A stretch of 64,000 nucleotides of DNA, taken from Macrostomum lignano. Lineage: Eukaryota. Positions 1 through 64,000 of this stretch are shown here, in pieces; position 1 is the first letter of the stretch; every line of letters starts with the position of its first letter. The notes under the pieces are model-generated. The model was not told the DNA's origin, did no database searches, and saw nothing but the letters and a program-made list of their open reading frames with translations. A program made the translations under genes and the position numbers. The stretch is taken from assembly GCA_002269645.1 (NCBI GenBank), contig NIVC01000469.1, positions 310,001-374,000 of the forward strand. Reading direction: 5' to 3'.

Positions 1-704
1 TTACATTTGGTCCTCCAGGTTACTTATTATTCTTCGCTAATTTATACTACTAGCTATAGACTTTACAACAAGAGTAGTGCACACGAATTTTAATTCGGCT
101 TCATGGAAATCGCTCGATTTGACATTCTGTGTATATTCTGTGCTAGTGACTAGCGACTCTGGATGACATTTTAACAAATCAAACGACTCTAATGCGACAC
201 AGCCAAACTGCAGAGTCACGAGCGCATCACGTGAATTGCAGTCGTTGTGTCGCTTATAAATTTGCCATGCGATCATACAGCGACTCTTACACGTCTCAGA
301 TACAACTCTACGGTCTCAGAGTCAGTATAGAAGCGCCCCAGATTCACTTGCGTCCTGAGGAGTCGGTTCGGAGTTGCCGACAATAACACGCCTCAGATTG
401 ACTCTTAGGGGACTCGCACCGTGACATCTCGTCGTTTTAAGAGTCGTCTAGAGTCACTTCTTTCCTATTTTAACCTGTGTGAACTGAAACGACTCGGGCG
501 ACGCAAGTGACTCTGGGTCGTTTCTTGGCTTAGGTACTGTTTTTATCGGGAGAAGGACCGGTGCTGAGTTTTTATCGTTAATGCTCTCGTCATCAGCCAA
601 CCCTGCGAGATAGGACTTCACATTTCTGCACCTCGTTATAAAAAGATTCGCTTTATAAACGCTTTCCTTGCTACTAATCAGCTACTCAGCCCAGCGTCAC
701 TCAC

Positions 705-2899
705 CGAAGGAGCCCTCCTTCGTCAGCCACTCGCCTCCGCAGAGTCGCTCCTCCAGCTCAGCCAACTGCTCAGAGTTCACAAAGTGCGACGCGATGCCGC
801 ACTTCTTCACGTCCTCGCCAGACAGACGGTGCCCAGTCAGCGCCAGGTACACGCCAATTTGGGCGTGCAATCGGGGCAGGAAGAAGCCGCCACCGACGTC
901 CGGGAAGAAGCCAATGTTGGTCTCAGGCATGGCGAACACCTGGGCGATGCGGGTGTGCCATTTGCTGAGTCAGTGACAGATACTAACCCACCCACACCTC
1001 AGTCAGTGACGGATACTAACCCCACCCACATCTGAGTCAGTGACGGATACTAACCCCACCCACATCTGAGTCAGTGACGGATACTAACCCCACCCATATC
1101 TGAGTCAGTGACAGATACTAACCCACCCACACCTCAGTCAGTGACGGATACTAACCCCACCCACATCTGAGTCAGTGACGGATACTAACCCCACCCACAT
1201 CTGAGTCAGTGACGGATACTAACCCCACCCATATCTGAGTCAGTGACAGATACTAACCCCACCCACATCTGAGTCAGTGACGGATACTAACCCCACCCAC
1301 ATCTGAGTCAGTGACGGATACTAACCCCACCCACATCTGAGTCAGTGACGGATACTAACCCCACCCATATCTGAGTCAGTGACGGATACTAACCCCACCC
1401 ACATCTGAGTCAGTGACGGATACTAACCCCACCCATATCTGAGTCAGTGACGGATACTAACCCCACCCATATCTGAGTCAGTGACGGATACTAACCCCAC
1501 CCATATCTGAGTCAGTGACAGATACTAACCCCACCCACATCTGAGTCAGTGACGGATACTAACCCCACCCATATCTGAGTCAGTGACGGATACTAACCCC
1601 ACCCACATCTGAGTCAGTGACGGATACTAACCCCACCCATATCTGAGTCAGTGACAGATACTAACCCACCCACACCTCAGTCAGTGACGGATACTAACCC
1701 CACCCATATCTGAGTCAGTGACAGATACTAACCCACCCACACCTCAGTCAGTGACGGATACTAACCCACCCACATCTGAGTCAGTGACAGACTAACCCCA
1801 CCCATATCTGAGTCAGTGACGGATACTAACCCCACCCATATCTGAGTCAGTGACAGATACTAACCCCACCCATATCTGAGGCAGTGACGGATACTAACCC
1901 CACCCATATCTGAGTCAGTGACAGATACTAACCCCACCCATATCTGAGTCAGTGACAGATACTAACCCCACCCATATCTGAGGCAGTGACAGATACTAAC
2001 CTCACCTCACCCACACCTGAGTCAGTGACAGATACTAACCTCACCTCACCCACACCTGAGTCAGTGACAGATACTAACCTCACCCACACCTAGATGCTAA
2101 ATTTCAAACTTAATGGAATTTCCTCATAAAAAAGTTGGTCAGCCTTGGCTCTCACAGTTCGTTCAGTAGCCACCCGGTAGTCACCGTGAACTGATAGGCC
2201 CACGCCGCCGCCCATTGTGATGCCGTCAATGAAGGCAACGTAAGGCTTCTTATATGTGCCAATAGCGTGGTTCAGCGCGTACTCTTCTCTAAAGAAGTCG
2301 CGCGACAGGCTGCCGCCGGCTCGACCGGATCCGGCGCCAGTTTCGGCGCTTCTGGCGCTGACGCAGTCGTCAGCTATAGCGCGAATGTCGCCGCCTGCGC
2401 AGAAAGCCTTGAGAATTTTTTTAAGGGGATTTCTGCGTTGTAGGGGATCTGTAACCCTACAGAGAGTGTACATGCCCGATGATTAGACAGTCAGGGCTGC
2501 TGTACACCCTGTGTGAGCCTGTGCATGAGTGCCTGCCTGCGTACAGTATTGGCGCCGAATTATGTCGCCGAAAGCTGATATAGGAGCTAGTGCATTGGAG
2601 AAGATATTAAAACATACCTTGCCACTGCCAGGCGCAGGCTTAATGAGCACCACAGCGACCTCGGGGTCGGCCTCCCAATCCAGAAGTCGCGGGTGCATCG
2701 CCCGCACCATCGGCAGGCTGAGCGCATTCAATGCCTTCGGCCTGTTGAGCTCAATAACACCTGCGCAGCCGCGCCTGCTCAGCACAATATCCGGGTCATT
2801 CCCAGCCGAGGATGTCGAACAAAACATTGCTGGCAGGAGGCAACCAGGATGCTGCCTCGCCGCCAACTGAGGCAACTTTCGAAGCAAACAGAGAGCCAT
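705..2899 (-). CDS. HIBCH: 3-hydroxyisobutyryl-CoA hydrolase, mitochondrial (crotonase fold); 5' part, exons 2899-2618, 2407-2156, 939-705; remaining exons presumably beyond the window start
   Basis: Spliced translation gives [13 protein letters not shown]...GK|AFCAGGDIR...[31 protein letters not shown]|[18 protein letters not shown], hallmark HIBCH motifs. All junctions are GT-AG and frame-consistent. The N-terminus resembles a transit peptide. Confidence 0.93.
964..2090. repeat. 34-bp minisatellite (TGAGTCAGTGACGGATACTAACCCCACCCAYATC)n filling HIBCH intron 2
   Basis: Period read directly (unit starts at 1033 and 1067); roughly 33 copies. Confidence 0.97.
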
Positions 2900-3404
2900 A
2901 ACCAGCACAGGGTTGATAAACTGCTAGTTGCATGAGTTTTTTTTAAATTGCTATTTATTTATCAATATGCCAATTTGTTATGCTCATATTTATGCTAGCT
3001 AGGATATTGGCAATCATCCTATAGCATTAGTCAAAAACTATAAATTGATTTATAATCTTCTACATTGTTTAATTATATATAGGACCTATATATGCAAATG
3101 CAAATCTTAATATATTGCAATTGTTACAGGACAAGCAATGCACAACTAATATCAGGTGTAAATTTGTCCAGTATGCCTTAAATTTTATTCTAGGACTCTA
3201 GGTGTCCTATACAGTCAAAGGTGTTATGTCTGAGACTAAAGTTATCTATGGCCATAGCTTGTGCAACATTCTAAATGTTATAGAGTATTGAAGCTTGCAG
3301 CACCAAACTTTTCAAGCATAGTTGTAACAATTAATTTGGCCACTTGCCATCAAATAAAACATTTGATTTCTAACTTTACATTTGAGATCTTTGAGACTCA
3401 ACAT

Positions 3405-4830
3405 TGGCAATGAGGATGTCTAAAACCATTGAAGCCTTCAACATGGTACCCCCAAAAGAGCAGGAGCCTTATTTCAAAAGGTTTGAGCAAGCATTGATTG
3501 CTTAAGACATCAAGATAGATAAGCTGAAGCATGCAAATCTGCTGAATTCAATTGGATCAGAAACCTACCAACTTCTCAGGGACTTGCTGGCACTAAAGAA
3601 GCCTAGTGAGGTTGCATTCCAAGATCTAAAGATTGCTTTAGAAGACTACTTTTCACTTGCACCTCTTATGATAGCTCAACACTTTCATTTTCACCAATGC
3701 AAGCAGCATGAAGGGGAGAGCATGGCTAACTTTCTAGCCAACTTATGGAAGCTATCAGAAAACTGCAAATTTGGCATCTATCTGAACAAGCTTTGGGATA
3801 GGTTTGTATACAGATTGGCCAATATTCAAATCTAAAAATAGCTACTATAAGAGAAAGAAACAGACTGCACATTGCAAGCACTTTTTCAATTAGCACAAAC
3901 ACTAGAGGCAAGATATGTCTCTTAAACTCAAGGCAGAAAATCACATGCAAGCAAGACAATAAGGCTAAATATCATTGTTGAAATAAAGACAACTGCATAA
4001 GTAAACCTAGTGCAAGTTCAAATTAGCTACTTGCCACGTGTCATAAAGTTAGATATATAGCCACTGCTTATTGCTTAGCTAGAACTTCTTGCAGTGGACA
4101 TAGCACTAAGGTATATTCAAAGGGGTCTAGAAAATCCTATCTACTAGAGGAAGATGCTTTTATAAATCTGAATAGGGCCTACAAGAGTTATTAAAGTTTG
4201 TTCATTTATCAACATTAATGGATCAATCAAACATCAATCAAAGATAAGCCTCTATAGTTCTATAGGGCCTAGTTTTCTTCTAAGCCTCTATAGACTTTAA
4301 GTTGGACTGCAAATTAACAATAAACCAACTGTTTTAGAGTTTGACACTAGTAGTACTATTAGAATGATCTTAACTGTAAATAGACATGGTTAAGGCTAAA
4401 CAAATTTCTATAGACAGGTGTGCAACTATCATTTCTGATAATATGATAGAAAATCTATTCCGATTTAGGCAGTAGGGAGAAAGATAGATACCTATAGAGT
4501 TAAAGAATTGCAAACAAAAACTATGCATACTTATTACCAAGGGGAATAGTTTAGATTTGCAGTTCTTTGCAGTAGATGTGTTCATTGCTTATTGATGTCA
4601 TATCTTTATTAAGGAATGTGAGAAAGATTTTAGTCTGTTTCACCAAATGATAATAATTTAAAAACATTTTGGAGAAGTACAAGGATATGTACATAACTTT
4701 GCTCAAATGCATAAAGAAGCTGACTGCTCATCTTTTTATCAGAGAAGAGGCACAGTCTAAGTTTATGCAAGCAAGACCTATACCATTTGCTTTGAAGGAC
4801 AAAATCAAAAATGCTCTAATCTAGGACTAG
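3405..4830 (+). mobile_element. Decayed Ty3/Gypsy (Mag/K02A2.6-like) relic: PBS remnant, gag, start of pol
   Basis: Gag-like PLMIAQHFHFHQCKQHEGESMANFLANLWKLSENCKFG...LWDRFV (3584-3835); ARPIPFALKDKIKNAL near 4770-4820, a pre-RT motif; PBS-like TGGCAATGAGGAT at 3405-3417; many stops. Confidence 0.75.
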
Positions 4831-5411
4831 GACTAGAAGAAATGTAGCACAATGGAGTATAATAGAACCTAATATTAAAATAAAAATTGAATGTGATCAC
4901 TGCATATTGATATAATAAAGTAAAGTAAAATGTTGTAGGGCTACTTTTCTATTTTTTTCTTTTTCCTATTATTGAATATCCTAAAGCTGCCACCAAAGTT
5001 GATGCAGGGATGAGCTTCCCTCTATCGGTTAATGTACTTTTGTATCAAAGTTCTAATACTTATTGATAGCGTGCCTACTTTTCTATCTACTTCTAGATTG
5101 GTAGCATCTACTTATCTTATTGGTAGTGTCTATACATGTACTACACTCTTTGGCCTGAGCAGTCTAATGGCACTGTCTACTCTATTTACTCCTTTAAGTT
5201 TCCTCTCAGTCCTGGGCATCCTCTGGATTAGAGGGTCATAGCCTTATGCATTTTCCCTGCCCTGAGATGCTTTTCCTGCCCTGAGGCGATTCTCACTTTT
5301 AGTGGTTTCTGATACTCCCAATGAGGGGCTTGATACTCTAGAAAATGAGTAAGGCTTTTTGAATATTGCAATCTAGTGATTTAATATAGGAACAAGTATA
5401 TTCAGAGCAAG

Positions 5412-6921
5412 GGCAATAGTGCAATTTCGTTCGCAAAATTATTTTTCATTTAAATTTGAAAGTTCAAAAGCAGAAAACAATAACAACAATAAAAATTGAT
5501 GTTTTAAACCATTCTAACAATTTTGGCAGAGTTTTTAGCTCCCTGGTTGCCAAACTTTCCAACTTGTCATTGTGTTCTAGTGGCAGATACAGAGCTTATC
5601 ACTGGGCACTGTAGTAGTGGTGAATCCAGAAAAGCATGTTTCCGAAAGCTCTGTTTGCTCTGAACAGTTGGCGCCACATAAACTCCTGGATGTGGCTCTC
5701 GAAGAGGGCATCGCTTGTTCCATGCATGGCCCTGAATTTGGCCTTGCAATGTGCCCACGTTCCCTCAATTGTGTTGGTGTAGAGAGTTGCATCATTTGGG
5801 TCCACAAAATGGAGTCGATGGTTCACGACACCATGGTCTCTGTGGCCACTAACTACATTCGCCATGTGGGTGTAGGCTTGCCAACCATCAGTCAAGATCC
5901 ATGTGTCAGGCAGGACAAACTGCTGGATTATAGGAAGCAGTGTCTGAGCAGACCTGTTAGGCACAACAACTATCACACACTTGGGGCTACCCCTTTCTAC
6001 CATGCCAAGGACTCAATGACCCTCACAATATGCACCTTGCTGGTATTTGCAATGAAAAAATTTGCTTTCATCGATTTCAACAGTAGTGCCAGGTCCACCA
6101 AGTTGCATCGGGTGGTCAATGAAGTACTGGCAGCAAATGTCCCTGACAAAATTGAGCCAGTCCACAGCCATATGATCGCTAATGTGACACTCGTGTATCA
6201 CGGCCATCTTGGTCTCATTCCTGGCCCAGCAGTACAGCAAGGTGACAAGCTGCTGCAGTGTCAGGTGACTATTCTCAAAGAAAGAGTCCTTCCTGATGCT
6301 TTGCTGACTGCGGCAAGTCTTGCAGTCTTGCAGTCCCAGGCCCAGCTATCTACGAAGCGATCACCAGCTCGACGCTGCAGGTTCATGGGGGTCTGGGCTG
6401 GATAGGAGCATGTACGTTGGTTGCTGATAAGCACAACCTTGGCCATCCAGCGCATTGTATCCTCTGGTGTTGCCGTGGCAGCCATCAGGTCGCACGCATT
6501 TAGCTCTAGTTGCAGTAGAGCATTTGCTGGCAAGTGGCAGCACTTCATTCGGCGGAATTATCCACGAGGGTCTTGGTGGTTGTCCAGCCATGATACAATA
6601 TGTTGTCCAAAAGAAAAAGCAGATATTAGCAGCTTCTCAGCTAAAGGGAAACAGTTCAAGCCCCCCCCCCACTTGAGCCCCTTTCAATTTTTTAAACTAT
6701 TTTTTCCATTGACAACTTGCATTTTAAGTAGCATTTGAGCATAGCACAGATTTAATGAAAAAAGTATATTAATAGAGCGCCCATTTGCTTTAAAGTTCCG
6801 TGACCAGTGAGCACTGGCACAGTCGCTAGAATGGTTTAAAACATTGTTGTTATTGTTTTCTGCTTTTGAACTTTCAAATTTAAAAGAAAATTAATTTTGC
6901 AAATGAAACTGCACTATTGCC
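5412..6921 (-). mobile_element. Merlin (IS1016/IS1595-like) DNA transposon with disrupted transposase
   Basis: TIRs of about 100 bp starting GGCAATAGTGCA; perfect 8-bp TSD AGAGCAAG (5404-5411 and 6922-6929). Minus-strand fragments VEIDESKF, ILTDGWQAY and VNHRLHFVDP...TNTIEGTW...HIQEFMWR are typical of DDE_Tnp_IS1595. A frameshift and an in-frame TGA are present. Confidence 0.92.
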
Positions 6922-8180
6922 AGAGCAAGTTATTTAGCTCATAGAACTGAACACAAAGGAAACAAGTTGACACAATTTATTTTTCTTGGCCTCTTTTAGG
7001 CTCCTATTTATACTAAGATTTCTTATCATTTCAAACAAAAAATAATTGTGAAAAATATTTTTATAACTTACAAAATTTAAACAAAGGATAAAAGATTTGT
7101 TTTTAGCACAGATTTAAAATAGAGTTTTCTAAGAAACATAAAGACGAGTAAACTATTAAAACTACTATACAGTTATTATACTATTATTAATGCACTGTCT
7201 GAAAAATAATTAAAATATCAAATATCAAATAACAACTAATGTTAAAAAGCTAATAGAAATACATCTATACAATAAAAGAAAGCATTTTTCAAAAAGTTTT
7301 TTATTCAAATAAAATGTCTGACATTTCTGGCTAACATTAAATGTAAAACATTTAAAATATTTAATTTTTTAAATTTAATTTAATAAATATTAAATTTATT
7401 AAACAGTTTGAAAAAAGTCTCTTTTAGCTCTTCACTCTCTTTACTTTATTCTCTACTCTTCTCATTAAAAAATTAAAAGAATTTAGGAAATTTAAAATTT
7501 AAATTAAATTAGGCCCTATTACATTAATATTAGATGATGATAAAGTAGGCCTCGCCTGCCTAGCCTATGTAGGTGGTGCATGTCATCATTAATATGAAAA
7601 AGGCTTATTAAAAATGTGAAATTCATTGAAAAATTAGGGGCTTTTATATCTTTTAAAATTGAACAAAATGGATAATTTTGATAGGAATTTTTTGCCCCGA
7701 CCTGACCAAGTTCACGGCAGGGAGGGCCGGCCGATCGGCATCGGGCCGTGGTTGGAGGAAAATTCAAATTACTGTTTGGACAGTTAAACAAAAAATAATG
7801 GCAGAAAAGATAATAAACTACTGAGTTTTAGTACGCATATTCTTTCAGTACACAAGAAAAAAACTGTACAATAGTTTATACTAATAATTATATCAATATA
7901 TTATTAGTGGTTTATAAATATTTACATGTTTATGATCAGATTTCTAAATCAAAAAATCTCACTGAAGTTAAGTTTATGTTTAGCTTAAGTTTATTCAGTT
8001 AAGAACAAAGAAGACTGAAAGAAGATGTCAAGGCTCATGCGGGGAATTGCTGAGATGTCAAAGCTCACGGGGCTTTTCTGAGATGTCAAGGCTAAGGTCA
8101 GAAGCGCATAAACTACGTGTAGTTTATTCAATTTGTAGGAAATAAACGTCAATAAAATCATTGAATACAATTTTTCTTTT

Positions 8181-9193
8181 TAGCCAACGCGTTTCTTCAA
8201 ACATAAGACGTCGTCAGGCCGGCCAGTTCAAGAAACCCTAATTCACAACACCATTATATTTATGCATAAAAACTGTACAGTCCAAAGGCGGGTCAAGACA
8301 GTCCAGTCCGTTAGAATTTCAAAAGTGCCAAGCTCAAAACGAAAGGAGAGAGAGAAAGAGAAAAAAGACACGGAACTGCTCACATGCAGGACTCTTAGCT
8401 CACGCTCCGTACCCCATTGCCAGCTACATGCAGCTGCACATTCAAGTTGGGTTTGTGCATTCTGATATTATGAAGCTTAAATAATCTTAAATAGGTCAAA
8501 TTTGCACCCATCAAGCACTTTAAAGAGCTGAATCGGTTCACTGTCACAACATTTTTTACAAACAAGCAGATGTCATTAATCGCAGAGCTTTTTAGCCAAT
8601 GTTCCCTAGCTCTAGTGTGCAGGTGTCGCTTCGTTTTTCCAATATAGGAAACGCTCTGATCCTCAGAGCAGCGAAATTGGTAAACAACACCAGCCCTTAG
8701 AGCAAGTGGAACGGCTGACTTGAGCCTGCTAGCATAGCGACCAATCTTTTCAGTGCGAAAAACAATCCTAACGGTGCACTTAAGCCATTTGCTAAACGTT
8801 TTCTCAAGTAATTCCTGAAGTGAAAGTTTACCGTAAACCTACGTTTACTGGGATGAAGTTAAATTTCTATGCTTTATGTCCGTCTCACTGGAAAGTCGGG
8901 TTAGTTAGGTGCCTTCTTCACAGAACTTACGAGGTGAGCAGTTCTTGGAGTTTATTCCACCAAGAGGTTCATGCCCTGACTAAAATCCTCAGATCAAACG
9001 GTTACCCTCTCAGTTTTGTCAGCCGTATTATCAATGCGTTTGTCAACAAGAAAGTTTCCAACGATGTGGGATCCAAGCAACCGGAGATTGATTCTTGGGG
9101 CGCTCTGTTGGTTCTCCCATTTTTTGGTAACGTTTCGCTTGACTTCAGGAAAAAACTTAAGAAAACGTTTAGCAAATGGCTTAAATGCACCGT
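8181..9193. mobile_element. Penelope-like retroelement fragment with internal inversion: RT C-terminal part on + (8820-9193), GIY-YIG endonuclease and 3' region on - (8821 to ~8181)
   Basis: Plus strand: VYRKPTFTG...WKVGLVRCLLHR...LRSNGYP. Minus strand translated by hand: KCTVRIVFRTEKIG...GVVYQFRCSEDQSVSYIGKTKRHLHTRAREH...IRMHKPNLN. 8771-8821 is the reverse complement of 9142-9193. Confidence 0.88.
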
Positions 9194-9846
9194 CAAATCG
9201 ATAGCTATCGCAATTTGAATCGATAATGATCCACAGAGAATCTATATAACTACTTCTCAAAAAATAAGGCCTAAGATTGGGAAGTCTCTAATAGAAATAG
9301 TTTTCCCGTCACTCTTTCATCCTGAGATTCGTCAGGACGATTTGCGTTTGTCCTTTACTACTGTATCTCAACGGTCAAACCGATCTTGACCCGTAGACAT
9401 GCGGAGCAATAAATTTAATATTTAGACATGAGCTATCGATTGCATGCAAAAATTGAGAAAATCCTGTCAATGCTAGCTGCTTGGAGCTAGCTGCTGAGCA
9501 TACGAGCTGGAATAATCTATGTTGCCAAGTATGTACACTGTAGGACCTGACCAGCGTCTTGAATAACTTTCAAGAACTGATTGAAATGCACTAAAATCCA
9601 CAAATTATATAATGCTCAAACACACCATACCGACTGACAATTAGCGAATACACATATTGCTCATAGCGGAATTTGAATCAACTCCATAGAACCCTATTGG
9701 TTATTGAAGCCATTGGACAAAAAAGTGTGGTATCGACATCCTCATATAACTAAAATTATATTATGGAGTGACGACTACCAAGGCCTCTCGGCTTCTATAC
9801 AGATGAAGCCAGACACCGGCCTTCATTCCAATAGTTCAATAGAAAA

Positions 9847-11358
9847 ATGAATTCTACAGGTGCGTTTGGAAAACTTCGCATCGTCGGGTACGTAGAGAGC
9901 CCCATGGGCTTGGTGCGCGACTGCCTAAGCGGCAAGCCGGACAGACGTCTCTATTGCGTCATGTCTCACATTGTGGGTTCCGCATCCGGCATCCTGATGC
10001 CTCTGCTGCTGCTAATTGGTCTGGCTGGAAACTTCATCATTGCCAAAATGATGCTGACTAGCGACAAGCTGCAGCAACGCAGGCAGAATTTGTACCTGGG
10101 CTGCATCGCAATAGCTGACAGCCTCAGCCTGATTGTGGTCGCCCTGCTGAACTGATTTCTCACCAAGGGGCTGCCCTGGCTGACTGGCGGACAGTACGGA
10201 TTCTATCTGTACAACCTGAGCGACTTCTGGTGCAAAGTGTCAAGGTACATCCACCTGCATGCATGATTAGCAATCAAAAAGCACACATTAGAGGTACGAC
10301 GTATACTAGGGCAGTTCTCTAATTTGCATGACTATTAGACGGTATACTAGGACAACAAAGTAACACAGCATTCTCTAATGCAAATAATGCATCGACCCGT
10401 AGTGATGAGATTAAAGGTATAAATTAACGACAATTGGCATTTAGAACTGTAAAAATTTAATAGAATCAAATACTTACTTTGATGCTTGGAAAATCCTTTG
10501 AGATCATTCCTGCTCCAAACTTTGAGTGGCACTATTCGCACATCCCTGTTATTTCTAATCAAATCAAGGTACTCTGTGAACTTTTGCCAGCTGCTCTCCA
10601 GCCTGTGGCTTCTGCTTCTGGTGGCCGACCGCGCTCTGGCTGTCCACCGGCCACTGGTCATGATGCGCGCCAGCCGAAACGGCGCTAAATTAGCGCTTGG
10701 CGCCACTTTCGCGGCGTCGGCGCTGATCCCAATGCCCGCCTGCTTCCTCATCGGCCACTCAGTGGTGCAGCTGACCGAAGGCACTGGCCTGCTGTACTGC
10801 TCAAGCAACGGGGATCACCTTCAGCGCTGGCTGCTGCTGTTCTACATGCCGCTGGCTTCCAACCCGCCCACGCTCGCCATCCTGGCCATGCTGGCGCTGA
10901 ATGCCTTTCTGGCCTGCCGGGTGGCGGCAGCCTTGCGGGTTCGGCGCACCCTGCGCGGTGGAGGCGGCGATGGAGGCGGCAGCGGCGAAATGAGAGACCT
11001 GAGCGGCACCATCATTGTCATCATTCTGGGTGTGGTCTACCTGGCTCTCTACCTGCCGCTTCTCATTCTGAATCCGTGGTTTCACGTTGCCATGGAGACG
11101 CTGGACAACACCGCCAATATTGACTACCTGACCTTGCTGGCCAACCTGACGTACGGCAGCAAGGCCCTGGCGCTGATCAACCAGGCAACGAATTTCTTTG
11201 TGCTGCTGAGACGCAGCGCCGAGTTCAGACGCGAAGTCGGCTCGATGTTCTGCTGCTGCCGGAGCCGTCCAGCTGGCGATGAGCGGGCCAGGGACTACCA
11301 ACTGCGGCAGCTGGAGCCTCATCTGGGTGGGGCAGATAGCAGACAGCTCCATATGTAG
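9847..11358 (+). pseudogene. Rhodopsin-class (class A) orphan peptide-receptor-like GPCR; exons 9847-10244 and 10569-11358; in-frame TGA at 10153-10155 (pseudogene or base error)
   Basis: TM1 GLAGNFII, TM2 LYLGCIAIADSL, LN*FLTKGLPW...FWCKVSR|YSVNF...LVADRALAV (DRY-like), YLPLLILNPW, TM7 INQATNFFVLL. GT-AG intron joins in phase 2. Confidence 0.85.
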
Positions 11359-11914
11359 AGCTTCGCTATTTTTCCTCTGGATAATCCTTTTCTGAGACGT
11401 ACGGACAACAAAGATTATGGAAGCGTTATCCTCTGCCTCCTGCCTCTGCCTCCCAAATGACATCCTGATGTCGTCCTGCATCCCATCCGCTCCTCAGTGT
11501 CCCTCCCTGCCTGAGCCATGGCATGAGGTATCGCTGAAATGAAATTCAATAAAAAATTAATGGTCTGAACGGAAACTGAAGCAATACTCAATTCTAAGCA
11601 CCGATTGATAATCTATTCCTTGCATCGACCCAGTTATGATAATAAAATTGGAAATCTTGAAAAGCTTGAGCAGGCTATCATATGTTCATTTAAAATGCTC
11701 GAGTGTTTCTTAATCAAGCTCTATCGTCCCCGTGAGAGAGCCGCTGAACATCGCAGTGCCACTACAGTTGATTAATACGTAGCATGCATCAACGGTACAG
11801 GTAGTCTAATGTAGCTTTCTTCGAAAGTCTCTGTAGGCGAGGATAGGCCCAGCTCGCTTCCTGAGGCCAGAGCAGATCTATCTAACCATATCGGATGCCA
11901 GCTTTGATCTCGCA

Positions 11915-12422
11915 CTTTCCCCTGTCTTTCTTTCCTCCGCCCTGCGCAGGGCCTTGCTTGGACTCAACCGCAGGGACATCAGGACGGTGACCATGGGCCC
12001 TCTCGGGTCATGGCTGTTTTGCCAGGCATCGCCACCTCCAGGGGAAAATCCGCAGTGAGGAATGCCCTTTCTGCCTCTCCGGTGTCGAGAATGCGGAGCA
12101 CTTCATCTGTGAATTTGTGAATCTGCCTTTACTCAGGACAGGCTCACCTACCTCGGCCCAAACCCGGACCTCTCCGACGTTTTCAGGCCCGAGAATCTTT
12201 GCCAGCTAGTCCGCTACCTAAGGGCTACCGGGCGAGCGACAATCCACCTCCTGGATTCTCCGGAAGGGGACTGCGCTGCGGACACCGGCACCACCGGAAC
12301 TTCCTGCGCGACACCGCAGCACTAGCTGCCCGTGGTCTCCAGGGGCTAGCGAAATGGGCGGCAACGCCTCCTCGCTGTCTCCGGACGCACGGAGCCCCCT
12401 GCAGCTAAGTAAGTAAGTAAGT
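11915..12422 (+). mobile_element. 5'-truncated non-LTR retrotransposon 3' end (RNase H/CCHC type, LOA/I-group-like) with (TAAG)n tail
   Basis: Near-identical by eye to 30540-31029; encodes GLNRRDI...[18 protein letters not shown] with indels; ends TAAGTAAGTAAGTAAG. Confidence 0.82.
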
Positions 12423-13125
12423 TGGTCTCGCACTTGGCACTCAGACAGACAGGTTTTACACCGTCACTAGTTGACTCAACTGATTGCAGATTACAGACAC
12501 CTTGGCCAAAATAGTGCTCACACTGTACCTATCAATCAATTTGAGTTCTCAATCACAAGGACAACTGAAGTATATATAACGTAACTTCAGTTGTCCTTGC
12601 TCAGTCATTCTATCGGCAAAAGAAACAAATCTGGAAGGTGTTATCTAATACGAGCTACATCAGATTTAGTAAGGTTGCTGTGGATTCAAAGCTTATGGAG
12701 CGTCTTTTCAAGCAGAAATATTGAAATCATTTTGCACTCCGTTGCTGCAAGTCATCAAGATGTCAAGTCTTGCTCTGCAGTCTGTTCTCTCAGAGACTAT
12801 TAGAGGTTGCGCACTCGTAGTTCACTGAGCACCCATTCTCATGAAGTGGAACCATCAAATAATTACCACTCAGATGACCAATTATCCTTGAATTCGATGT
12901 CGCACACAATAAAAAAATTGTATTAAACTTTATTCAACTGTCCATAATCAAAGGAAACAAAGATTCCAAACTATTATTTAGCTTGAACAATTTCATCCAA
13001 GTTTGCTTGGCTTGGTAAACCAATTTATTTTGCAACAAATGTTTGTTGGAGGGCGTTGAATTTTCGACACAGCTCGTACAGTGTCAATCAAATTCTCCGC
13101 AGCATTTTAGCCGGCAATCGGGTGC

Positions 13126-13865
13126 TCACCTCCGCTTGTCAGGAAATGCGGCCAGGGCGGATCGCTTCACAATAGCGTAGTAGCAGGCTCGGATGGCGGC
13201 CTCTGTCTCAGGCTCGTAATTGCACTCATCGGGCATGGAGTACGTCTTGATAGCGTTCTCCACCTGCGAGCGGATTTGCTCGTAGGAGACGCCGCCGATG
13301 AGCTCGCAGTTCCTGTTCTCGACGATGCACGGCCTGAAGCGAGTCTCGAACAGCTCCATCATCTGCCTCTCAGCGTTCTGCAAAAGGTTCAAACGAATTT
13401 TTGTCTCAGCTTTCTGCTCTGGTCTGTTTACATAAAGAAGCACTGAACGTAATGACGCACCGCAATCTCGGTGGGATCGGTCTTGCCAGCGATAGCGCTC
13501 TGCCTGTAGGACCTGAGCATTACGGCGTAGCAGCATGAGCGGACGCACGATTCGATAGTGACGTTGCAGCTGCACTCAGAGGGCAGCCTGAGGGAGTGCA
13601 GCCGGCGGACAAGCGGCGCGAAGCTTTCGAAGTCCCAGCCGACATTTTCAGGGCAGTTGATTTTGTTCAGGATGCATGGCTTCGCATACTGTTCCAGCAT
13701 CCGCAGTGTATCTTCGCGATTGGTCTGCGAAATGGATATTAGTGTTTGAACTGAACATTAATTTTGCAACGGTAAACTAACAGTCTATTGGAGACTTACA
13801 GGCGCAGATGGAGTGTTACAAAGAGCCACGAGAGGCAGAACGACGAGAAGGGCAAAACGGAACAT
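13126..13865 (-). CDS. Unrecognised secreted two-domain Cys-rich protein, copy A (193 aa); exons 13865-13800, 13724-13461, 13377-13126
   Basis: Exon 1 is a signal peptide (MFRFALLVVLPLVALCNTPSAP); both introns are GT-AG and phase 0; the ORF is open to TGA; the gene is paralogous to copies B and C with the same intron positions. Confidence 0.88.
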
Positions 13866-14734
13866 TTTTTGCAGAAGGCGATTACTTTTTGCCAGAACTC
13901 ACACAACAGCTCTTAGCCAGTTAAAGTTATCGAAAAATCGGGAATTTTAACGTCCTTTTATTCATTTTTAATAACAAGGCCCAGTGCTCTCCAGTCCAGA
14001 CACAGCTGACTAAACTAATCAGGAGAAAACTCTAACTTTTGCTGTCTTCAACTGCTTACTAAAGCGCATCCGGGGTACCGGATTCGCAAATTTTGAGCAA
14101 ATACAGGACAATTAGCAAGTAATTAGCGAGTCCTGAAACTAATTTTGTGTCTCTCCAGACTGTTCATACAGCTGGCTGCTTGCCCACACTGATTTCGCCT
14201 GCAAATAGGAAGTGAAATTTCAAGTTTTCTCGATCGAAACTCCTCTTAATTGGTTGATCAATAAACTCCATTTGATTAAGGGTGACTGAATCGGAATTGC
14301 TTAGTTGGAACAAAAGCCTTTTAAAAAAGAAAGGAGCTTCCTCTGAAGCTGAAGGGTGGGGTTGAAATGCAGCTAGACTACCATCCTTAACATTGATCAG
14401 TGTGTGTAACACAAGAAGCCAAAGCTCTCGCACACAATGCGGATGCAGCAGTTCATTAGGGCTGCATCGAAGCTGCAGCCTGATTGGGATAAGCATGCAG
14501 CGAGGTCAGTTGACAGCGGCTTTTAAAAAACATTTGTTGCTGAAAATATTGAGTTTTTTAGTTTTAGCAAGGGTTACATACGAGCGTACACCTGGAGTTT
14601 GAGACTTTTGAGTTTTGAGACTAACTCTGCCTGAAACATATGTTAGGCGCATATTACCCAGTTTCAAAGTTTGTTTTATTTGACCCGGTTCATAAATTTC
14701 ATACATTTACATTTACAATCATGCATGTATGCAT

Positions 14735-15165
14735 ACACACACATACATCCCCCCACACACACGCATACATGCATTCACACATACATACAGTCACATGCAT
14801 ACATACATTCACAGACTTACCCTACGTTCACTCACACACACGCATACAAGCATCCACACATACATACAGTCACATGCATACATACATTCACAGACTTACC
14901 CTACGTTCACTCACACACACGCATGCATGCATTCACACATACATACAGTCACATGCATACATACATTCACAGACTTACCCTACGTTCACTCACACACACA
15001 CATGCATGCATTCACACATACATACAGTCACATGCATACATACATTCACAGACTTACCCTACGTTCACTCACACACACGCATGCACGCATTCACACATAC
15101 ATACAGTCACATGCATACATACATTCACAGACTTACCCTACGTTCACTCACACACACCTACATAC
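14735..15165. repeat. 79-bp CA-rich minisatellite, about 5.5 copies
   Basis: CAGTCACATG recurs at 14788, 14867 and 14946. Confidence 0.92.
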
Positions 15166-15254
15166 ACGCATAAAACTAACAAAATTACTCAGCACGACAG
15201 AATGACGCCGAATGCAACGCAAAGCAAAAACGCGTGTTTTGCATTGAGCTTGCT

Positions 15255-15362
15255 CGTTTAAGAGCTTCCTCGGACAGCGTCCAGACGGTCCAGGTCCTGG
15301 CGGCATACATTGAGGTGGTCTCCACGATCTCCTGGAAGAGCTGCGACTTAACGCCAGTCATA
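15255..15362 (-). mobile_element. Possible short RTE-type LINE RT C-terminal fragment
   Basis: Minus-strand translation KSQLFQEIVETTSMYAARTWTVWTLSEEALKR loosely resembles the RTE motif K.RLF...V...LLYG.ETWTL; short and weak. Confidence 0.35.
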
Positions 15363-16009
15363 CATACAGCGCCGCTAGAACAGGTGAATTAAAAAGTAAA
15401 AAAGAAAGATAAAAAGAAAACAGTTAAAAAAGAAAAAAAGTCAATAAGCATAATGAAATAATACCAAGTCTTTTCAATATTTCAAGTTTTAATTTAATTC
15501 GCAGAGTCAGTTTCAATTTGTCTAGAGAAATCTTAAACTGAATTGGAACGAATTCAATACTTGTAAACCTAGGCAAGTTAGGCATTTTAAATAGCTCCAT
15601 GTTAACATTGCTATGTGGTTGTATGGAGTCGGTCATATTGATTGGGTAAATGAATATTACACGAGTGTTACACTCGTATATTTCAGAACTTTTTAGCCGA
15701 GCGTCTTGCTACGGTACTTGGCTTTCTTTTTTGCTCTGCGAAAAATAAAATTACTGTGCTGGCTCACATATGTGTATGGCACTAAGCCCACAAACACAGC
15801 ACACATCTTTTGCCCATAAACCACACGATACTATATAAATCCTTCAGGCTTTTGCGGCACGAGGATTTCCGACTTTTTGCCCTAGACAACCTGCTGGATT
15901 TGTATTTTTTCTTGATTTCAAGAGCGGGCCGAGAAACGACATTCTTCGGCCCGCTAGTCAAACTGCATTCGCTTCAGTCTTGCGCAGAGGCTCAGAGGCT
16001 TTGAAAAAG

Positions 16010-19000
16010 CTTTGAAAATAGTCTATGGTTTATGCGACGCGATACAGTACTCTCCTTTGTTTGCTAAGCTTCGAATCTTTTCATTTAGGAGCACAAGACC
16101 CTAGGAGCGCGCTGCCGCTAAAATATAGCTTAATTTCAAACTACCATAATTCATTGACTTGGCGTTCCTCAAACAAAACATGGCGACGAGGATAAAAAGC
16201 AACTGAGGGTCGAGGAAAATTCCGCACCTGCTGCCCTCAAAATGGCTCAGTCAATGGAGTACCGTCTTGGTGAGATGCCACTTTCTTACCCAGAGATAGA
16301 ACAATACTTCAAACGACTTCTGTTCTACCTGGAGGCAACTGAGAAGAATGAGCAAGCTAAAGCAGTCCTACTGGCTACCTGCGGTGAATCTGCATTCAAT
16401 CTGGTGGAGGAGCTGATAAAACCAGAAGACATCACCAAGGCCGGTGTTACGTTCAAGTCGATTCAGGACACTTTGCTCGAGCACTTCAAACCGAAAGTTC
16501 TGCTTCATTATGAGCGACATGTGTTCCATTCTACTGTTCAAAAGGACGCGGAGAGCATTACAAATTTCGTTGCACGGCTCAAGCAACAGGCGAACAAGTG
16601 CCAATATGGTGAATTGCGCGAAGACCTGATCCTGTCTCAGTTCATCTTCGGACTTCGTAGTCAGAATCTGCGGCAAAAACTGCTATCCAAAGGCACGCTT
16701 GAGCTTAATGATGCTATTCAAGAGGGACTCATGACCGAGTCAATTGCAACTGCTACAGACAAGCCGGAAACTATCGCTAATGTGCAGAATGCTGGGACAT
16801 TCTCGAGACCAAGAAGCTGCAGTGCCCAACGCTCTGTCTCATTCAAGCAACCTCAGGGACATCTGCATAATCAGTCGAGCGGCAAACCTAAAGGTAAAAC
16901 GGCTAAGTGTCACACCTGTGGGAAATCGGGACATCTACGATCAGCATGCAGGTTCCGAGAAGCCAAGTGCCATAAATGCGGCAAGGTAGGACATCTAGCT
17001 ACCGTGTGCAGATCAAAGGCTATGAACGCAATCCAACGAATGCCAAGCTGCAGCCCTTCACCAGGGAACACTAGCTCTTACCATCTGGAACTCATTCATG
17101 CGGTTAGACAGCCAAAAACGGGTTACTCAGATCAGTGGTTTGTTCGGTGTCGTCTAGGAAAAACCGAAGTCAACATGCTTGTGGACACCGGCAGCCAAGT
17201 AACCGTGGTTCCGGATCAAATCGCCAAGAGCTCAGGCTTAGAGTTACAGCCAGTCAGCCAAAAACTAAGATCTTACGGAGGTTTTCAAGCTACGGTCACT
17301 TCTGTCATCTACGGGGCAAAGCTACAGGTTATTGGTGGCAAGTCTGCTTCAGAAAACATCTACGTCGGTCATGATACAACAGCTATTCTGGGCATGAACT
17401 TCATACCGTCCCTAGACCTAGTGCGAATGGATCAAGCGGTTCGAGTGTCGAATGAACACAAGTGCCTACCAGTCGTCCGAGATCAAAACTCAAACTTCAT
17501 TGCCAGCTTTCGCTTACGTTCGGGTGTGAGTATGGAAGGCATGCGATTTCCTGCTCGCTCACTTCCTTTCTCCATGAAGTCTATGGTAGAAACCGAACTA
17601 AGAAGACTTCTTGCTTCAGGAATCATCTATTCAGTCAAGAATCCTACTGTTGCAGCGCCAATAGTCCCAGTGGTCAAGCCCGAGGGATCAGTAAGACCTA
17701 TTCGACTGTGTGGCGACTACTCTATGACGCTCAATCGTCTTATTGACGTGGACAAGTACAGGTTTCCGAAGATGGAGGAGATCCTGGCTAAGATTCCCAA
17801 CGCTAAATTCTATACGGTCCTAGACTTAGAACAGGCCTTCTTACAGGTGGCTCTATCCCCTGAGAGCCAAGAGCTCACATGCATTTCTACTCACATGGGA
17901 TTCTTTGCATTCAGATATCTACAATTCGGGATTTCCGCGGCGCCTCTAATATTTCAGGAAATCATGGACGAAGTTCTTCGGGATGTACCATTTACAGCCT
18001 CATATCAGGATGACATCATTATTGGGACTCCTGAGGATTCAGCCGAAAAACACATGCAGCTGGTTCGTCAAGTCAAGGATCGTTTGGCAAACTGCGGGTT
18101 CAAGATTAACCAGAGAAAGTCTCAAGAATGTCGTAGAGAAGTTCGATTTCTTGGCTTCATTTTGCGCGATGGAGGCATGCACCCCGACCCAGCACGAATG
18201 GAGGCGTGGAAGAGGTTACCATATCCAAAAGACAAAGACCAACTGCGCAGCGCTCTGTGCACCTTCCGACACTATGGCGTCTTCTGCAAGAACTTTTCAA
18301 TGATTGCACGACCGTTATATCAGCTGCTGAAGAAAGGAGTTCACTGGAGTTGGCATGGAAAGCAGTCTGAGGCATTCGACAAGCTTAAGAGCATTATTGC
18401 AGGCGGTGTGATAACCGCATACGACATTACGAAGCCGTTGTACTTGATTTGTGACGCCTCTAAGGATGGCCTCGGGTACGTTCTAGCTCATGATCCAATG
18501 CAAAGACAGGTTGTCTGGCTAGGCAGCCGAGTCCTGACTCCAGCGGAGAGCAACTACGCTAACATTGAGCGGGAGGCGTTAGCGATCGTCGAAGGGACCA
18601 GATACTTTTATCAGTACCTCGCGGGTCGAAAATTTACCATCATTTCTGATCACCGACCGCTTCAGTACATATTTAATCCGAACAAGGTCTCCGAGCGAGT
18701 TTCAGCAAGGATTCAGCGATGGGCATTACTGTTAAGAGCTTACGATTACAATGTGATGTACGTCAAGGGTGAAAAGATGTACGCTGCAGACACTTTGTCT
18801 AGACTTCCATTGCAGTCGGACTCAGCGGATCAGAAGATCAACCTCCTAGAAATCAATGCACTGGAGGGTTTCGGAAACTCCGAACAGCTACTGCAGAGGA
18901 TCGTGCGAACTAAAGATTACAAGTTGGACATGCTCAAGAAGTACATTCAAGACGGCTGGCCTGCTTATCCACCACCAGCTATGCTGCCATATGCACGCAA

Positions 19001-20359
19001 TAAGTTGGAATACACACTCCAAAATGGAGTGATTTTCAAAGGATTGCGCATCGTCCCACCCTCTAGCCTGAGAAGCGAAATTCTTCAGATGCTTCACGAG
19101 GACCACCCCGGCATCGTGAGGATGCTACGTCTATCCAGACAGTACTTCTGGTGGCCCGATATAGATGCTCAAATCAATGCATTCGTTCAACGTTGTGTTC
19201 AATGCCAGCTACATGCTAGGAAAAGAAGCAATGCAAATCTGTCGTCATGGCCGGAGACAAAAAGTTTCTTCGAGAGAGTTCACGTTGACATCGCTACTTT
19301 CAAAGGTCAACGCTTCCTTGTCCTGGTTGACCATTTTCAAAATGGGTAGATGTACAGTCCGTGCCGTCAATGAAAGCATCCATTGTCATCAGTGCGCTGA
19401 GAAAAACGTTCAAGTATACCGGATTGCCGAAAAATCTGGTTTCGGACAATGGTGGAACTTTTGTGGCAGAAGATTTCGTTACTTTCCTGCGAGAGAACTA
19501 CATCGTCCACACACTTACTCCCCCAGGACATCATCAGTCCAACGGTCAGGTGGAGAGAGTCATTGAAGAATTGAAGTTTTATTTAAGAAAGTTAAACGCT
19601 GGTGCCAATCTTTCTGAGCTGGAAAGGCATTTAGCAGGATTCTGCCTGTTTCAGAATACGACTCCTCACTGCAATGGATCAATTCCAGCACTTCTGGTGT
19701 TTCAGCAGTCGCCCCGAACACGTCTATCAGCCGTTTGTACAGAGAGGACGAGGCCGGTTCAAGAGCCAGTTCCTGTTTTCGTGCGTGTGGAGCACAAGGA
19801 GCAACGGGTCCCCTCTGAGCTGAAGTCTACAGTTGGTACAAATACTTTCCGAGACGCAGAAGGACGACTAGTGCACCAGTCCGATGCTACTGCTCGTACA
19901 GAGGAACTACCGATTGATGATTCGAAGCAGTCTGGGATCACCCCTCGTGATACTGATGCAACTACGTGCCAAGACAGTGCTACGACAAGTCCAATGCGCC
20001 ATGCAATGCAGTCGCCTAGGCACAAGGAACACGGTGTGCTCGAGTTCCGTAGGAGCACGCGAGTCAGGCGACCTCCGGAACGATTGACTTATTACTGAAT
20101 TGCTTGAGGCGTAACTTTGAACTGCACTGTATAAGCATCGGTGGGGGTGTTGCGTATTGCTATGACTACTGCAAAGTATAGACTTTTACTTTGAAAATAG
20201 TCTATGGTTTATGCGACGCGATACAGTACTCTCCTTTGTTTGCTAAGCTTCGAATCTTTTCATTTAGGAGCACAAGACCCTAGGAGCGCGCTGCCGCTAA
20301 AATATAGCTTAATTTCAAACTACCATAATTCATTGACTTGGCGTTCCTCAAACAAAACA
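16010..20359 (+). mobile_element. Young Ty3/Gypsy LTR retrotransposon (Mag/K02A2.6-like). 3' LTR 20148-20359 (TG...CA); 5' LTR 16010-16180 lacks its first 41 bp; PBS 16181-16193; PPT ~20140-20147
   Basis: 171 bp are identical between the LTRs. PBS TGGCGACGAGGAT is complementary to the 3' end of eukaryotic tRNA-Ser(GCU) (ATCCTCGTCG-CCA). GGTGGGGG precedes the 3' LTR. Confidence 0.95.
16242..20098 (+). CDS. Gag-Pol polyprotein (two CCHC knuckles, aspartic protease, RT, RNase H, integrase) with one -1 frameshift near 19335
   Basis: CHTCGKSGHLRSAC, CHKCGKVGHLATVC, LVDTGS, RLCGDY, YQDDII, CDASKDG, SDHRPL, integrase H..HPGI...C..C, VSDNG, SNGQVER. CATTTTCAAAATGG is one T short of the expected DHFSKW. 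Confidence 0.93.
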
Positions 20360-20470
20360 AATACAAACCCTGTGATTCTAATATCTCCTGACAAATTCAA
20401 ACCTGACCCATAGCAGGGTCTTTCTGAGCAAGCTACAATGAGCAAGCTTCTGTCAAGCTACAATGATAGA

Positions 20471-20742
20471 TTGTGTATATGGTTTTGGAGGTAGACAATG
20501 GATAAATAATCAAGCGGTCCCAGTGCGTGACAACGATTGTCTGGCGAGCGCCGGTAGGCGCGAGCCATAGACAAATCGTTGTCACGTGCTGCGACCGCTG
20601 ATTCTTTGCATTGTTTTTCTGTTTGCCGATCCTACAGACAATGCATTGTTTGCAGTAATGGATTGTTCTGCATTAAAAATGTGAATAATGATCGTCAAAT
20701 TGCTAAAATTTATCATTGTCTATGACAAAACCATATACACAA
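20471..20742. mobile_element. Fold-back MITE-like element of about 270 bp with an internal hairpin
   Basis: TTGTGTATATGGTTTTG (20471) and CAAAACCATATACACAA (ending 20742) form a perfect inverted repeat that extends inward imperfectly; inner hairpin CGTGACAACGATT...AATCGTTGTCACG at ~20524-20586. No TSD identified. Confidence 0.65.
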
Positions 20743-21069
20743 ACACATTGTCTCATGAATGTATTTTTAGAAGCCTAAAATAATGATTCCTAAGCGTGGA
20801 ATAATGAGCGTACAGCATGACACAATGATCTTATCTTTAAAAATAATTGTTGGAATATTTTTGCATTAGCATTAACTTTCCGCTGCGTAAATAAAATGCA
20901 AGACAAAGATTTAAACACAGATTTTGCAATGTTGTACCCAGTACCAAACTAGCGTAACTTCATCGGATATCGAGCTTTGTTTATTTCCATTGTTCTCATA
21001 TAGATCTGATACACTGATCTGTGCATCACGTCAAGTCAATTTTCCGATTCATTGTGAGTTGCCGGGTGC

Positions 21070-21797
21070 TCACTTCTTCTCAGGAAAGGCGGCCAGAGCA
21101 GACCGCTTCAAGAAAGCGTAGTAGCAGACGCGGATGGCGGTCTCCGACTCGACCTCAAAGTTGCACTCGTCGGGCAATGAGTAGGCCTTGACCATCTGCA
21201 GCACCTGGTTGCGAATTTGCTCATAGTTGATGCCGCCAGCCAGCTCGCAGTTCTTGTTCTCCAGAATGCACGGCTTGTAGTAAGTCTCGAACAGCTGCAT
21301 CATCTGCCTCTCGGCATTCTACAAACGTGCGTTCAGCTGCACTTACTCTTAGGGAAACTTGAGGACTGCCAGCAAGAATGTGTAACTCACTTCGATCTCA
21401 GCAGGATCGGTCAAGCCGTTGAGCACGCTCTTCCTGTAGGTATTCAGCATGATGGCATAGTAACACGGACGGATGCACGACTCACTGCTGACGTCGCAGT
21501 CGCACTCAGGAGGCGGCCTGTGAGCTCGCATCTGGCGGACCATTGGAGCGAAATTCTCGAATTTCCAATCGTCGTTCTCAGGCGGACAGTTCGTGTTGTC
21601 CACGATGCAGGGCCTCACGTGCTCCTCCAGCATCTTTAGCATCTCCTCTCGACTGGACTGAAACAATTGGAATGTTAAAGCGGCTTCTACACCAGCCTCA
21701 TCGCCAAAGCACTGCATTAGTAACATTCTCTTACCGTGGATGCAGTGATGCACAGAGCGACAATTGGCAGGACGACAAGCAGTGCAAAACGAAGCAT
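21070..21797 (-). CDS. Unrecognised secreted two-domain Cys-rich protein, copy B (192 aa); exons 21797-21735, 21657-21391, 21318-21070
   Basis: Signal peptide MLRFALLVVLPIVALCITAST; phase-0 GT-AG introns; open to TGA. Confidence 0.9.
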
Positions 21798-22789
21798 TGT
21801 CGTTCGGTATTCGGACTCGATTTGGACTGTCGGCTTTTTTGGAGCTGTGTGAACGACTGTCTTGTATTGTTGAGCATGGAGACTGGCAACGATCCTTGCT
21901 TCCTTATATCCCCTCGATTCTCAAGCTGAAATGACTCTCTATTGACTCAACTGAACAAACTCTTCTGATATCAATCCAACTACTCGAGGTCGATATTGGA
22001 ATTGAATTGGCTTTTCTGCATTTAGGGGAGAGAAAGTTTTGCTAATTGTTTTTTTCGGCGCAGTTCCACTTCACTCACTACTTCATTTTAAAGAGATTCG
22101 GAATTTGATGACAGATATTTTGGAAATTGGAAGCATTACATTCTTTTTCTAGACTGACTAGGAAGATATTCTTGTTTTGGTTAACATTACTGCATGAAAT
22201 TCTGGGAGAAGTTTCCCTTTTACCCACCCTAGCAACGCCGCTAAATTGAAATGGTGTTCTCCTAGACTAATCTAAACCTCTACAAACTACCTTGGTATTT
22301 AGTATAATCTGCCTTGGTATTGAGCACACGAAAAACAGTTATTAGCAATAAAGGTCGGTTAAACATAATTTATTCGTGCAATTAAAAGCCTTTGTCAATA
22401 CCGGTAAAAGTTACGAGCGTAAAGCTAAATGCGGTTCACTTCAGTGAATTACAATAAAATTGAAGTGATCGGATTCGTTCATTTGTTTGTTTAGCTGATT
22501 GAAAGCGGCTGAAATTTTCTAGAGAACAGAATGAAGCAGCAATCCGATTATTGAACTGAAAAACTATTGTTTGCACATGAGAAAGTTCGGTAGCATTTGA
22601 GCACTCGATTTTTAGTCGTTGCACTGCGTGAACAGCAAAACTCTAGAGACTCAGTTTTTTACTGTCAGATTTGCAACTAGCTTCAATATTGCTTTCGTTG
22701 TCAGTATCAAAATTAATTGCTCTTTTGCATCAAAAATTTGGCTCCACAAATTCTTAATGTAGGGGGGCTCTGTGGGGCTTCATTGATGC

Positions 22790-23485
22790 AGGTCGAAGGC
22801 TGTACGGTAGCGGCGTCCCATTTAAAGGCTGGAGGGTAGCGACGTCCCATCAAAGGGCTAGGGAATGGTGATGTCTCATCAAAGGGCTAGGGAATGGTGA
22901 TGTCTCATCGAAGGGCTGGATAATGGTGATGTCTCATCAAAGGGCTGGAGGTTGGAGATGTGTCATCAAAAGGCTGGAGGATGGAGATGTGTCATCAAAA
23001 GCCTGGAGGACGGTGATGTCTCATCGAAGGGCTGGATAATGGTGATGTCCCGTCGAAGGGCTGGAGGATGATGATGTCTCATCGAAGAGGAGGGTAGCGA
23101 CGTCCATCGAAAGGCTGGAGGACGGTGATGTCCTATCGAAGGGCTGGAGGATGGTGATGTCCCATCGAAGGGCTGGAGGATGATGATGTCTCATCGAAGG
23201 GCTGGAGGACGGTGATGTCTCATCGAAGGGCTGGATAATGGTGATGTCCCGTCGAAGGGCTGGAGGATGATGATGTCTCATCAAAGAGGAGGGTAGCGAC
23301 GTCCATCGAAAGGCTGGAGGACGGTGATGTCCCGTCGAAGGGCTGGAGAATGGTGATGTCCCGTCGAAGGGCTGGAGGATGGTGATGTCTCATCGAAGGG
23401 CTGGAGGATGGTGATGTCCCGTCGAAGGGCTGGAGGATGGTGATGTCTCATCGAAGGGCTGGAGGGTAGCGACGTCCCATTGAAG
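22790..23485. repeat. Degenerate 29-bp minisatellite (GGTGATGTCYCRTCGAAGGGCTGGAGGAT)n with apparent higher-order duplication
   Basis: Repeated unit read directly; the variant block GAGGGTAGCGACGTCCATCGAAAGG recurs at ~23090 and ~23290. Confidence 0.9.
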
Positions 23486-24359
23486 GATCGGAGGACATTG
23501 TCCCTTGATTTTACTTCAAGATAAGTGTGCTTTGAGCAGACTGTGGAAGCAAGTTCGCTACACTGGGGTTCAGGCCCGATGAGACCAATATCGGGTGGTG
23601 AAGGCAGGTGCAAGGTGAGAAGTTAAGCATTACTTTTTAGCGTTAAACGCGAAGTACCTACTCGTAGAAGAAAAATAAGCTTCATTGGACTGCCCATCAA
23701 AATATAGAACTACCTTTCAGCAAATTTTAAAATAAGAAGTCCCAAATTTTATCTATAAACTGGTTCGTTGAATGTTGCTGCTTAGATACGAGTGTATAAA
23801 TTGGTTGAATCATAGATTACGAGTACAATAACAAACGATGCCATCGTGGGATGAAGAAGCCATGGGTTAAAAAATTCCCGGAGCAAAATAAGAACCAAAA
23901 TGATTGATAGATTCTAGGTGTTTTTGTACGCGTACGAGTATTCTAACAAAAAGTTCATTGATATTCAAATCAAATGCATTCGCTCTGTCGGTGGAAATTA
24001 CCTGTTTGCTTGAGTTTTTATGAATCGATAAATGGAAAATCATCTCTACGAGTACACAGACAGCTGTGCAACCAATAATCCACCCATTTATGCCTCTGCA
24101 CCTCCTCTTAATTGCTTTTGCGTTTGCCCACCTGGGCAGCTTCGACTTTGAAATCGGCGGCTCATAATGTCGTAGTCAGCTCATAATCCTTTCAACGTTA
24201 AATTTCCTTTTGATAAAAACAGCAGCTGAGTTTACATTAAACCGCGCGGTAGCTGATCTGCAGACTGACTCAATAAAAGGTAGTCCGATTGTCTCAGTTG
24301 TTTGACTATTTTACAGGCATTAATGGTTTAAACCTTGCCTGAACTGCATCAGCTGCACC

Positions 24360-25009
24360 ATGAAGCTGCAGAATCTGATTCTGACGCTGTGCTTTGCGAT
24401 GGCGGCCGTCGATGAGGAGTCTGCAGCTGTTTGCGCTTAAAATCCCTGATGATTCTCCTCACCAAAATCACCCTAGCCATATCTGATGTGCTCATACACA
24501 AGAGAATCGCTCCCCATATATTCGTACTTTCTAGATGCCTGTCCAACTCTCTACTTGAGCAGGAGCAACATTAGCGGGGTCATGTCATCGAGCCACGGCT
24601 TCCCGCGAGTCTGCGGTGTTGAGTACTGCCACAATCTGAATTGCAACTACGAACTCGTTCCCGCGCGCAACAACTCAGGCCGCGGGGTGATTGTCCGGTT
24701 CGACATTTCAACACGGAGAGCTATCACGATTTTGTGCGGCTGGAGTACATCAACTTGCAGGGACAGCTCGTCACTGGACAGTTCAGCGGAAGTGTCGGCT
24801 CGTTCCGTGCGCGTCTGCCCGCCATGCAGGGCACTCCGGTTAGGATGCGGTGGAACACGGACAGCAGTGTGAACAGCCTCGGCTTCCTAATGAGGTTCCA
24901 TGCTGTGCCGGCTCCCCCTGTGCGCCGGTACAGGCTGGGTGGCATGCTGGAAGTGAGTGAGAACGGAGTTCGCGGCTCAGTCAGGGTCGAGAAGGCCAAG
25001 CGAAAGTGA
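24360..25009 (+). pseudogene. Single-CUB-domain secreted protein, copy 1, probable pseudogene; exon 1 24360-24411, exon 2 24535-25009
   Basis: Signal-like MKLQNLILTLCFAMAAV. The donor position reads AT (24412-13) where the paralogues have GT. There is a 1-bp deletion near 24700 (DACPTLY...VRFD switches frame to HFNTESYHD). It ends RYRLGGMLEV...EKAKRK like the paralogues. Confidence 0.82.
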
Positions 25010-25645
25010 CTGACATATGTAGCTGCTGGTTTCTGAAATGGTAGACGCGCAATGATATTTAATTTAAAGATGATTAAAATAAGCAAGCATAAAATATACT
25101 GGATTATCTGTTCAACTCTTGGCCCACTCGCTTACAAAATGACCTTGCAGCTTTCGTTACACCAACACAGTGCGGATAGCGCTCTTTCGACGCTTATAAG
25201 TTAGACTATACACTATACGATGACATTAAAGTGCAATTCAAAGCTGTTGTTTACCAGATGTGGGGGCACATTACAATGGGCTTCGAATTAAAAAACTCAT
25301 GTTTAAATTTTTGAAGCATTATTAGCTGATATTTTTGTTGAGGTAACCTTTCTTCAAACTTCACCTTGAAACTCTACAGGACTGAAACTGGAAGAGCCAA
25401 TGCATTATTCCAGAACTGTTTGCTATAGTACAAACCCATTGAATAATATTCCGATATCGATTGAGTAAGATCTTTAACTGGAAACTGGAAAGTTGAGTCA
25501 ATAGAGAGTCATTTCAGTTTGAGAATCGAGGGGATATAAGGAAGAAAGGACGTTGCCAGTCTCCATGCTCAACAATACAAGACAGCCGTCTCACACAGCT
25601 CCGCAAAAGCCGACAGTCCAAATCGAGTCCGAATACCGAACGACA

Positions 25646-26373
25646 ATGCTTCGTTTTGCACTGCTTGTCGTCCTGCCAATTGTCTCTCTGTGCATCACTG
25701 CATCCACGGTAAGAGAATGTTACTAATGCAGTGCTTTGGCGATGAGGCTGGTGTAGAAGCCGCTTTAACATTCCAATTGTTTCAGTCCAGTCGAGAGGAG
25801 ATGTTAAAGATGCTGGAGGAGCACGTGAGGCCCTGCATCGTGGACAACACGAACTGTCCGCCTGAGAACGACGATTGGAAATTCGAGAATTTCGCTCCAA
25901 TGGTCCGCCAGATGCGAGCTCACAGGCCGCCTCCTGAGTGCGACTGCGACGTCAGCAGTGAGTCGTGCATCCGTCCGTGTTACTATGCCATCATGCTGAA
26001 TACCTACAGGAAGAGCGTGCTCAACGGCTTGACCGATCCTGTTGAGATCGAAGTGAGTTACTCATTCTTGCTGGCAGTCCTCAAGTTTCCCTAAGAGTAA
26101 GTGCAGCTGAACGCACGTTTGTAGAACGCCGAGAGGCAGATGATGCAGCTGTTCGAGACTTACTACAAGCCGTGCATTCTGGAGAACAAGAACTGCGAGC
26201 TGGCTGGCGGCATCAACTATGAGCAAATTCGCAACCAGGTGCTGCAGATGGTCAAGGCCTACTCATTGCCCGACGAGTGCAACTTTGAGGTCGAGTCGGA
26301 GACCGCCATCCGCGTCTGCTACTACGCTTTCTTGAAGCGGTCTGCTCTAGCCGCCTTTCCTGAGAAGAAGTGA
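25646..26373 (+). CDS. Unrecognised secreted two-domain Cys-rich protein, copy C (192 aa); exons 25646-25708, 25786-26052, 26125-26373
   Basis: Inverted near-identical copy of B; phase-0 GT-AG introns; intact ORF. Confidence 0.9.
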
Positions 26374-26599
26374 GCACCCGGCACTCACAATGAATCGGAA
26401 TATTGACTTGACGTGATGCACAGATCGGTGTATCAGATCTATATGAGAACAATGGAAATAAACGAAGCTCGATATCCGATGAAGTTACGCTAGTTTGGTA
26501 CTGGGTACAAAGTTGCAAAATCGGTCTTTAAATCTTTGTCTTTGATATTGGCAACAAAATGTCAATACCAATATTCTCGGAGTTAACTTTAACGATAGA

Positions 26600-26808
26600 G
26601 CTGAGTATAGAGTACATGAAGTTTCAGATGCTCCGAGTTTAACTTTTGTAGGCTTGGGTTCAAGCACCAGGTTTCTTTCAGGACAAATTTACATGTCGAA
26701 CCTCTATGTTTGTACTCAGAGTGCACACTTGCCCTTGAGTACAGGCTCGGTGGCATTCTGAAGTCAGTGGAAATTAAACGCAAGAGGCTGAAAAAACCAT
26801 TCATCTAA
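26600..26808 (+). pseudogene. Degenerate remnant of a further CUB-family copy (3' part)
   Basis: TACAGGCTCGGTGGCATTCTGAAG (YRLGGILK) matches TACAGGCTGGGTGGCATGCTGGAAG of copy 1; upstream ATAGAGTACATGAAGTTTCAG resembles CTGGAGTACATCAACTTGCAG. Confidence 0.45.
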
Positions 26809-27399
26809 TTATTGCTTAATTATGTCAAGAAACTAGCAAACTAACATTTTGAAACGTCTCCCTACTGCATGTATCTATCTATTGCAATATCTGTATTTAA
26901 GTTTATAATCAAATCTGTTCGTCTGTAAGCCATTGCTATTTTAGGAAAGCACGTCAGTACTTTCAGCAGTACTGAAGCACGCAAGCCACAAGTCGATGTG
27001 TAGCCTCTTTTGGTATCCACGGCAGCGACCGTTAGCTATTGAACTGCTTAAATGACGACAGCCCTAAGTAGACACAAAAAAGTCAGTATAAGCAGTTGTT
27101 TTTTCGCTAACCCTGCGCTGAAAATCTGCATCAGTGAAACTCGACACCGAAAAAAATGTTCTGTGTTCAGCACTGAGAGCTTTGAACGGGTCTGTTTTGC
27201 TGGCTCAGCTTCTGTGCCTCACCTGCAGGAATTATAATTTTAGTTGGGACTGCTCACGTGGGTCTTACATTGATATGAGGTATCGCTGTGCCAGCTGAGA
27301 AAGAGAGGGGCGAGAGGATGAAGAAGAGAAAAGTGATGTTAGATTGGGGAGAGTAGAGAGAAAGAAGAGAGGGGAGAAGAGGGGAGAAAGGGGAGGGAT

Positions 27400-27781
<382 letters not shown>

Positions 27782-28505
27782 ATGCATTTTGCTGTAAACA
27801 ACTGCAAAGAGGGGCAGCGTCCAGACAGTCATGAATAGCAAAGAGGTGGTGGCAAAATATACCAGAAATATTCTCCAGGTCAGAAAGTGATAAAGATTGA
27901 TGGGCCTCTGACCCAGTCAGAACTAATTGGTTTCTATTAAGATACAGCTTTGAACAATACAATGATGTGCGTTCTTTTGCTATCGAGGTGGCCTGAGGTT
28001 GTCAGCTAAAGTAATCATCCCTTCAGGTGTTCACGACGAGGCTTATATCCTTCTTCAGACGGCTGTGGATGGTCAACTTCAACAACAGTCCTGGTGGGAT
28101 ACAAGGAGCTGGTAGCATTAAAGTGATTTAATTGCTTCAAACAGACAACTGGATGAAACTGCTGATTTTATCGCTGGTATGGTTCAAGTCGAAGGTCAGA
28201 TCTTTTTTAAAACTGTTCAGGTGAGCTAACAAACTCGAAAAATCAGAAATCAAAATTGTCAATGAGAAGTTAACAGCTGCAGACTAAATGGCTTGTACGG
28301 GCAGGGGTATCTTTTCAAGATTGGATCCACTACCTCACAGGCAAGAATATCCCTGACTGTTCTGTTAAACGTGCAGCTGTGTTTACTCAACTGAAAGCTC
28401 GTTGATTACTCTGCAACTCTATAAAGTCCAGATTCAATTCCAAAGAGAGCTGACTGAGCTAAAGTCAATTTTTTGCGCATAGTTTTGACTCAAATTTGCG
28501 TTGGA

Positions 28506-29113
28506 ATGAAATCTTTGGGTCTTCTTCCGTTGTTTCTGGTCTGCCTGATCGGTGCGTCAGTTGGTAAGTGAAGATAGCTGCTGGATGAATTACTCTGCAG
28601 CTTAACGTCTGCAAGCGAAAGTCCACTCGCCCCCGCCTTTCAGACGCCTGCCCGACGCTGTACCTGCAGACTCTTCGCGGTTACGAAGGCGTTCTGTCAT
28701 CCAACTACGGCTTTCCGCAGAGGTGCAACGACCAATACGCGCACAACCTGAATTGCAGGTACGAGCTGGTCTCCGGGCGCAACAATCCCGGCCGAGGAGT
28801 GTACATCAGCTTCGCCTACTTCAATACCGAGCTCAGCTACGACAAGGTGTTTATTGAGTACACCAACACGCAGGGTCGCAACGTGACCGGCTACTTTTCT
28901 GGCAGCGTGGGCGGATTCAGCCGCGTGTTGGACTCTCAGAGGGGAACCCCAGTTCGACTGATTTTCATCACCGACCACTCCGTCAGTGCCTACGGCTTCC
29001 TGGTGAGGTTTAAGGTTGCCCCGGCAATGCGATTCAGACTTGGCGGCACGTTTGAAGTTGACCAAAACGGACTCGAGGGCACTATTCGCGTTGACAGGGC
29101 TAAACGGAAGTGA
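28506..29113 (+). CDS. Single-CUB-domain secreted protein, copy 2, intact; exons 28506-28563 and 28644-29113
   Basis: Signal MKSLGLLPLFLVCLIGASV; phase-1 GT-AG intron; DACPT...GVLSSNYGFP...YAHNLNCRYEL...VYISFAYFNTELSYDKVFI...VRLIFITDHSVSAYGFLVRF matches the CUB consensus. Confidence 0.9.
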
Positions 29114-29270
29114 CAGGATGAGAGACATGTGGCAGATGCGCAGAGTTGTAACAACTGATTCAAATAAAAATATAAACATGTACGAGCCGTGGATGTATCT
29201 TTTCACAAATGGCCCACTCGCAATGCAATTATTTAAAGCTTTTATTCGCCTTATTTATTTTTTTGACGAA

Positions 29271-29448
29271 GTTCTAGATCAATAGAATCTGGATAGGAAA
29301 CCTCTTGCCGCAGCAATGGAGTTCTAGATCAATAGAATCTGGATAGGAAACCTCTTGCCGCAGCAATGGAGTTCTAGATCAATAGAATCTGGATAGGAAA
29401 CCTCTTGCCGCAGCAATGGAGTTCTAGATCAATAGAATCTGGGGAGGA
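29271..29448. repeat. 50-bp tandem repeat, about 3.5 copies
   Basis: GTTCTAGATCAATAGAATCTGG recurs every 50 bp. Confidence 0.95.
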
Positions 29449-30330
29449 AACTCAATACTCATTCGGATGTTAATGATTTACCATAGTGAATTCTGATAAT
29501 TTTTTACATTCTAAGAGTTGCGAAACTTATGGTTCGTAATTTTGATACTATCTGAATGTTGGCATGTTGGAATGCATACTGTACATCATCAGTAAGGATG
29601 TAAGAGAATTTTCATCGCTTTGGTTATTGAGACTTGTTCATTTTAAAACTTCTAATGAAAGATATGTTACCCTCCAAAACGTTACGAGCTCATGGACAAC
29701 TAGAGTAGAAGGATGCTACACTCGCGAATCGTGTAAAATTGGCTGGAGGCCAAAATTCAAAAGTCAGTATCTCTTGATTGGCTGCATAAAAACTAAAAAT
29801 TCTAGAAATTTGTTGTCTCGAGTAAAACGATTAATGCTTATCTTTGCTATTAATCGGCACTGAACATGTATAGAAAACTATAATCAGTCAGAAAATAACG
29901 CAGTCGGAAGTCAAAACAGACCCATTCGGCCACACAAGCCACAGCTCCCTTCTAGTAGATTCTTTTATCTTGTGCCATCAGTAAAATATCTGATGCATAA
30001 TCAGCTTATAAAAGCCGTATGAAAACAAGTGCGAATATGTATATTATATAGGCTTTAATATAATTATAAAGCAATAAGGCAATAAAGATGATCTCGTGTA
30101 AAGTTTTATAAAGCTATCGATCAAAAGACGAGAATTTTTGGCAATGTAAGGGCTGTTTTGGCCAATAGTGGCACAAAAGGACCAGTAAAGAAAAACTGTA
30201 GGTGGCACTTAATGGGAACAGGTGGGACACTTTCTTTTGCGATGCTAGGAAACTTTTGTGACACAGTGGGGATAATTGTAGATACTGAGGGGGGGCTCCA
30301 GATAGCTACTATATCACGTAGGGACGGTAG

Positions 30331-31029
<699 letters not shown>

Positions 31030-31510
31030 AAGACTGAGGGAGGCATTATTCATTGCTGAGCGTATGAGCATATTAAATCTGGTGCATTCTAGTAAATTCT
31101 TCACACTGCACCAACCACTTTGATGTCCATGCAGGTTCACCACTAGCCAACTTGTCAGATAGTAGTACTTTCCAGTCACCAATCCTATCCATGTCATTGA
31201 ATTACTCAAATTTAGCTGCCTCTTTCGCATGAAAAATAATATATTCTTCTATCTCGCTAGTGTATTTACGTGAAAATTTGGCCTCCAGCCCGATTTCCAC
31301 GAAAGCCGAGTGTAGCGTCCTTCTACTCTAGTTGTCCATGTACGAGCTACTAGCGTAATAATGCTTCGAAAATTTAAACGTGACTTCCAAAATCGGGTTT
31401 TTGGAAAGCTCAGTTTTGGAAAACAATGAGTACGAGCGTAACATTTCGGATAAAGTTTCTGATTTACTATAGTTTTAGGAGCAACAAAACATTATGCAAC
31501 TTTTTAGACT

Positions 31511-32160
31511 ATTTACAGAATCTGACACTCATTCAGACATCCTGACACGCATTTACAGAATCTGACACTCATTCAGACATCCTGACACGCATTTACAGAA
31601 TCTGACACTCATTCAGACATCCTGACACGTATTTACAGAATCTGACACTCATTCAGACATCCTGACACGTATTTACAGAATCTGACACTCATTCAGACAT
31701 CCTGACACGCATTTACAGAATCTGACACTCATTCAGACATCCTGACACGCATTTACAGAATCTGACACTCATTCAGACATCCTGACACGCATTTACAGAA
31801 TCTGACACTCATTCAGACATCCTGACACGCATTTACAAAATCTGACACTCATTCAGACATCCTGACACGTATTTACAGAATCTGACACTTATTCAGACAT
31901 CTTGACACGCATTTACAGAATCTGACACTCATTCAGACATCCTGACACGCATTTACAGAATCTGACACTCATTCAGACATCCTGACACGCATTTACAGAA
32001 TCTGACACTCATTCAGACATCCTGACACGCATTTACAGAATCTGACACTCATTCAGACATCCTGACACGTATTTACAGAATCTGACACTTATTCAGACAT
32101 CTTGACACGCATTTACAGAATCTGACACTCATTCAGACATCCTGACACGAGCTTACAGAC
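31511..32160. repeat. 40-bp minisatellite (ATTTACAGAATCTGACACTCATTCAGACATCCTGACACGY)n, about 16 copies
   Basis: Direct reading; highly homogeneous. Confidence 0.97.
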
Positions 32161-32596
32161 TGTGACAGGGATTTTAGTGCCTTGGAATCTTTTAACTGAT
32201 TTTTTCAGCCATTATCGCCTAAAAAGGAATGCGAATTTCAAAAGCCACCGACAGCCCATGCAGTTGTAACCTACTCAAACAGAGTAGTGCCTTGGTGAAC
32301 CCAAAATGCCACTGGTTAAACAGAATGATTGATTCAGCAAATAAGTAAATTTGTTGTTGGGCCATAATTTAATTAAATCCGTGCAAGTCGCTCTAATAGC
32401 TTGCTCAATTAAGCTTGATTTTTGTGAATAATGCTAGCAACAGAAGCAGGTGAGTCTACAAGGTGCTAATTGATTACCAATGCAGCAGCTAAAATCTTCA
32501 GGTCTATAAAAATCGGCGGGTTTGCAGTCGCGAAAAATTCTTCAATAAAGTTGAACGGCGATTTATCGACAACAATTGCTGCGCCTATTGAAGAAA

Positions 32597-33945
32597 ATGA
32601 AGCTGCTGGGACTTCTGATTGCGACTATCGCGGTGTCTGTCGGTAAGTTTTCTTGTCTAGTAGGTTTGACAGGTGCCGCTCCCAGTGTCTAACAGGTATC
32701 TCTCCCAGTGTCTAACAGGTATCGCTCCCAGTGTCTAACAGGTATCGCTCCCAGTGTCTAACAGGTATCGCTCCCAGTGTCTAACAGGTATCGCTCCCAG
32801 TGTCTAACAGGTATCGCTCCCAGTGTCTAACAGTCGCTCCAGTGTCTAACAGTCGCTCCCAGTGTCTAACAGGTATCTCTCAGTGTCTAACAGGTATCGC
32901 TCCCATTGTCTAACACTGTCGCTCCCAGTGTCTAACACTGTCGCTCCCAGTGTCTAACAGGTATCTCTCAGTGTATAACAGGTATCGCTCCCAGTGTCTA
33001 ACAGGCATCTCTCCCAGTTGACTAACAGGTATCGCTCTCAGTGTCTAACAGGTATCGCTCCCAGTGTCTAACAGGTATCGCTCCCAGTGTCCAACAGGTA
33101 TCGCTTCAGTTCTAACAGGTATCGCTCCCAGTGTCTAACAGGTATCGCTCCCAGTGTCTAACAGGTATCGCTCTCAGTGTCTAACAGGCATCTCTCCCAG
33201 TGTCTAACAGGTATCGCTCCCAGTGTCTAACAGGTATCGCTCTCAGTGTCTAACAGGTATCGCTCCCAGTGTCTAACAGGTATCGCTCCCAGTGTCTAAC
33301 AGGTATCGCTCCCAGTGTCTAACAGGTATCGCTCCCAGTGTCCAACAGGTATCGCTCCCAGTGTCTAACAGGTATCGCTCCCAGTGTCCAACAGGTATCG
33401 CTTCCAGTGTCTAACAGGTATCGCTCCCAGTGTCTAACAGGCATCGCTCCCCTAAAAATGCACCTTCAGACGCCTGCCCAACTCTGTTCCTCACGCCGGA
33501 CCGGCAGAGCGGTGTCCTGTCCTCCAACTACGGCTATCCCCGCAGCTGCTCCAGAAACTACGTCAACAGGCTGGACTGCACCTACGAGCTGATCTCCGGT
33601 CGCAACAACTATGGCAACGGAGTCAATATCAGCTTCGCCTACTTTAGCGTCGAGACCCGGTACGATCGAGTTTACATCGAGTACACCAATTCTCGCGGCC
33701 AGCGGGTCACCGGCTACTTCACTGGCAGCCTGGCCGGCTTCAGCAGGCAGCTGCCGGCCATGCGCGGCACCCCCGTGACACTCCGTTGGGTCACCGACCG
33801 CTCGGTCACCAGCGTCGGCTTCCTGCTGCGATTCAACAGCCGCAACAGGTCACCGGAGCGCCGCTTCCGCCTGGGCGGCACCGTGAACATCGTCGGCAAC
33901 GAGGCCCGCGGCTCCTTCCGTATTGATCCATTCAAGAAGAAGTGA
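32597..33945 (+). CDS. Single-CUB-domain secreted protein, copy 3, intact; exons 32597-32642 and 33470-33945
   Basis: Signal MKLLGLLIATIAVSV; phase-1 GT-AG intron; DACPTLF...GVLSSNYGYP...LDCTYEL...ISFAYFSVETRYDRVYI...LRWVTDRSVTSVGFLLRF; C-terminal RFRLGG...FKKK. Confidence 0.9.
32675..33450. repeat. 23-bp minisatellite (CCCAGTGTCTAACAGGTATCGCT)n filling CUB copy 3 intron 1
   Basis: Period read directly (32704, 32727). Confidence 0.96.
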
Positions 33946-34980
33946 ACTAGAAATAATTTTTGACTATGGCAGATTGCGCACAAAGATGAAATACTTTAGT
34001 TAATGCTGATTTACAGTACAGTTTCTGTTCCAACACTGGCCCGCAAGCTTTTTAAAAAAAATCTGACTTTTTGTTCTGTTATTTGCAGCATTCAGTTGAA
34101 CTGGGAAAGAAGTTTTGGATTCTTCCTGGGTGGGTGGTGAGGATGAAGCGAACAACTCAGAGAGTAGACTGGGAGGTAAAACGGAGCAGAGACGGAGCAA
34201 GTGCGAGCTCCGTCTTAAGCTTCACGTCATTCGTCACGCCGTTTGGCTCTGGAATGAGCTCGCGCATTGAACTGGAGCGATAGAACGGCCCATGGCAACA
34301 GCTTGAGGCGAAATAGTTAAGTAAAATATCGTGGGAAATAGCTGACGTTGACTCGCTGTAAACTCAACGTGCCGCCGCCGCCGAGCCGTCTGTTCATAAA
34401 GAATCCATGGCCCGTGTTGGTTTTGGCGCTTTGGCGTTCGACATATCGGACAGAGCAGCGGAGACAGGCTGCAGTTTATTGCTGAGAACAAATTTAGACC
34501 CAGCCAAGGAGAGCTAGAAGAGCTGACGGCACATTTTTTGATCCAGGTGTTCGATTCGGTTAAACCAATAATTATCAACACAGAAATAGACCGCATGGAA
34601 CTCAAAAAGCTATACGATGCTGAAGAAGACTTTTTTTAACTCAATGTCACCTTAAACTTGAAAATCGGTCTGGCAATAATAAATCTCTTCCGGCATCAAA
34701 TCGTTTTGATGTCCAGCTCGAAAACGTAAACACACGAACTCATAGCTCATGGTCAGAGAATGTTCGCCAAAATCGTTTTAACCGTGCCGAAGTTGCATTA
34801 AATTCAGTGAAATACGACGCAGAAACTTTGTCTATTGGTTGTGTGTAAAAGGAAGCACTTCAGTCTCCGGCTCTGTGTCTCCATGGAGCAATTGACTGAC
34901 TTGGAAGTTCTCTGTCAACTGGATGAAGCATCAAATCGTTCAAATTTTATTAAGATTTATTAATTAGCTATTACGTACGG

Positions 34981-35427
34981 CTGGGTTCGACAAACTCCAG
35001 GGCCCTCGGGTCCTTTTGAAAATTCACAATGGCAATCCCGCCCGCTCAAGGTTGTGTCTCATCTCAGCTCTTTTCTCTCTTCTCTAATCTCCTCTTTTTT
35101 CTCTCGCCTCCCTCTTTTCTCTCCTCTCCTCTCCTCTTTTTTCTCTCTTCACCCCCTCTCTCTCCACTCCTCTCCTATCTTCTTTCCTCTTCCCCCTCTC
35201 CTTCTCTTCTCTCCATTCTCCTATCCCTCCTCTCCTCTCTCCTCTCCTAGTTCATCTCTTCTCTCCTCTAGTCTCCTCACTTTTCGCTTCGCCTCACCTC
35301 TCCCCCTCGCCTCTCTTTTCTTTTATCTCTCGACTCTCTTCTCTCTCCTCCCTCCCATCCTCTGGCTCCCAGTGATGCGCTAGGTTGTCTATCTGGGCCT
35401 TGAGATAAAATAGTTTGCCGAACCCTG
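34981..35427 (+). mobile_element. hAT-like non-autonomous element with a CT-rich core
   Basis: Imperfect TIRs CTGGGTTCGACAAACT and AGTTTGCCGAACCCTG; homologous ends at 55181 (minus) and 63635; no TSD match seen. Confidence 0.6.
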
Positions 35428-36170
35428 AAAAATTCGGAAACGCTGCATCATTTCAAGGGTCCTTAGTCGGATTATGTCGTAGCGAGGTAAACGGTTTTTA
35501 AAGATTAACACTTTATTGCTCGTGGAGTTTTCTCTTTGTCATTTTATTGATATTTGACTCCTAGAGCTGTAGAAGAAGCTCTGTTTCCTATCCAGATTTC
35601 TAGCTTGAAGTGTCCCTGGCTGGTCGGGAGGGAGCGGAGCGGGTCTCGTCTCTGGCGCGCTCTGCACCTGCTCCTCCGCGGGACGCGCTCTCTCCACTGG
35701 CCGGGGTAGGGGCCGCTGAACAGCGTGTTGTGCTCATTCATTCTTCAACAAGTTGAGAACGGATCCGCAGCGCTGTTGCTTCTAGCTTTGCAGCTCGACT
35801 TTCTTATTGAAGACTTTTTTTGCTTTCTTGCATAGCTTGCCGCTCGTCTCGATGTAGTCCAAGTGAGCGCTAAGTGGAGGCGGCGGCAGGGGGAGGGGGC
35901 TGCAACTGCTGGCGGTCTGCCTGCTGACGTCTCCTTAAGCGACGTGGTCCAATCGACCCGATTCCTGAGCTACTGGCCCCGCTACTGCTCCCCACCTCTC
36001 CGCCTCCCACTGCTTGACTCAGGCGGCTGGGTGGTTGGTCAGCATTTGCTTTATAAGAGCCTCAACTGGATGAGCGTCTTACATTTCTTCACTTACACCC
36101 AAACCAACAACCGTTCCACACTGGTTTCCTTCTCTCATTTGAGTTTGTCAAAGTCAAATCCCGTCAGGCA

Positions 36171-39100
36171 ATGTTCAGCAAGGCGTCCGCCACGCTTCTC
36201 CTGATGCTGCTGGGAGTGTCGGCACTGCTGCTGGCCGGAGCCGAGGGCGGCAAGGACCGGCACAAGGATCCGCGAGTCTTCGACGCCAAGCCGTCGGATG
36301 CTGAGCACGAGGACGACGATGACGATGAGACCGAGAGCGGCGGCGACGACCATCACGACGATGACAAGCACGGAGAAGAGGGAGACGATGACGATCATCA
36401 CGATTCGAAATATGACCACGAGTCCTTCTTGGGTGAGAATATCTGCTTCGCGATAGAATGCGTGTGTATGGCTGTTTTATGAAATATTGCTCATACTCAA
36501 GGTCATATTCATGCTCATACTCATGGTCACATTCATGCTCATACTCAAGGTCATATTCATGCTCATATTCAAGGTCATATTCATGCTCATACTCATGGTC
36601 ATATTCATGCTCATACTCAAGGTCATATTCATGCTCATATTCAAGGTCATATTCATGCTCATACTCAAGGTCATATTCATGCTCATACTCATGGTCATAT
36701 TCATGCTCATACTCAAGGTCATATTCATGCTCATTTTCAAGGTCATATTCATGCTCATACTCATGGTCATATTCATGCTCATACTCATGGTCATATTCAT
36801 GCTCATACTCATGGTCATATTCATGCTCATACTCATGGTCATATTCATGCTCATACTCATGGTCATATTCATGCTCATACTCAAGGTCATATTCATGCTC
36901 ATACTCATGGTCATATTCATGCTCATACTTATGGTCATATTCATGCTCATACTCAAGGTCATATTCATGCTCATACTCAAGGTCATATTCATGCTCATAC
37001 TCAAGGTCATATTCATGCTCATACTCAAGGTCATATTCATGCTCATACTCATGGTCATATTCATGCTCATACTCAAGGTCATATTCATGCTCATACTCAA
37101 GGTCATATTCATGCTCATACTCATGGTCATATTCATGCTCATACTCATGGTCATATTCATGCTCATACTCATGGTCATATTCATGCTCATACTCATGGTC
37201 ATATTCATGCTCATACTCATGGTCATATTCATGCTCATACTCATGGTCATATTCATGCTCATACTCATGGTCATATTCATGCTCATACTCATGGTCATAT
37301 TCATGCTCATACTCATGGTCATATTCATGCTCATACTCATGGTCATATTCATGCTCATACTCATGGTCATATTCATGCTCATACTCATGGTCATATTCAT
37401 GTTCATATTCAAGGTCATATTCATGCTCATACTCATGGTCATATTCATGCTCATACTCATGGTCATATTCATGCTCATACTCATGGTCATATTCATGCTC
37501 ATACTTCATGGTCATATTCATGCTCATACTCATGGTCATATTCATGCTCATACTCAAGGTCATATTCATGCTCATACTCATGGTCATATTCATGCTCATA
37601 CTCATGGTCATATTCATGCTCATACTCATGGTCATATTCATGCTCATACTCATGGTCATATTCATGCTCATACTCATGGTCATATTCATGCTCATACTCA
37701 TGGTCATATTCATGCTCATACTCATGGTCATATTCATGCTCATACTCATGGTCATATTCATGCTCATACTCATGGTCATATTCATGCTCATACTCATGGT
37801 CATATTCATGCTCATACTCATGGTCATATTCATGCTCATACTCATGGTCATATTCATGCTCATACTCATGGTCATATTCATGCTCATACTCATGGTCATA
37901 TTCATGCTCATACTCATGGTCATATTCATGCTCATACTCATGGTCATATTCATGCTCATACTCATGGTCATATTCATGCTCATACTCAAGGTCATATTCA
38001 TGCTCATACTCATGGTCATATTCATGCTCATACTCATGGTTATATTCATGCTCATATTCAAGGTCATATTCATGCTCATACTCATGGTCATATTCATGCT
38101 CATACTCAAGGTCATATTCATGCTCATACTCATGGTCATATTCATGCTCATACTCATGGTCATATTCATGCTCATACTCATGGTCATATTCATGCTCATA
38201 CTCATGGTCATATTCATGCTCATAATCAAGGTCATATTCATGCTCATTTTCAAGGTCATATTCATGCTCATACTCATGGTCATATTCATGCTCATACTCA
38301 AGGTCATATTCATGCTCATACTCATGGTCATATTCATGCTCATACTTATGGTCATATTCATGCTCATACTCAAGGTCATATTCATGCTCATACTCAAGGT
38401 CATATTCATGCTCATACTCAAGGTCATATTCATGCTCATACTCAAGGTCATATTCATGCTCATACTCATGGTCATATTCATGCTCATACTCATGGTCATA
38501 TTCATGCTCATACTCATGGTCATATTCATGCTCATACTCATGGTCATATTCATGCTCATACTCATGGTCATATTCATGCTCATACTCATGGTCATATTCA
38601 TGCTCATACTCATGGTCATATTCATGCTCATACTCATGGTCATATTCATGCTCATACTCATGGTCATATTCATGCTCATACTCATGGTCATATTCATGCT
38701 CATACTCATGGTCATATTCATGCTCATACTCATGGTCATATTCATGCTCATACTCATGGTCATATTCATGCTCATACTCATGGTCATATTCATGCTCATA
38801 CTCATGGTCATATTCATGCTCATACTCATGGTCATATTCATGCTCATACTCATGGTCATATTCATGCTCATACTCATGGTCATATTCATGCTCATACTCA
38901 TGGTCATATTCATGCTCATACTCATGGTCATATTCATGCTCATACTCATGGTCATATTCATGCTCATATTCAATGTCATATTCATGCTCATACTCATGGT
39001 CATATTCATGCTCATACTCATGGTCATATTCATGCTCATACTCATGGTCATATTCATGCTCATACTCATGGTCATATTCATGCTCATACTCATGGTCATA

Positions 39101-42100
39101 TTCATGCTCATATTCAAGGTCATATTCATGCTCATACTCATGGTCATATTCATGCTCATACTCAAGGTCATATCATGCTCATACTCATGGTCATATTAAT
39201 GCTCATATTCAAGGTCATATTTATGCTCATACTCATGGTTATATTCATGCTCATATTCAAGGTCATATTCATGCTCATACTCATGGTCATATTCATGCTC
39301 ATACTCAAGGTCATATTCATGCTCATACTCATGGTCATATTCATGCTCATACTCATGGTCATATTCATGCTCATACTCATGGTCATATTCATGCTCATAC
39401 TCAAGGTCATATCATGCTCATACTCATGGTCATATTCATGCTCATATTCAAGGTCATATTCATGCTCATACTCATGGTCATATTCATGCTCATACTCAAG
39501 GTCATATTCATGCTCATACTCATGGTCATATTCATGCTCATACTCATGGTCATTTTCATGCTCATACTCATGGTCATATTCATGCTCATACTCAAGGTCA
39601 TATCATGCTCATACTCATGGTCATATTCATGCTCATACTCATGGTCATATTCATGCTCATACTCATGGTCATATTCATGCTCATACTCATGGTCATATCA
39701 TGCTCATACTCATGGTCATATTCATGCTCATATTCAAGGTCATATTTATGCTCATACTCATGGTTATATTCATGCTCATACTCATGGTCATATTCATGTT
39801 CATACTCATGGTCATATTCATGCTCATATTCAAGGTCATATTCATGCTCATACTCATGGTCATATTCATGCTCATACTCAAGGTCATATTCATGCTCATA
39901 CTCATGGTCATATTCATGCTCATACTCATGGTCATATTCATGCTCATACTCAAGGTCATATTCATGCTCATACTCATGGTCATATTCATGTTCATACTCA
40001 TGGTCATATTCATGCTCATACTCATGGTCATATTAATGCTCATACTCATGCTCATACTCATGGTCGCATTAATGCTCAAACACAACAACTCCAGGCCGTG
40101 AGGAGTCGCACAAGTTCGACGAGATGTCGCCCGAGGAGTCCAAGGAGAAGCTGACGGCCCTGATTGGAAAAATCGACACCAACAACGATACGAAGGTGTC
40201 GCCAGAGGAGATGCAGGCCTGGCTGGCCGCCGTGGCAAAGGGCGAAAGGACCCGCGCCGCTGAGAGCCGCTTCCACAACCTGAAGGCAACCGTCAATGCC
40301 AAGGACTTGGACTCTCCGCTAACACTGTAAATGCACTTTTTCTGACTGTTTTGTTTCAATAAACTTTCCTCTTAATTCCTCTTGGTTTAAACCAAACTGG
40401 ACCGCATCAAATTGTCTCAACTCACAACTGGACCGCATCAAAGTGTCTCAACTCACAACTGGACCGCATCAAAGTGTCCCAAATCGGAATTGGACTGCAT
40501 CAAAGTGTCCCAAACCTCAACTCTACCGCATCAAAGTGTCCCAAACCTCAACTCTACCGCATCAAAGTATCCCAAACCTCAACTCTACCGCATCAAAGTG
40601 TCCCAAATCAGAACTGGACCGCATCAAAGTGTCCCAAATCAGAACTGGACCGCATCAATGTGTCCCAAATCAGAACTGGACCGCATCAAAGTATCCCAAA
40701 CCTCAACTCTACCGCATCAAAGTGTCCCAAACCTCAACTCTACCGCATCAAAGTGTCCCAAACCTCAACTCTACCGCATCAAAGTGTCCCAAACCTCAAC
40801 TCTACCGCATCAAAGTGTCCCAAATCAGAACTGGACCGCATTAAAGTGTCCCACATCATAACCAGACATAGTTTTGTTCCTTTTTACCTCAAGCAATCTA
40901 CCAATCATAAACTGTCCCACAGAGAGGAGTACAAGCAGGCCATCCACCATGAGATCATTGGCGACGAGCCGACAGACAAGAGCGCCCAGGAGACCTACAA
41001 CACTCAGATGGTGCGCGACCAGGCCCGCTGGCTCAAGGCCGACGCTGACGGCGACAAGCTGCTCAACAAGACTGAGTTCGCTGACTTCCTCCACCCGGAG
41101 GAGGCGCCCAGCATGAAGGACATCGTCATTCAGGAGACCATGATGAACACTGACAAGAATAAGGACGGCAAGATCGACCTGAACGAGTTCATGAAGGACC
41201 TGCACCCGGAGTACGAGAACGACGTCAAGAACAAGAAAAAGCTTCCGGACTGGGTGGAAGCCGAGGAGAAACAGTTCAAGGTGATCTAAGTGCTGTATCT
41301 TCAAGTCTCAGCACTCTCTCTACAAGTCTCAGCACTCTCTCTCTCAGCACTCTCTCTACAAGTCTCAGCACTCTCTCTACAAATAGCACTCTGTCTGAGC
41401 ACTCTCTCTACAAATCTGAGCACTCTCTCTACAAATCTGAGCACTCTCTCTACAAATCTGAGCACTCTCTCTACAAATCTCAGCACTCTCACCGCAAATC
41501 TCAGCACTCTCTCTACTCTCAGCACTCTCACCACAAATCTCAGCACTCTCACCACAAATCTCAGCACTCTCACCACAAATCTCAGTCAATTTTTTTCATT
41601 CAAATCTCTAATCAGCCCTTCTACTCTCCAATTCCGGACGCTCGTATTCCAACAAGATATCTTGGCTCACTCTTTACAACTCTCCTTCTTTCCCCATACA
41701 AATCTTAACTGTGCCACTCGCTTGAACTCTGAACTGCAGGAGAAGCTGGACATTAACAAGGACGGCTCCCTGGACCCCAACGAGGTCTACAAGTGGATCG
41801 TGCCGGACGACTTTGACCATTCGCATCGGGTGAGCGCATAGGGGACAGGTTGACCTCTCGATCTACACTGGCTTTTGTAGACTGCCTCCCCTGCCCTAGG
41901 TTCAATACTGTAGATGGACCTCGGTAGATTGACCAGTGTAGATGACCCCTGTGAGTGGAACCCTGTATATTGACCCCTCTGTAGGTTGACCCCTCTGGGT
42001 GGACCCCTGAATATTGACCCCTGTAAGTCCCAATCCCTGGCTGACAATCTGCCTCACTAGCATCAGCATTGAACCGCCCCTATCCAGGAGACCAAGCACC

Positions 42101-42228
42101 TGTTCAAGATCACGGACGAGAACAAGGACAATGCCCTCACAAAGGACGAAATCCTGAAGAAGTGGGAGACATTCGTGGGCCACCAGGCCACCAACTACGG
42201 CAACTTTGGCTCCCACGACGAGCTGTGA
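36171..42228 (+). CDS. CALU: Calumenin/reticulocalbin (CREC family) multi-EF-hand ER-luminal Ca2+-binding protein, 360 aa; exons 36171-36432, 40095-40326, 40923-41280, 41740-41829, 42088-42228
   Basis: Signal peptide; DHESFLG|REESHKFDEMSPEESKEKL; EF-hands DTNNDTKVS, DADGDKLLN, DKNKDGKID, DINKDGSLD, DENKDNALT; FLHPEE and QATNYG motifs; C-terminal HDEL. All junctions are GT-AG and in frame. CALU versus RCN orthology cannot be resolved by eye. Confidence 0.92.
36487..40075. repeat. 24-bp minisatellite (CATGGTCATATTCATGCTCATACT)n, about 150 copies, filling calumenin intron 1
   Basis: Direct reading; built on a (CATNNN)4 scaffold; explains the long spurious ORFs on both strands. Confidence 0.98.
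40395..40853. repeat. 31-bp minisatellite in calumenin intron 2
   Basis: CAAAGTGTCCCAAA recurs at 40501 and 40532, and onward. Confidence 0.94.
41300..41585. repeat. 21-bp minisatellite (CTCAGCACTCTCTCTACAAAT)n in calumenin intron 3
   Basis: Direct reading. Confidence 0.92.
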
Positions 42229-42869
42229 ATGGCTGAAGCTATTCGTCACAAAGCGGATTTAGTCCAGACCGAAAAGGGCATCGTGAACTATTTCTAGGCG
42301 CAATGTTGCCGGCATTTCCTTCTTAGCAAAAAAATTTCCCAAAAAAATTGTTTTAGTAAAATTTTAACTTTACCTATGCATGCTCTCACAGCCTCACAGT
42401 TACCCTACCCTATCTGCTACATTTTGAAATGATATCCGCTATCCTGTCTCCAGGTGATTTGCCTAATAATACAGTGTATGCACTGTCTAGTCAGCCCAAT
42501 AGAAAAACTCTTGGCTGAAAAGCAAATTTAGATTTTTGCTTCAATTATCCCTTTTTAGGATTTTTGTCAGGATTCTCCGTTATTGTAAAGGTTTTTTCGT
42601 TTAAAAGCACAATTTCACCAATAATTAATATTTTGTGGATGAACGATCATACATACCTATGCTTCATGCCTAGTATCCCAGAGGAAAATAAATTATAATC
42701 ATGACAACTGAGCTGACTTTGAGAATCAAATGCTGAAAAATGACTCAAAAAAAAGTTTTAATGTCTTTCTACTTTCGGCTATTAAAATGATACATATTTT
42801 AGGTGAGTAAGAAGTAGCATAGTAGGCGCTTTCTATGTAAAATTATTTACATACCAAATGATGTACATA

Positions 42870-43080
42870 TCAAGCAATTTAGATGTCAAATGAAGTACAT
42901 GTCAAATAGTGTACATGTCAAATGATGTGCATGTCAAATTATTTACATGTCAAATGATGTACAGTACATGTCAAATGATGTACAGTACATGTCAAATGAT
43001 GTACAGTACATGTCAAATGATGTACAGTACATGTCAAATGATGTACAGTGTATGTAAAATGATGTACATGTCAAATGATA
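42870..43080. repeat. 21-bp minisatellite (TACATGTCAAATGATGTACAG)n
   Basis: Direct reading. Confidence 0.9.
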
Positions 43081-43570
43081 TATTGTTGGACGTTAATCAA
43101 CCGAAGACTATAAGAACAGCGAATGCAATCACACTTTTGTCATCACTCCTTCCCTAAATTGAGGATGTAAAACATTGCATGTAGAGAGAACAAAAGAAAC
43201 CAGCAATCTAGATCGGTGCAGCAAAATAAAAATTCGGTTGTTGTTGTCTTCGAGTCTTCGTAGAACGCCGACGGCATAAATAAAAATTTAATTTTTATTG
43301 CCTAAACCTTCTGGCCGCATAAGTGTGGAGTTTAGAGTTCTTCGAGCTTGATTCGACGCGTTCATTACTACTTATCAGTAGGCTACTTCGGTTGCTGTAG
43401 ATAAAACTAGATTTGGCATACTGCTATAGTACGAGCCTATATTAAGATGCACTTCAGCAACTTCTGTGAAAAATTTTCGCTCAGGCATTCACTCACGTGA
43501 AGCTAGTTCATTCTCGTGTGTTCTATTAATAAAAGTCGTTTAAACTACTCATCATTCAGTAGCTTGAACA

Positions 43571-46567
43571 GACAGCGCCATCAAGGACAGAGCTCCCCAA
43601 AAGGACAAGCGCCATCAAGGACAGAGCTCCCCAAAAGGACAAGCGCCATCAAGGACAGAGCTCCACCCAAAGGACAAGCGCCATCAAGGACAGAGCTCCC
43701 CAAAAGGACAGCGCCATCAAGGACAGAGCTCCACCCAAAGGACAAGCGCCATCAAGGACAGAGCTCCACAAAGGACAAGCGCCATCAAGGACAGAGCTCC
43801 AAAAGGACAAGCGCCATCAAGGACAGAGCTCCACCCAAAGGACAAGCGCCATCAAGGACAGAGCTCCACCCAAAGGACAAGCGCCATCAAGGACAGAGCT
43901 CCACCCAAAGGACAGCGCCATCAAGGACAGAGCTCCACCCAAAGGACAGCGCCATCAAGGACAGAGCTCCACCCAAAGGACAGCGCCATCAAGGACAGAG
44001 CTCCACAAAGGACAGCGCCATCAAGGACAGAGCTCCACCCAAAGGAGAGCGCCATCAAGGACAGAGCTCCACCCAAAGGACAAGCGCCATCAAGGACAGA
44101 GCTCCACCCAAAGGACAAGCGCCATCAAGGACAGAGCTCCACCCAAAGGACAGCGCCATCAAGGACAGAGCTCCACCCAAAGGACAAGCGCCATCAAGGA
44201 CAGAGCTCCACCCAAAGGACAGCGCCATCAAGGACAGAGCTCCACAAAGGACAGAGCCATCAAGGACAGAGCTCCACCCAAGGACAGCGCCATCAAGGAC
44301 AGAGCTCCACCCAAAGGACAGCGCCATCAAGGACAGAGCTCCACCCAAAGGACAGCGCCATCAAGGACAGAGCTCCCAAAGGACCCCGCGCTCCAAAAAA
44401 GGCTCATGACAAGTCTCCACAAAAAGAGCGCCATCAAGGACAGAGCGCCACCCAAAGGACAAGGCGACAAACAGAGGAAGGAGACGCCTCAAAGGACAGA
44501 GGGCCAAGGTCAGAGGAAGGAACTGCCACCCAAAGGACAAGCGTTCCAATCATCTAGGACAGAGCTCCACCCAAAGACAAGCGCCATCAGGACAGAGCTA
44601 AGGACACTCCAAAAAGCGCCATCAAGGACAGAGCTCCACCCAAAAGCGCTCAAGCGCCATCCACCCAGGACAGTGACAAGGCAAGACAAGCTCCACCCAA
44701 AACAAGCGCCATCAAGTGCTTGCCCAATCAGGACAGGCCACAGAGCTCCACCCAAGGACAGCGCCAAGGGAAGGACAGACAGAGCTCCACCCAAAGGACA
44801 AGCGCCATCAAGGACAGAGCTCCACCCAAAGGACAGCGCCATCAAGGACAGAGCTCCACCCAAAGGACAGCGCCATCAAGGACAGAGCTCCACCCAAAGG
44901 ACAGCGCCATCAAGGACAGAGCTCCACCCAAAGGACAAGCGCCATCAAGGACAGAGCTCCACCCAAAGGACAGCGCCATCAAGGACAGAGCTCCACCCAA
45001 AGGACAGCGCCATCAAGGACAGAGCTCCACCCAAAGGACAGCGCCATCAAGGACAGAGCTCCACCCAAAGGACAGCGCCATCAAGGACAGAGCTCCACCC
45101 AAAGGACAGCGCCATCAAGGACAGAGCTCCACCCAAAGGACAAGCGCCATCAAGGACAGTGCTTCCCAAAAGGACAAGCGCCATCAAGGACAGAGCTCCA
45201 CCCAAAGGACAGCGCCATCAAGGACAGAGCTCCACCCAAAGGACAGCGCCATCAAGGACAGAGCTCCACCCAAAGGACAGCGCCATCAAGGACAGAGCTC
45301 CACCCAAAGGACAGCGCCATCAAGGACAGAGCTCCACCCAAAGGACAGCGCCATCAAGGACAGAGCTCCACCCAAAGGACAAGCGCCATCAAGGACAGTG
45401 CTTCCCAAAAGGACAAGCGCCATCAAGGACAGAGCTCCACCCAAGGGACAGCGCCATCAAGGACAGAGCTCCACCCAAAGGACAGCGCCATCAAGGACAG
45501 TGCTTCCCAAAAGGACAAGCGCCATCAAGGACAGAGCTCCACCCAAGGGACAGCGCCATCAAGGACAGAGCTCCACCCAAAGGACAGCGCCATCAAGGAC
45601 AGAGCTCCACCCAAAGGACAGCGCCATCAAGGACAGTGCTTCCCAAAAGGACAAGCGCCATCAAGGACAGAGCTCCACCCAAAGGACAAGCGCCATCAAG
45701 GACAGTGCTTCCCAAAAGGACAAGCGCCATCAAGGACAGAGCTCCACCCAAGGGACAGCGCCATCAAGGACAGAGCTCCACCCAAAGGACAGCGCCATCA
45801 AGGACAGAGCTCCACCCAAAGGACAAGCGCCATCAAGGACAGTGCTTCCCAAAGGACAGCGCCATCAAGGACAGAGCTCCACCCAAAGGACAGCGCCATC
45901 AAGGACAGAGCTCCACCCAAAGGACAGCGCCATCAAGGACAGAGCTCCACCCAAAGGACAAGCGCCATCAAGGACAGAGCTCCACCCAAAGGAGAGCGCC
46001 ATCAAGGACAGAGCTCCACCCAAAGGACAGCGCCATCAAGGACAGAGCTCCACCCAAAGGACAGCGCCATCAAGGACAGTGCTTCCCAAAAGGACAAGCG
46101 CCATCAAGGACAGAGCTCCACCCAAGGGACAGCGCCATCAAGGACAGAGCTCCACCCAAAGGACAGCGCCATCAAGGACAGAGCTCCACCCAAAGGACAA
46201 GCGCCATCAAGGACAGAGCTCCACCCAAAGGACAGAAGCAGCCCATCAAGGACAGAGCTCCACCCAAAGGACAAGCGCCATCAAGGACAGTGCTCCCAAA
46301 AGGACAAGCGCCATCAAGGACAGAGCTCCACCCAAGGGACAGCGCCATCAAGGACAGAGCTCCACCCAAAGGACAGCGCCATCAAGGACAGAGCTCCACC
46401 CAAAGGACAAGCGCCATCAAGGACAGAGCTCCACCCAAAGGAGAGCGCCATCAAGGACAGAGCTCCACCCAAAGGAGCGCCATCAAGGACAGAGCTCCAT
46501 CAAGGACAGTGCTTCCCAAAGGACTCCACCCAAAGGACAGCGCCATCAAGGACAGAGCTCCATCCAA
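43571..46567. repeat. About 3-kb 34/35-bp satellite (GCGCCATCAAGGACAGAGCTCCACCCAAAGGACA)n with an indel-rich block at ~44380-44790
   Basis: Direct reading. Confidence 0.97.
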
Positions 46568-47587
46568 AGGCCCCGGTGTGGCGCTCCAAAAAAGGCTTCA
46601 TGAATTCAACCCTGTCTCTTTGGTATATTTGTTCAAACAGAGCGCCTCTCTCTCACAGTCTAACAGCCAAACGCACCACGAAATTACAATGGCGACAAAA
46701 ACAGGGAGAGAAGTGAAACAGCCTCTTTCAAGCTGGAGTTCGGACATGAGGGCCCCCTAGGGTGCTAGAGAGAGTTGAGGAACTGCAGACTGAGTCCGCG
46801 ATGTGAGTAAGCGTTCTCTAATGGGAAACTATCTAGATATACATGAGGTCAGGCCCTGTATATGCAACTGACAATTGCCTGTGCTGGGCATGTCAGGGAA
46901 TCACACACTACTGGACAACTATATCGATGTAGATAGCTTGAAGAGGCTCACTTAAGTCTGACGAACTCACCCCTATAGCCCCAAGTCTCTGCTCTGTCGC
47001 CATCCATCCTTGAGTGACGTGAACAATTTGGCTTGAAGAAAGCTGTCCACTCAGCTCAGACTTAACAGGAGTCATCGATATTAATAGTAGCTATGCTGGC
47101 TCAATCAGCAGGTGGGCCACATTCTATTGAGTGGTGATAGGTGTGCGTTCCACCCGTTTCACAGGTCACTTGAGCATGCACAGGCGGAGACATGGACAGC
47201 TCTGCTTAGAATCGTAGAAACGTAGAAAACTACTGCATAGTTTTTGCTATATTAAGTTTTCGACCGGGTGAAATTTCGACCTTGTATGGTTTCGACACTT
47301 TCGACACTACGATTGTATGGTACGATTTTTACTGACTTGATTCTATACTGACTGCTTTTTAGCGAGCGCCTTTGTCTTGCTGGTTAGCATAGCTAAAAGC
47401 ATTTGTTTGCTACAAGAAATGCTTCAAAATGCTTCGATTTCTTAAGGGGCGGGTTCTGATATGGCAGGAAAAGAAGCTGACCCAAGTAGTTGATGAGGTT
47501 GCGACTCAGCATTAGCTGGGGTAATTGAGGGTGTGTGTGGCGACTCCCCAGTCCTTGACTGAACAGCCGTACGCAGCCTTCAGATGC

Positions 47588-47761
47588 GCGCGCAATGGCT
47601 GCGGCTGAGCTGTCGGTTGCACATCTGGCCCAATCGGGCGGATGTGCAAAGATAATGAGGCTTTGATAGATAGGCGCGCAATGGCTGCGGCTGAGCTGTC
47701 GGTTGTGACATCTGGCCAATCGGGGCGGATGTGCAAAGATAATGAGGCTTTGATAGATAGG
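47588..47761. repeat. Tandem duplication of about 86 bp
   Basis: GCGCGCAATGGCTGCGGCTGAGCTGTCGG at 47588 and 47674. Confidence 0.9.
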
Positions 47762-48477
47762 AGATAAACGTGGATAGCAGTCACGTGATGAAATTTGTAC
47801 ATTTTGTAAAATGTACATTAAATACAAGTGTGAGATAATTGCCTTTGTGTCTGGGTGACACTATGTATGCAATTATTTATGCTTTTAAAATTTAGTTCAT
47901 AGCTAAATTATCCAACTTACAAGTCAAAAGTTTTTTAATGTTCGTACAGAGCGGGAACCGAGCGTGGCGTCCGTGGTCCCTCTGCCTATCGAGTCTCGAT
48001 TACGCAATAATTCAGGACGTTCAGGTGTAAAAGAATGAATGAGTTTTGGAATGAGAGCGAGCTAGAAGTTGGCTCAAGTATATACATGCATTATTAGCTG
48101 GCTTTATACAAAGAGGTAAGATAATGTGAGAACAATAATACCTTTATAATATAAAGAAGATCCACCAAGCAATCGACGTCATAAAATCTAACTGACTGAC
48201 CAAAGAAATCATAACAAAGACCTGTCGAAAAAAGTTGTCTATTCTTTAAAAACTTCGACCTCACAGGAATGAAAATTTAAGAGGAAGGTGACAGAGGGTA
48301 TTGTGGGTCTTTGTTTTTCTTTGTGTCTCAACATCTTTTCTCCCAAAACTTTTTTGTCTTATGTGTTTATATATACGGACTCACGTTTCACAAATAAGAG
48401 CAGGACACTGGGGGAACGGCTTTTAGCCATGGGGCAAGAGTCCCCTGATCATATTTAAGTCCCTGAAGGCAAGACGA

Positions 48478-49735
48478 CAGCGCCAAATTAGCGCCGCATG
48501 CTAGATTCTAGCGCCAGAAATAAGCGTCGCAAGCTAGATTTTAGAGCCGAAAGCTAGATTTTAGAGCCGAAAGCTAGATTTTAGAGCCGAAAGCTAGATT
48601 TTAGAGCCGAAAGCAAGATTTTAGAGCCGAAAGCTAGATTTTAGAGCCGAAAGCTAGATTTTAGCGCCGCAAGCTAGATTTTAGCGCCAGAAATAAGCGT
48701 CACAAGCTAGATTTTAGCGCCAAACGCTAGATTTTAGCGCCACAAGCTAGATTTTAGCGCCAAACGCTAGATTTTAGCGCCGCAAGCTAGATTTTAGCGC
48801 CGGAAATAAGCGTCGCAAGCTAGATTTTAGAGCCGAAAGCTAGATTTTAGCGCCGCAAGCTAGATTTTAGCGCCAAAAGCTAGATTTTAGCGGCAGAAAT
48901 AAGCGTCACAAGCTAGATTTTAGCGCCAAAAGCTAGATTTTAGCGCCAGAAATAAGCGTCACAAGCTAGATTTTAGCGCCAAACGCTAGATTTTAGCGCC
49001 ACAAGCTAGATTTTAGCGCCAAACGCTAGATTTTAGCGCCGCAAGCTAGATTTTAGCGCCAGAAATAAGCGTCACAAGCTAGATTTTAGCGCCAAACGCT
49101 AGATTTTAGCGCCGCAAGCTAGATTTTAGCGCCAGAAATAAGCGTCGCAAGCTAGATTTTAGAGCCGAAAGCTAGATTTTAGCGCCGCAAGCTAGATTTT
49201 AGCGCCAGAAATAAGCGTCACAAGCTAGATTTTAGCGCCAAAAGCTAGATTTTAGCGCCAGAAATAAGCGTCACAAGCTAGATTTTAGCGCCAAACGCTA
49301 GATTTTAGCGCCACAAGCTAGATTTTAGCGCCAAACGCTAGATTTTAGCGCCGCAAGCTAGATTTTAGCGCCAGAAATAAGCGTCACAAGCTAGATTTTA
49401 GCGCCAAACGCTAGATTTTAGCGCCGCAAGCTAGATTTTAGCGCCAGAAATAAGCGTCGCAAGCTAGATTTTAGAGCCGAAAGCTAGATTTTAGCGCCGC
49501 AAGCTAGATTTTAGCGCCAGAAATAAGCGTCACAAGCTAGATTTTAGCGCCAAAAGCTAGATTTTAGCGCCAGAAATAAGCATCACATGCTAGATTTTAG
49601 CGCCAAAAGCTAGATTTTAGCGCCGCAAGCTAGATTTTAGCGCCACAAGCTAGATTTTAGCGCCACAAGCTAGATTTTAGCGCCGCAAGCTAGATTTTTG
49701 CTCCAGAAATAAGCGCCGCAAGCTAGATTTTAGCA
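48478..49735. repeat. 20-bp-based array (GCTAGATTTTAGCGCCGCAA)n with a longer variant unit (...CAGAAATAAGCGTCACAA)
   Basis: Direct reading. Confidence 0.96.
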
Positions 49736-50703
49736 AGATTAAGATTTTTGAGCTATTTTATTACACCGGAGAGGTTTGCATATCTTGCCGAGGGTCTTTG
49801 ACCACATTGTCGGCAAGCAATGCCCCCCCCCCTAGCTGCTGCCATGAGAAGCCATGTGGTCTCATCGCTATTAGATTTGGTACGTGGCCAGCTGTCTGTA
49901 TTTAGCTAGTATGCTCGTATATCTAAAAAAACAACTCGCAAGCTCGTGTATGCAAATTGAATTTTTCACTGCATGCGTTTCCACAATGCGTCCGGCCCAA
50001 CACAGTTTCCTATCGCTAAGGCTGAGACAGGTGCTGCTGCCAAGGCTGATTGGATGAAGCTGTTTTATGTGTATAAATTTGTGTCTTGGGTGAGCACCGG
50101 CCACCGGGCCCTCCAAGCCGCCAACCTAATCAGTTGGAGTTGCCTCGCTTCGCGGGGCCGGCAGCTGGCTTGGCTACCCGGCGGTGTGATGGAGAGGAGA
50201 GGAGGACTCGAGTAGCCACGCCAGAGCCAGGTGGCGCACTGTAAACCCAGATAGCCCAGACCGAGCCGCCCTCCATCTCCCTGCCTGCTCTGCCCCGGAG
50301 ATTAATTTTCTATAATTTCTTCAAACGTTTTTTTATAGCGAATTCGATAACAGATCCCGCGGAAGTATTTGAGCATGGTGATTTTGTGAGAAAGGATGTG
50401 GCCAAGAGAGAGAAAGACAAATTGATGGATAAGGATGACAAACTGTTAAATTGGAGAGGAGTTGAGGTTACTGAGAATCGAGAATAGAGAGGAGAGGAGA
50501 GCAGAAAATAGAAGAGAGGAGGGGAGAGAGGAGAGCGGAGAGGAGAGTAGACAATAGAGAAGTGGATGCAATGCACGGGCACTTCTGCAAAATCTTTTAA
50601 GAAATGAGGATTTGCCAACTGCATTCACCAAACAGATGCATAGTGCGGTCTGTCTGCCTACCTTCGGCAACACCATTTATTTTGCACTAAACCAAATTCT
50701 AAA

Positions 50704-51044
50704 ATGTTAAGGCTTACGGGGGGAATTGCTGAGATGTCAAGGCTTACGGGGGGAATTGCTGAGATATCAAGGCTTACGGGGAGAATTGCTGAGATGTCAA
50801 GGCTTACGGGGGGAATTGCTGAGTTATCAAGGCTTACGGGGGGAATTGCTGAGATATCAAGGCTTACTGGGGGAATTGCTGAGATGTCAAGGCTTACGGG
50901 GGGAATTGCTGAGTTATCAAGGCTTACGGGGGGAATTGCTGAGATGTCAAGGCTTACGGGGGGAATTGCTGAGTTATCAAGGCTTACGGGGAGAATTGCT
51001 GAGATGTCAAGGCTTACGGGGGGAATTGCTGAGATGTCAAGGCT
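50704..51044. repeat. 30-bp minisatellite (GTCAAGGCTTACGGGGGGAATTGCTGAGAT)n, about 11 copies, upstream of Hey
   Basis: Direct reading; a related two-unit copy lies at ~8025-8095. Confidence 0.96.
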
Positions 51045-51329
51045 ATAATACTACATGAAGTTTATTTAATAATTTTATTCCATTATTTGTTGGCTCCATA
51101 ACGGGGGTGGGCCGCTGATTGCAATTCCAATCCAAAGCTAACTCTGACTGCTCATTTGTACAGAGCATATCGGATGAAATTTCAACTGTGCTCAGAAAAA
51201 TATTTTGCTCATCGAGTCATCAGCAGGCCTGCTATCAAATCCTGTCTCAGCTCGTGGCTAAAAAAAGTCGTGGCTATATGAGACACAGAGAGAGTGTCTG
51301 CCATCAATTCATCAAGGACAGGCCGGCCG

Positions 51330-51800
51330 GCCGGCCGCGTGCCAGGAAAGAGGGGGGCGGGGGGGGGGGCACAGGCCCCCGACTTTACTTTTTAGATTGC
51401 CTGCCTGAAAAGCCATCGTATAATTCGATGAAGATTTGGCAAGGAGGAGGCCAGGGGGGTTGGCGCCCCCCTCCCCCAGCTCGCTCACGTGCCCGGGGGG
51501 AGGCTGGGCACGTGACCCGGCCGCCGGCTCGGCAAATTGGACTCGGGGAGCTGGGTGGCGGCGGCCCGCCCGAGCCAATGGGAGTTCAAGCCGAGGGGAG
51601 GACAGATCGCCTGCTCCATATTAAATCCCCAGCCGAGACTCCAGAGCCTCATCCTGAACGACGCTCCGACACACCCACCTGGCCGCGTGTCCTCCGCCTC
51701 CCAGCATCCGCAGCTTGAAGCAGCAGCAGCATAGAAATTTCCTTCATCAGTTTCCCTCCCCGCGACAGCTCAGAGAGAACAAAGACGCACGTGACCAGCC
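51330..51800 (+). promoter_or_regulatory. Putative Hey proximal promoter: GC-rich, CCAAT box ~51574, TATA-like ATATTAAA ~51618, three CACGTG and two CGCGTG sites
   Basis: CACGTG at 51486, 51509 and 51788; CGCGTG at 51336 and 51684; all within about 500 bp of the ATG at 51840. No TSS data. Confidence 0.55.
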
Positions 51801-51839
51801 TTCAATTGAGCTGCTGAAACCTTTGCTCCAGAAAGTGTG

Positions 51840-52430
51840 ATGAAGCTCCAGATGAAGCAGAGCGGAAGCTGCGACTCCAGCGAGTCGGACTCAGACGAAA
51901 TGGCCATGCAGTAAGTGCAGCTGCGGTGCAGTACTATCGATTTCTCCCTGCCGCTCAGTCTCACACTATATCTGGATATAATATGCAATATAGCTAAGGT
52001 TGCTGATAAATGCACACTCTGCCTCCCGCCCGCAGGTACCCCGGTCAGACAGTGAAGAGTGCGAACAGGAAGCGAAGGAGAGGCGTAAGTGTTTGTTTGT
52101 CTCTCAGCGTTTGCCTGAGTGCGTTAAACTGACTGTCCGTCTTACAGTGTCTGTATTAATGTCTGTATTAGTGTCTGTATTAGTGTCTGTATTAGTGTCT
52201 GTATTAGTGTCTGTATTAGTGTCTGTCTGTATTAGTGTCCAGTGGCGCAACCAGGGGGGGGGGGGGGGGCGGTCGCCCACCTTCTTAGGCGGAGACGGAG
52301 ACCCAAAAACAATCAAAGAGGGGAAGACCAAGCGAACAAAAACAGAGCACCCCTCCGCCCCCCCTCCGAGACTTTACCCTCCAAAATCCGCCCCCCCCCC
52401 TCAAAAAATTTCTGGTTGCACTACTGTTAG

Positions 52431-52497
<67 letters not shown>

Positions 52498-52502
52498 ATT
52501 AG

Positions 52503-52541
<39 letters not shown>

Positions 52542-52574
52542 ATTAGTGTCTGTCTGTCTGTCTGTCTGTATTAG

Positions 52575-52609
<35 letters not shown>

Positions 52610-52614
52610 ATTAG

Positions 52615-52649
<35 letters not shown>

Positions 52650-52654
52650 ATTAG

Positions 52655-52701
<47 letters not shown>

Positions 52702-53703
52702 GTGTGTGTCTGTCTGTCTGTCTGTGTGTCTGTCTGTCTGTCTGCACACCAAATCACAACCCACTCCTCTCTCTACCGCAGATGATCGAGAAGCGCCGCC
52801 GCGACAGGATCAACAGCAGCCTGAGCGAGCTGAAGCGCCTCGTGCCCAGCGCCTTCGAGAAGCAGGGCTCGCGAAGCTGGAGAAGGCGGAGATTCTCCAG
52901 ATGACGGTCGACTACCTGCGCTCGCTGCAGCATCAGCAGAAGTGCGGCGGCTACGCCGCCACCGCCGCCGATGCGGCCGCTGTCGCATTGGATGCCCGCA
53001 ACATCGGCTTCCGCGAGTGCGCCGCTGAGGTGCACCGCTTCCTGCTGGCTGCGAGGCCGCCTCCACGCCGATGGGCAGCCCCGACCAGCAGCAGCAGCCG
53101 TGGGACTCCCTGCGCTCCCGGCTGTTGCTCACCTGCAGTGCTGCTCGCCCAGCGGTCCTCGACTGTTCAGCGCCCGATCGCGGCCGTGTCCGGGTCGCCT
53201 CCGTCGCCGCCGCCGCCCCTGCCGCCTCCGTCCGCCGGGCCTGGCAGCAGGCCGCTGCCGCCGCTCCGCCAACGGGCCTGCCGGCTGGCTACGCTGGCCG
53301 CCGCTGCTGCCGCGGCCGCTGCGGCTGCCTTCGAGTCAGCACCGTCGGAGGCTCCGTCGGCTCCGGTGGCGGCGCCTTCGTGCCCTGCGGCTCTGGCGGC
53401 GGCGGCAGCGGCGGAGGCAACGGAGGCGGCGGCTGCAGCTATTACCCTCCGGCACCTTCAGCGGCCTGCTGCAGAGCTGCCAGCAACCAGCGCCTGGTTA
53501 TTATCAGCAGCAGCAGCAGCAGCAGCATCCGGGCATGCAGGCAGCAGCAGCAGCTTCATCAGCAGCACCAGCAGGTTTACCAGCATCACAGCCAGCTGCC
53601 GCATCACCAGCAGCCTCCACAGCCTCATCACTATCAGCCGCAACCGCTGACGCCGCAGAAGCCCTACAGGCCGTGGGGCGCCGACATCGGTGCATTCTCG
53701 TAG
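51840..53703 (+). CDS. HEY: Hey (hairy/E(spl)-related with YRPW) bHLH-Orange repressor; exons 51840-51910, 52036-52084, 52782-53703; at least four frameshifts in exon 3 as assembled
   Basis: SESDSDE N-terminus; RKRRRG|[30 protein letters not shown](A)[15 protein letters not shown]; Orange GFRECAAEV and DSLRSRL(V)AHL; C-terminal [13 protein letters not shown]. Confidence 0.93.
52140..52743. repeat. (TCTG)n / GTATTAGTGTCT microsatellite filling Hey intron 2
   Basis: Direct reading. Confidence 0.95.
52240..52426. mobile_element. 187-bp hAT-type MITE inserted in Hey intron 2
   Basis: TIRs CAGTGGCGCAACCAG and CTGGTTGCACTACTG (13/15); perfect 8-bp TSD TTAGTGTC (52232-52239 and 52427-52434). Confidence 0.85.
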
Positions 53704-55180
53704 TACCATCATCGCTTGGTAGCTTTTTTAGGCTCATCGCTCGTACACAACAGCTGCTCGTGCAACATTCATTATAATAATTACTTTTCATATGGTCATA
53801 GTGCATTTGTAGTTAACGTGGGTCAATACAAGCCCTGAACGATGCAATAGCATCCATAACTATAATTAACATGCCAATTATAATGTATAACTATAGGTCG
53901 TATATATATATATTGTGTCTTACAGTCTGTCTGAATGGTGCTGACTTTACAATATTTACGAGAATAACTGGCGGTTGCGACTTATATGTACGTACAAGTG
54001 TATAGAAATGCACTGCATTTTTGTTGCCTTCCATAATTTTTGTGTATTGTATAGTAAATAAAAACGCGTTTTGTAAATAATAACATATTTGTTATAACAC
54101 TACAGTTGTATTGACATTGTCTTTGAAATCTCTTTGTAGTTCCGCAACGAAACGAAACTCTGTTTTCGGGACACCCGATCCCCATCTTCGCAGCAGTGCG
54201 TGTTGCAATTGTGCAAATTTCGGAAATAGCAATTCAATTGAATACTTGTGGAGGCTTTGTCTGCTTTCTGTGCAACCGATGCGACAGACAGGAGGGTTGC
54301 CAAGGGCCTGCGATGCGGCTCAGCTGAACTATTGAACTGGGAAACTGGAAACTGTAGCTGAACCTGTTTAGTAGCTAAGCTGTAGTATACTCGTATTTTA
54401 TTGCTGAATCCTGCAGAGTGCGCAAATTTATGAGTCATCCGGGCTGCAGTTTTTCTGGGGAAGACTCTTCTGGGGAAACCCTCCTGTGTTATTTTTTAGT
54501 TTAATACGTTTTCATTGTTTCTATTCGGGATACTCTGTAGTATATATCCTCTATAGTATACAGCCATTTATGAAACGGTGTACTAAAAGTTGACGTTAGT
54601 CACATGAGACTGAGTATAGTATATGGACTGAAGAATGTAAATTTTTTAAGCTGGTTTTACGCATATCAAAGTCTCAGATGTCTTGAGAGTGAGGACTTTT
54701 TAGTGTATTTTTGTCAATAAGGAAGTGCTCCGCCTCGAAGCGTCGGGTTAACCTCCACTTCGTTGAGGTGAAATCGTCTGAGGTACAAACCCCATTGACG
54801 CTATTTACGTCTCCATCAAGGCGGGGAAACACAATGAGATCTGGGGTGGGGGATTACATAAACATTATTAAGAGATACATGATGGGGGCATGACATGACA
54901 TTACTTTCACTCTTCTTCTTCAAGCTCCAAAGGAAGGAATTGGCGTTGAGAAAATCGGACCCAATGCTTCAGGCTCAATTTTGACTCTCAAGTTCACATC
55001 CCCTCGGTGCTTGGAAACGATGTCGGTCGCGCTGAGAAGGCGTTGCGCAATCACAGCTTGGCCTGCGAGCATTTATTTTTTTAAATCCCACCAGGATGTC
55101 AGACAGTTCTGGAGAGTGGAGACAGAACCTGCACCTGGCTTCATTGCCAAAACTAATTGTAAAAACTACTAAAATATAGA

Positions 55181-55460
55181 CGGGCTGGGCAAAATTTTAC
55201 CGCAAGGGCCAGATCGAGAACCCAGCGCATGTCTGCGGGTCAGTGGAGGGGATCGGAGAGATAAGGGGGAATAGAGAAGAGAAATAGGAGAAAGGACAGG
55301 CGAGGGAATTAAGGAGAAGAGAGAAGACGAGAGAGGAGAGAGAAGAGAAGGGAGATGAGAAGAGAGAAGAGAAGAAACAAGGAATCTGGACCAGGTTCGT
55401 CTGATAATGCGTTCCAGGGGTCGGGAAACCGGCCGCGGGGCAAGGCCTCTCTATCCTGCC
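55181..55460 (-). mobile_element. Second copy of the CT-core hAT-like element (reverse orientation, partial)
   Basis: CGGGCTGGGCAAAATTTTACCGCAAGGGCCAGATCGAGAACCCAGCGCAT aligns to the reverse complement of 35360-35427, followed by an AG-rich core. Confidence 0.55.
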
Positions 55461-55559
55461 AGATTCCTTGCTTGAGGTGTCCATGGACGGGGTGATAAAA
55501 AATGGGTTTAGTCGGTGATGAGGGCGGGCACCTGGGGGGGTTATTCATTGGCTTGGGGA

Positions 55560-55830
55560 GAAAGGAATTTATAAGAGGCCTGTGAACGAGAAGCTCCAGT
55601 ATCCAGTCATATCCAGTCAGCTATGAATTTGGGGAATCCCATTAGATAAGGTACAATTCGCTGGGGGGGGGGACACCTGGTCGGCCGAGTCTGCAGGCTG
55701 TATAAGCAGTCTCTGAGTCAACCAGGTGGTCGTGAAGGCAGCGACTGAAGTTTTGAGTTGCCTCCATGTTGTAGAGATTTGAAATTGTATATCCCCAGGA
55801 TGTCCAGTGTTGGCTGGCCTCTGTCAGGGG
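55560..55830 (-). mobile_element. Possible decayed GIY-YIG endonuclease (Penelope-like) remnant
   Basis: Minus-strand pieces in different frames: LGIYNFK, YNMEATQNFSRCLHDHL and ILELLVHRPLINS, in the order expected for PLE endonucleases. Confidence 0.35.
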
Positions 55831-55879
55831 AGCTGGAATACTTGCCTAGGAAAAATCAATTTTACCGTTGCGATTTCTA

Positions 55880-56170
55880 ACGCGCTCCTCGTCACCCTTT
55901 CTAGCGCCCCCAATACACATTCTAGCGCCCCAGCACCCCTTCTAGCGTCCCAAATACCCTTTCTAGCGCCCCAGCACCCCTTCTAGCGTCCCAAATACCC
56001 TTTCTAGCGCCCCAGCACCCCTTCTAGCGTCCCAAATACCCTTTCTAGCGCCCCACCCTTCTAGCGCCCCCACCCCTTTTAGCGCCGCCACCCTTTCTAG
56101 CGCCCCAGCACCCCTTCTAGCGCCGCCACCCCTTCTAGCGCCCCAGCACTCCCTCTAGCGCCCCAGCAGC
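55880..56170. repeat. Degenerate (CCTTCTAGCGCCCC...)n array
   Basis: Direct reading. Confidence 0.88.
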
Positions 56171-56524
56171 ACCTCATTTGGTGCGATTTATCGGGCATAA
56201 ACAGATTTCAGTCAAATTATTTTCACCCTACTGACAGTAGCGAGTAGCAAAAGACCCTTTTAATAAATGAAAAGTTGGTAAAAAATTAAGTTGAATTTTG
56301 ATATTCAATGCCATACGTCAGAAGCAGATTTTTTACATGAATTTTTTACAAAGCAGGGAAGATAATTTCTTGCATTGTAGCCAGCCTCACGGCCCGGCGC
56401 TTTCCATTTTGCCCAAACTACTGCATCAATCATTTGGAAGCAAGGCTGTCACCGTGGACTGAATGGTTGTTTTGGTGGGGGGGGGGGCTAAACTAAGAAG
56501 TCTAAACGAAAAAATTCCTCACTC

Positions 56525-56860
56525 GTTTTAGCGCCATAGGGCACTCAGTTTAGCGCCACAGGGCACTCAGTTTAGCGCCACTGGAACTCAGTTTAGCGCC
56601 ACAGGAACTCATTTTAACGCCACAGGAACTCAGTTTAGCGCAACAGGAGCTCAGTTTAGCGCCATAGAGCACTCATTTTAACGCCACAGGAACTCAGTTT
56701 AGCGCCACAGGAATTCAGTTTAGCGCCACAGGAACTCAGTTTAGCGCAACAGGAGCTCAGTTTAGCGCCATAGAGCACTCATTTTAACGCCACAGGAACT
56801 CAGTTTAGCGCCACAGGCACTCATTTTGGCGCCACAGGGCACTCAGTTTAGCGCCACTCT
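56525..56860. repeat. 21-bp array (CAGTTTAGCGCCACAGGAACT)n
   Basis: Direct reading. Confidence 0.9.
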
Positions 56861-56907
56861 GTCCCCGGTGGGCGCACACACATGTATACCAATTAGACAC
56901 GCAAATA

Positions 56908-58125
56908 TTCGGTTGAAGGGAAAGTTCTCGCCAATTCTAGAAAAACATAGTGCAAGGAAAATTTCGAAAGTTCTGGAACCTTCCATTGCTGGACTATAAA
57001 TAAGGATAGGTGGGCATCATGTCATAGTCATTGCCTTTTATTTTCTTCAGAATAGTGCCTGAAAATGGAAATTTCAAAACTCTATATTCGTGGATGTTTG
57101 CTCTACGACTTTAAATCTGGACTTAATGCGTCGCATTAATGCATTAACTCTGCATTCGGAGAGGGTACCATGTCCGACAGAACTGCCCGGGACTGGTTCA
57201 CTCGTTTCCGCAATGGAAACTTTGAACTCGAAGACCAGCCCCGATCAGGTCGACCATCGGGGGTGGATGATGAGCAGCTGCGCCAGCTCGTAGAAGCCGA
57301 TCCCCGCCGAACCTCGCCTGAAATGGCAGATGTCCTCGGGTACACCAGACCACCATCATCGATCACCTGTGCCAGCTGGGTAAGGTGTACAAGTTGGCAC
57401 AATGGGTACCCACGACCTTACCTAGTTCGACCGTCGGCGTCGCGCTGATGCTGCGATGTTTCTTCTGTCCTACTGTCGCACAACCCATTGGCTAACATCC
57501 ATAGTGACGGGTGACAAAAAGTGGTGTTTATACACCAATGTGAAATGCCGTGCTTTGTGGGTGGACAAAATTAAATGCCAAAACCACAGCCGAAAGCACC
57601 ACTGCACCCTCGGAAGGTGATGCTCAGCATCTGGTGGGACTGCAATGGCGTCATTGACTATGAGCTGCTGCCACCAAACCTGACAATTACAGCCAGCAAC
57701 TGGATGATTTGGCAGCAAAGATCAAAGAAAAGCATGGTCCGATCCGTTTCTTCACGACAATGCGCGGCTGCACACGGCAAAGGTTACTCGGCAGAAGCTG
57801 CTTGATCTGGGCTGGGAGGTTTTACCCCACCCACCTTATTCACCTTGCACCATCTGATTACCACTTGTTCCTATCCCTGTCCAGCGCCATGGCCGAGAAA
57901 TCGTTCGATGATGAGCATGAACTCAACGTCTGGCTGGACTACTTCTTCGCCTACTAACCTCAAAACCTCAAAACCTTCGCCTCAAAGCTAAGTTCTATAA
58001 GGACGGCATCATGAGTCTGCACGAACGATGGCAGAAAGTCATCGAATATGATGGCGATTCAGTTCCATAAAAACTCAGTACGATTTAAGTTCTTAAAATC
58101 GGCGAGATCTTTCCCTTCAACCGAA
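56908..58125 (+). mobile_element. Mariner (Tc1/mariner, DD34D) transposon, full length, transposase disrupted
   Basis: 25-bp TIRs TTCGGTTGAAGGGAAAG(T/A)TCTCGCC flanked by TA. Fragments [63 protein letters not shown]; multiple frameshifts. Confidence 0.94.
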
Positions 58126-58634
58126 TACCTGGCAGAGCAACACAGAGCCAGGTAGTGAGGGGGTGGGGGTAATAGCAGAAAGGACGTAATTAAATTGGCA
58201 ATAAATTATTGTTAACTGGCACACACATGTATACCAATTAGACACGCAAATAACTGGCAGAGCAACACAGAGCCAGGTAGTGAGGGGGTGGGGGTAATAG
58301 CAGAAAGGACTTAATTAAATTGGCAATAAATTGTCAACTGGAGTGCTGTTTGTGTACCATAGCAACCAGCTCCTGTTGGGGTGGATGGAGAAATACCTGA
58401 AATTATCCACAGTGGCCTGAACTCTGTTAGCCTGCCTGTTGGGGAAGCTCAGCTGCAGCCGTCCAATTAGGCTTGAGGGATAAAAGTGAACGACATACAC
58501 ATATTTAGGATCCTCTACTAAAGTTTCCCAATGCGTTGATAGAGGCGACCCGGGTTGAACAGAGCAACTAAAAAGCTTCCCCATTGACAGGAGCCAGCAA
58601 ATTTTAGGATATTTTTATTCTCTACGGCTGCAAG

Positions 58635-60008
58635 ATGAGGGCCATGATTTGGCTCTTTGTTGCCTTCGAACTGGCAGCTGCCGCTGCGGCAAGTGAGTGA
58701 CTCGTTTAATGTGAATGCCATTTCCGAATCCCTGGGAAAGGCATTGTCGAATCCTTGTGAATGCCATTTCCGAATCCTTGTGAATGTCATTGTCGAATCC
58801 TTGTGAATGCCATTTCCGAATCCCTGTGAAAGGCATTGTCGAATCCTTGTGAATGTCATTGTCGAATCCTTGTGGATGCCATTTCCGAATCCTTGTGAAT
58901 GTCATTGTCGAATCCTTGTGAATGCCTTTTCCGAATCTCTGTGAATGTCATTGTCGAATCCTTGTGAATGCCATTTCCGAATCTCTGTGAATGTCATTGT
59001 CGAATCTTTGTGAATGCCATTTCCGAATCCTTGTGAATGCCATTTCCAAACCCTTGTGGATGCCATTTCCGAATCCTTGTGAATACCATTTCCGAATCCT
59101 TGGGAATGTCATTGCGGAATCGTTGTAAATGTTATTGCCTGGCTCTTGTGAATAACATTGCCTGACTCTTGTGAATGGCATTGCCTGGCTCTTGTGAATG
59201 ACATTTCCTGACTCTTGTGAATTACATTGTCTGACTCTTGTGAATGGCATTGCCTGACTCTTGTGAATAACATTGCCTGACTCTTTTGAATGACATTGCC
59301 TGACTCTTGTGAATGACATTGCCTGACTCTTGTGAATGGCATTGCCGAATGTTGTGAATGTTATTGCCGAATTTTCGTGAATCCCACCTTGTGATCAAGG
59401 GTTACCCATGGCACACTGCGGATCACTTCCCCATCGCCCAAACCTTAATCCCCCCGCAGCCTGCACCAGGTGGACCAGCGGGTCCAGCAGGAACCGCAGC
59501 TTCGAGGTCAGCGGCTCGGCTGACACTTCGGCGGCGGCGCAGTACGCCAAGGAGTGCTACCAGCTGGACCGCGGCAGCGGCGCCCACGGCATCCTCCTGC
59601 GCCTGGCCGTGCTGGCCGGCTCCGCATTCGGAGTCGGCCTCTTCCCGGACGAATCCTTTCCCTACGACAGATGGTCAACCACAAAATTAAGCTACGAGGT
59701 CACGTTCGGAGCGTACGACAACAGCCGGCTCTCCCTGCGGAAATCCGACACCGGCGCCGAGATTTGGAGCAGCTCGGCAGCCGAGTTCCAGCTGTCCGCC
59801 ACGCAGTGGCGCCTCTTCGAAATGGAGTTCAACATCTCCGGGCCGGCGGCAGGCGGGAAGTTTGCCTTCCGTCGCTTGTCGTCCAACGGGGACGCGACGG
59901 TGCGGCAGGAGAGCCACGTGGACACCGGCAGCCCACTGAACGTCAGCTACCTGCGGACCCGCAACTATGCTGATGCCGCCATCGCCAATGTGCAGTACAT
60001 TGTGTTGG
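58635..60008 (+). CDS. Secreted protein with a FAMeT (Methyltransf_FA)-like domain; exons 58635-58692 and 59460-60008; downstream exons not resolved
   Basis: Signal MRAMIWLFVAFELAAAAAA; phase-1 GT-AG intron in frame; YEVTFGAYDNSRLSLRK...LSATQWRLFEMEF...PLNVSYL resembles YEIVIGGWGNT.S.IRR...LS..EFR.FWI.W...P..V.YI. The domain call is by eye only. Confidence 0.65.
58713..59380. repeat. 23-bp minisatellite (GAATGYCATTKYCGAATCCTTGT)n grading into (GAATGACATTGCCTGACTCTTGT)n
   Basis: Direct reading; fills intron 1 of the FAMeT-like gene. Confidence 0.93.
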
Positions 60009-60021
60009 GTGAGTAGCATTG

Positions 60022-60300
<279 letters not shown>

Positions 60301-60934
60301 AGCTCTACATACCGGATATCCGAAGTCTGTAAGCGGTGAGTAAAGCGGTGAGTCGCTATGAAACATTGATCAATGCATTTCATATCCTATATGCACACGG
60401 TCCGCATCAGGTGACAATGCTTATGGAAAATGAAATAAAATCCCGGAAACGACTTGCCCAAGCACGTGTCAAGTCATGATTTAAAGCTTTTCTCAAACCA
60501 GTCAGTTGTTCTCCTTCTTATCAGCAGTTATTTATTGCGGATGGCACGAGGCATTGAAGAAGTACATCAGTACATGTACTTTTAATCGAAAAATAACGGA
60601 AACTGTAGCCTTTCTGTTATATTGAAAGAATACTCAATACTAGATCTGTTTAGATATACGGGTTAAAGTTACAAGCTGGCAGGTAAAAACTGGTTAAAGT
60701 TACAGAGCACTTATTGGAAAAATATGTTTGCATCAGTCGGTTGGAAAATGTCCATGAAGTAGTTAAAGTTTGAGGCTAATTTATTCAAAGATTGCAGCGT
60801 ACTTTTTGGATAAACGGTAGGAGCTGACAACGCATACTGGGCTTCAGTGCCCTCAGATGCGTTCTGAAAAAGTGAAATTGCAGTAATATAGACTGATAAA
60901 TTTAATCCGGGCCAATCTGGATCCATCCAATTCC

Positions 60935-61810
60935 AAGCACTCCACACAGCACTCCACACAGCACTCCACACAGCACTCCATACAGAACTACACACAGCAC
61001 TCCACACAGCACTCCATACAGAACTACACACAGTACTCCACACAGAACTACACACAGCACCCCATCCAATACCAAGCACTCTATCCAACACCAAGTACTC
61101 TATCCAATACCAAGCACTCCACACGGCACTCCACACAGCACTCCACACAGCACTCCACACAGCACTCCACACAGTACTCCACACAGCACTCCACACAGTA
61201 CTCCACACAGTACTCCACACAGTACTCCACACAGTACTCCACACAGCACTCCACACAGCACTCCATACAGCACTCCACACAGCACTCCACACAGCACTCC
61301 ATACAGCACTCCACACAGCACTCCACACAGCACTCCACACAGCACTCCACACAGCACTCCATACAGCACTCCATACAGCACTCCACACAGCACTCCACAC
61401 AGAATTACAACAGCACCCCATCCAATACCAAGCACTCTATCCAATACCAAGCACTCTATCCAATACCAAGCACTCTATCCAATACCAAGCACTCTATCCA
61501 ATACCAAGCACTCTATCCAATACCAAGCACTCTATCCAATACCAAGCACTCTATCCAATACCAAGCACTCTATCCAATACCAAGCACTCTATCCAATACC
61601 AAGCACTCTATCCAATACCAAGCACTCTATCCAATACCAAGCACTCTATCCAATACCAAGCACTCTATCCAATACCAAGCACTCTATCCAATACCAAGCA
61701 CTCTATCCAATACCAAGCACTCTATCCAATACCAAGCACTCTATCCAATACCAAGCACTCTATCCAATACCAAGCACTCTATCCAATACCAAGCACTCAA
61801 TCCAATACCA
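60935..61810. repeat. Adjacent arrays: (CAGCACTCCACACA)n then 19-bp (CCAATACCAAGCACTCTAT)n
   Basis: Direct reading. Confidence 0.95.
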
Positions 61811-61859
61811 AGCCAGTCCCGAACAGGTCTCCGTCTTACCGTTTCGACTGTGTAAGACC

Positions 61860-62400
61860 TCAGGCCTCCCCAAATGCTCTCTGTATGGTGGGTCCATTCG
61901 CCTTGATGTAGGCAGAGTGATCGGCCATCGCCCGGTCCCGATACGAGGCCGGCAGAGCGCCTGAAAAATGGTTGCATGCAGGATACACACAAAAATGATG
62001 GTTTATTTAGCCTTAATGGTTTATTTGGCGCTAATAATTTATGACATTAGTTTATCTTATTTGGCCCATTGTGGCCAATTAGTTAGCAGCGGCCTTAATT
62101 CAATTAAGTACATGAAGAACTATATGAAATGAAACTTTTTTATTTCTAAGAAGAAGCCGAATGCTCACCGCCAGACTCAGACTGCGGCAGCTGGCTCTCC
62201 AGTATCTGGTAGGTCTTCGGCTTCACATTCTTGTAGACTGGCCCGCCCTGCCCCCTGTTGGACTTCGAGGACACCTGGCCGCCGTTGATCGACGTTACTG
62301 GGTGCACCGCGGCGGCGGCGGGTGGCGGTGAAGCTTGGCGCCCTGCCGCTGTAGCTCCGTAAGCCGCCACGTTGAATGCCCGCCTGGGTTGTTCCAGAGA
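61860..62400 (-). CDS. Possible 3' exons of an unidentified gene: ~62400-62169 and 61960-61860
   Basis: GC-rich segments; donor G|GTGAGC at 62169; acceptor TTTTCAG at 61961; the phase-1 join reads ...ESQLPQSESG|GALPASYRDRAMADHSAYIKANGPTIQRAFGEA*. No family recognised and the 5' end is unclear. Confidence 0.35.
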
Positions 62401-63634
62401 TGATGTATGATGATTTCAAAAGTTGTCAGATTCAGGTAGAGGCATGAAGTCCCCGGGCTCGAATCGCACGAAAATTGGCTTTGTCGTGCGATTCTTGCCC
62501 GTGTGGGCCTATCTTCGACCCGCGGGTATAGTTCATAAGTTTGTGTTGATTGTTTCCTTCTTTGTAAATATTTTTACGTAGTTTCTTTCCACGTGGAGTC
62601 ATTCTATACGAGCAGTCCCAGAGTCCCGCAACTTGTGCATTAGTGCAATCGATTCTTCAAAGTAACTAAAACTTTATTAGGTCAACTAAACGTCCATAGA
62701 CTTCTACAGTCGAGAAGTCCGTGTTAAACACGCTAAATTTTCGTTATTTTCCGTCTTCTTTTATTCTACAAGAAATCCTGGGATGCAGATGAATGGATCG
62801 GCTGCCTTCGTCCGGTCTCAAGACAGCGTTTTCACGAGAACCATCAGAGAGAGAGGCGTAGAGTTCGTTAAAAAGGGAATGCTTTGTTCTACCTATCTTT
62901 TGTGCAGTAATGAAGAACTTTCAGGGGTCTAAAAGTTGAAGAACGATGGCCCAGCCCAAGGTGGAGCTCTTGATTTCGTACTTAAGACGTGCACGTGCAT
63001 TTTTCTACAATAAGAAAAAGGTCAAGAATCTTTTGCTTCAAGCTGCCAAGAGCTCCGTGTCAGCAGCATGCCAGAGTTTCTCTCTAAATTTTTCCGTCTC
63101 CATACTTCACACTTCTCCATACTCCAAATTAATGACTTAGAGATATTTACTTATTAAAGTACAAGTTATATCAGTTAATAACGACAGTGCAAGCAATTTG
63201 GAGGCAGGGATGCAACAAATTTAAATTTGACACGTGCAGACTGAAAATTTCAATGGCGGTACGAGCTATGGAATCGGTAGATTGTGCATATGGTTTTGAA
63301 GGTAGACAATGATTTGGGTGAGTTAGAATGAGTTTAAAATTAATTAAAATTATTCTTCTGAGTGCCACTTTAACGTACTCAGTAAAACAAAACAATTGAC
63401 AATATTTTATATAACAGACATATTAACTAAGTAATTTAGACTGGTATTTGGTATGCTTAGAATGAGTATTCACCTTTAAAGATTAATAGCTCGTACTAGT
63501 AGTCGAAAAATATGTTACTTAGGCATTATTGGTTATAGTGTTATTGTTTTTCACATATCAATTTATTATTATTTACAGTCAGTCTTAAATAGTAGAAAAC
63601 TGCAGGTTTAGACTGACTATCTGTTAGCTTAAAA

Positions 63635-64000
63635 CAGGTCTCGGCAAACATGCGGCCCATGAAGCCTTTCTATCCGGCCCTCGGGTCCTTTGAAACTTCG
63701 CAATAGCAATCCGGCCCGCTCAAGGTTTGTGTCTCTTCTCAGCTCTCTTTCTCTCACCTCTTCTCTCTCTCCTCTTCTCTCTCCTCTCTCCCCGTCTCTC
63801 CTCTCTTCCCACTCTCTCTTCTCTACCCGTCTCTCCTCTGCTCTCTCTTCTCCCTCCCCTCTCTTCCCGTCATTCCTCTTCTCTCTCTCTCCTTTTCTCG
63901 CCCTTTCTATCCTCATATCTTTTCTCTCATTTTATCTCTCATCTTTTATCCTCTCTACTTTCCATTCTCATTTCTTTCCATGGCCCGCAGCCATGAGCTG
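63635..64000 (+). mobile_element. Third copy of the CT-core hAT-like element (runs to the window end)
   Basis: CAGGTCTCGGCAAAC start; GGCCCTCGGGTCCTTTGAAA...CCCGCTCAAGGTT.GTGTCTC shared with 35000-35070; CT-rich core. Confidence 0.6.

Follow-up and report, generated by a model that had tools for sequence, protein, structure and literature searches.

A so far undescribed family of predicted secreted, cysteine-rich helical proteins in the flatworm Macrostomum lignano

Introduction

Among the insects, the chemosensory proteins (CSPs) and odorant-binding proteins (OBPs) are small secreted helical proteins with two or three disulfides that are encoded by lineage-restricted tandem genes. CSPs carry a C-x6-C motif with short-range disulfides, OBPs include two-domain "dimer" forms, and in the "minus-C" and "plus-C" OBP subfamilies cysteine pairs have been lost or gained together. 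In saposins, the Cys pairs are nested across both ends of the domain (1-6, 2-5, 3-4). The Er pheromones of Euplotes and the attractin of Aplysia act as protein pheromones in water and are small secreted helix bundles of 40-60 residues, single-domain and taxonomically restricted, with three disulfides and without enzymatic motifs. A secreted protein with a single CUB domain is the architecture of the mammalian spermadhesins.

Here we describe a protein family of the flatworm M. lignano. The window analysed is a 64,000-nucleotide stretch of contig NIVC01000469.1 (positions 310,001 to 374,000 of the forward strand), and all coordinates below are those of the window. An earlier note, made from the sequence of this window, had pointed out three genes, here A, B and C, for small secreted proteins of no recognised family. 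The three were already deposited in GenBank as "hypothetical protein" models; the description of the family is new.

Results

Structure and transcripts of the three genes

Three genes of three exons each lie in the window; A and B are on the minus strand and C is on the plus strand.

13800..13865, minus strand: gene A (BOX15_Mlig029205g3) exon 1, with the start codon, encoding the signal peptide MFRFALLVVLPLVALCNTPSAP; protein identical to PAA82461.1
13461..13724, minus strand: gene A exon 2, domain D1, 88 aa, 7 Cys (the extra Cys in SCCYA)
13126..13377, minus strand: gene A exon 3, domain D2, 83 aa, 4 Cys; C terminus ..FPDKRR and stop
21735..21797, minus strand: gene B (BOX15_Mlig032940g4) exon 1, signal peptide; protein identical to PAA82463.1
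21391..21657, minus strand: gene B exon 2, domain D1, 89 aa, 6 Cys
21070..21318, minus strand: gene B exon 3, domain D2, 82 aa, 4 Cys; C terminus ..FPEKK and stop
25646..25708, plus strand: gene C (BOX15_Mlig032940g3) exon 1, signal peptide; in GenBank, the model begins at ATG 25565, 81 nt upstream
25786..26052, plus strand: gene C exon 2, domain D1, 89 aa, 6 Cys
26125..26373, plus strand: gene C exon 3, domain D2, 82 aa, 4 Cys, and stop

The encoded proteins are 193 (A), 192 (B) and 192 (C) residues long. The exon lengths (66/63, 264/267 and 252/249 nt) are all divisible by three, so that the introns are all phase 0; all six are GT..AG introns of 72-83 nt. The coordinates and the structure that the earlier note had given, with a signal-peptide exon and two phase-0 exons, were exact to the base, and the D1 and D2 peptides that it quoted were found in the sequence. 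When A was compared with the B and C loci by tblastn, the similarity was far past chance (E~1e-68), and no further copies were found in the window. The count of three copies thus holds for the window but not for the genome, where at least seven clusters at 50% identity are present.

The GenBank annotation of the M. lignano assembly was built from RNA-seq and transcriptome assemblies only (PMC5730564), and spliced mRNAs of A, B and C therefore exist. This answers the earlier note, which had taken a lack of spliced transcripts as an argument against functional genes. The GenBank proteins are as predicted here for A and B, and that of C differs only in the chosen start codon. The upstream in-frame ATG of the C model would bury the signal peptide, and we argue that this stretch is probably 5'UTR. 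Putative regulatory signals were read where they would be expected, at the following positions.

25535..25541, plus strand: TATA-like box TATAAGG, putative promoter of gene C, lying ~30 nt upstream of where the transcript-derived model (P0001) begins
21902..21908, minus strand: putative TATA-like box of gene B, mirror image of that of C
26457..26462, plus strand: AATAAA, putative poly(A) signal of gene C, 86 nt past the stop
20980-20985, minus strand: putative AATAAA equivalent of gene B
13024-13029, minus strand: putative AATAAA equivalent of gene A

Domains and cysteines

Each protein consists of a signal peptide and two homologous domains of ~85 residues, D1 and D2, with one phase-0 exon for each domain. 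Classic signal peptides of ~21 residues can be read at the N termini, which agrees with the proposal that the products are secreted. The mature proteins would be of ~20 kDa and acidic to near-neutral (pI 5.0 for C and 6.5 for A), with basic C termini (KRR or KK). Concerning the proposed homology between exons 2 and 3, BLASTP of D1 against D2 gave E=4e-16 for copy C and E=7e-10 for copy A.

The six Cys of D1 are spaced C-x6-C-x27-C-x-C-x6-C-x3-C, with four of the six in the final third of the domain, and the domain signature is [RK]-P-C-[IVL]-[IV]-x4-C ... P-x-E-C-x-C-x6-C-x-R-x-C-Y-Y-A. As the earlier note had described, alignment of D2 showed only Cys 1, 2, 3 and 6 in all three copies. Positions 4 and 5 are taken by F/Y and A, respectively. 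Copy A was confirmed to carry an extra Cys in D1 (SCCYA), which brings its mature protein to 11 Cys. Presumably, D1 forms three disulfides and D2 two, the Cys4/Cys5 pair being swapped for F/Y and A. The Cys4-Cys5 disulfide suggested previously is consistent with these data, its basis being a single evolutionary loss event. The joint loss of Cys4 and Cys5 from D2 applies to A, B and C but not to the whole family, as the paralogue P0003 has six Cys in both domains.

Searches for a known family and predicted fold

A Pfam search at E<=10 with full-length A and C and 11 family domains returned only sub-threshold noise (DUF7545, Tospo_nucleocap, PLA2_2, Kazal_2). The PDB, searched by sequence and by profile, gave no match below E=0.5. 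UniProt/UniRef automatically names A and B "Saposin B-type domain-containing protein", and UniProt names the paralogues P0005, P0009 and P0010 "WAP domain-containing". As the two labels disagree among sister paralogues, we regard them as inconsistent profile noise. The WAP four-disulfide core has eight Cys, whereas the present domains have six, are predicted to be helical, and gave no Pfam WAP match at E<=10 in 11 members.

AlphaFold predicted three helices per domain (D1 alone, pLDDT 83.5 and pTM 0.73; whole protein, pLDDT 81.3) from a shallow alignment of 11 rows from one species. The model is in line with the helical product anticipated in the earlier note. Foldseek searches of the PDB with the D1 and full-length models gave no significant match (best E 1.6-2.7, TM<=0.34), nor did that of BFVD with the D1 model; over all Foldseek runs, the best E was above 1.5 and TM was <=0.42. 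Because Foldseek performs poorly with short queries made up of helices only, this result means that there is no recognisable relative and does not prove a new topology. With no significant match in Pfam, the PDB (sequence and profile) or Foldseek (PDB and BFVD), the statement that no known family is recognised was upheld. The domain family is so far undescribed, and these are lineage-specific cysteine-helix genes of a familiar kind.

Paralogues and taxonomic spread

An exhaustive hmmsearch of 1.84 billion representative proteins identified seven clusters, all from M. lignano, with profile E-values of 1.5e-23 to 3.8e-4 to the paralogues; seven is the number of 50%-identity clusters in this genome and is a lower bound. 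A word-indexed homologue search also returned M. lignano proteins only. As it missed known paralogues, it says nothing on absence elsewhere. The family appears confined to M. lignano so far, which may partly reflect scarce translated data from other macrostomids.

The paralogues of A, B and C are P0003, P0004, P0005/P0009, P0006/P0010, P0007/P0013 and P0008/P0015. P0003 is a second two-domain protein, and five clusters are single-domain. All four single-domain loci examined are two-exon genes with a signal-peptide exon, a phase-0 intron and one exon carrying the whole domain. Like A, B and C, the paralogues have the [RK]PC..x..CP ... PxECxC ... CxRxCYYA signature, a signal peptide and a phase-0 intron after the signal exon. 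Unlike them, they are mostly single-domain proteins of 108-137 aa with variable C-terminal tails, and six Cys are kept throughout, in contrast to the four in D2 of A, B and C. Pairwise identity to the A/B/C domains is about 25-35%. We propose a Macrostomum 'PC..CP..CxC..CxxxCYYA' family, whose members have a signal peptide, the signature and a phase 0-0 domain exon; Cys1, Cys2, Pro, Cys3, Arg, Cys6, Tyr and Ala are invariant in the alignments. P0003-D1 is nearest to C-D1, and the placement of P0003-D2 is ambiguous as to whether P0003 shares the A/B/C duplication event.

Origin and selection

Since the whole domain lies on one phase-0 exon in the four single-domain paralogues examined, it is a symmetric 0-0 module, whose duplication can leave the reading frame intact. 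This supports the exon duplication proposed earlier, in that the two-domain form would have arisen by in-frame tandem duplication of this exon.

The dN/dS analysis among paralogues that the earlier note had called for gave 0.25 for A vs B/C, with dS of 0.91-0.95, and their introns match at only ~60% of positions. The dN/dS together with the diverged introns indicates that the coding sequence is constrained by purifying selection. The split between A and B/C goes back to the older duplication (dS ~0.9). For B vs C, dS was 0.025. These two genes sit on the arms of a 1.05-kb palindrome (98.0% over 1054 nt by blastn).

20900..21952, no strand: left arm of the inverted duplication, with gene B, reaching ~170 nt beyond its stop at one end and 155 nt upstream of its ATG at the other (blastn and repeat search)
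25491..26542, no strand: right arm, with gene C, head-to-head with B (blastn and repeat search)
21953-25490: spacer between the arms

Judging from dS, the B/C palindrome is young or gene-converted. Transposon cargo was considered and rejected, as the duplicated arms contain no TE genes and the retrotransposon close by was inserted separately and recently.

Neighbouring CUB genes and published data

The cluster is interleaved with genes for small secreted single-CUB-domain proteins. Like A, B and C, these have a signal-peptide exon followed by a domain exon, and basic C termini (RAKRK, KAKRK and FKKK). One CUB gene between B and C looks broken in NIVC01000469.1.

The gene IDs Mlig029205 and Mlig032940 did not occur in the indexed main texts of the literature. 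The eleven family transcript-cluster IDs were absent from the main texts and supplements searched; of the whole-transcriptome expression tables of PMC7336406, the rows covered end ahead of these IDs. Keyword searches of the Macrostomum literature, on secreted proteins of Cys-rich or CUB type and on cell atlases, found nothing relevant, and the searched literature gave no expression-site, proteomic or functional data on the family.

Discussion

Our best guess, with a probability of about 0.6, is that the A, B and C proteins are extracellular, non-enzymatic components of a secretion. No signal of an enzyme or known domain was obtained from Pfam, the PDB (sequence and profile) or Foldseek. The proteins would enter the secretory pathway and fold oxidatively, their C-terminal basic residues (KK or KRR) would probably be trimmed, and a gland or some other type of secretory cell would release them. 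Once secreted, they would serve as soluble binding, signalling or structural components, and may work jointly with the interleaved single-CUB-domain proteins. That the gland secretion in question is reproductive, either seminal or antral, is rather doubtful, and the idea of the earlier note that the product is an effector, of a pheromone, seminal, mucus or toxin type, is speculation. Nothing in that note's interpretation was contradicted, and most of its elements were strengthened. In a much bolder proposal, the domain would be a novel three-helix fold, stapled by disulfides and found in macrostomids only. The family, with the two-domain A/B/C and P0003 and the single-domain members that have amidation-type tails, would represent an unseen class of secreted signalling proteins (seminal/pheromonal signals between individuals or prohormone carriers), co-deployed with the single-CUB proteins from one gland-specific cluster. 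This proposal is a long shot.

The proteins might be reproductive secretions under sexual selection, namely proteins of the seminal fluid or the antrum, or a mating signal carried by water. The family is restricted to one lineage and duplicated in tandem, its proteins are small and secreted, and its genes cluster with those of single-CUB secreted proteins of spermadhesin-type architecture. Many validated prostate transcripts of M. lignano are likewise without homologues or domains (PMC5977470). However, a dN/dS of 0.25 reflects purifying selection and argues against rapid adaptive evolution. The eleven transcript-cluster IDs do not occur in the complete Table S11 of PMC7336406, which assigns published in-situ probes to the transcriptome (prostate, antrum, testis and ovary screens), and the family is thus not among the screened reproductive candidates; its motifs were not found in the supplements of Weber et al. 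either. We consider this explanation unlikely.

Still less probable is that they are prohormone-like or regulated-granule cargo, with the Cys-rich domain as a carrier or sorting module and the signal coming from bioactive peptides or C-terminal processing. The tails of single-domain paralogues contain dibasic sites: P0008/P0015 end in ..RNQNQQRFPGKRSV (..RFPGKR), a Gly-Lys-Arg amidation-type site, and the C terminus of P0004 is ..KRFFGFQG. The KRR or KK ends of A, B and C and the basic ends of the CUB proteins are of the same tendency. Nevertheless, the tails vary between paralogues, with none in P0007 and an acidic run followed by RRRR in P0005, and A, B and C have neither an internal dibasic site nor a Gly amidation donor; their D1-D2 linker is not cleavable by dibasic logic.

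Very little probability remains for divergent saposin-like (SAPLIP) proteins that bind lipids or membranes. The UniRef name of A and B and a small, secreted domain with six Cys, predicted to be helical and disulfide-bonded, would fit, but no SapB_1 or SapB_2 match was obtained at E<=10 with full-length A and C or the 11 family domains, no saposin appeared in the PDB sequence/profile results or in the Foldseek PDB lists for the D1 and full-length models, and the sister paralogues were named WAP instead. Saposin Cys lie at both ends and in the middle of a bundle of four or five helices, in nested pairs; here three helices are predicted and four of the six Cys are in the last third.

Relics without function, or artefacts of annotation, with frames kept only through recent duplication, might be suspected from the seemingly broken CUB gene and from the 98-99% identity of B and C, which makes their intactness alone weak proof of function. 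Against this stand the old split of A from B/C (dS ~0.9) with frames, splice sites and Cys positions kept and introns decayed, the dN/dS of 0.25, the transcript-derived models, and the intact copies on a homoeologous contig. A pseudogene or chance ORF was rejected on the dN/dS and the transcripts, and this reading is effectively refuted.

The proposed secretion components form a well-delimited orphan family with a defined signature, in a flatworm amenable to transgenesis, RNAi and in situ hybridisation. The mechanism of birth is clear, namely symmetric-exon duplication, D2 is a natural experiment in the loss of one putative disulfide, and the palindromic B/C pair looks homogenised by gene conversion. 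The family could justify a new Pfam entry and a correction of the "Saposin B-type" and "WAP" auto-names. If it marks a gland or acts between mates, it would be relevant to the Macrostomum sexual-selection and bioadhesion fields. Taxonomically restricted secreted Cys-rich families occur in every invertebrate genome, and this one alone therefore neither opens nor settles a long-standing question.

Among known systems, the Er pheromones and attractin differ from A, B and C, which have two ~85-residue domains and no sequence similarity to them; neither was among the Foldseek PDB matches. The SAPLIP proteins are similar in that their small secreted all-helical six-Cys domains are often in tandem within one precursor, but differ in Cys spacing and topology, in helix number and in giving no profile or Foldseek match. 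The insect CSPs and OBPs differ in Cys pattern and phylum, and their domain is larger; no OS-D or PBP_GOBP match was found in Pfam at E<=10, C-x6-C is the only CSP-like element, and the three helices predicted for the A/B/C domain would hardly offer space for a cavity that binds a ligand. It is in the behaviour of the gene family that A, B and C resemble the CSPs and OBPs, by analogy and not by homology.

Three genes encoding putatively secreted two-domain proteins

We examined three genes (A, B and C) that had been proposed from the sequence to encode secreted proteins with two Cys-rich domains. Interval reading and exon assembly reproduced their exons exactly.

Gene A: exon 1 13865-13800, exon 2 13724-13461, exon 3 13377-13126, minus strand, 193 aa
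Gene B: exon 1 21797-21735, exon 2 21657-21391, exon 3 21318-21070, minus strand, 192 aa
Gene C: exon 1 25646-25708, exon 2 25786-26052, exon 3 26125-26373, plus strand, 192 aa

As every exon length is divisible by three, all introns are in phase 0; all six are of the GT..AG type and span 72-83 nt. Judging from its sequence, exon 1 would encode a typical signal peptide (MLRFALLVVLPIVSLCITAST / MFRFALLVVLPLVALCNTPSAP). The domains encoded by exon 2 (D1) and exon 3 (D2) proved homologous to each other, as had been claimed (BLASTP E=4e-16 within C, 7e-10 within A). The Cys pattern was likewise as described: D1 contains six Cys, of which D2 retains Cys 1, 2, 3 and 6, with F/Y and A at the positions of Cys 4 and 5 in all three genes. 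An additional Cys in A (SCCYA) brings its mature protein to an odd total of 11 Cys, compared with 10 for B and C. In their mature form the proteins are hydrophilic and range from acidic (pI 5.0 for C) to near neutral (pI 6.5 for A), and the C-terminal ends are KK or KRR. A tblastn search found no further copies in the window.

Transcription of A, B and C

All three genes are already present in GenBank, labelled as hypothetical proteins. The deposited proteins of A (BOX15_Mlig029205g3, PAA82461.1) and B (BOX15_Mlig032940g4, PAA82463.1) are identical to our predicted models. The GenBank annotation of the M. lignano assembly Mlig_3_7 was built from RNA-seq and transcriptome assemblies alone, its ORFs having been called by TransDecoder (PMC5730564), and the predicted splice junctions are therefore present in RNA. 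Spliced transcripts, whose absence would in the view of the earlier note have argued against functional genes, are thus represented by these transcript-derived models (PMC5730564). AATAAA signals were found 86-99 nt past the stop codons of A, B and C.

The deposited CDS of C (BOX15_Mlig032940g3, PAA82464.1, 219 aa) begins at an upstream ATG (25565), which would put 27 residues before the signal peptide (25565-25645; counterpart in B, 21798-21877). An independent transcript-derived model used for the 5' end of C (P0001) starts one base inside that upstream ATG, an indel puts the matching ATG of B (21877) out of frame, and a TATA-like box lies ~30 nt upstream of the P0001 start in both arms of the B/C duplication. 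For these reasons the 27-codon extension is probably 5'UTR, reflecting a mis-called start or an upstream ATG within the 5'UTR.

Selection and duplication history

Between A and B/C, dS is 0.91-0.95 and dN 0.23, giving a dN/dS of 0.25, and the introns match at only ~60% of positions. The low ratio together with the diverged introns indicates that the reading frames have been kept by purifying selection. The coding sequences of B and C differ at five nucleotides (dS 0.025). These two genes occupy the two arms of an inverted duplication, in head-to-head orientation (20900-21952 versus 26542-25491, 98% identity over 1054 nt), with a 3.5-kb spacer that includes a 29-nt satellite. The same palindrome is present on contig NIVC01002407.1, which is collinear with 20822-27780 at 97.4% identity. 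This collinear copy fits the hidden polyploidy described for M. lignano (PMC10733133, PMC10468722).

A direct repeat of ~485 nt (11933-12417 and 30553-31032, 94% identical, 18.6 kb apart) flanks the entire A-B-C cluster; it may be a dispersed repeat or have been left by a segmental event. A complete Ty3/gypsy-type LTR retrotransposon lies between A and B.

16010-20359: complete element
16010-16180 and 20189-20359: LTRs, 171 nt, 100% identical
16242-19349: ORF with gag, zinc knuckle, protease, RT, RNase H and integrase zinc domain
19361-20098: second ORF, integrase core

The homoeologous contig (NIVC01002407.1) is without the element, which is therefore a recent insertion.

Neighbouring CUB genes

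Three small genes for secreted single-CUB proteins, each consisting of a signal-peptide exon and one domain exon, are interleaved with A, B and C. Like A, B and C, all three encode a basic C-terminus.

24360-25009, plus strand: single-CUB gene inside the B/C palindrome spacer, carrying no annotation in the window
28506-29113, plus strand: single-CUB gene, 175 aa, Pfam CUB E=4.9e-6, basic C-terminus RAKRK
32597-33945, plus strand: single-CUB gene, 173 aa, Pfam CUB E=1.3e-6, basic C-terminus PFKKK

The gene within the spacer is intact on NIVC01002407.1 (175 aa). In the window its intron donor is changed from GT to AT (24412) and exon 2 has a 1-nt deletion, so this copy represents either a pseudogene or an error in the assembly. 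The single-CUB secreted architecture resembles that of spermadhesins. The interleaved array has the appearance of a local secretory-cell gene cluster.

The wider family in M. lignano

A profile built from six domains (D1 and D2 of A, B and C) was used to scan 1.84 billion representative proteins. Seven matches were obtained, all seven from M. lignano. P0003 is a second two-domain protein and retains six Cys in both domains. Other members are secreted single-domain proteins of 108-137 aa (P0004, P0005/P0009, P0010, P0007/P0013 and P0008/P0015). The family shares the signature [RK]PC[IVL][IV]x4CP ... PxECxC ... CxRxCYYA.

The single-domain loci examined (four of four) have two exons, the first for the signal peptide and the second for the entire domain, separated by a phase-0 intron. 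The domain exon is therefore a symmetric 0-0 module; its in-frame tandem duplication would yield the three-exon structure seen in A, B and C. The proposal that the domain was doubled by exon duplication is supported by these paralogues. Only D2 of the A/B/C lineage has lost Cys 4 and 5; their joint disappearance, as one loss event, fits a putative Cys4-Cys5 disulfide.

Diverged single-domain copies were found a few kb from P0004 (locus L002, 11933-12197, minus strand; 72-77% identical, inverted, over two frames) and from P0007 (locus L006, 3802-3965, plus strand; ~50% identical). These copies indicate that the family also grows elsewhere by local duplication, in at least one case with inversion. 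P0010 also occurs fused to a tubulin-tyrosine-ligase model (P0006). In the UniProt/ParaSite models P0006, P0012 and P0014, the family domain is joined to sequence of tubulin-tyrosine-ligase or RNase H/retroelement type; such architectures are probably not real, but gene-model fusions from an older assembly.

Comparison with known families and predicted fold

Pfam searches at E<=10 gave nothing for the full proteins or any of 11 family domains, and neither did PDB sequence and profile searches. AlphaFold2 predicted three helices in D1 (residues 2-19, 33-46 and 59-79 of the exon-2 peptide; pLDDT 83.5, pTM 0.73), and two such units in the whole mature protein (pLDDT 81.3, pTM 0.49), the latter pTM leaving the mutual orientation of D1 and D2 uncertain. 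The models thus favour the helical fold that had been suggested. Foldseek searches against PDB (D1 and whole-protein models) and BFVD (D1 model only) gave no match with E<1 or TM>0.42.

Automatic names in UniProt conflict, being "Saposin B-type domain-containing" for A and B and "WAP domain-containing" for three paralogues. Every membership feature tested for these two identities failed. With the Pfam, PDB and Foldseek searches all without a match, we consider the family to be undescribed, in agreement with the earlier note, which had recognised none. We confirmed that A, B and C are real, expressed and constrained genes outside any described family, supporting the earlier reading.

Other features of the window

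The window is rich in minisatellites (36488-40062, 43571-46570, 965-2088, 31511-32167, 32669-33451, 48530-49705 and others), with arrays such as 24 nt x149 and 34 nt x87. Long ORFs within them (both strands, up to 1204 aa) and a Pfam "Gp5_trimer_C" match were rejected as repeat artefacts. An annotated gene starting at ~36171 (plus strand, 360-aa product) has faint EF-hand, SPARC and FSTL1-type matches and extends into the 24-nt satellite. An ORF at 52700-53650 (plus strand) gave weak HLH and Hairy-Orange Pfam matches, and probably forms one exon of a gene for a Hairy/E(spl)-type bHLH-Orange transcription factor.

Possible function

Nothing about A, B and C points to an enzymatic function. Taking this together with the hydrophilic, presumably secreted nature of the proteins and the apparent secretory-cell gene cluster with CUB neighbours, we favour, with a probability of roughly 0.6, the view that they contribute to a gland secretion as a non-enzymatic component with a binding, signalling or structural role. 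A reproductive secretion is one, less likely, possibility; it is weakened by the dN/dS of 0.25 between A and B/C, and none of the family IDs occurs in the complete table that lists the published in-situ probes (PMC7336406 Table S11). Prohormones or regulated-granule proteins are a still more doubtful identity: some of the single-domain proteins end in amidation-type tails (..RFPGKRSV, KR-FFGFQG), but these vary without conservation.

A, B and C represent a family that is new but of a familiar type, that of lineage-restricted, tandemly duplicating, small secreted helical proteins stapled by disulfides. By analogy, its behaviour as a gene family may be compared with that of the insect CSP/OBPs and of the protein pheromones of protozoans and molluscs.

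Follow-up and report, generated by a model that had tools for sequence, protein, structure and literature searches.

Gene content of the locus

The window analysed here is the whole 64 kb stretch of Macrostomum lignano contig NIVC01000469.1. Seven elements were recovered, all of them inside positions 13126-33945 and in the order that a sequence-only reading of this DNA had claimed: CysA(-), CysB(-), a CUB1 pseudogene(+), CysC(+), a CUB scrap, CUB2(+) and CUB3(+) (Table 1). The gene models have GT-AG introns, first exons that encode the signal peptide, TATA boxes about 90-105 nt 5' of the ATG and poly(A) signals. Three of them match NCBI proteins exactly, and the CUB3 model is 100% identical to BOX15_Mlig018739g2 over its full length. 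The models also bear out the earlier claim that the small signal-peptide proteins encoded at the locus belong to two families not related to each other. Rfam and tRNA scans across the stretch returned nothing.

Table 1. Features of the locus on contig NIVC01000469.1 (positions in the 64 kb window)
Feature	Position	Strand	Remarks
CysA	13126-13865	-	193 aa; equals NCBI BOX15_Mlig029205g3
CysA exons	13865-13800, 13724-13461, 13377-13126	-	signal peptide; domain 1; domain 2
Ty3/gypsy-type LTR retrotransposon	16010-20359	+	171-nt LTRs 16010-16180 and 20189-20359
Inverted-duplication arm 1	20893-21952	-	whole CysB with TATA box and poly(A) signal
CysB	exons 21797-21735, 21657-21391, 21318-21070	-	ATG 21797, stop 21070; 192 aa
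29-nt minisatellite	22815-23486	.	CysB-CUB1 spacer
CUB1 pseudogene	24360-25009	+	two lesions
Inverted-duplication arm 2	25491-26549	+	carries CysC
CysC	exons 25646-25708, 25786-26052, 26125-26373	+	ATG 25646, stop 26373; 192 aa
CUB remnant (plausible)	26587-26773	+	two colinear fragments, 26587-26627 and (better) 26739-26769
CUB2	28506-29113; exons 28506-28563, 28644-29113	+	signal peptide; mature protein; intact, 175 aa
5'-truncated LINE (non-LTR retrotransposon)	30345-31031	+	13-nt target-site duplication, 30332-30344 and 31032-31044
CUB3	32597-33945; exons 32597-32642, 33470-33945	+	173 aa
23-nt minisatellite	32669-33451		fills the CUB3 intron

In the Cys-rich proteins (about 20 kDa), a signal peptide is followed by two copies, each the size of an exon, of a six-Cys domain of about 75 residues; in the alignment the Cys are spaced C-x6-C-x27-C-x-C-x6-C-x3-C. 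C17, C24, C52 and C65 are invariant among the aligned domains, as is one Arg. Domain 2 of both CysA and CysB has lost C54 and C61 together, a pattern that points to a disulfide between these two cysteines. Mature CysA contains 11 Cys and CysB/C contain 10; CysB and CysC are two residues apart and both acidic (pI 5.0). On the basis of an AF2 model with three main helices (pLDDT 81), the domain is predicted to comprise three helices held together by as many as three disulfides. All relatives detected belong to M. lignano (four by exhaustive phmmer search of 1.84 billion representatives, three by profile search), and neither a Pfam or PDB sequence match nor a Foldseek match in the PDB (best E 3) was found. 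The Cys-rich domain family, without Pfam, PDB or fold match, is the one new item at the locus. Kazal_2, PLA2 and DUF7545 identities were dropped, with every score far under threshold. WAP four-disulfide core, the UniRef automatic name of P0007, was ruled out: the WAP pattern calls for eight Cys where this domain has six, and Pfam gave no match to WAP.

The CUB proteins (about 17.7 kDa) are basic (pI 9.4-10.3) and carry a single CUB domain followed by a conserved tail of 25-30 residues. Relative to the gathering threshold of Pfam CUB PF00431 (21.4 bits), CUB3 (29.2 bits) and CUB2 (27.7 bits) score above, and the intact copy of CUB1 from the sister contig described below falls just under (21.1 bits). 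Profile matches in the PDB were PCPE-1 (7.6e-5) and cubilin (0.009). In the alignment, the canonical cysteines C1 (ACP) and C2 (DC-x-YEL) are kept, other residues stand at C3 and C4, and position 27 has an additional Cys; CUB2 and CUB3 contain three Cys each, CUB1 four. Thus of the two disulfides that characterize CUB domains the second (C3-C4) is absent. Since some bona fide CUB domains also miss it, its absence does not rule out membership of the family. E62, D66 and D110 are invariant across the three paralogues and align with Ca2+ ligands, with a 4-residue gap required near the second of these, so that the proteins may use a Ca2+-type acidic site. We infer that they act as soluble ligand-binding modules. 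The AF2 model of CUB3 is all-beta with about ten strands, but its pLDDT of only 52 indicates low confidence and makes Foldseek matches of this model meaningless. One HMMER alignment to PCPE-1 provides a lead that the C-terminal RFRLGG tail might be left over from a second CUB domain; the tails by themselves drew no Pfam match.

Two dead CUB copies had been proposed. One is the young CUB1 pseudogene, in which the exon-1 splice donor at 24412-24413 has AT in place of GT, and one base is deleted between 24704 and 24705. The other, the old scrap next to CysC, is plausible as a degraded CUB copy, not secure, and is the weakest item of the locus. Its better fragment gives a 32-nt match to the CUB1 tail (87.5%, blastn E 3e-4) and reads EYRLGG versus the tail motif RYRLGG; nhmmer yielded E values of 0.09 and 4.5 only.

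Recent changes and the sister contig

The recent inverted duplication noticed earlier is real: its arms, 1.06 kb long, are 97.7-98% identical. It also accounts for the apparent interleaving of the two families, which stands as an element order and fails as true interleaving, since the single inverted copy CysC produces it. With CysC removed, the order becomes CysA(-) CysB(-) / CUB1(+) scrap CUB2(+) CUB3(+), that is, two adjacent tandem arrays head to head, in which CysB and CUB1 are spaced 2.5 kb apart.

A second contig, NIVC01002407.1, carries the same gene order and is 97-100% identical to the locus. On this sister contig the LTR element and the LINE fragment are lacking and CUB1 is intact (175 aa); the two lesions are the sole within-gene differences of the NIVC01000469.1 copy. 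The genome annotation lists a CUB1 gene for the sister contig and none for the NIVC01000469.1 stretch. The M. lignano genome has undergone a recent whole-genome duplication and its assembly is redundant (PMC10468722). The sister copy is presumably a homeologue that stems from this duplication or a haplotype, and the loss of CUB1 here would be the loss of a redundant duplicate. Such a loss in one of two near-identical locus copies is expected of a recently duplicated genome (PMC10468722). That within the gene the two lesions alone separate the CUB1 copies is unusual for neutral decay, and assembly error could contribute.

Divergence between the two contigs is mosaic, and the 29-nt minisatellite has diverged strongly. 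At the DNA level the CysC arm is 100% identical to the same arm of the sister contig. The arm tree, ((wC,L2C),L2B),wB (w, NIVC01000469.1; L2, sister contig), indicates gene conversion, through which the inverted arms probably swap sequence.

The LTR insertion is as fresh as had been supposed, with LTRs 100% identical and an empty site on the sister contig. In Pfam, its domain order is gag, protease, RT, RNase H and integrase, as in Ty3/gypsy elements; the integrase core is broken by a frameshift near 19349-19361. Comparison of the flanks with the empty site revealed no clean target-site duplication (4-6 bp), and a 10-nt junction duplication is present at the left LTR. A heat-shock element was not found in the LTR. 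The LINE fragment is a second young insertion, one that the sequence-only reading had passed over, and its site is likewise empty on the sister contig.

The assembly (Mlig_3_7) is PacBio-based and represents a polyploid, repeat-rich genome, and the inverted duplicate, the CUB1 lesions or both might be artefacts. A 1-bp deletion is an error type typical of long-read assemblies, both within-gene differences of CUB1 from the intact copy are disabling, and the junction duplication at the left LTR edge and the known redundancy of the assembly (PMC10468722) point the same way. However, two contigs show the inverted duplication independently of each other, and its arms are non-identical and separated by a unique, asymmetric spacer of 3.5 kb. 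The splice-donor change is a substitution rather than an indel, the deletion lies outside any homopolymer run, and the CUB1 annotation differs between the contigs. We consider an artefact improbable.

The paralogues themselves are old, with dS ~0.9 to >1.25 (about 0.9-1.3), and their dN/dS of 0.25-0.37 indicates purifying selection. The rapid turnover that had been suggested thus fits just a few recent events and not the locus in general.

Origin of the arrangement

Our preferred account, which we hold to be probable, is that two unrelated tandem arrays lie head to head and were modified by one inverted copy, followed by insertions and the loss of CUB1. CysC arose when a 1.06-kb segment with the complete CysB and its promoter was duplicated into the CUB array in the opposite orientation. 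Thereafter the NIVC01000469.1 locus gained the Ty3/gypsy element and the truncated LINE, and CUB1 took its two disabling changes; the near-identical sister locus retains an intact CUB1 and has neither insertion. That the two families are neighbours most likely reflects history, not function.

Alternatively, the ancestral unit could have been a divergent pair, Cys-rich(-)/CUB(+), with a common intergenic control region; the locus would then have grown by copying of pairs, and the CUB partners beside CysA and CysC would have been lost. The head-to-head arrangement of CysB and CUB1 and the CUB scrap directly adjoining CysC are in line with this. A very weak CUB-like stretch also lies head to head with CysA (14137-14244, tblastn E 0.078), but it is not significant (HMM iE 6.4) and was rejected. 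Moreover, the 1.06-kb arms contain the Cys-rich gene only and no CUB sequence, the scrap is located downstream of CysC, outside the repeat arm and not head to head, and neither CUB2 nor CUB3 is paired with a Cys-rich gene. An origin from such pairs therefore seems very improbable to us.

Are the two families functionally linked?

The sequence-only reading had offered a functional link between the families as a hypothesis. In full, this would make the locus one functional unit, with products that are co-expressed and may interact in a secretion used in reproduction (seminal fluid or prostate), adhesion or defence, and with selection that keeps the cluster together and drives rapid birth and death. 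Tight physical clustering, kept on the sister contig, agrees with this proposal. However, at 97-100% identity the sister contig is too similar to provide independent evidence of conserved linkage, and it alone shares the linkage. At three loci (L004-L006) that hold more distant Cys-rich members, the nearest 10 kb contain no CUB gene, so linkage is not a property of the Cys-rich family. Furthermore, old paralogues with the dN/dS values given above do not bear the signature of fast-evolving reproductive genes.

In the promoters, the motif CAGCTGWGT sits in sense orientation about 125-143 nt upstream of the ATG of CysA, CUB1 and CUB2, an equivalent position in all three, and these are its only three copies in 64 kb. 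But the motif was picked post hoc, its count is not above chance, and no k-mer of 7 bases or longer recurs in both Cys-rich promoters (CysA, CysB) together with those of two or more CUB genes.

The proteins offer further arguments for a functional unit. Seminal plasma of ungulates contains single-CUB secreted proteins (spermadhesins), and the Drosophila sex-peptide network includes CUB proteins. Members of both families have a spare Cys, as had been noticed, with odd counts in CysA (11) and in CUB2 and CUB3 (3 each), and the families differ in the sign of their net charge. Many uncharacterised secreted transcripts of M. lignano are limited to the prostate (PMC5977470). Against this, expression data for the gene IDs at the locus were not found in the supplements of M. 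lignano papers; full-text searches on these IDs, or on Macrostomum with CUB or saposin, turned up nothing relevant. Taken together, we judge a functional unit to be unlikely. Both families are presumably products of gland or secretory cells.

As a side observation, the odd Cys counts, the opposite charge (CUB basic, CysB/C acidic) and the invariant Arg as a possible ligand of a Ca2+-type CUB fit an interaction. It is conceivable, if doubtful, that the Cys-rich and single-CUB proteins are putative partner subunits of one secretion of the prostate or another reproductive gland, joined through unpaired Cys or through a Ca2+-type CUB site that binds the invariant Arg.

If two head-to-head arrays with a historical adjacency are the correct reading, the locus illustrates the ordinary evolution of lineage-specific secreted tandem arrays in a recently duplicated, transposon-active genome. 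Here one inverted copy, gene conversion, the loss of a gene copy that was redundant and new insertions come together, and the intact CUB1 copy and the empty insertion sites on the sister contig make the locus a clean and datable example. The Cys-rich domain family merits a Pfam-style description.

Comparison with known systems

Saposin-like proteins resemble the Cys-rich proteins in being small, helical and secreted with six Cys per domain, and CysA and CysB bear the UniRef automatic name 'Saposin B-type domain-containing'. However, the Cys spacing differs, three helices are predicted versus four or five, no Pfam SapB_1/SapB_2 match was obtained at E<=1-10 and no saposin appeared in Foldseek. 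Pfam, PDB and Foldseek thus all argue against a saposin identity, which was ruled out.

Among gland-secreted proteins from lineage-restricted tandem clusters, those of the Mlig-pro transcripts of M. lignano, which are limited to the prostate (PMC5977470), are likewise small, taxonomically restricted, equipped with a signal peptide and devoid of informative BLAST matches, but the IDs of the Cys-rich and CUB genes were not found in the searched supplements of M. lignano papers.

With the Ca2+-binding CUB domains of PCPE-1, cubilin and C1r/C1s/MASP, the CUB proteins share a Pfam CUB match above threshold and, at the level of the alignment, a putative site formed by the acidic residues E62, D66 and D110. 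Those proteins are multidomain, whereas the M. lignano CUB domain stands alone.

In architecture the CUB proteins match the spermadhesins of mammalian seminal plasma (PSP-I/PSP-II, AWN, aSFP), which are small secreted proteins with a signal peptide and one CUB domain, encoded in a tandem gene cluster. A specific sequence relation was not detected: no spermadhesin is among the PDB matches at E<=1, of which PCPE-1 and cubilin are the best. Unlike spermadhesins, the M. lignano proteins lack the second CUB disulfide and possess an extra Cys and the conserved basic tail of 25-30 residues. If the two families were secreted together as partners by a reproductive gland of this model species for sexual selection, their genes would be tractable RNAi targets, and the partner subunits would represent an invertebrate counterpart of spermadhesin complexes, with an undescribed three-helix disulfide domain restricted to Macrostomum.

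Gene content of the locus

Using tblastn and reading of the sequence, we recovered genes for Cys-rich secreted proteins (CysA, CysB and CysC), genes for secreted proteins with a single CUB domain (CUB1, CUB2 and CUB3) and a putative CUB remnant, in the same set and order as the sequence-only reading had described. All introns of the six gene models are GT-AG, with the CUB1 donor as sole exception. All six genes begin with an exon for a hydrophobic signal peptide, and in each a TATA-like box lies about 90-105 nt upstream of the ATG. The CUB3 model agrees with NCBI BOX15_Mlig018739g2 over all 173 residues, and the models of CysA and CysC correspond to the Cys-rich family proteins P0002 (BOX15_Mlig029205g3) and P0001/P0010, respectively. 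The CysB protein has matches only in Macrostomum lignano (99% and 62% identity, the latter to P0002). The P0002 gene is placed at 313126-333865 on contig NIVC01000469.1 (assembly GCA_002269645.1), from which the window corresponds to about 300001-364000 of this contig. Counts of Cys in the mature proteins (CysA 11, CysB and CysC 10, CUB1 4, CUB2 and CUB3 3) bear out the 'spare Cys' noted for members of both families. The CUB remnant is the weakest of the reported elements. No extra copies of either family were found elsewhere in the 64 kb.

Gene models and CUB remnant in the window
Feature	Position	Strand	Evidence
CysA	13865-13800, 13724-13461, 13377-13126 (exons)	-	tblastn and sequence reading
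CysB	21797-21735, 21657-21391, 21318-21070 (exons)	-	tblastn and sequence reading
CysC	25646-25708, 25786-26052, 26125-26373 (exons)	+	tblastn and sequence reading
CUB1	24360-25009	+	tblastn and sequence reading
CUB remnant	26739-26769		32-nt match, 87.5%, blastn E 3e-4, plus colinear fragment; nhmmer E 0.09, 4.5
CUB2	28506-28563, 28644-29113 (exons)	+	tblastn and sequence reading
CUB3	32597-32642, 33470-33945 (exons)	+	tblastn and sequence reading

The single CUB3 intron consists almost entirely of a 23-nt minisatellite (32669-33451, ~35 copies), versus just 80 nt for the homologous CUB2 intron. Minisatellites are dense across the window, for example at 36488-40062 (24 nt x 149) and 43571-46570 (34 nt x 87). 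Some 12 kb right of CUB3, from about 46171 on the plus strand (L003 20607 onward), there is another secreted-type gene, annotated with 360 aa, that matches EF-hand and, faintly, SPARC_Ca_bdg/FSTL1. Further on, weak Pfam matches to HLH and Hairy-Orange mark an ORF at 52700-53650 (+) as a probable exon of a HES-like bHLH gene.

Two facing arrays and one inverted copy

The inverted duplication reported previously is real: its arms (20893-21952 and 25491-26549) are 97.7-98% identical. Once the single inverted copy, CysC, is removed, the order becomes CysA(-) CysB(-), then CUB1(+) remnant CUB2(+) CUB3(+). That is, the supposed interleaving of two families is not genuine, and the locus consists of two adjacent arrays facing each other.

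Nei-Gojobori estimates gave a dN of 0.23 and a dS of 0.92 for CysA versus CysB (ratio 0.25), a dS of 0.025 for CysB versus CysC, and, for the CUB pairs, a dN of 0.38-0.47 with dS above 1.25 or saturated (ratio 0.29-0.37). By these values, both arrays are old and under purifying selection. Recent events are limited to CysC, the CUB1 lesions and two transposon insertions. Birth and death, as proposed for this locus, does occur, but it is modest. Most of this turnover is accounted for by one inverted copy, by loss of one redundant duplicate after genome duplication and by active transposons.

At L004, a locus with more distant Cys-rich family members, the single-domain protein P0006 (10001-10849, +) is accompanied about 5 kb away by a second, inverted Cys-rich copy (15966-16170, -), with no CUB gene nearby; L005 is arranged in the same way. 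Inverted pairs therefore recur in the Cys-rich family.

Comparison with the sister contig

A near-identical copy of the locus on NIVC01002407.1 (L002) is colinear with window positions 14610-32167, its genes following one another as in the window: CysB(-), CUB1(+), CysC(+), CUB2(+); the CysC protein is also encoded twice there. The M. lignano genome was recently duplicated as a whole, and its assembly is redundant (PMC10468722). Left of the matching part, no CysA was found in the available 3 kb of the sister contig. At the point where the match to the window ends, we observed an ORF with a Tc1/mariner-like transposase helix-turn-helix (L002 1096-1386, -). Upstream of CUB3, a 40-nt minisatellite (31511-32167) spans ~0.7-0.9 kb in the window versus >4 kb on L002 (16577-20809+).

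On the sister contig, CUB1 is intact and annotated as a 175-aa gene. The gene in the window departs from this copy at just two points, a G to A change at the splice donor of exon 1 and the loss of 1 bp in exon 2, which makes it a very young pseudogene or null copy. The lesions might instead be partly assembly errors; however, one of them is a substitution, and the deletion lies in a non-homopolymer context, both of which argue against such errors.

Divergence between the contigs is mosaic (window 20822-27780 versus L002 5246-12219), at 2-3% in the CysB arm and the sequence upstream of it and at 0-0.3% in the stretch that runs from CUB1 past CysC. The four repeat arms (CysB and CysC arms of the window, wB and wC, and of L002, L2B and L2C) group as ((wC,L2C),L2B),wB and not by position. 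This pattern indicates that gene conversion or recombination has taken place, either between the inverted arms or between copies of the locus. Arm identity therefore makes the duplication look younger than it is; the duplication arose before the two contigs split.

Two transposon insertions are missing from the sister contig. The LTR insertion noted earlier was confirmed by 171-nt LTRs that are 100% identical to each other and by the domain order gag-PR-RT-RNaseH-INT, with a frameshift splitting the integrase core. Its flanks join directly on the sister contig; no clean target-site duplication was identified by comparison with this empty site. At the left junction (15995-16025) the sequence is GCTTTGAAAA-A-GCTTTGAAAA, so that 10 nt of the flank/LTR junction are present twice. 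The second insertion is a 5'-truncated LINE (non-LTR retrotransposon) fragment of 687 nt (30345-31031), with a clean 13-nt target-site duplication (GACTGAGGGAGGC, 30332-30344 and 31032-31044) and a clear empty site on the sister contig. At 12000-12410, 18.6 kb left of this insertion, there is a 97% identical copy of the LINE 3' end.

Are the two families functionally linked?

M. lignano is a free-living, simultaneously hermaphroditic flatworm, and a reproductive, adhesive or defence role had been proposed for the locus. Neither annotation nor tblastn revealed a CUB gene within 10 kb of three loci with more distant Cys-rich members, and no promoter k-mer of 7 or more bases was common to CysA, CysB and at least two CUB genes. 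The motif CAGCTGWGT, which contains an E-box core, occurs at just 3 sites in the 64 kb (14000-14008, -; 24223-24231, +; 28374-28382, +), each in sense orientation and preceding the ATG of CysA, CUB1 and CUB2, respectively, by ~125-143 nt. It is no more frequent than expected by chance, it was picked post hoc, and its presence in both CUB1 and CUB2 reflects common descent; as a possible signal of co-regulation it is a lead only. No expression information was found: the gene IDs were absent from the full texts searched and from the searched supplements of M. lignano transcriptome papers, and our literature searches found nothing linking Macrostomum with CUB or Cys-rich-type domains. Functional coupling of the two families, like the proposed roles, is hypothetical, and the testable evidence leans against an obligatory linkage.

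A putative new domain in the Cys-rich proteins

The most interesting by-product of our analysis is the Cys-rich family. Its proteins comprise a signal peptide and two copies of one domain, each encoded by an exon of its own with phase-0 boundaries; the copies are recognisably related to each other (tblastn E about 3e-8). When 1.84 billion representatives were searched exhaustively with phmmer, only 4 family proteins came up, and a profile search of 5.8 billion gave only 3, all from M. lignano; among them are P0005, which also has two domains, and P0006 and P0007/P0009, which have one. Across 8 aligned domains, C17, C24, P49, C52, E59, R63, C65, Y67 and A68 are invariant. C54 and C61 are present in 6/8 and both missing from domain 2 of CysA and of CysB; this joint loss points to a disulfide between C54 and C61.

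AlphaFold2 predicted a three-helix domain from the domain alignment (mean pLDDT 81). Foldseek found no match to this model in the PDB (best E 3, TM below 0.33), nor did profile and sequence searches of PDB and Pfam; the automatic UniRef names 'Saposin B-type' and 'WAP' are therefore unsupported. The domain, with its three predicted helices, is new and undescribed, and in the databases searched it is confined to Macrostomum.

The CUB proteins compared with canonical CUB domains

CUB3 (29.2 bits) and CUB2 (27.7 bits) pass the Pfam CUB threshold of 21.4 bits, and the intact sister-contig CUB1 falls below it (21.1). A profile of the three CUB proteins matched solved structures of the CUB domains of PCPE-1 (7.6e-5) and cubilin (0.009); for CUB3, the AF2 model was of too low quality to be used. 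The mature CUB proteins are basic (pI 9.4-10.3), and CysB and CysC are acidic (pI 5.0). Three acidic residues, E62, D66 and D110, are invariant in the family and align with the Ca2+-ligand positions of ligand-binding CUB domains; going by known CUB biology, they may be Ca2+ ligands. Compared with the canonical CUB domain, the alignment indicates that CUB1-3 have kept the first disulfide, have lost the second on both sides and carry an extra Cys.
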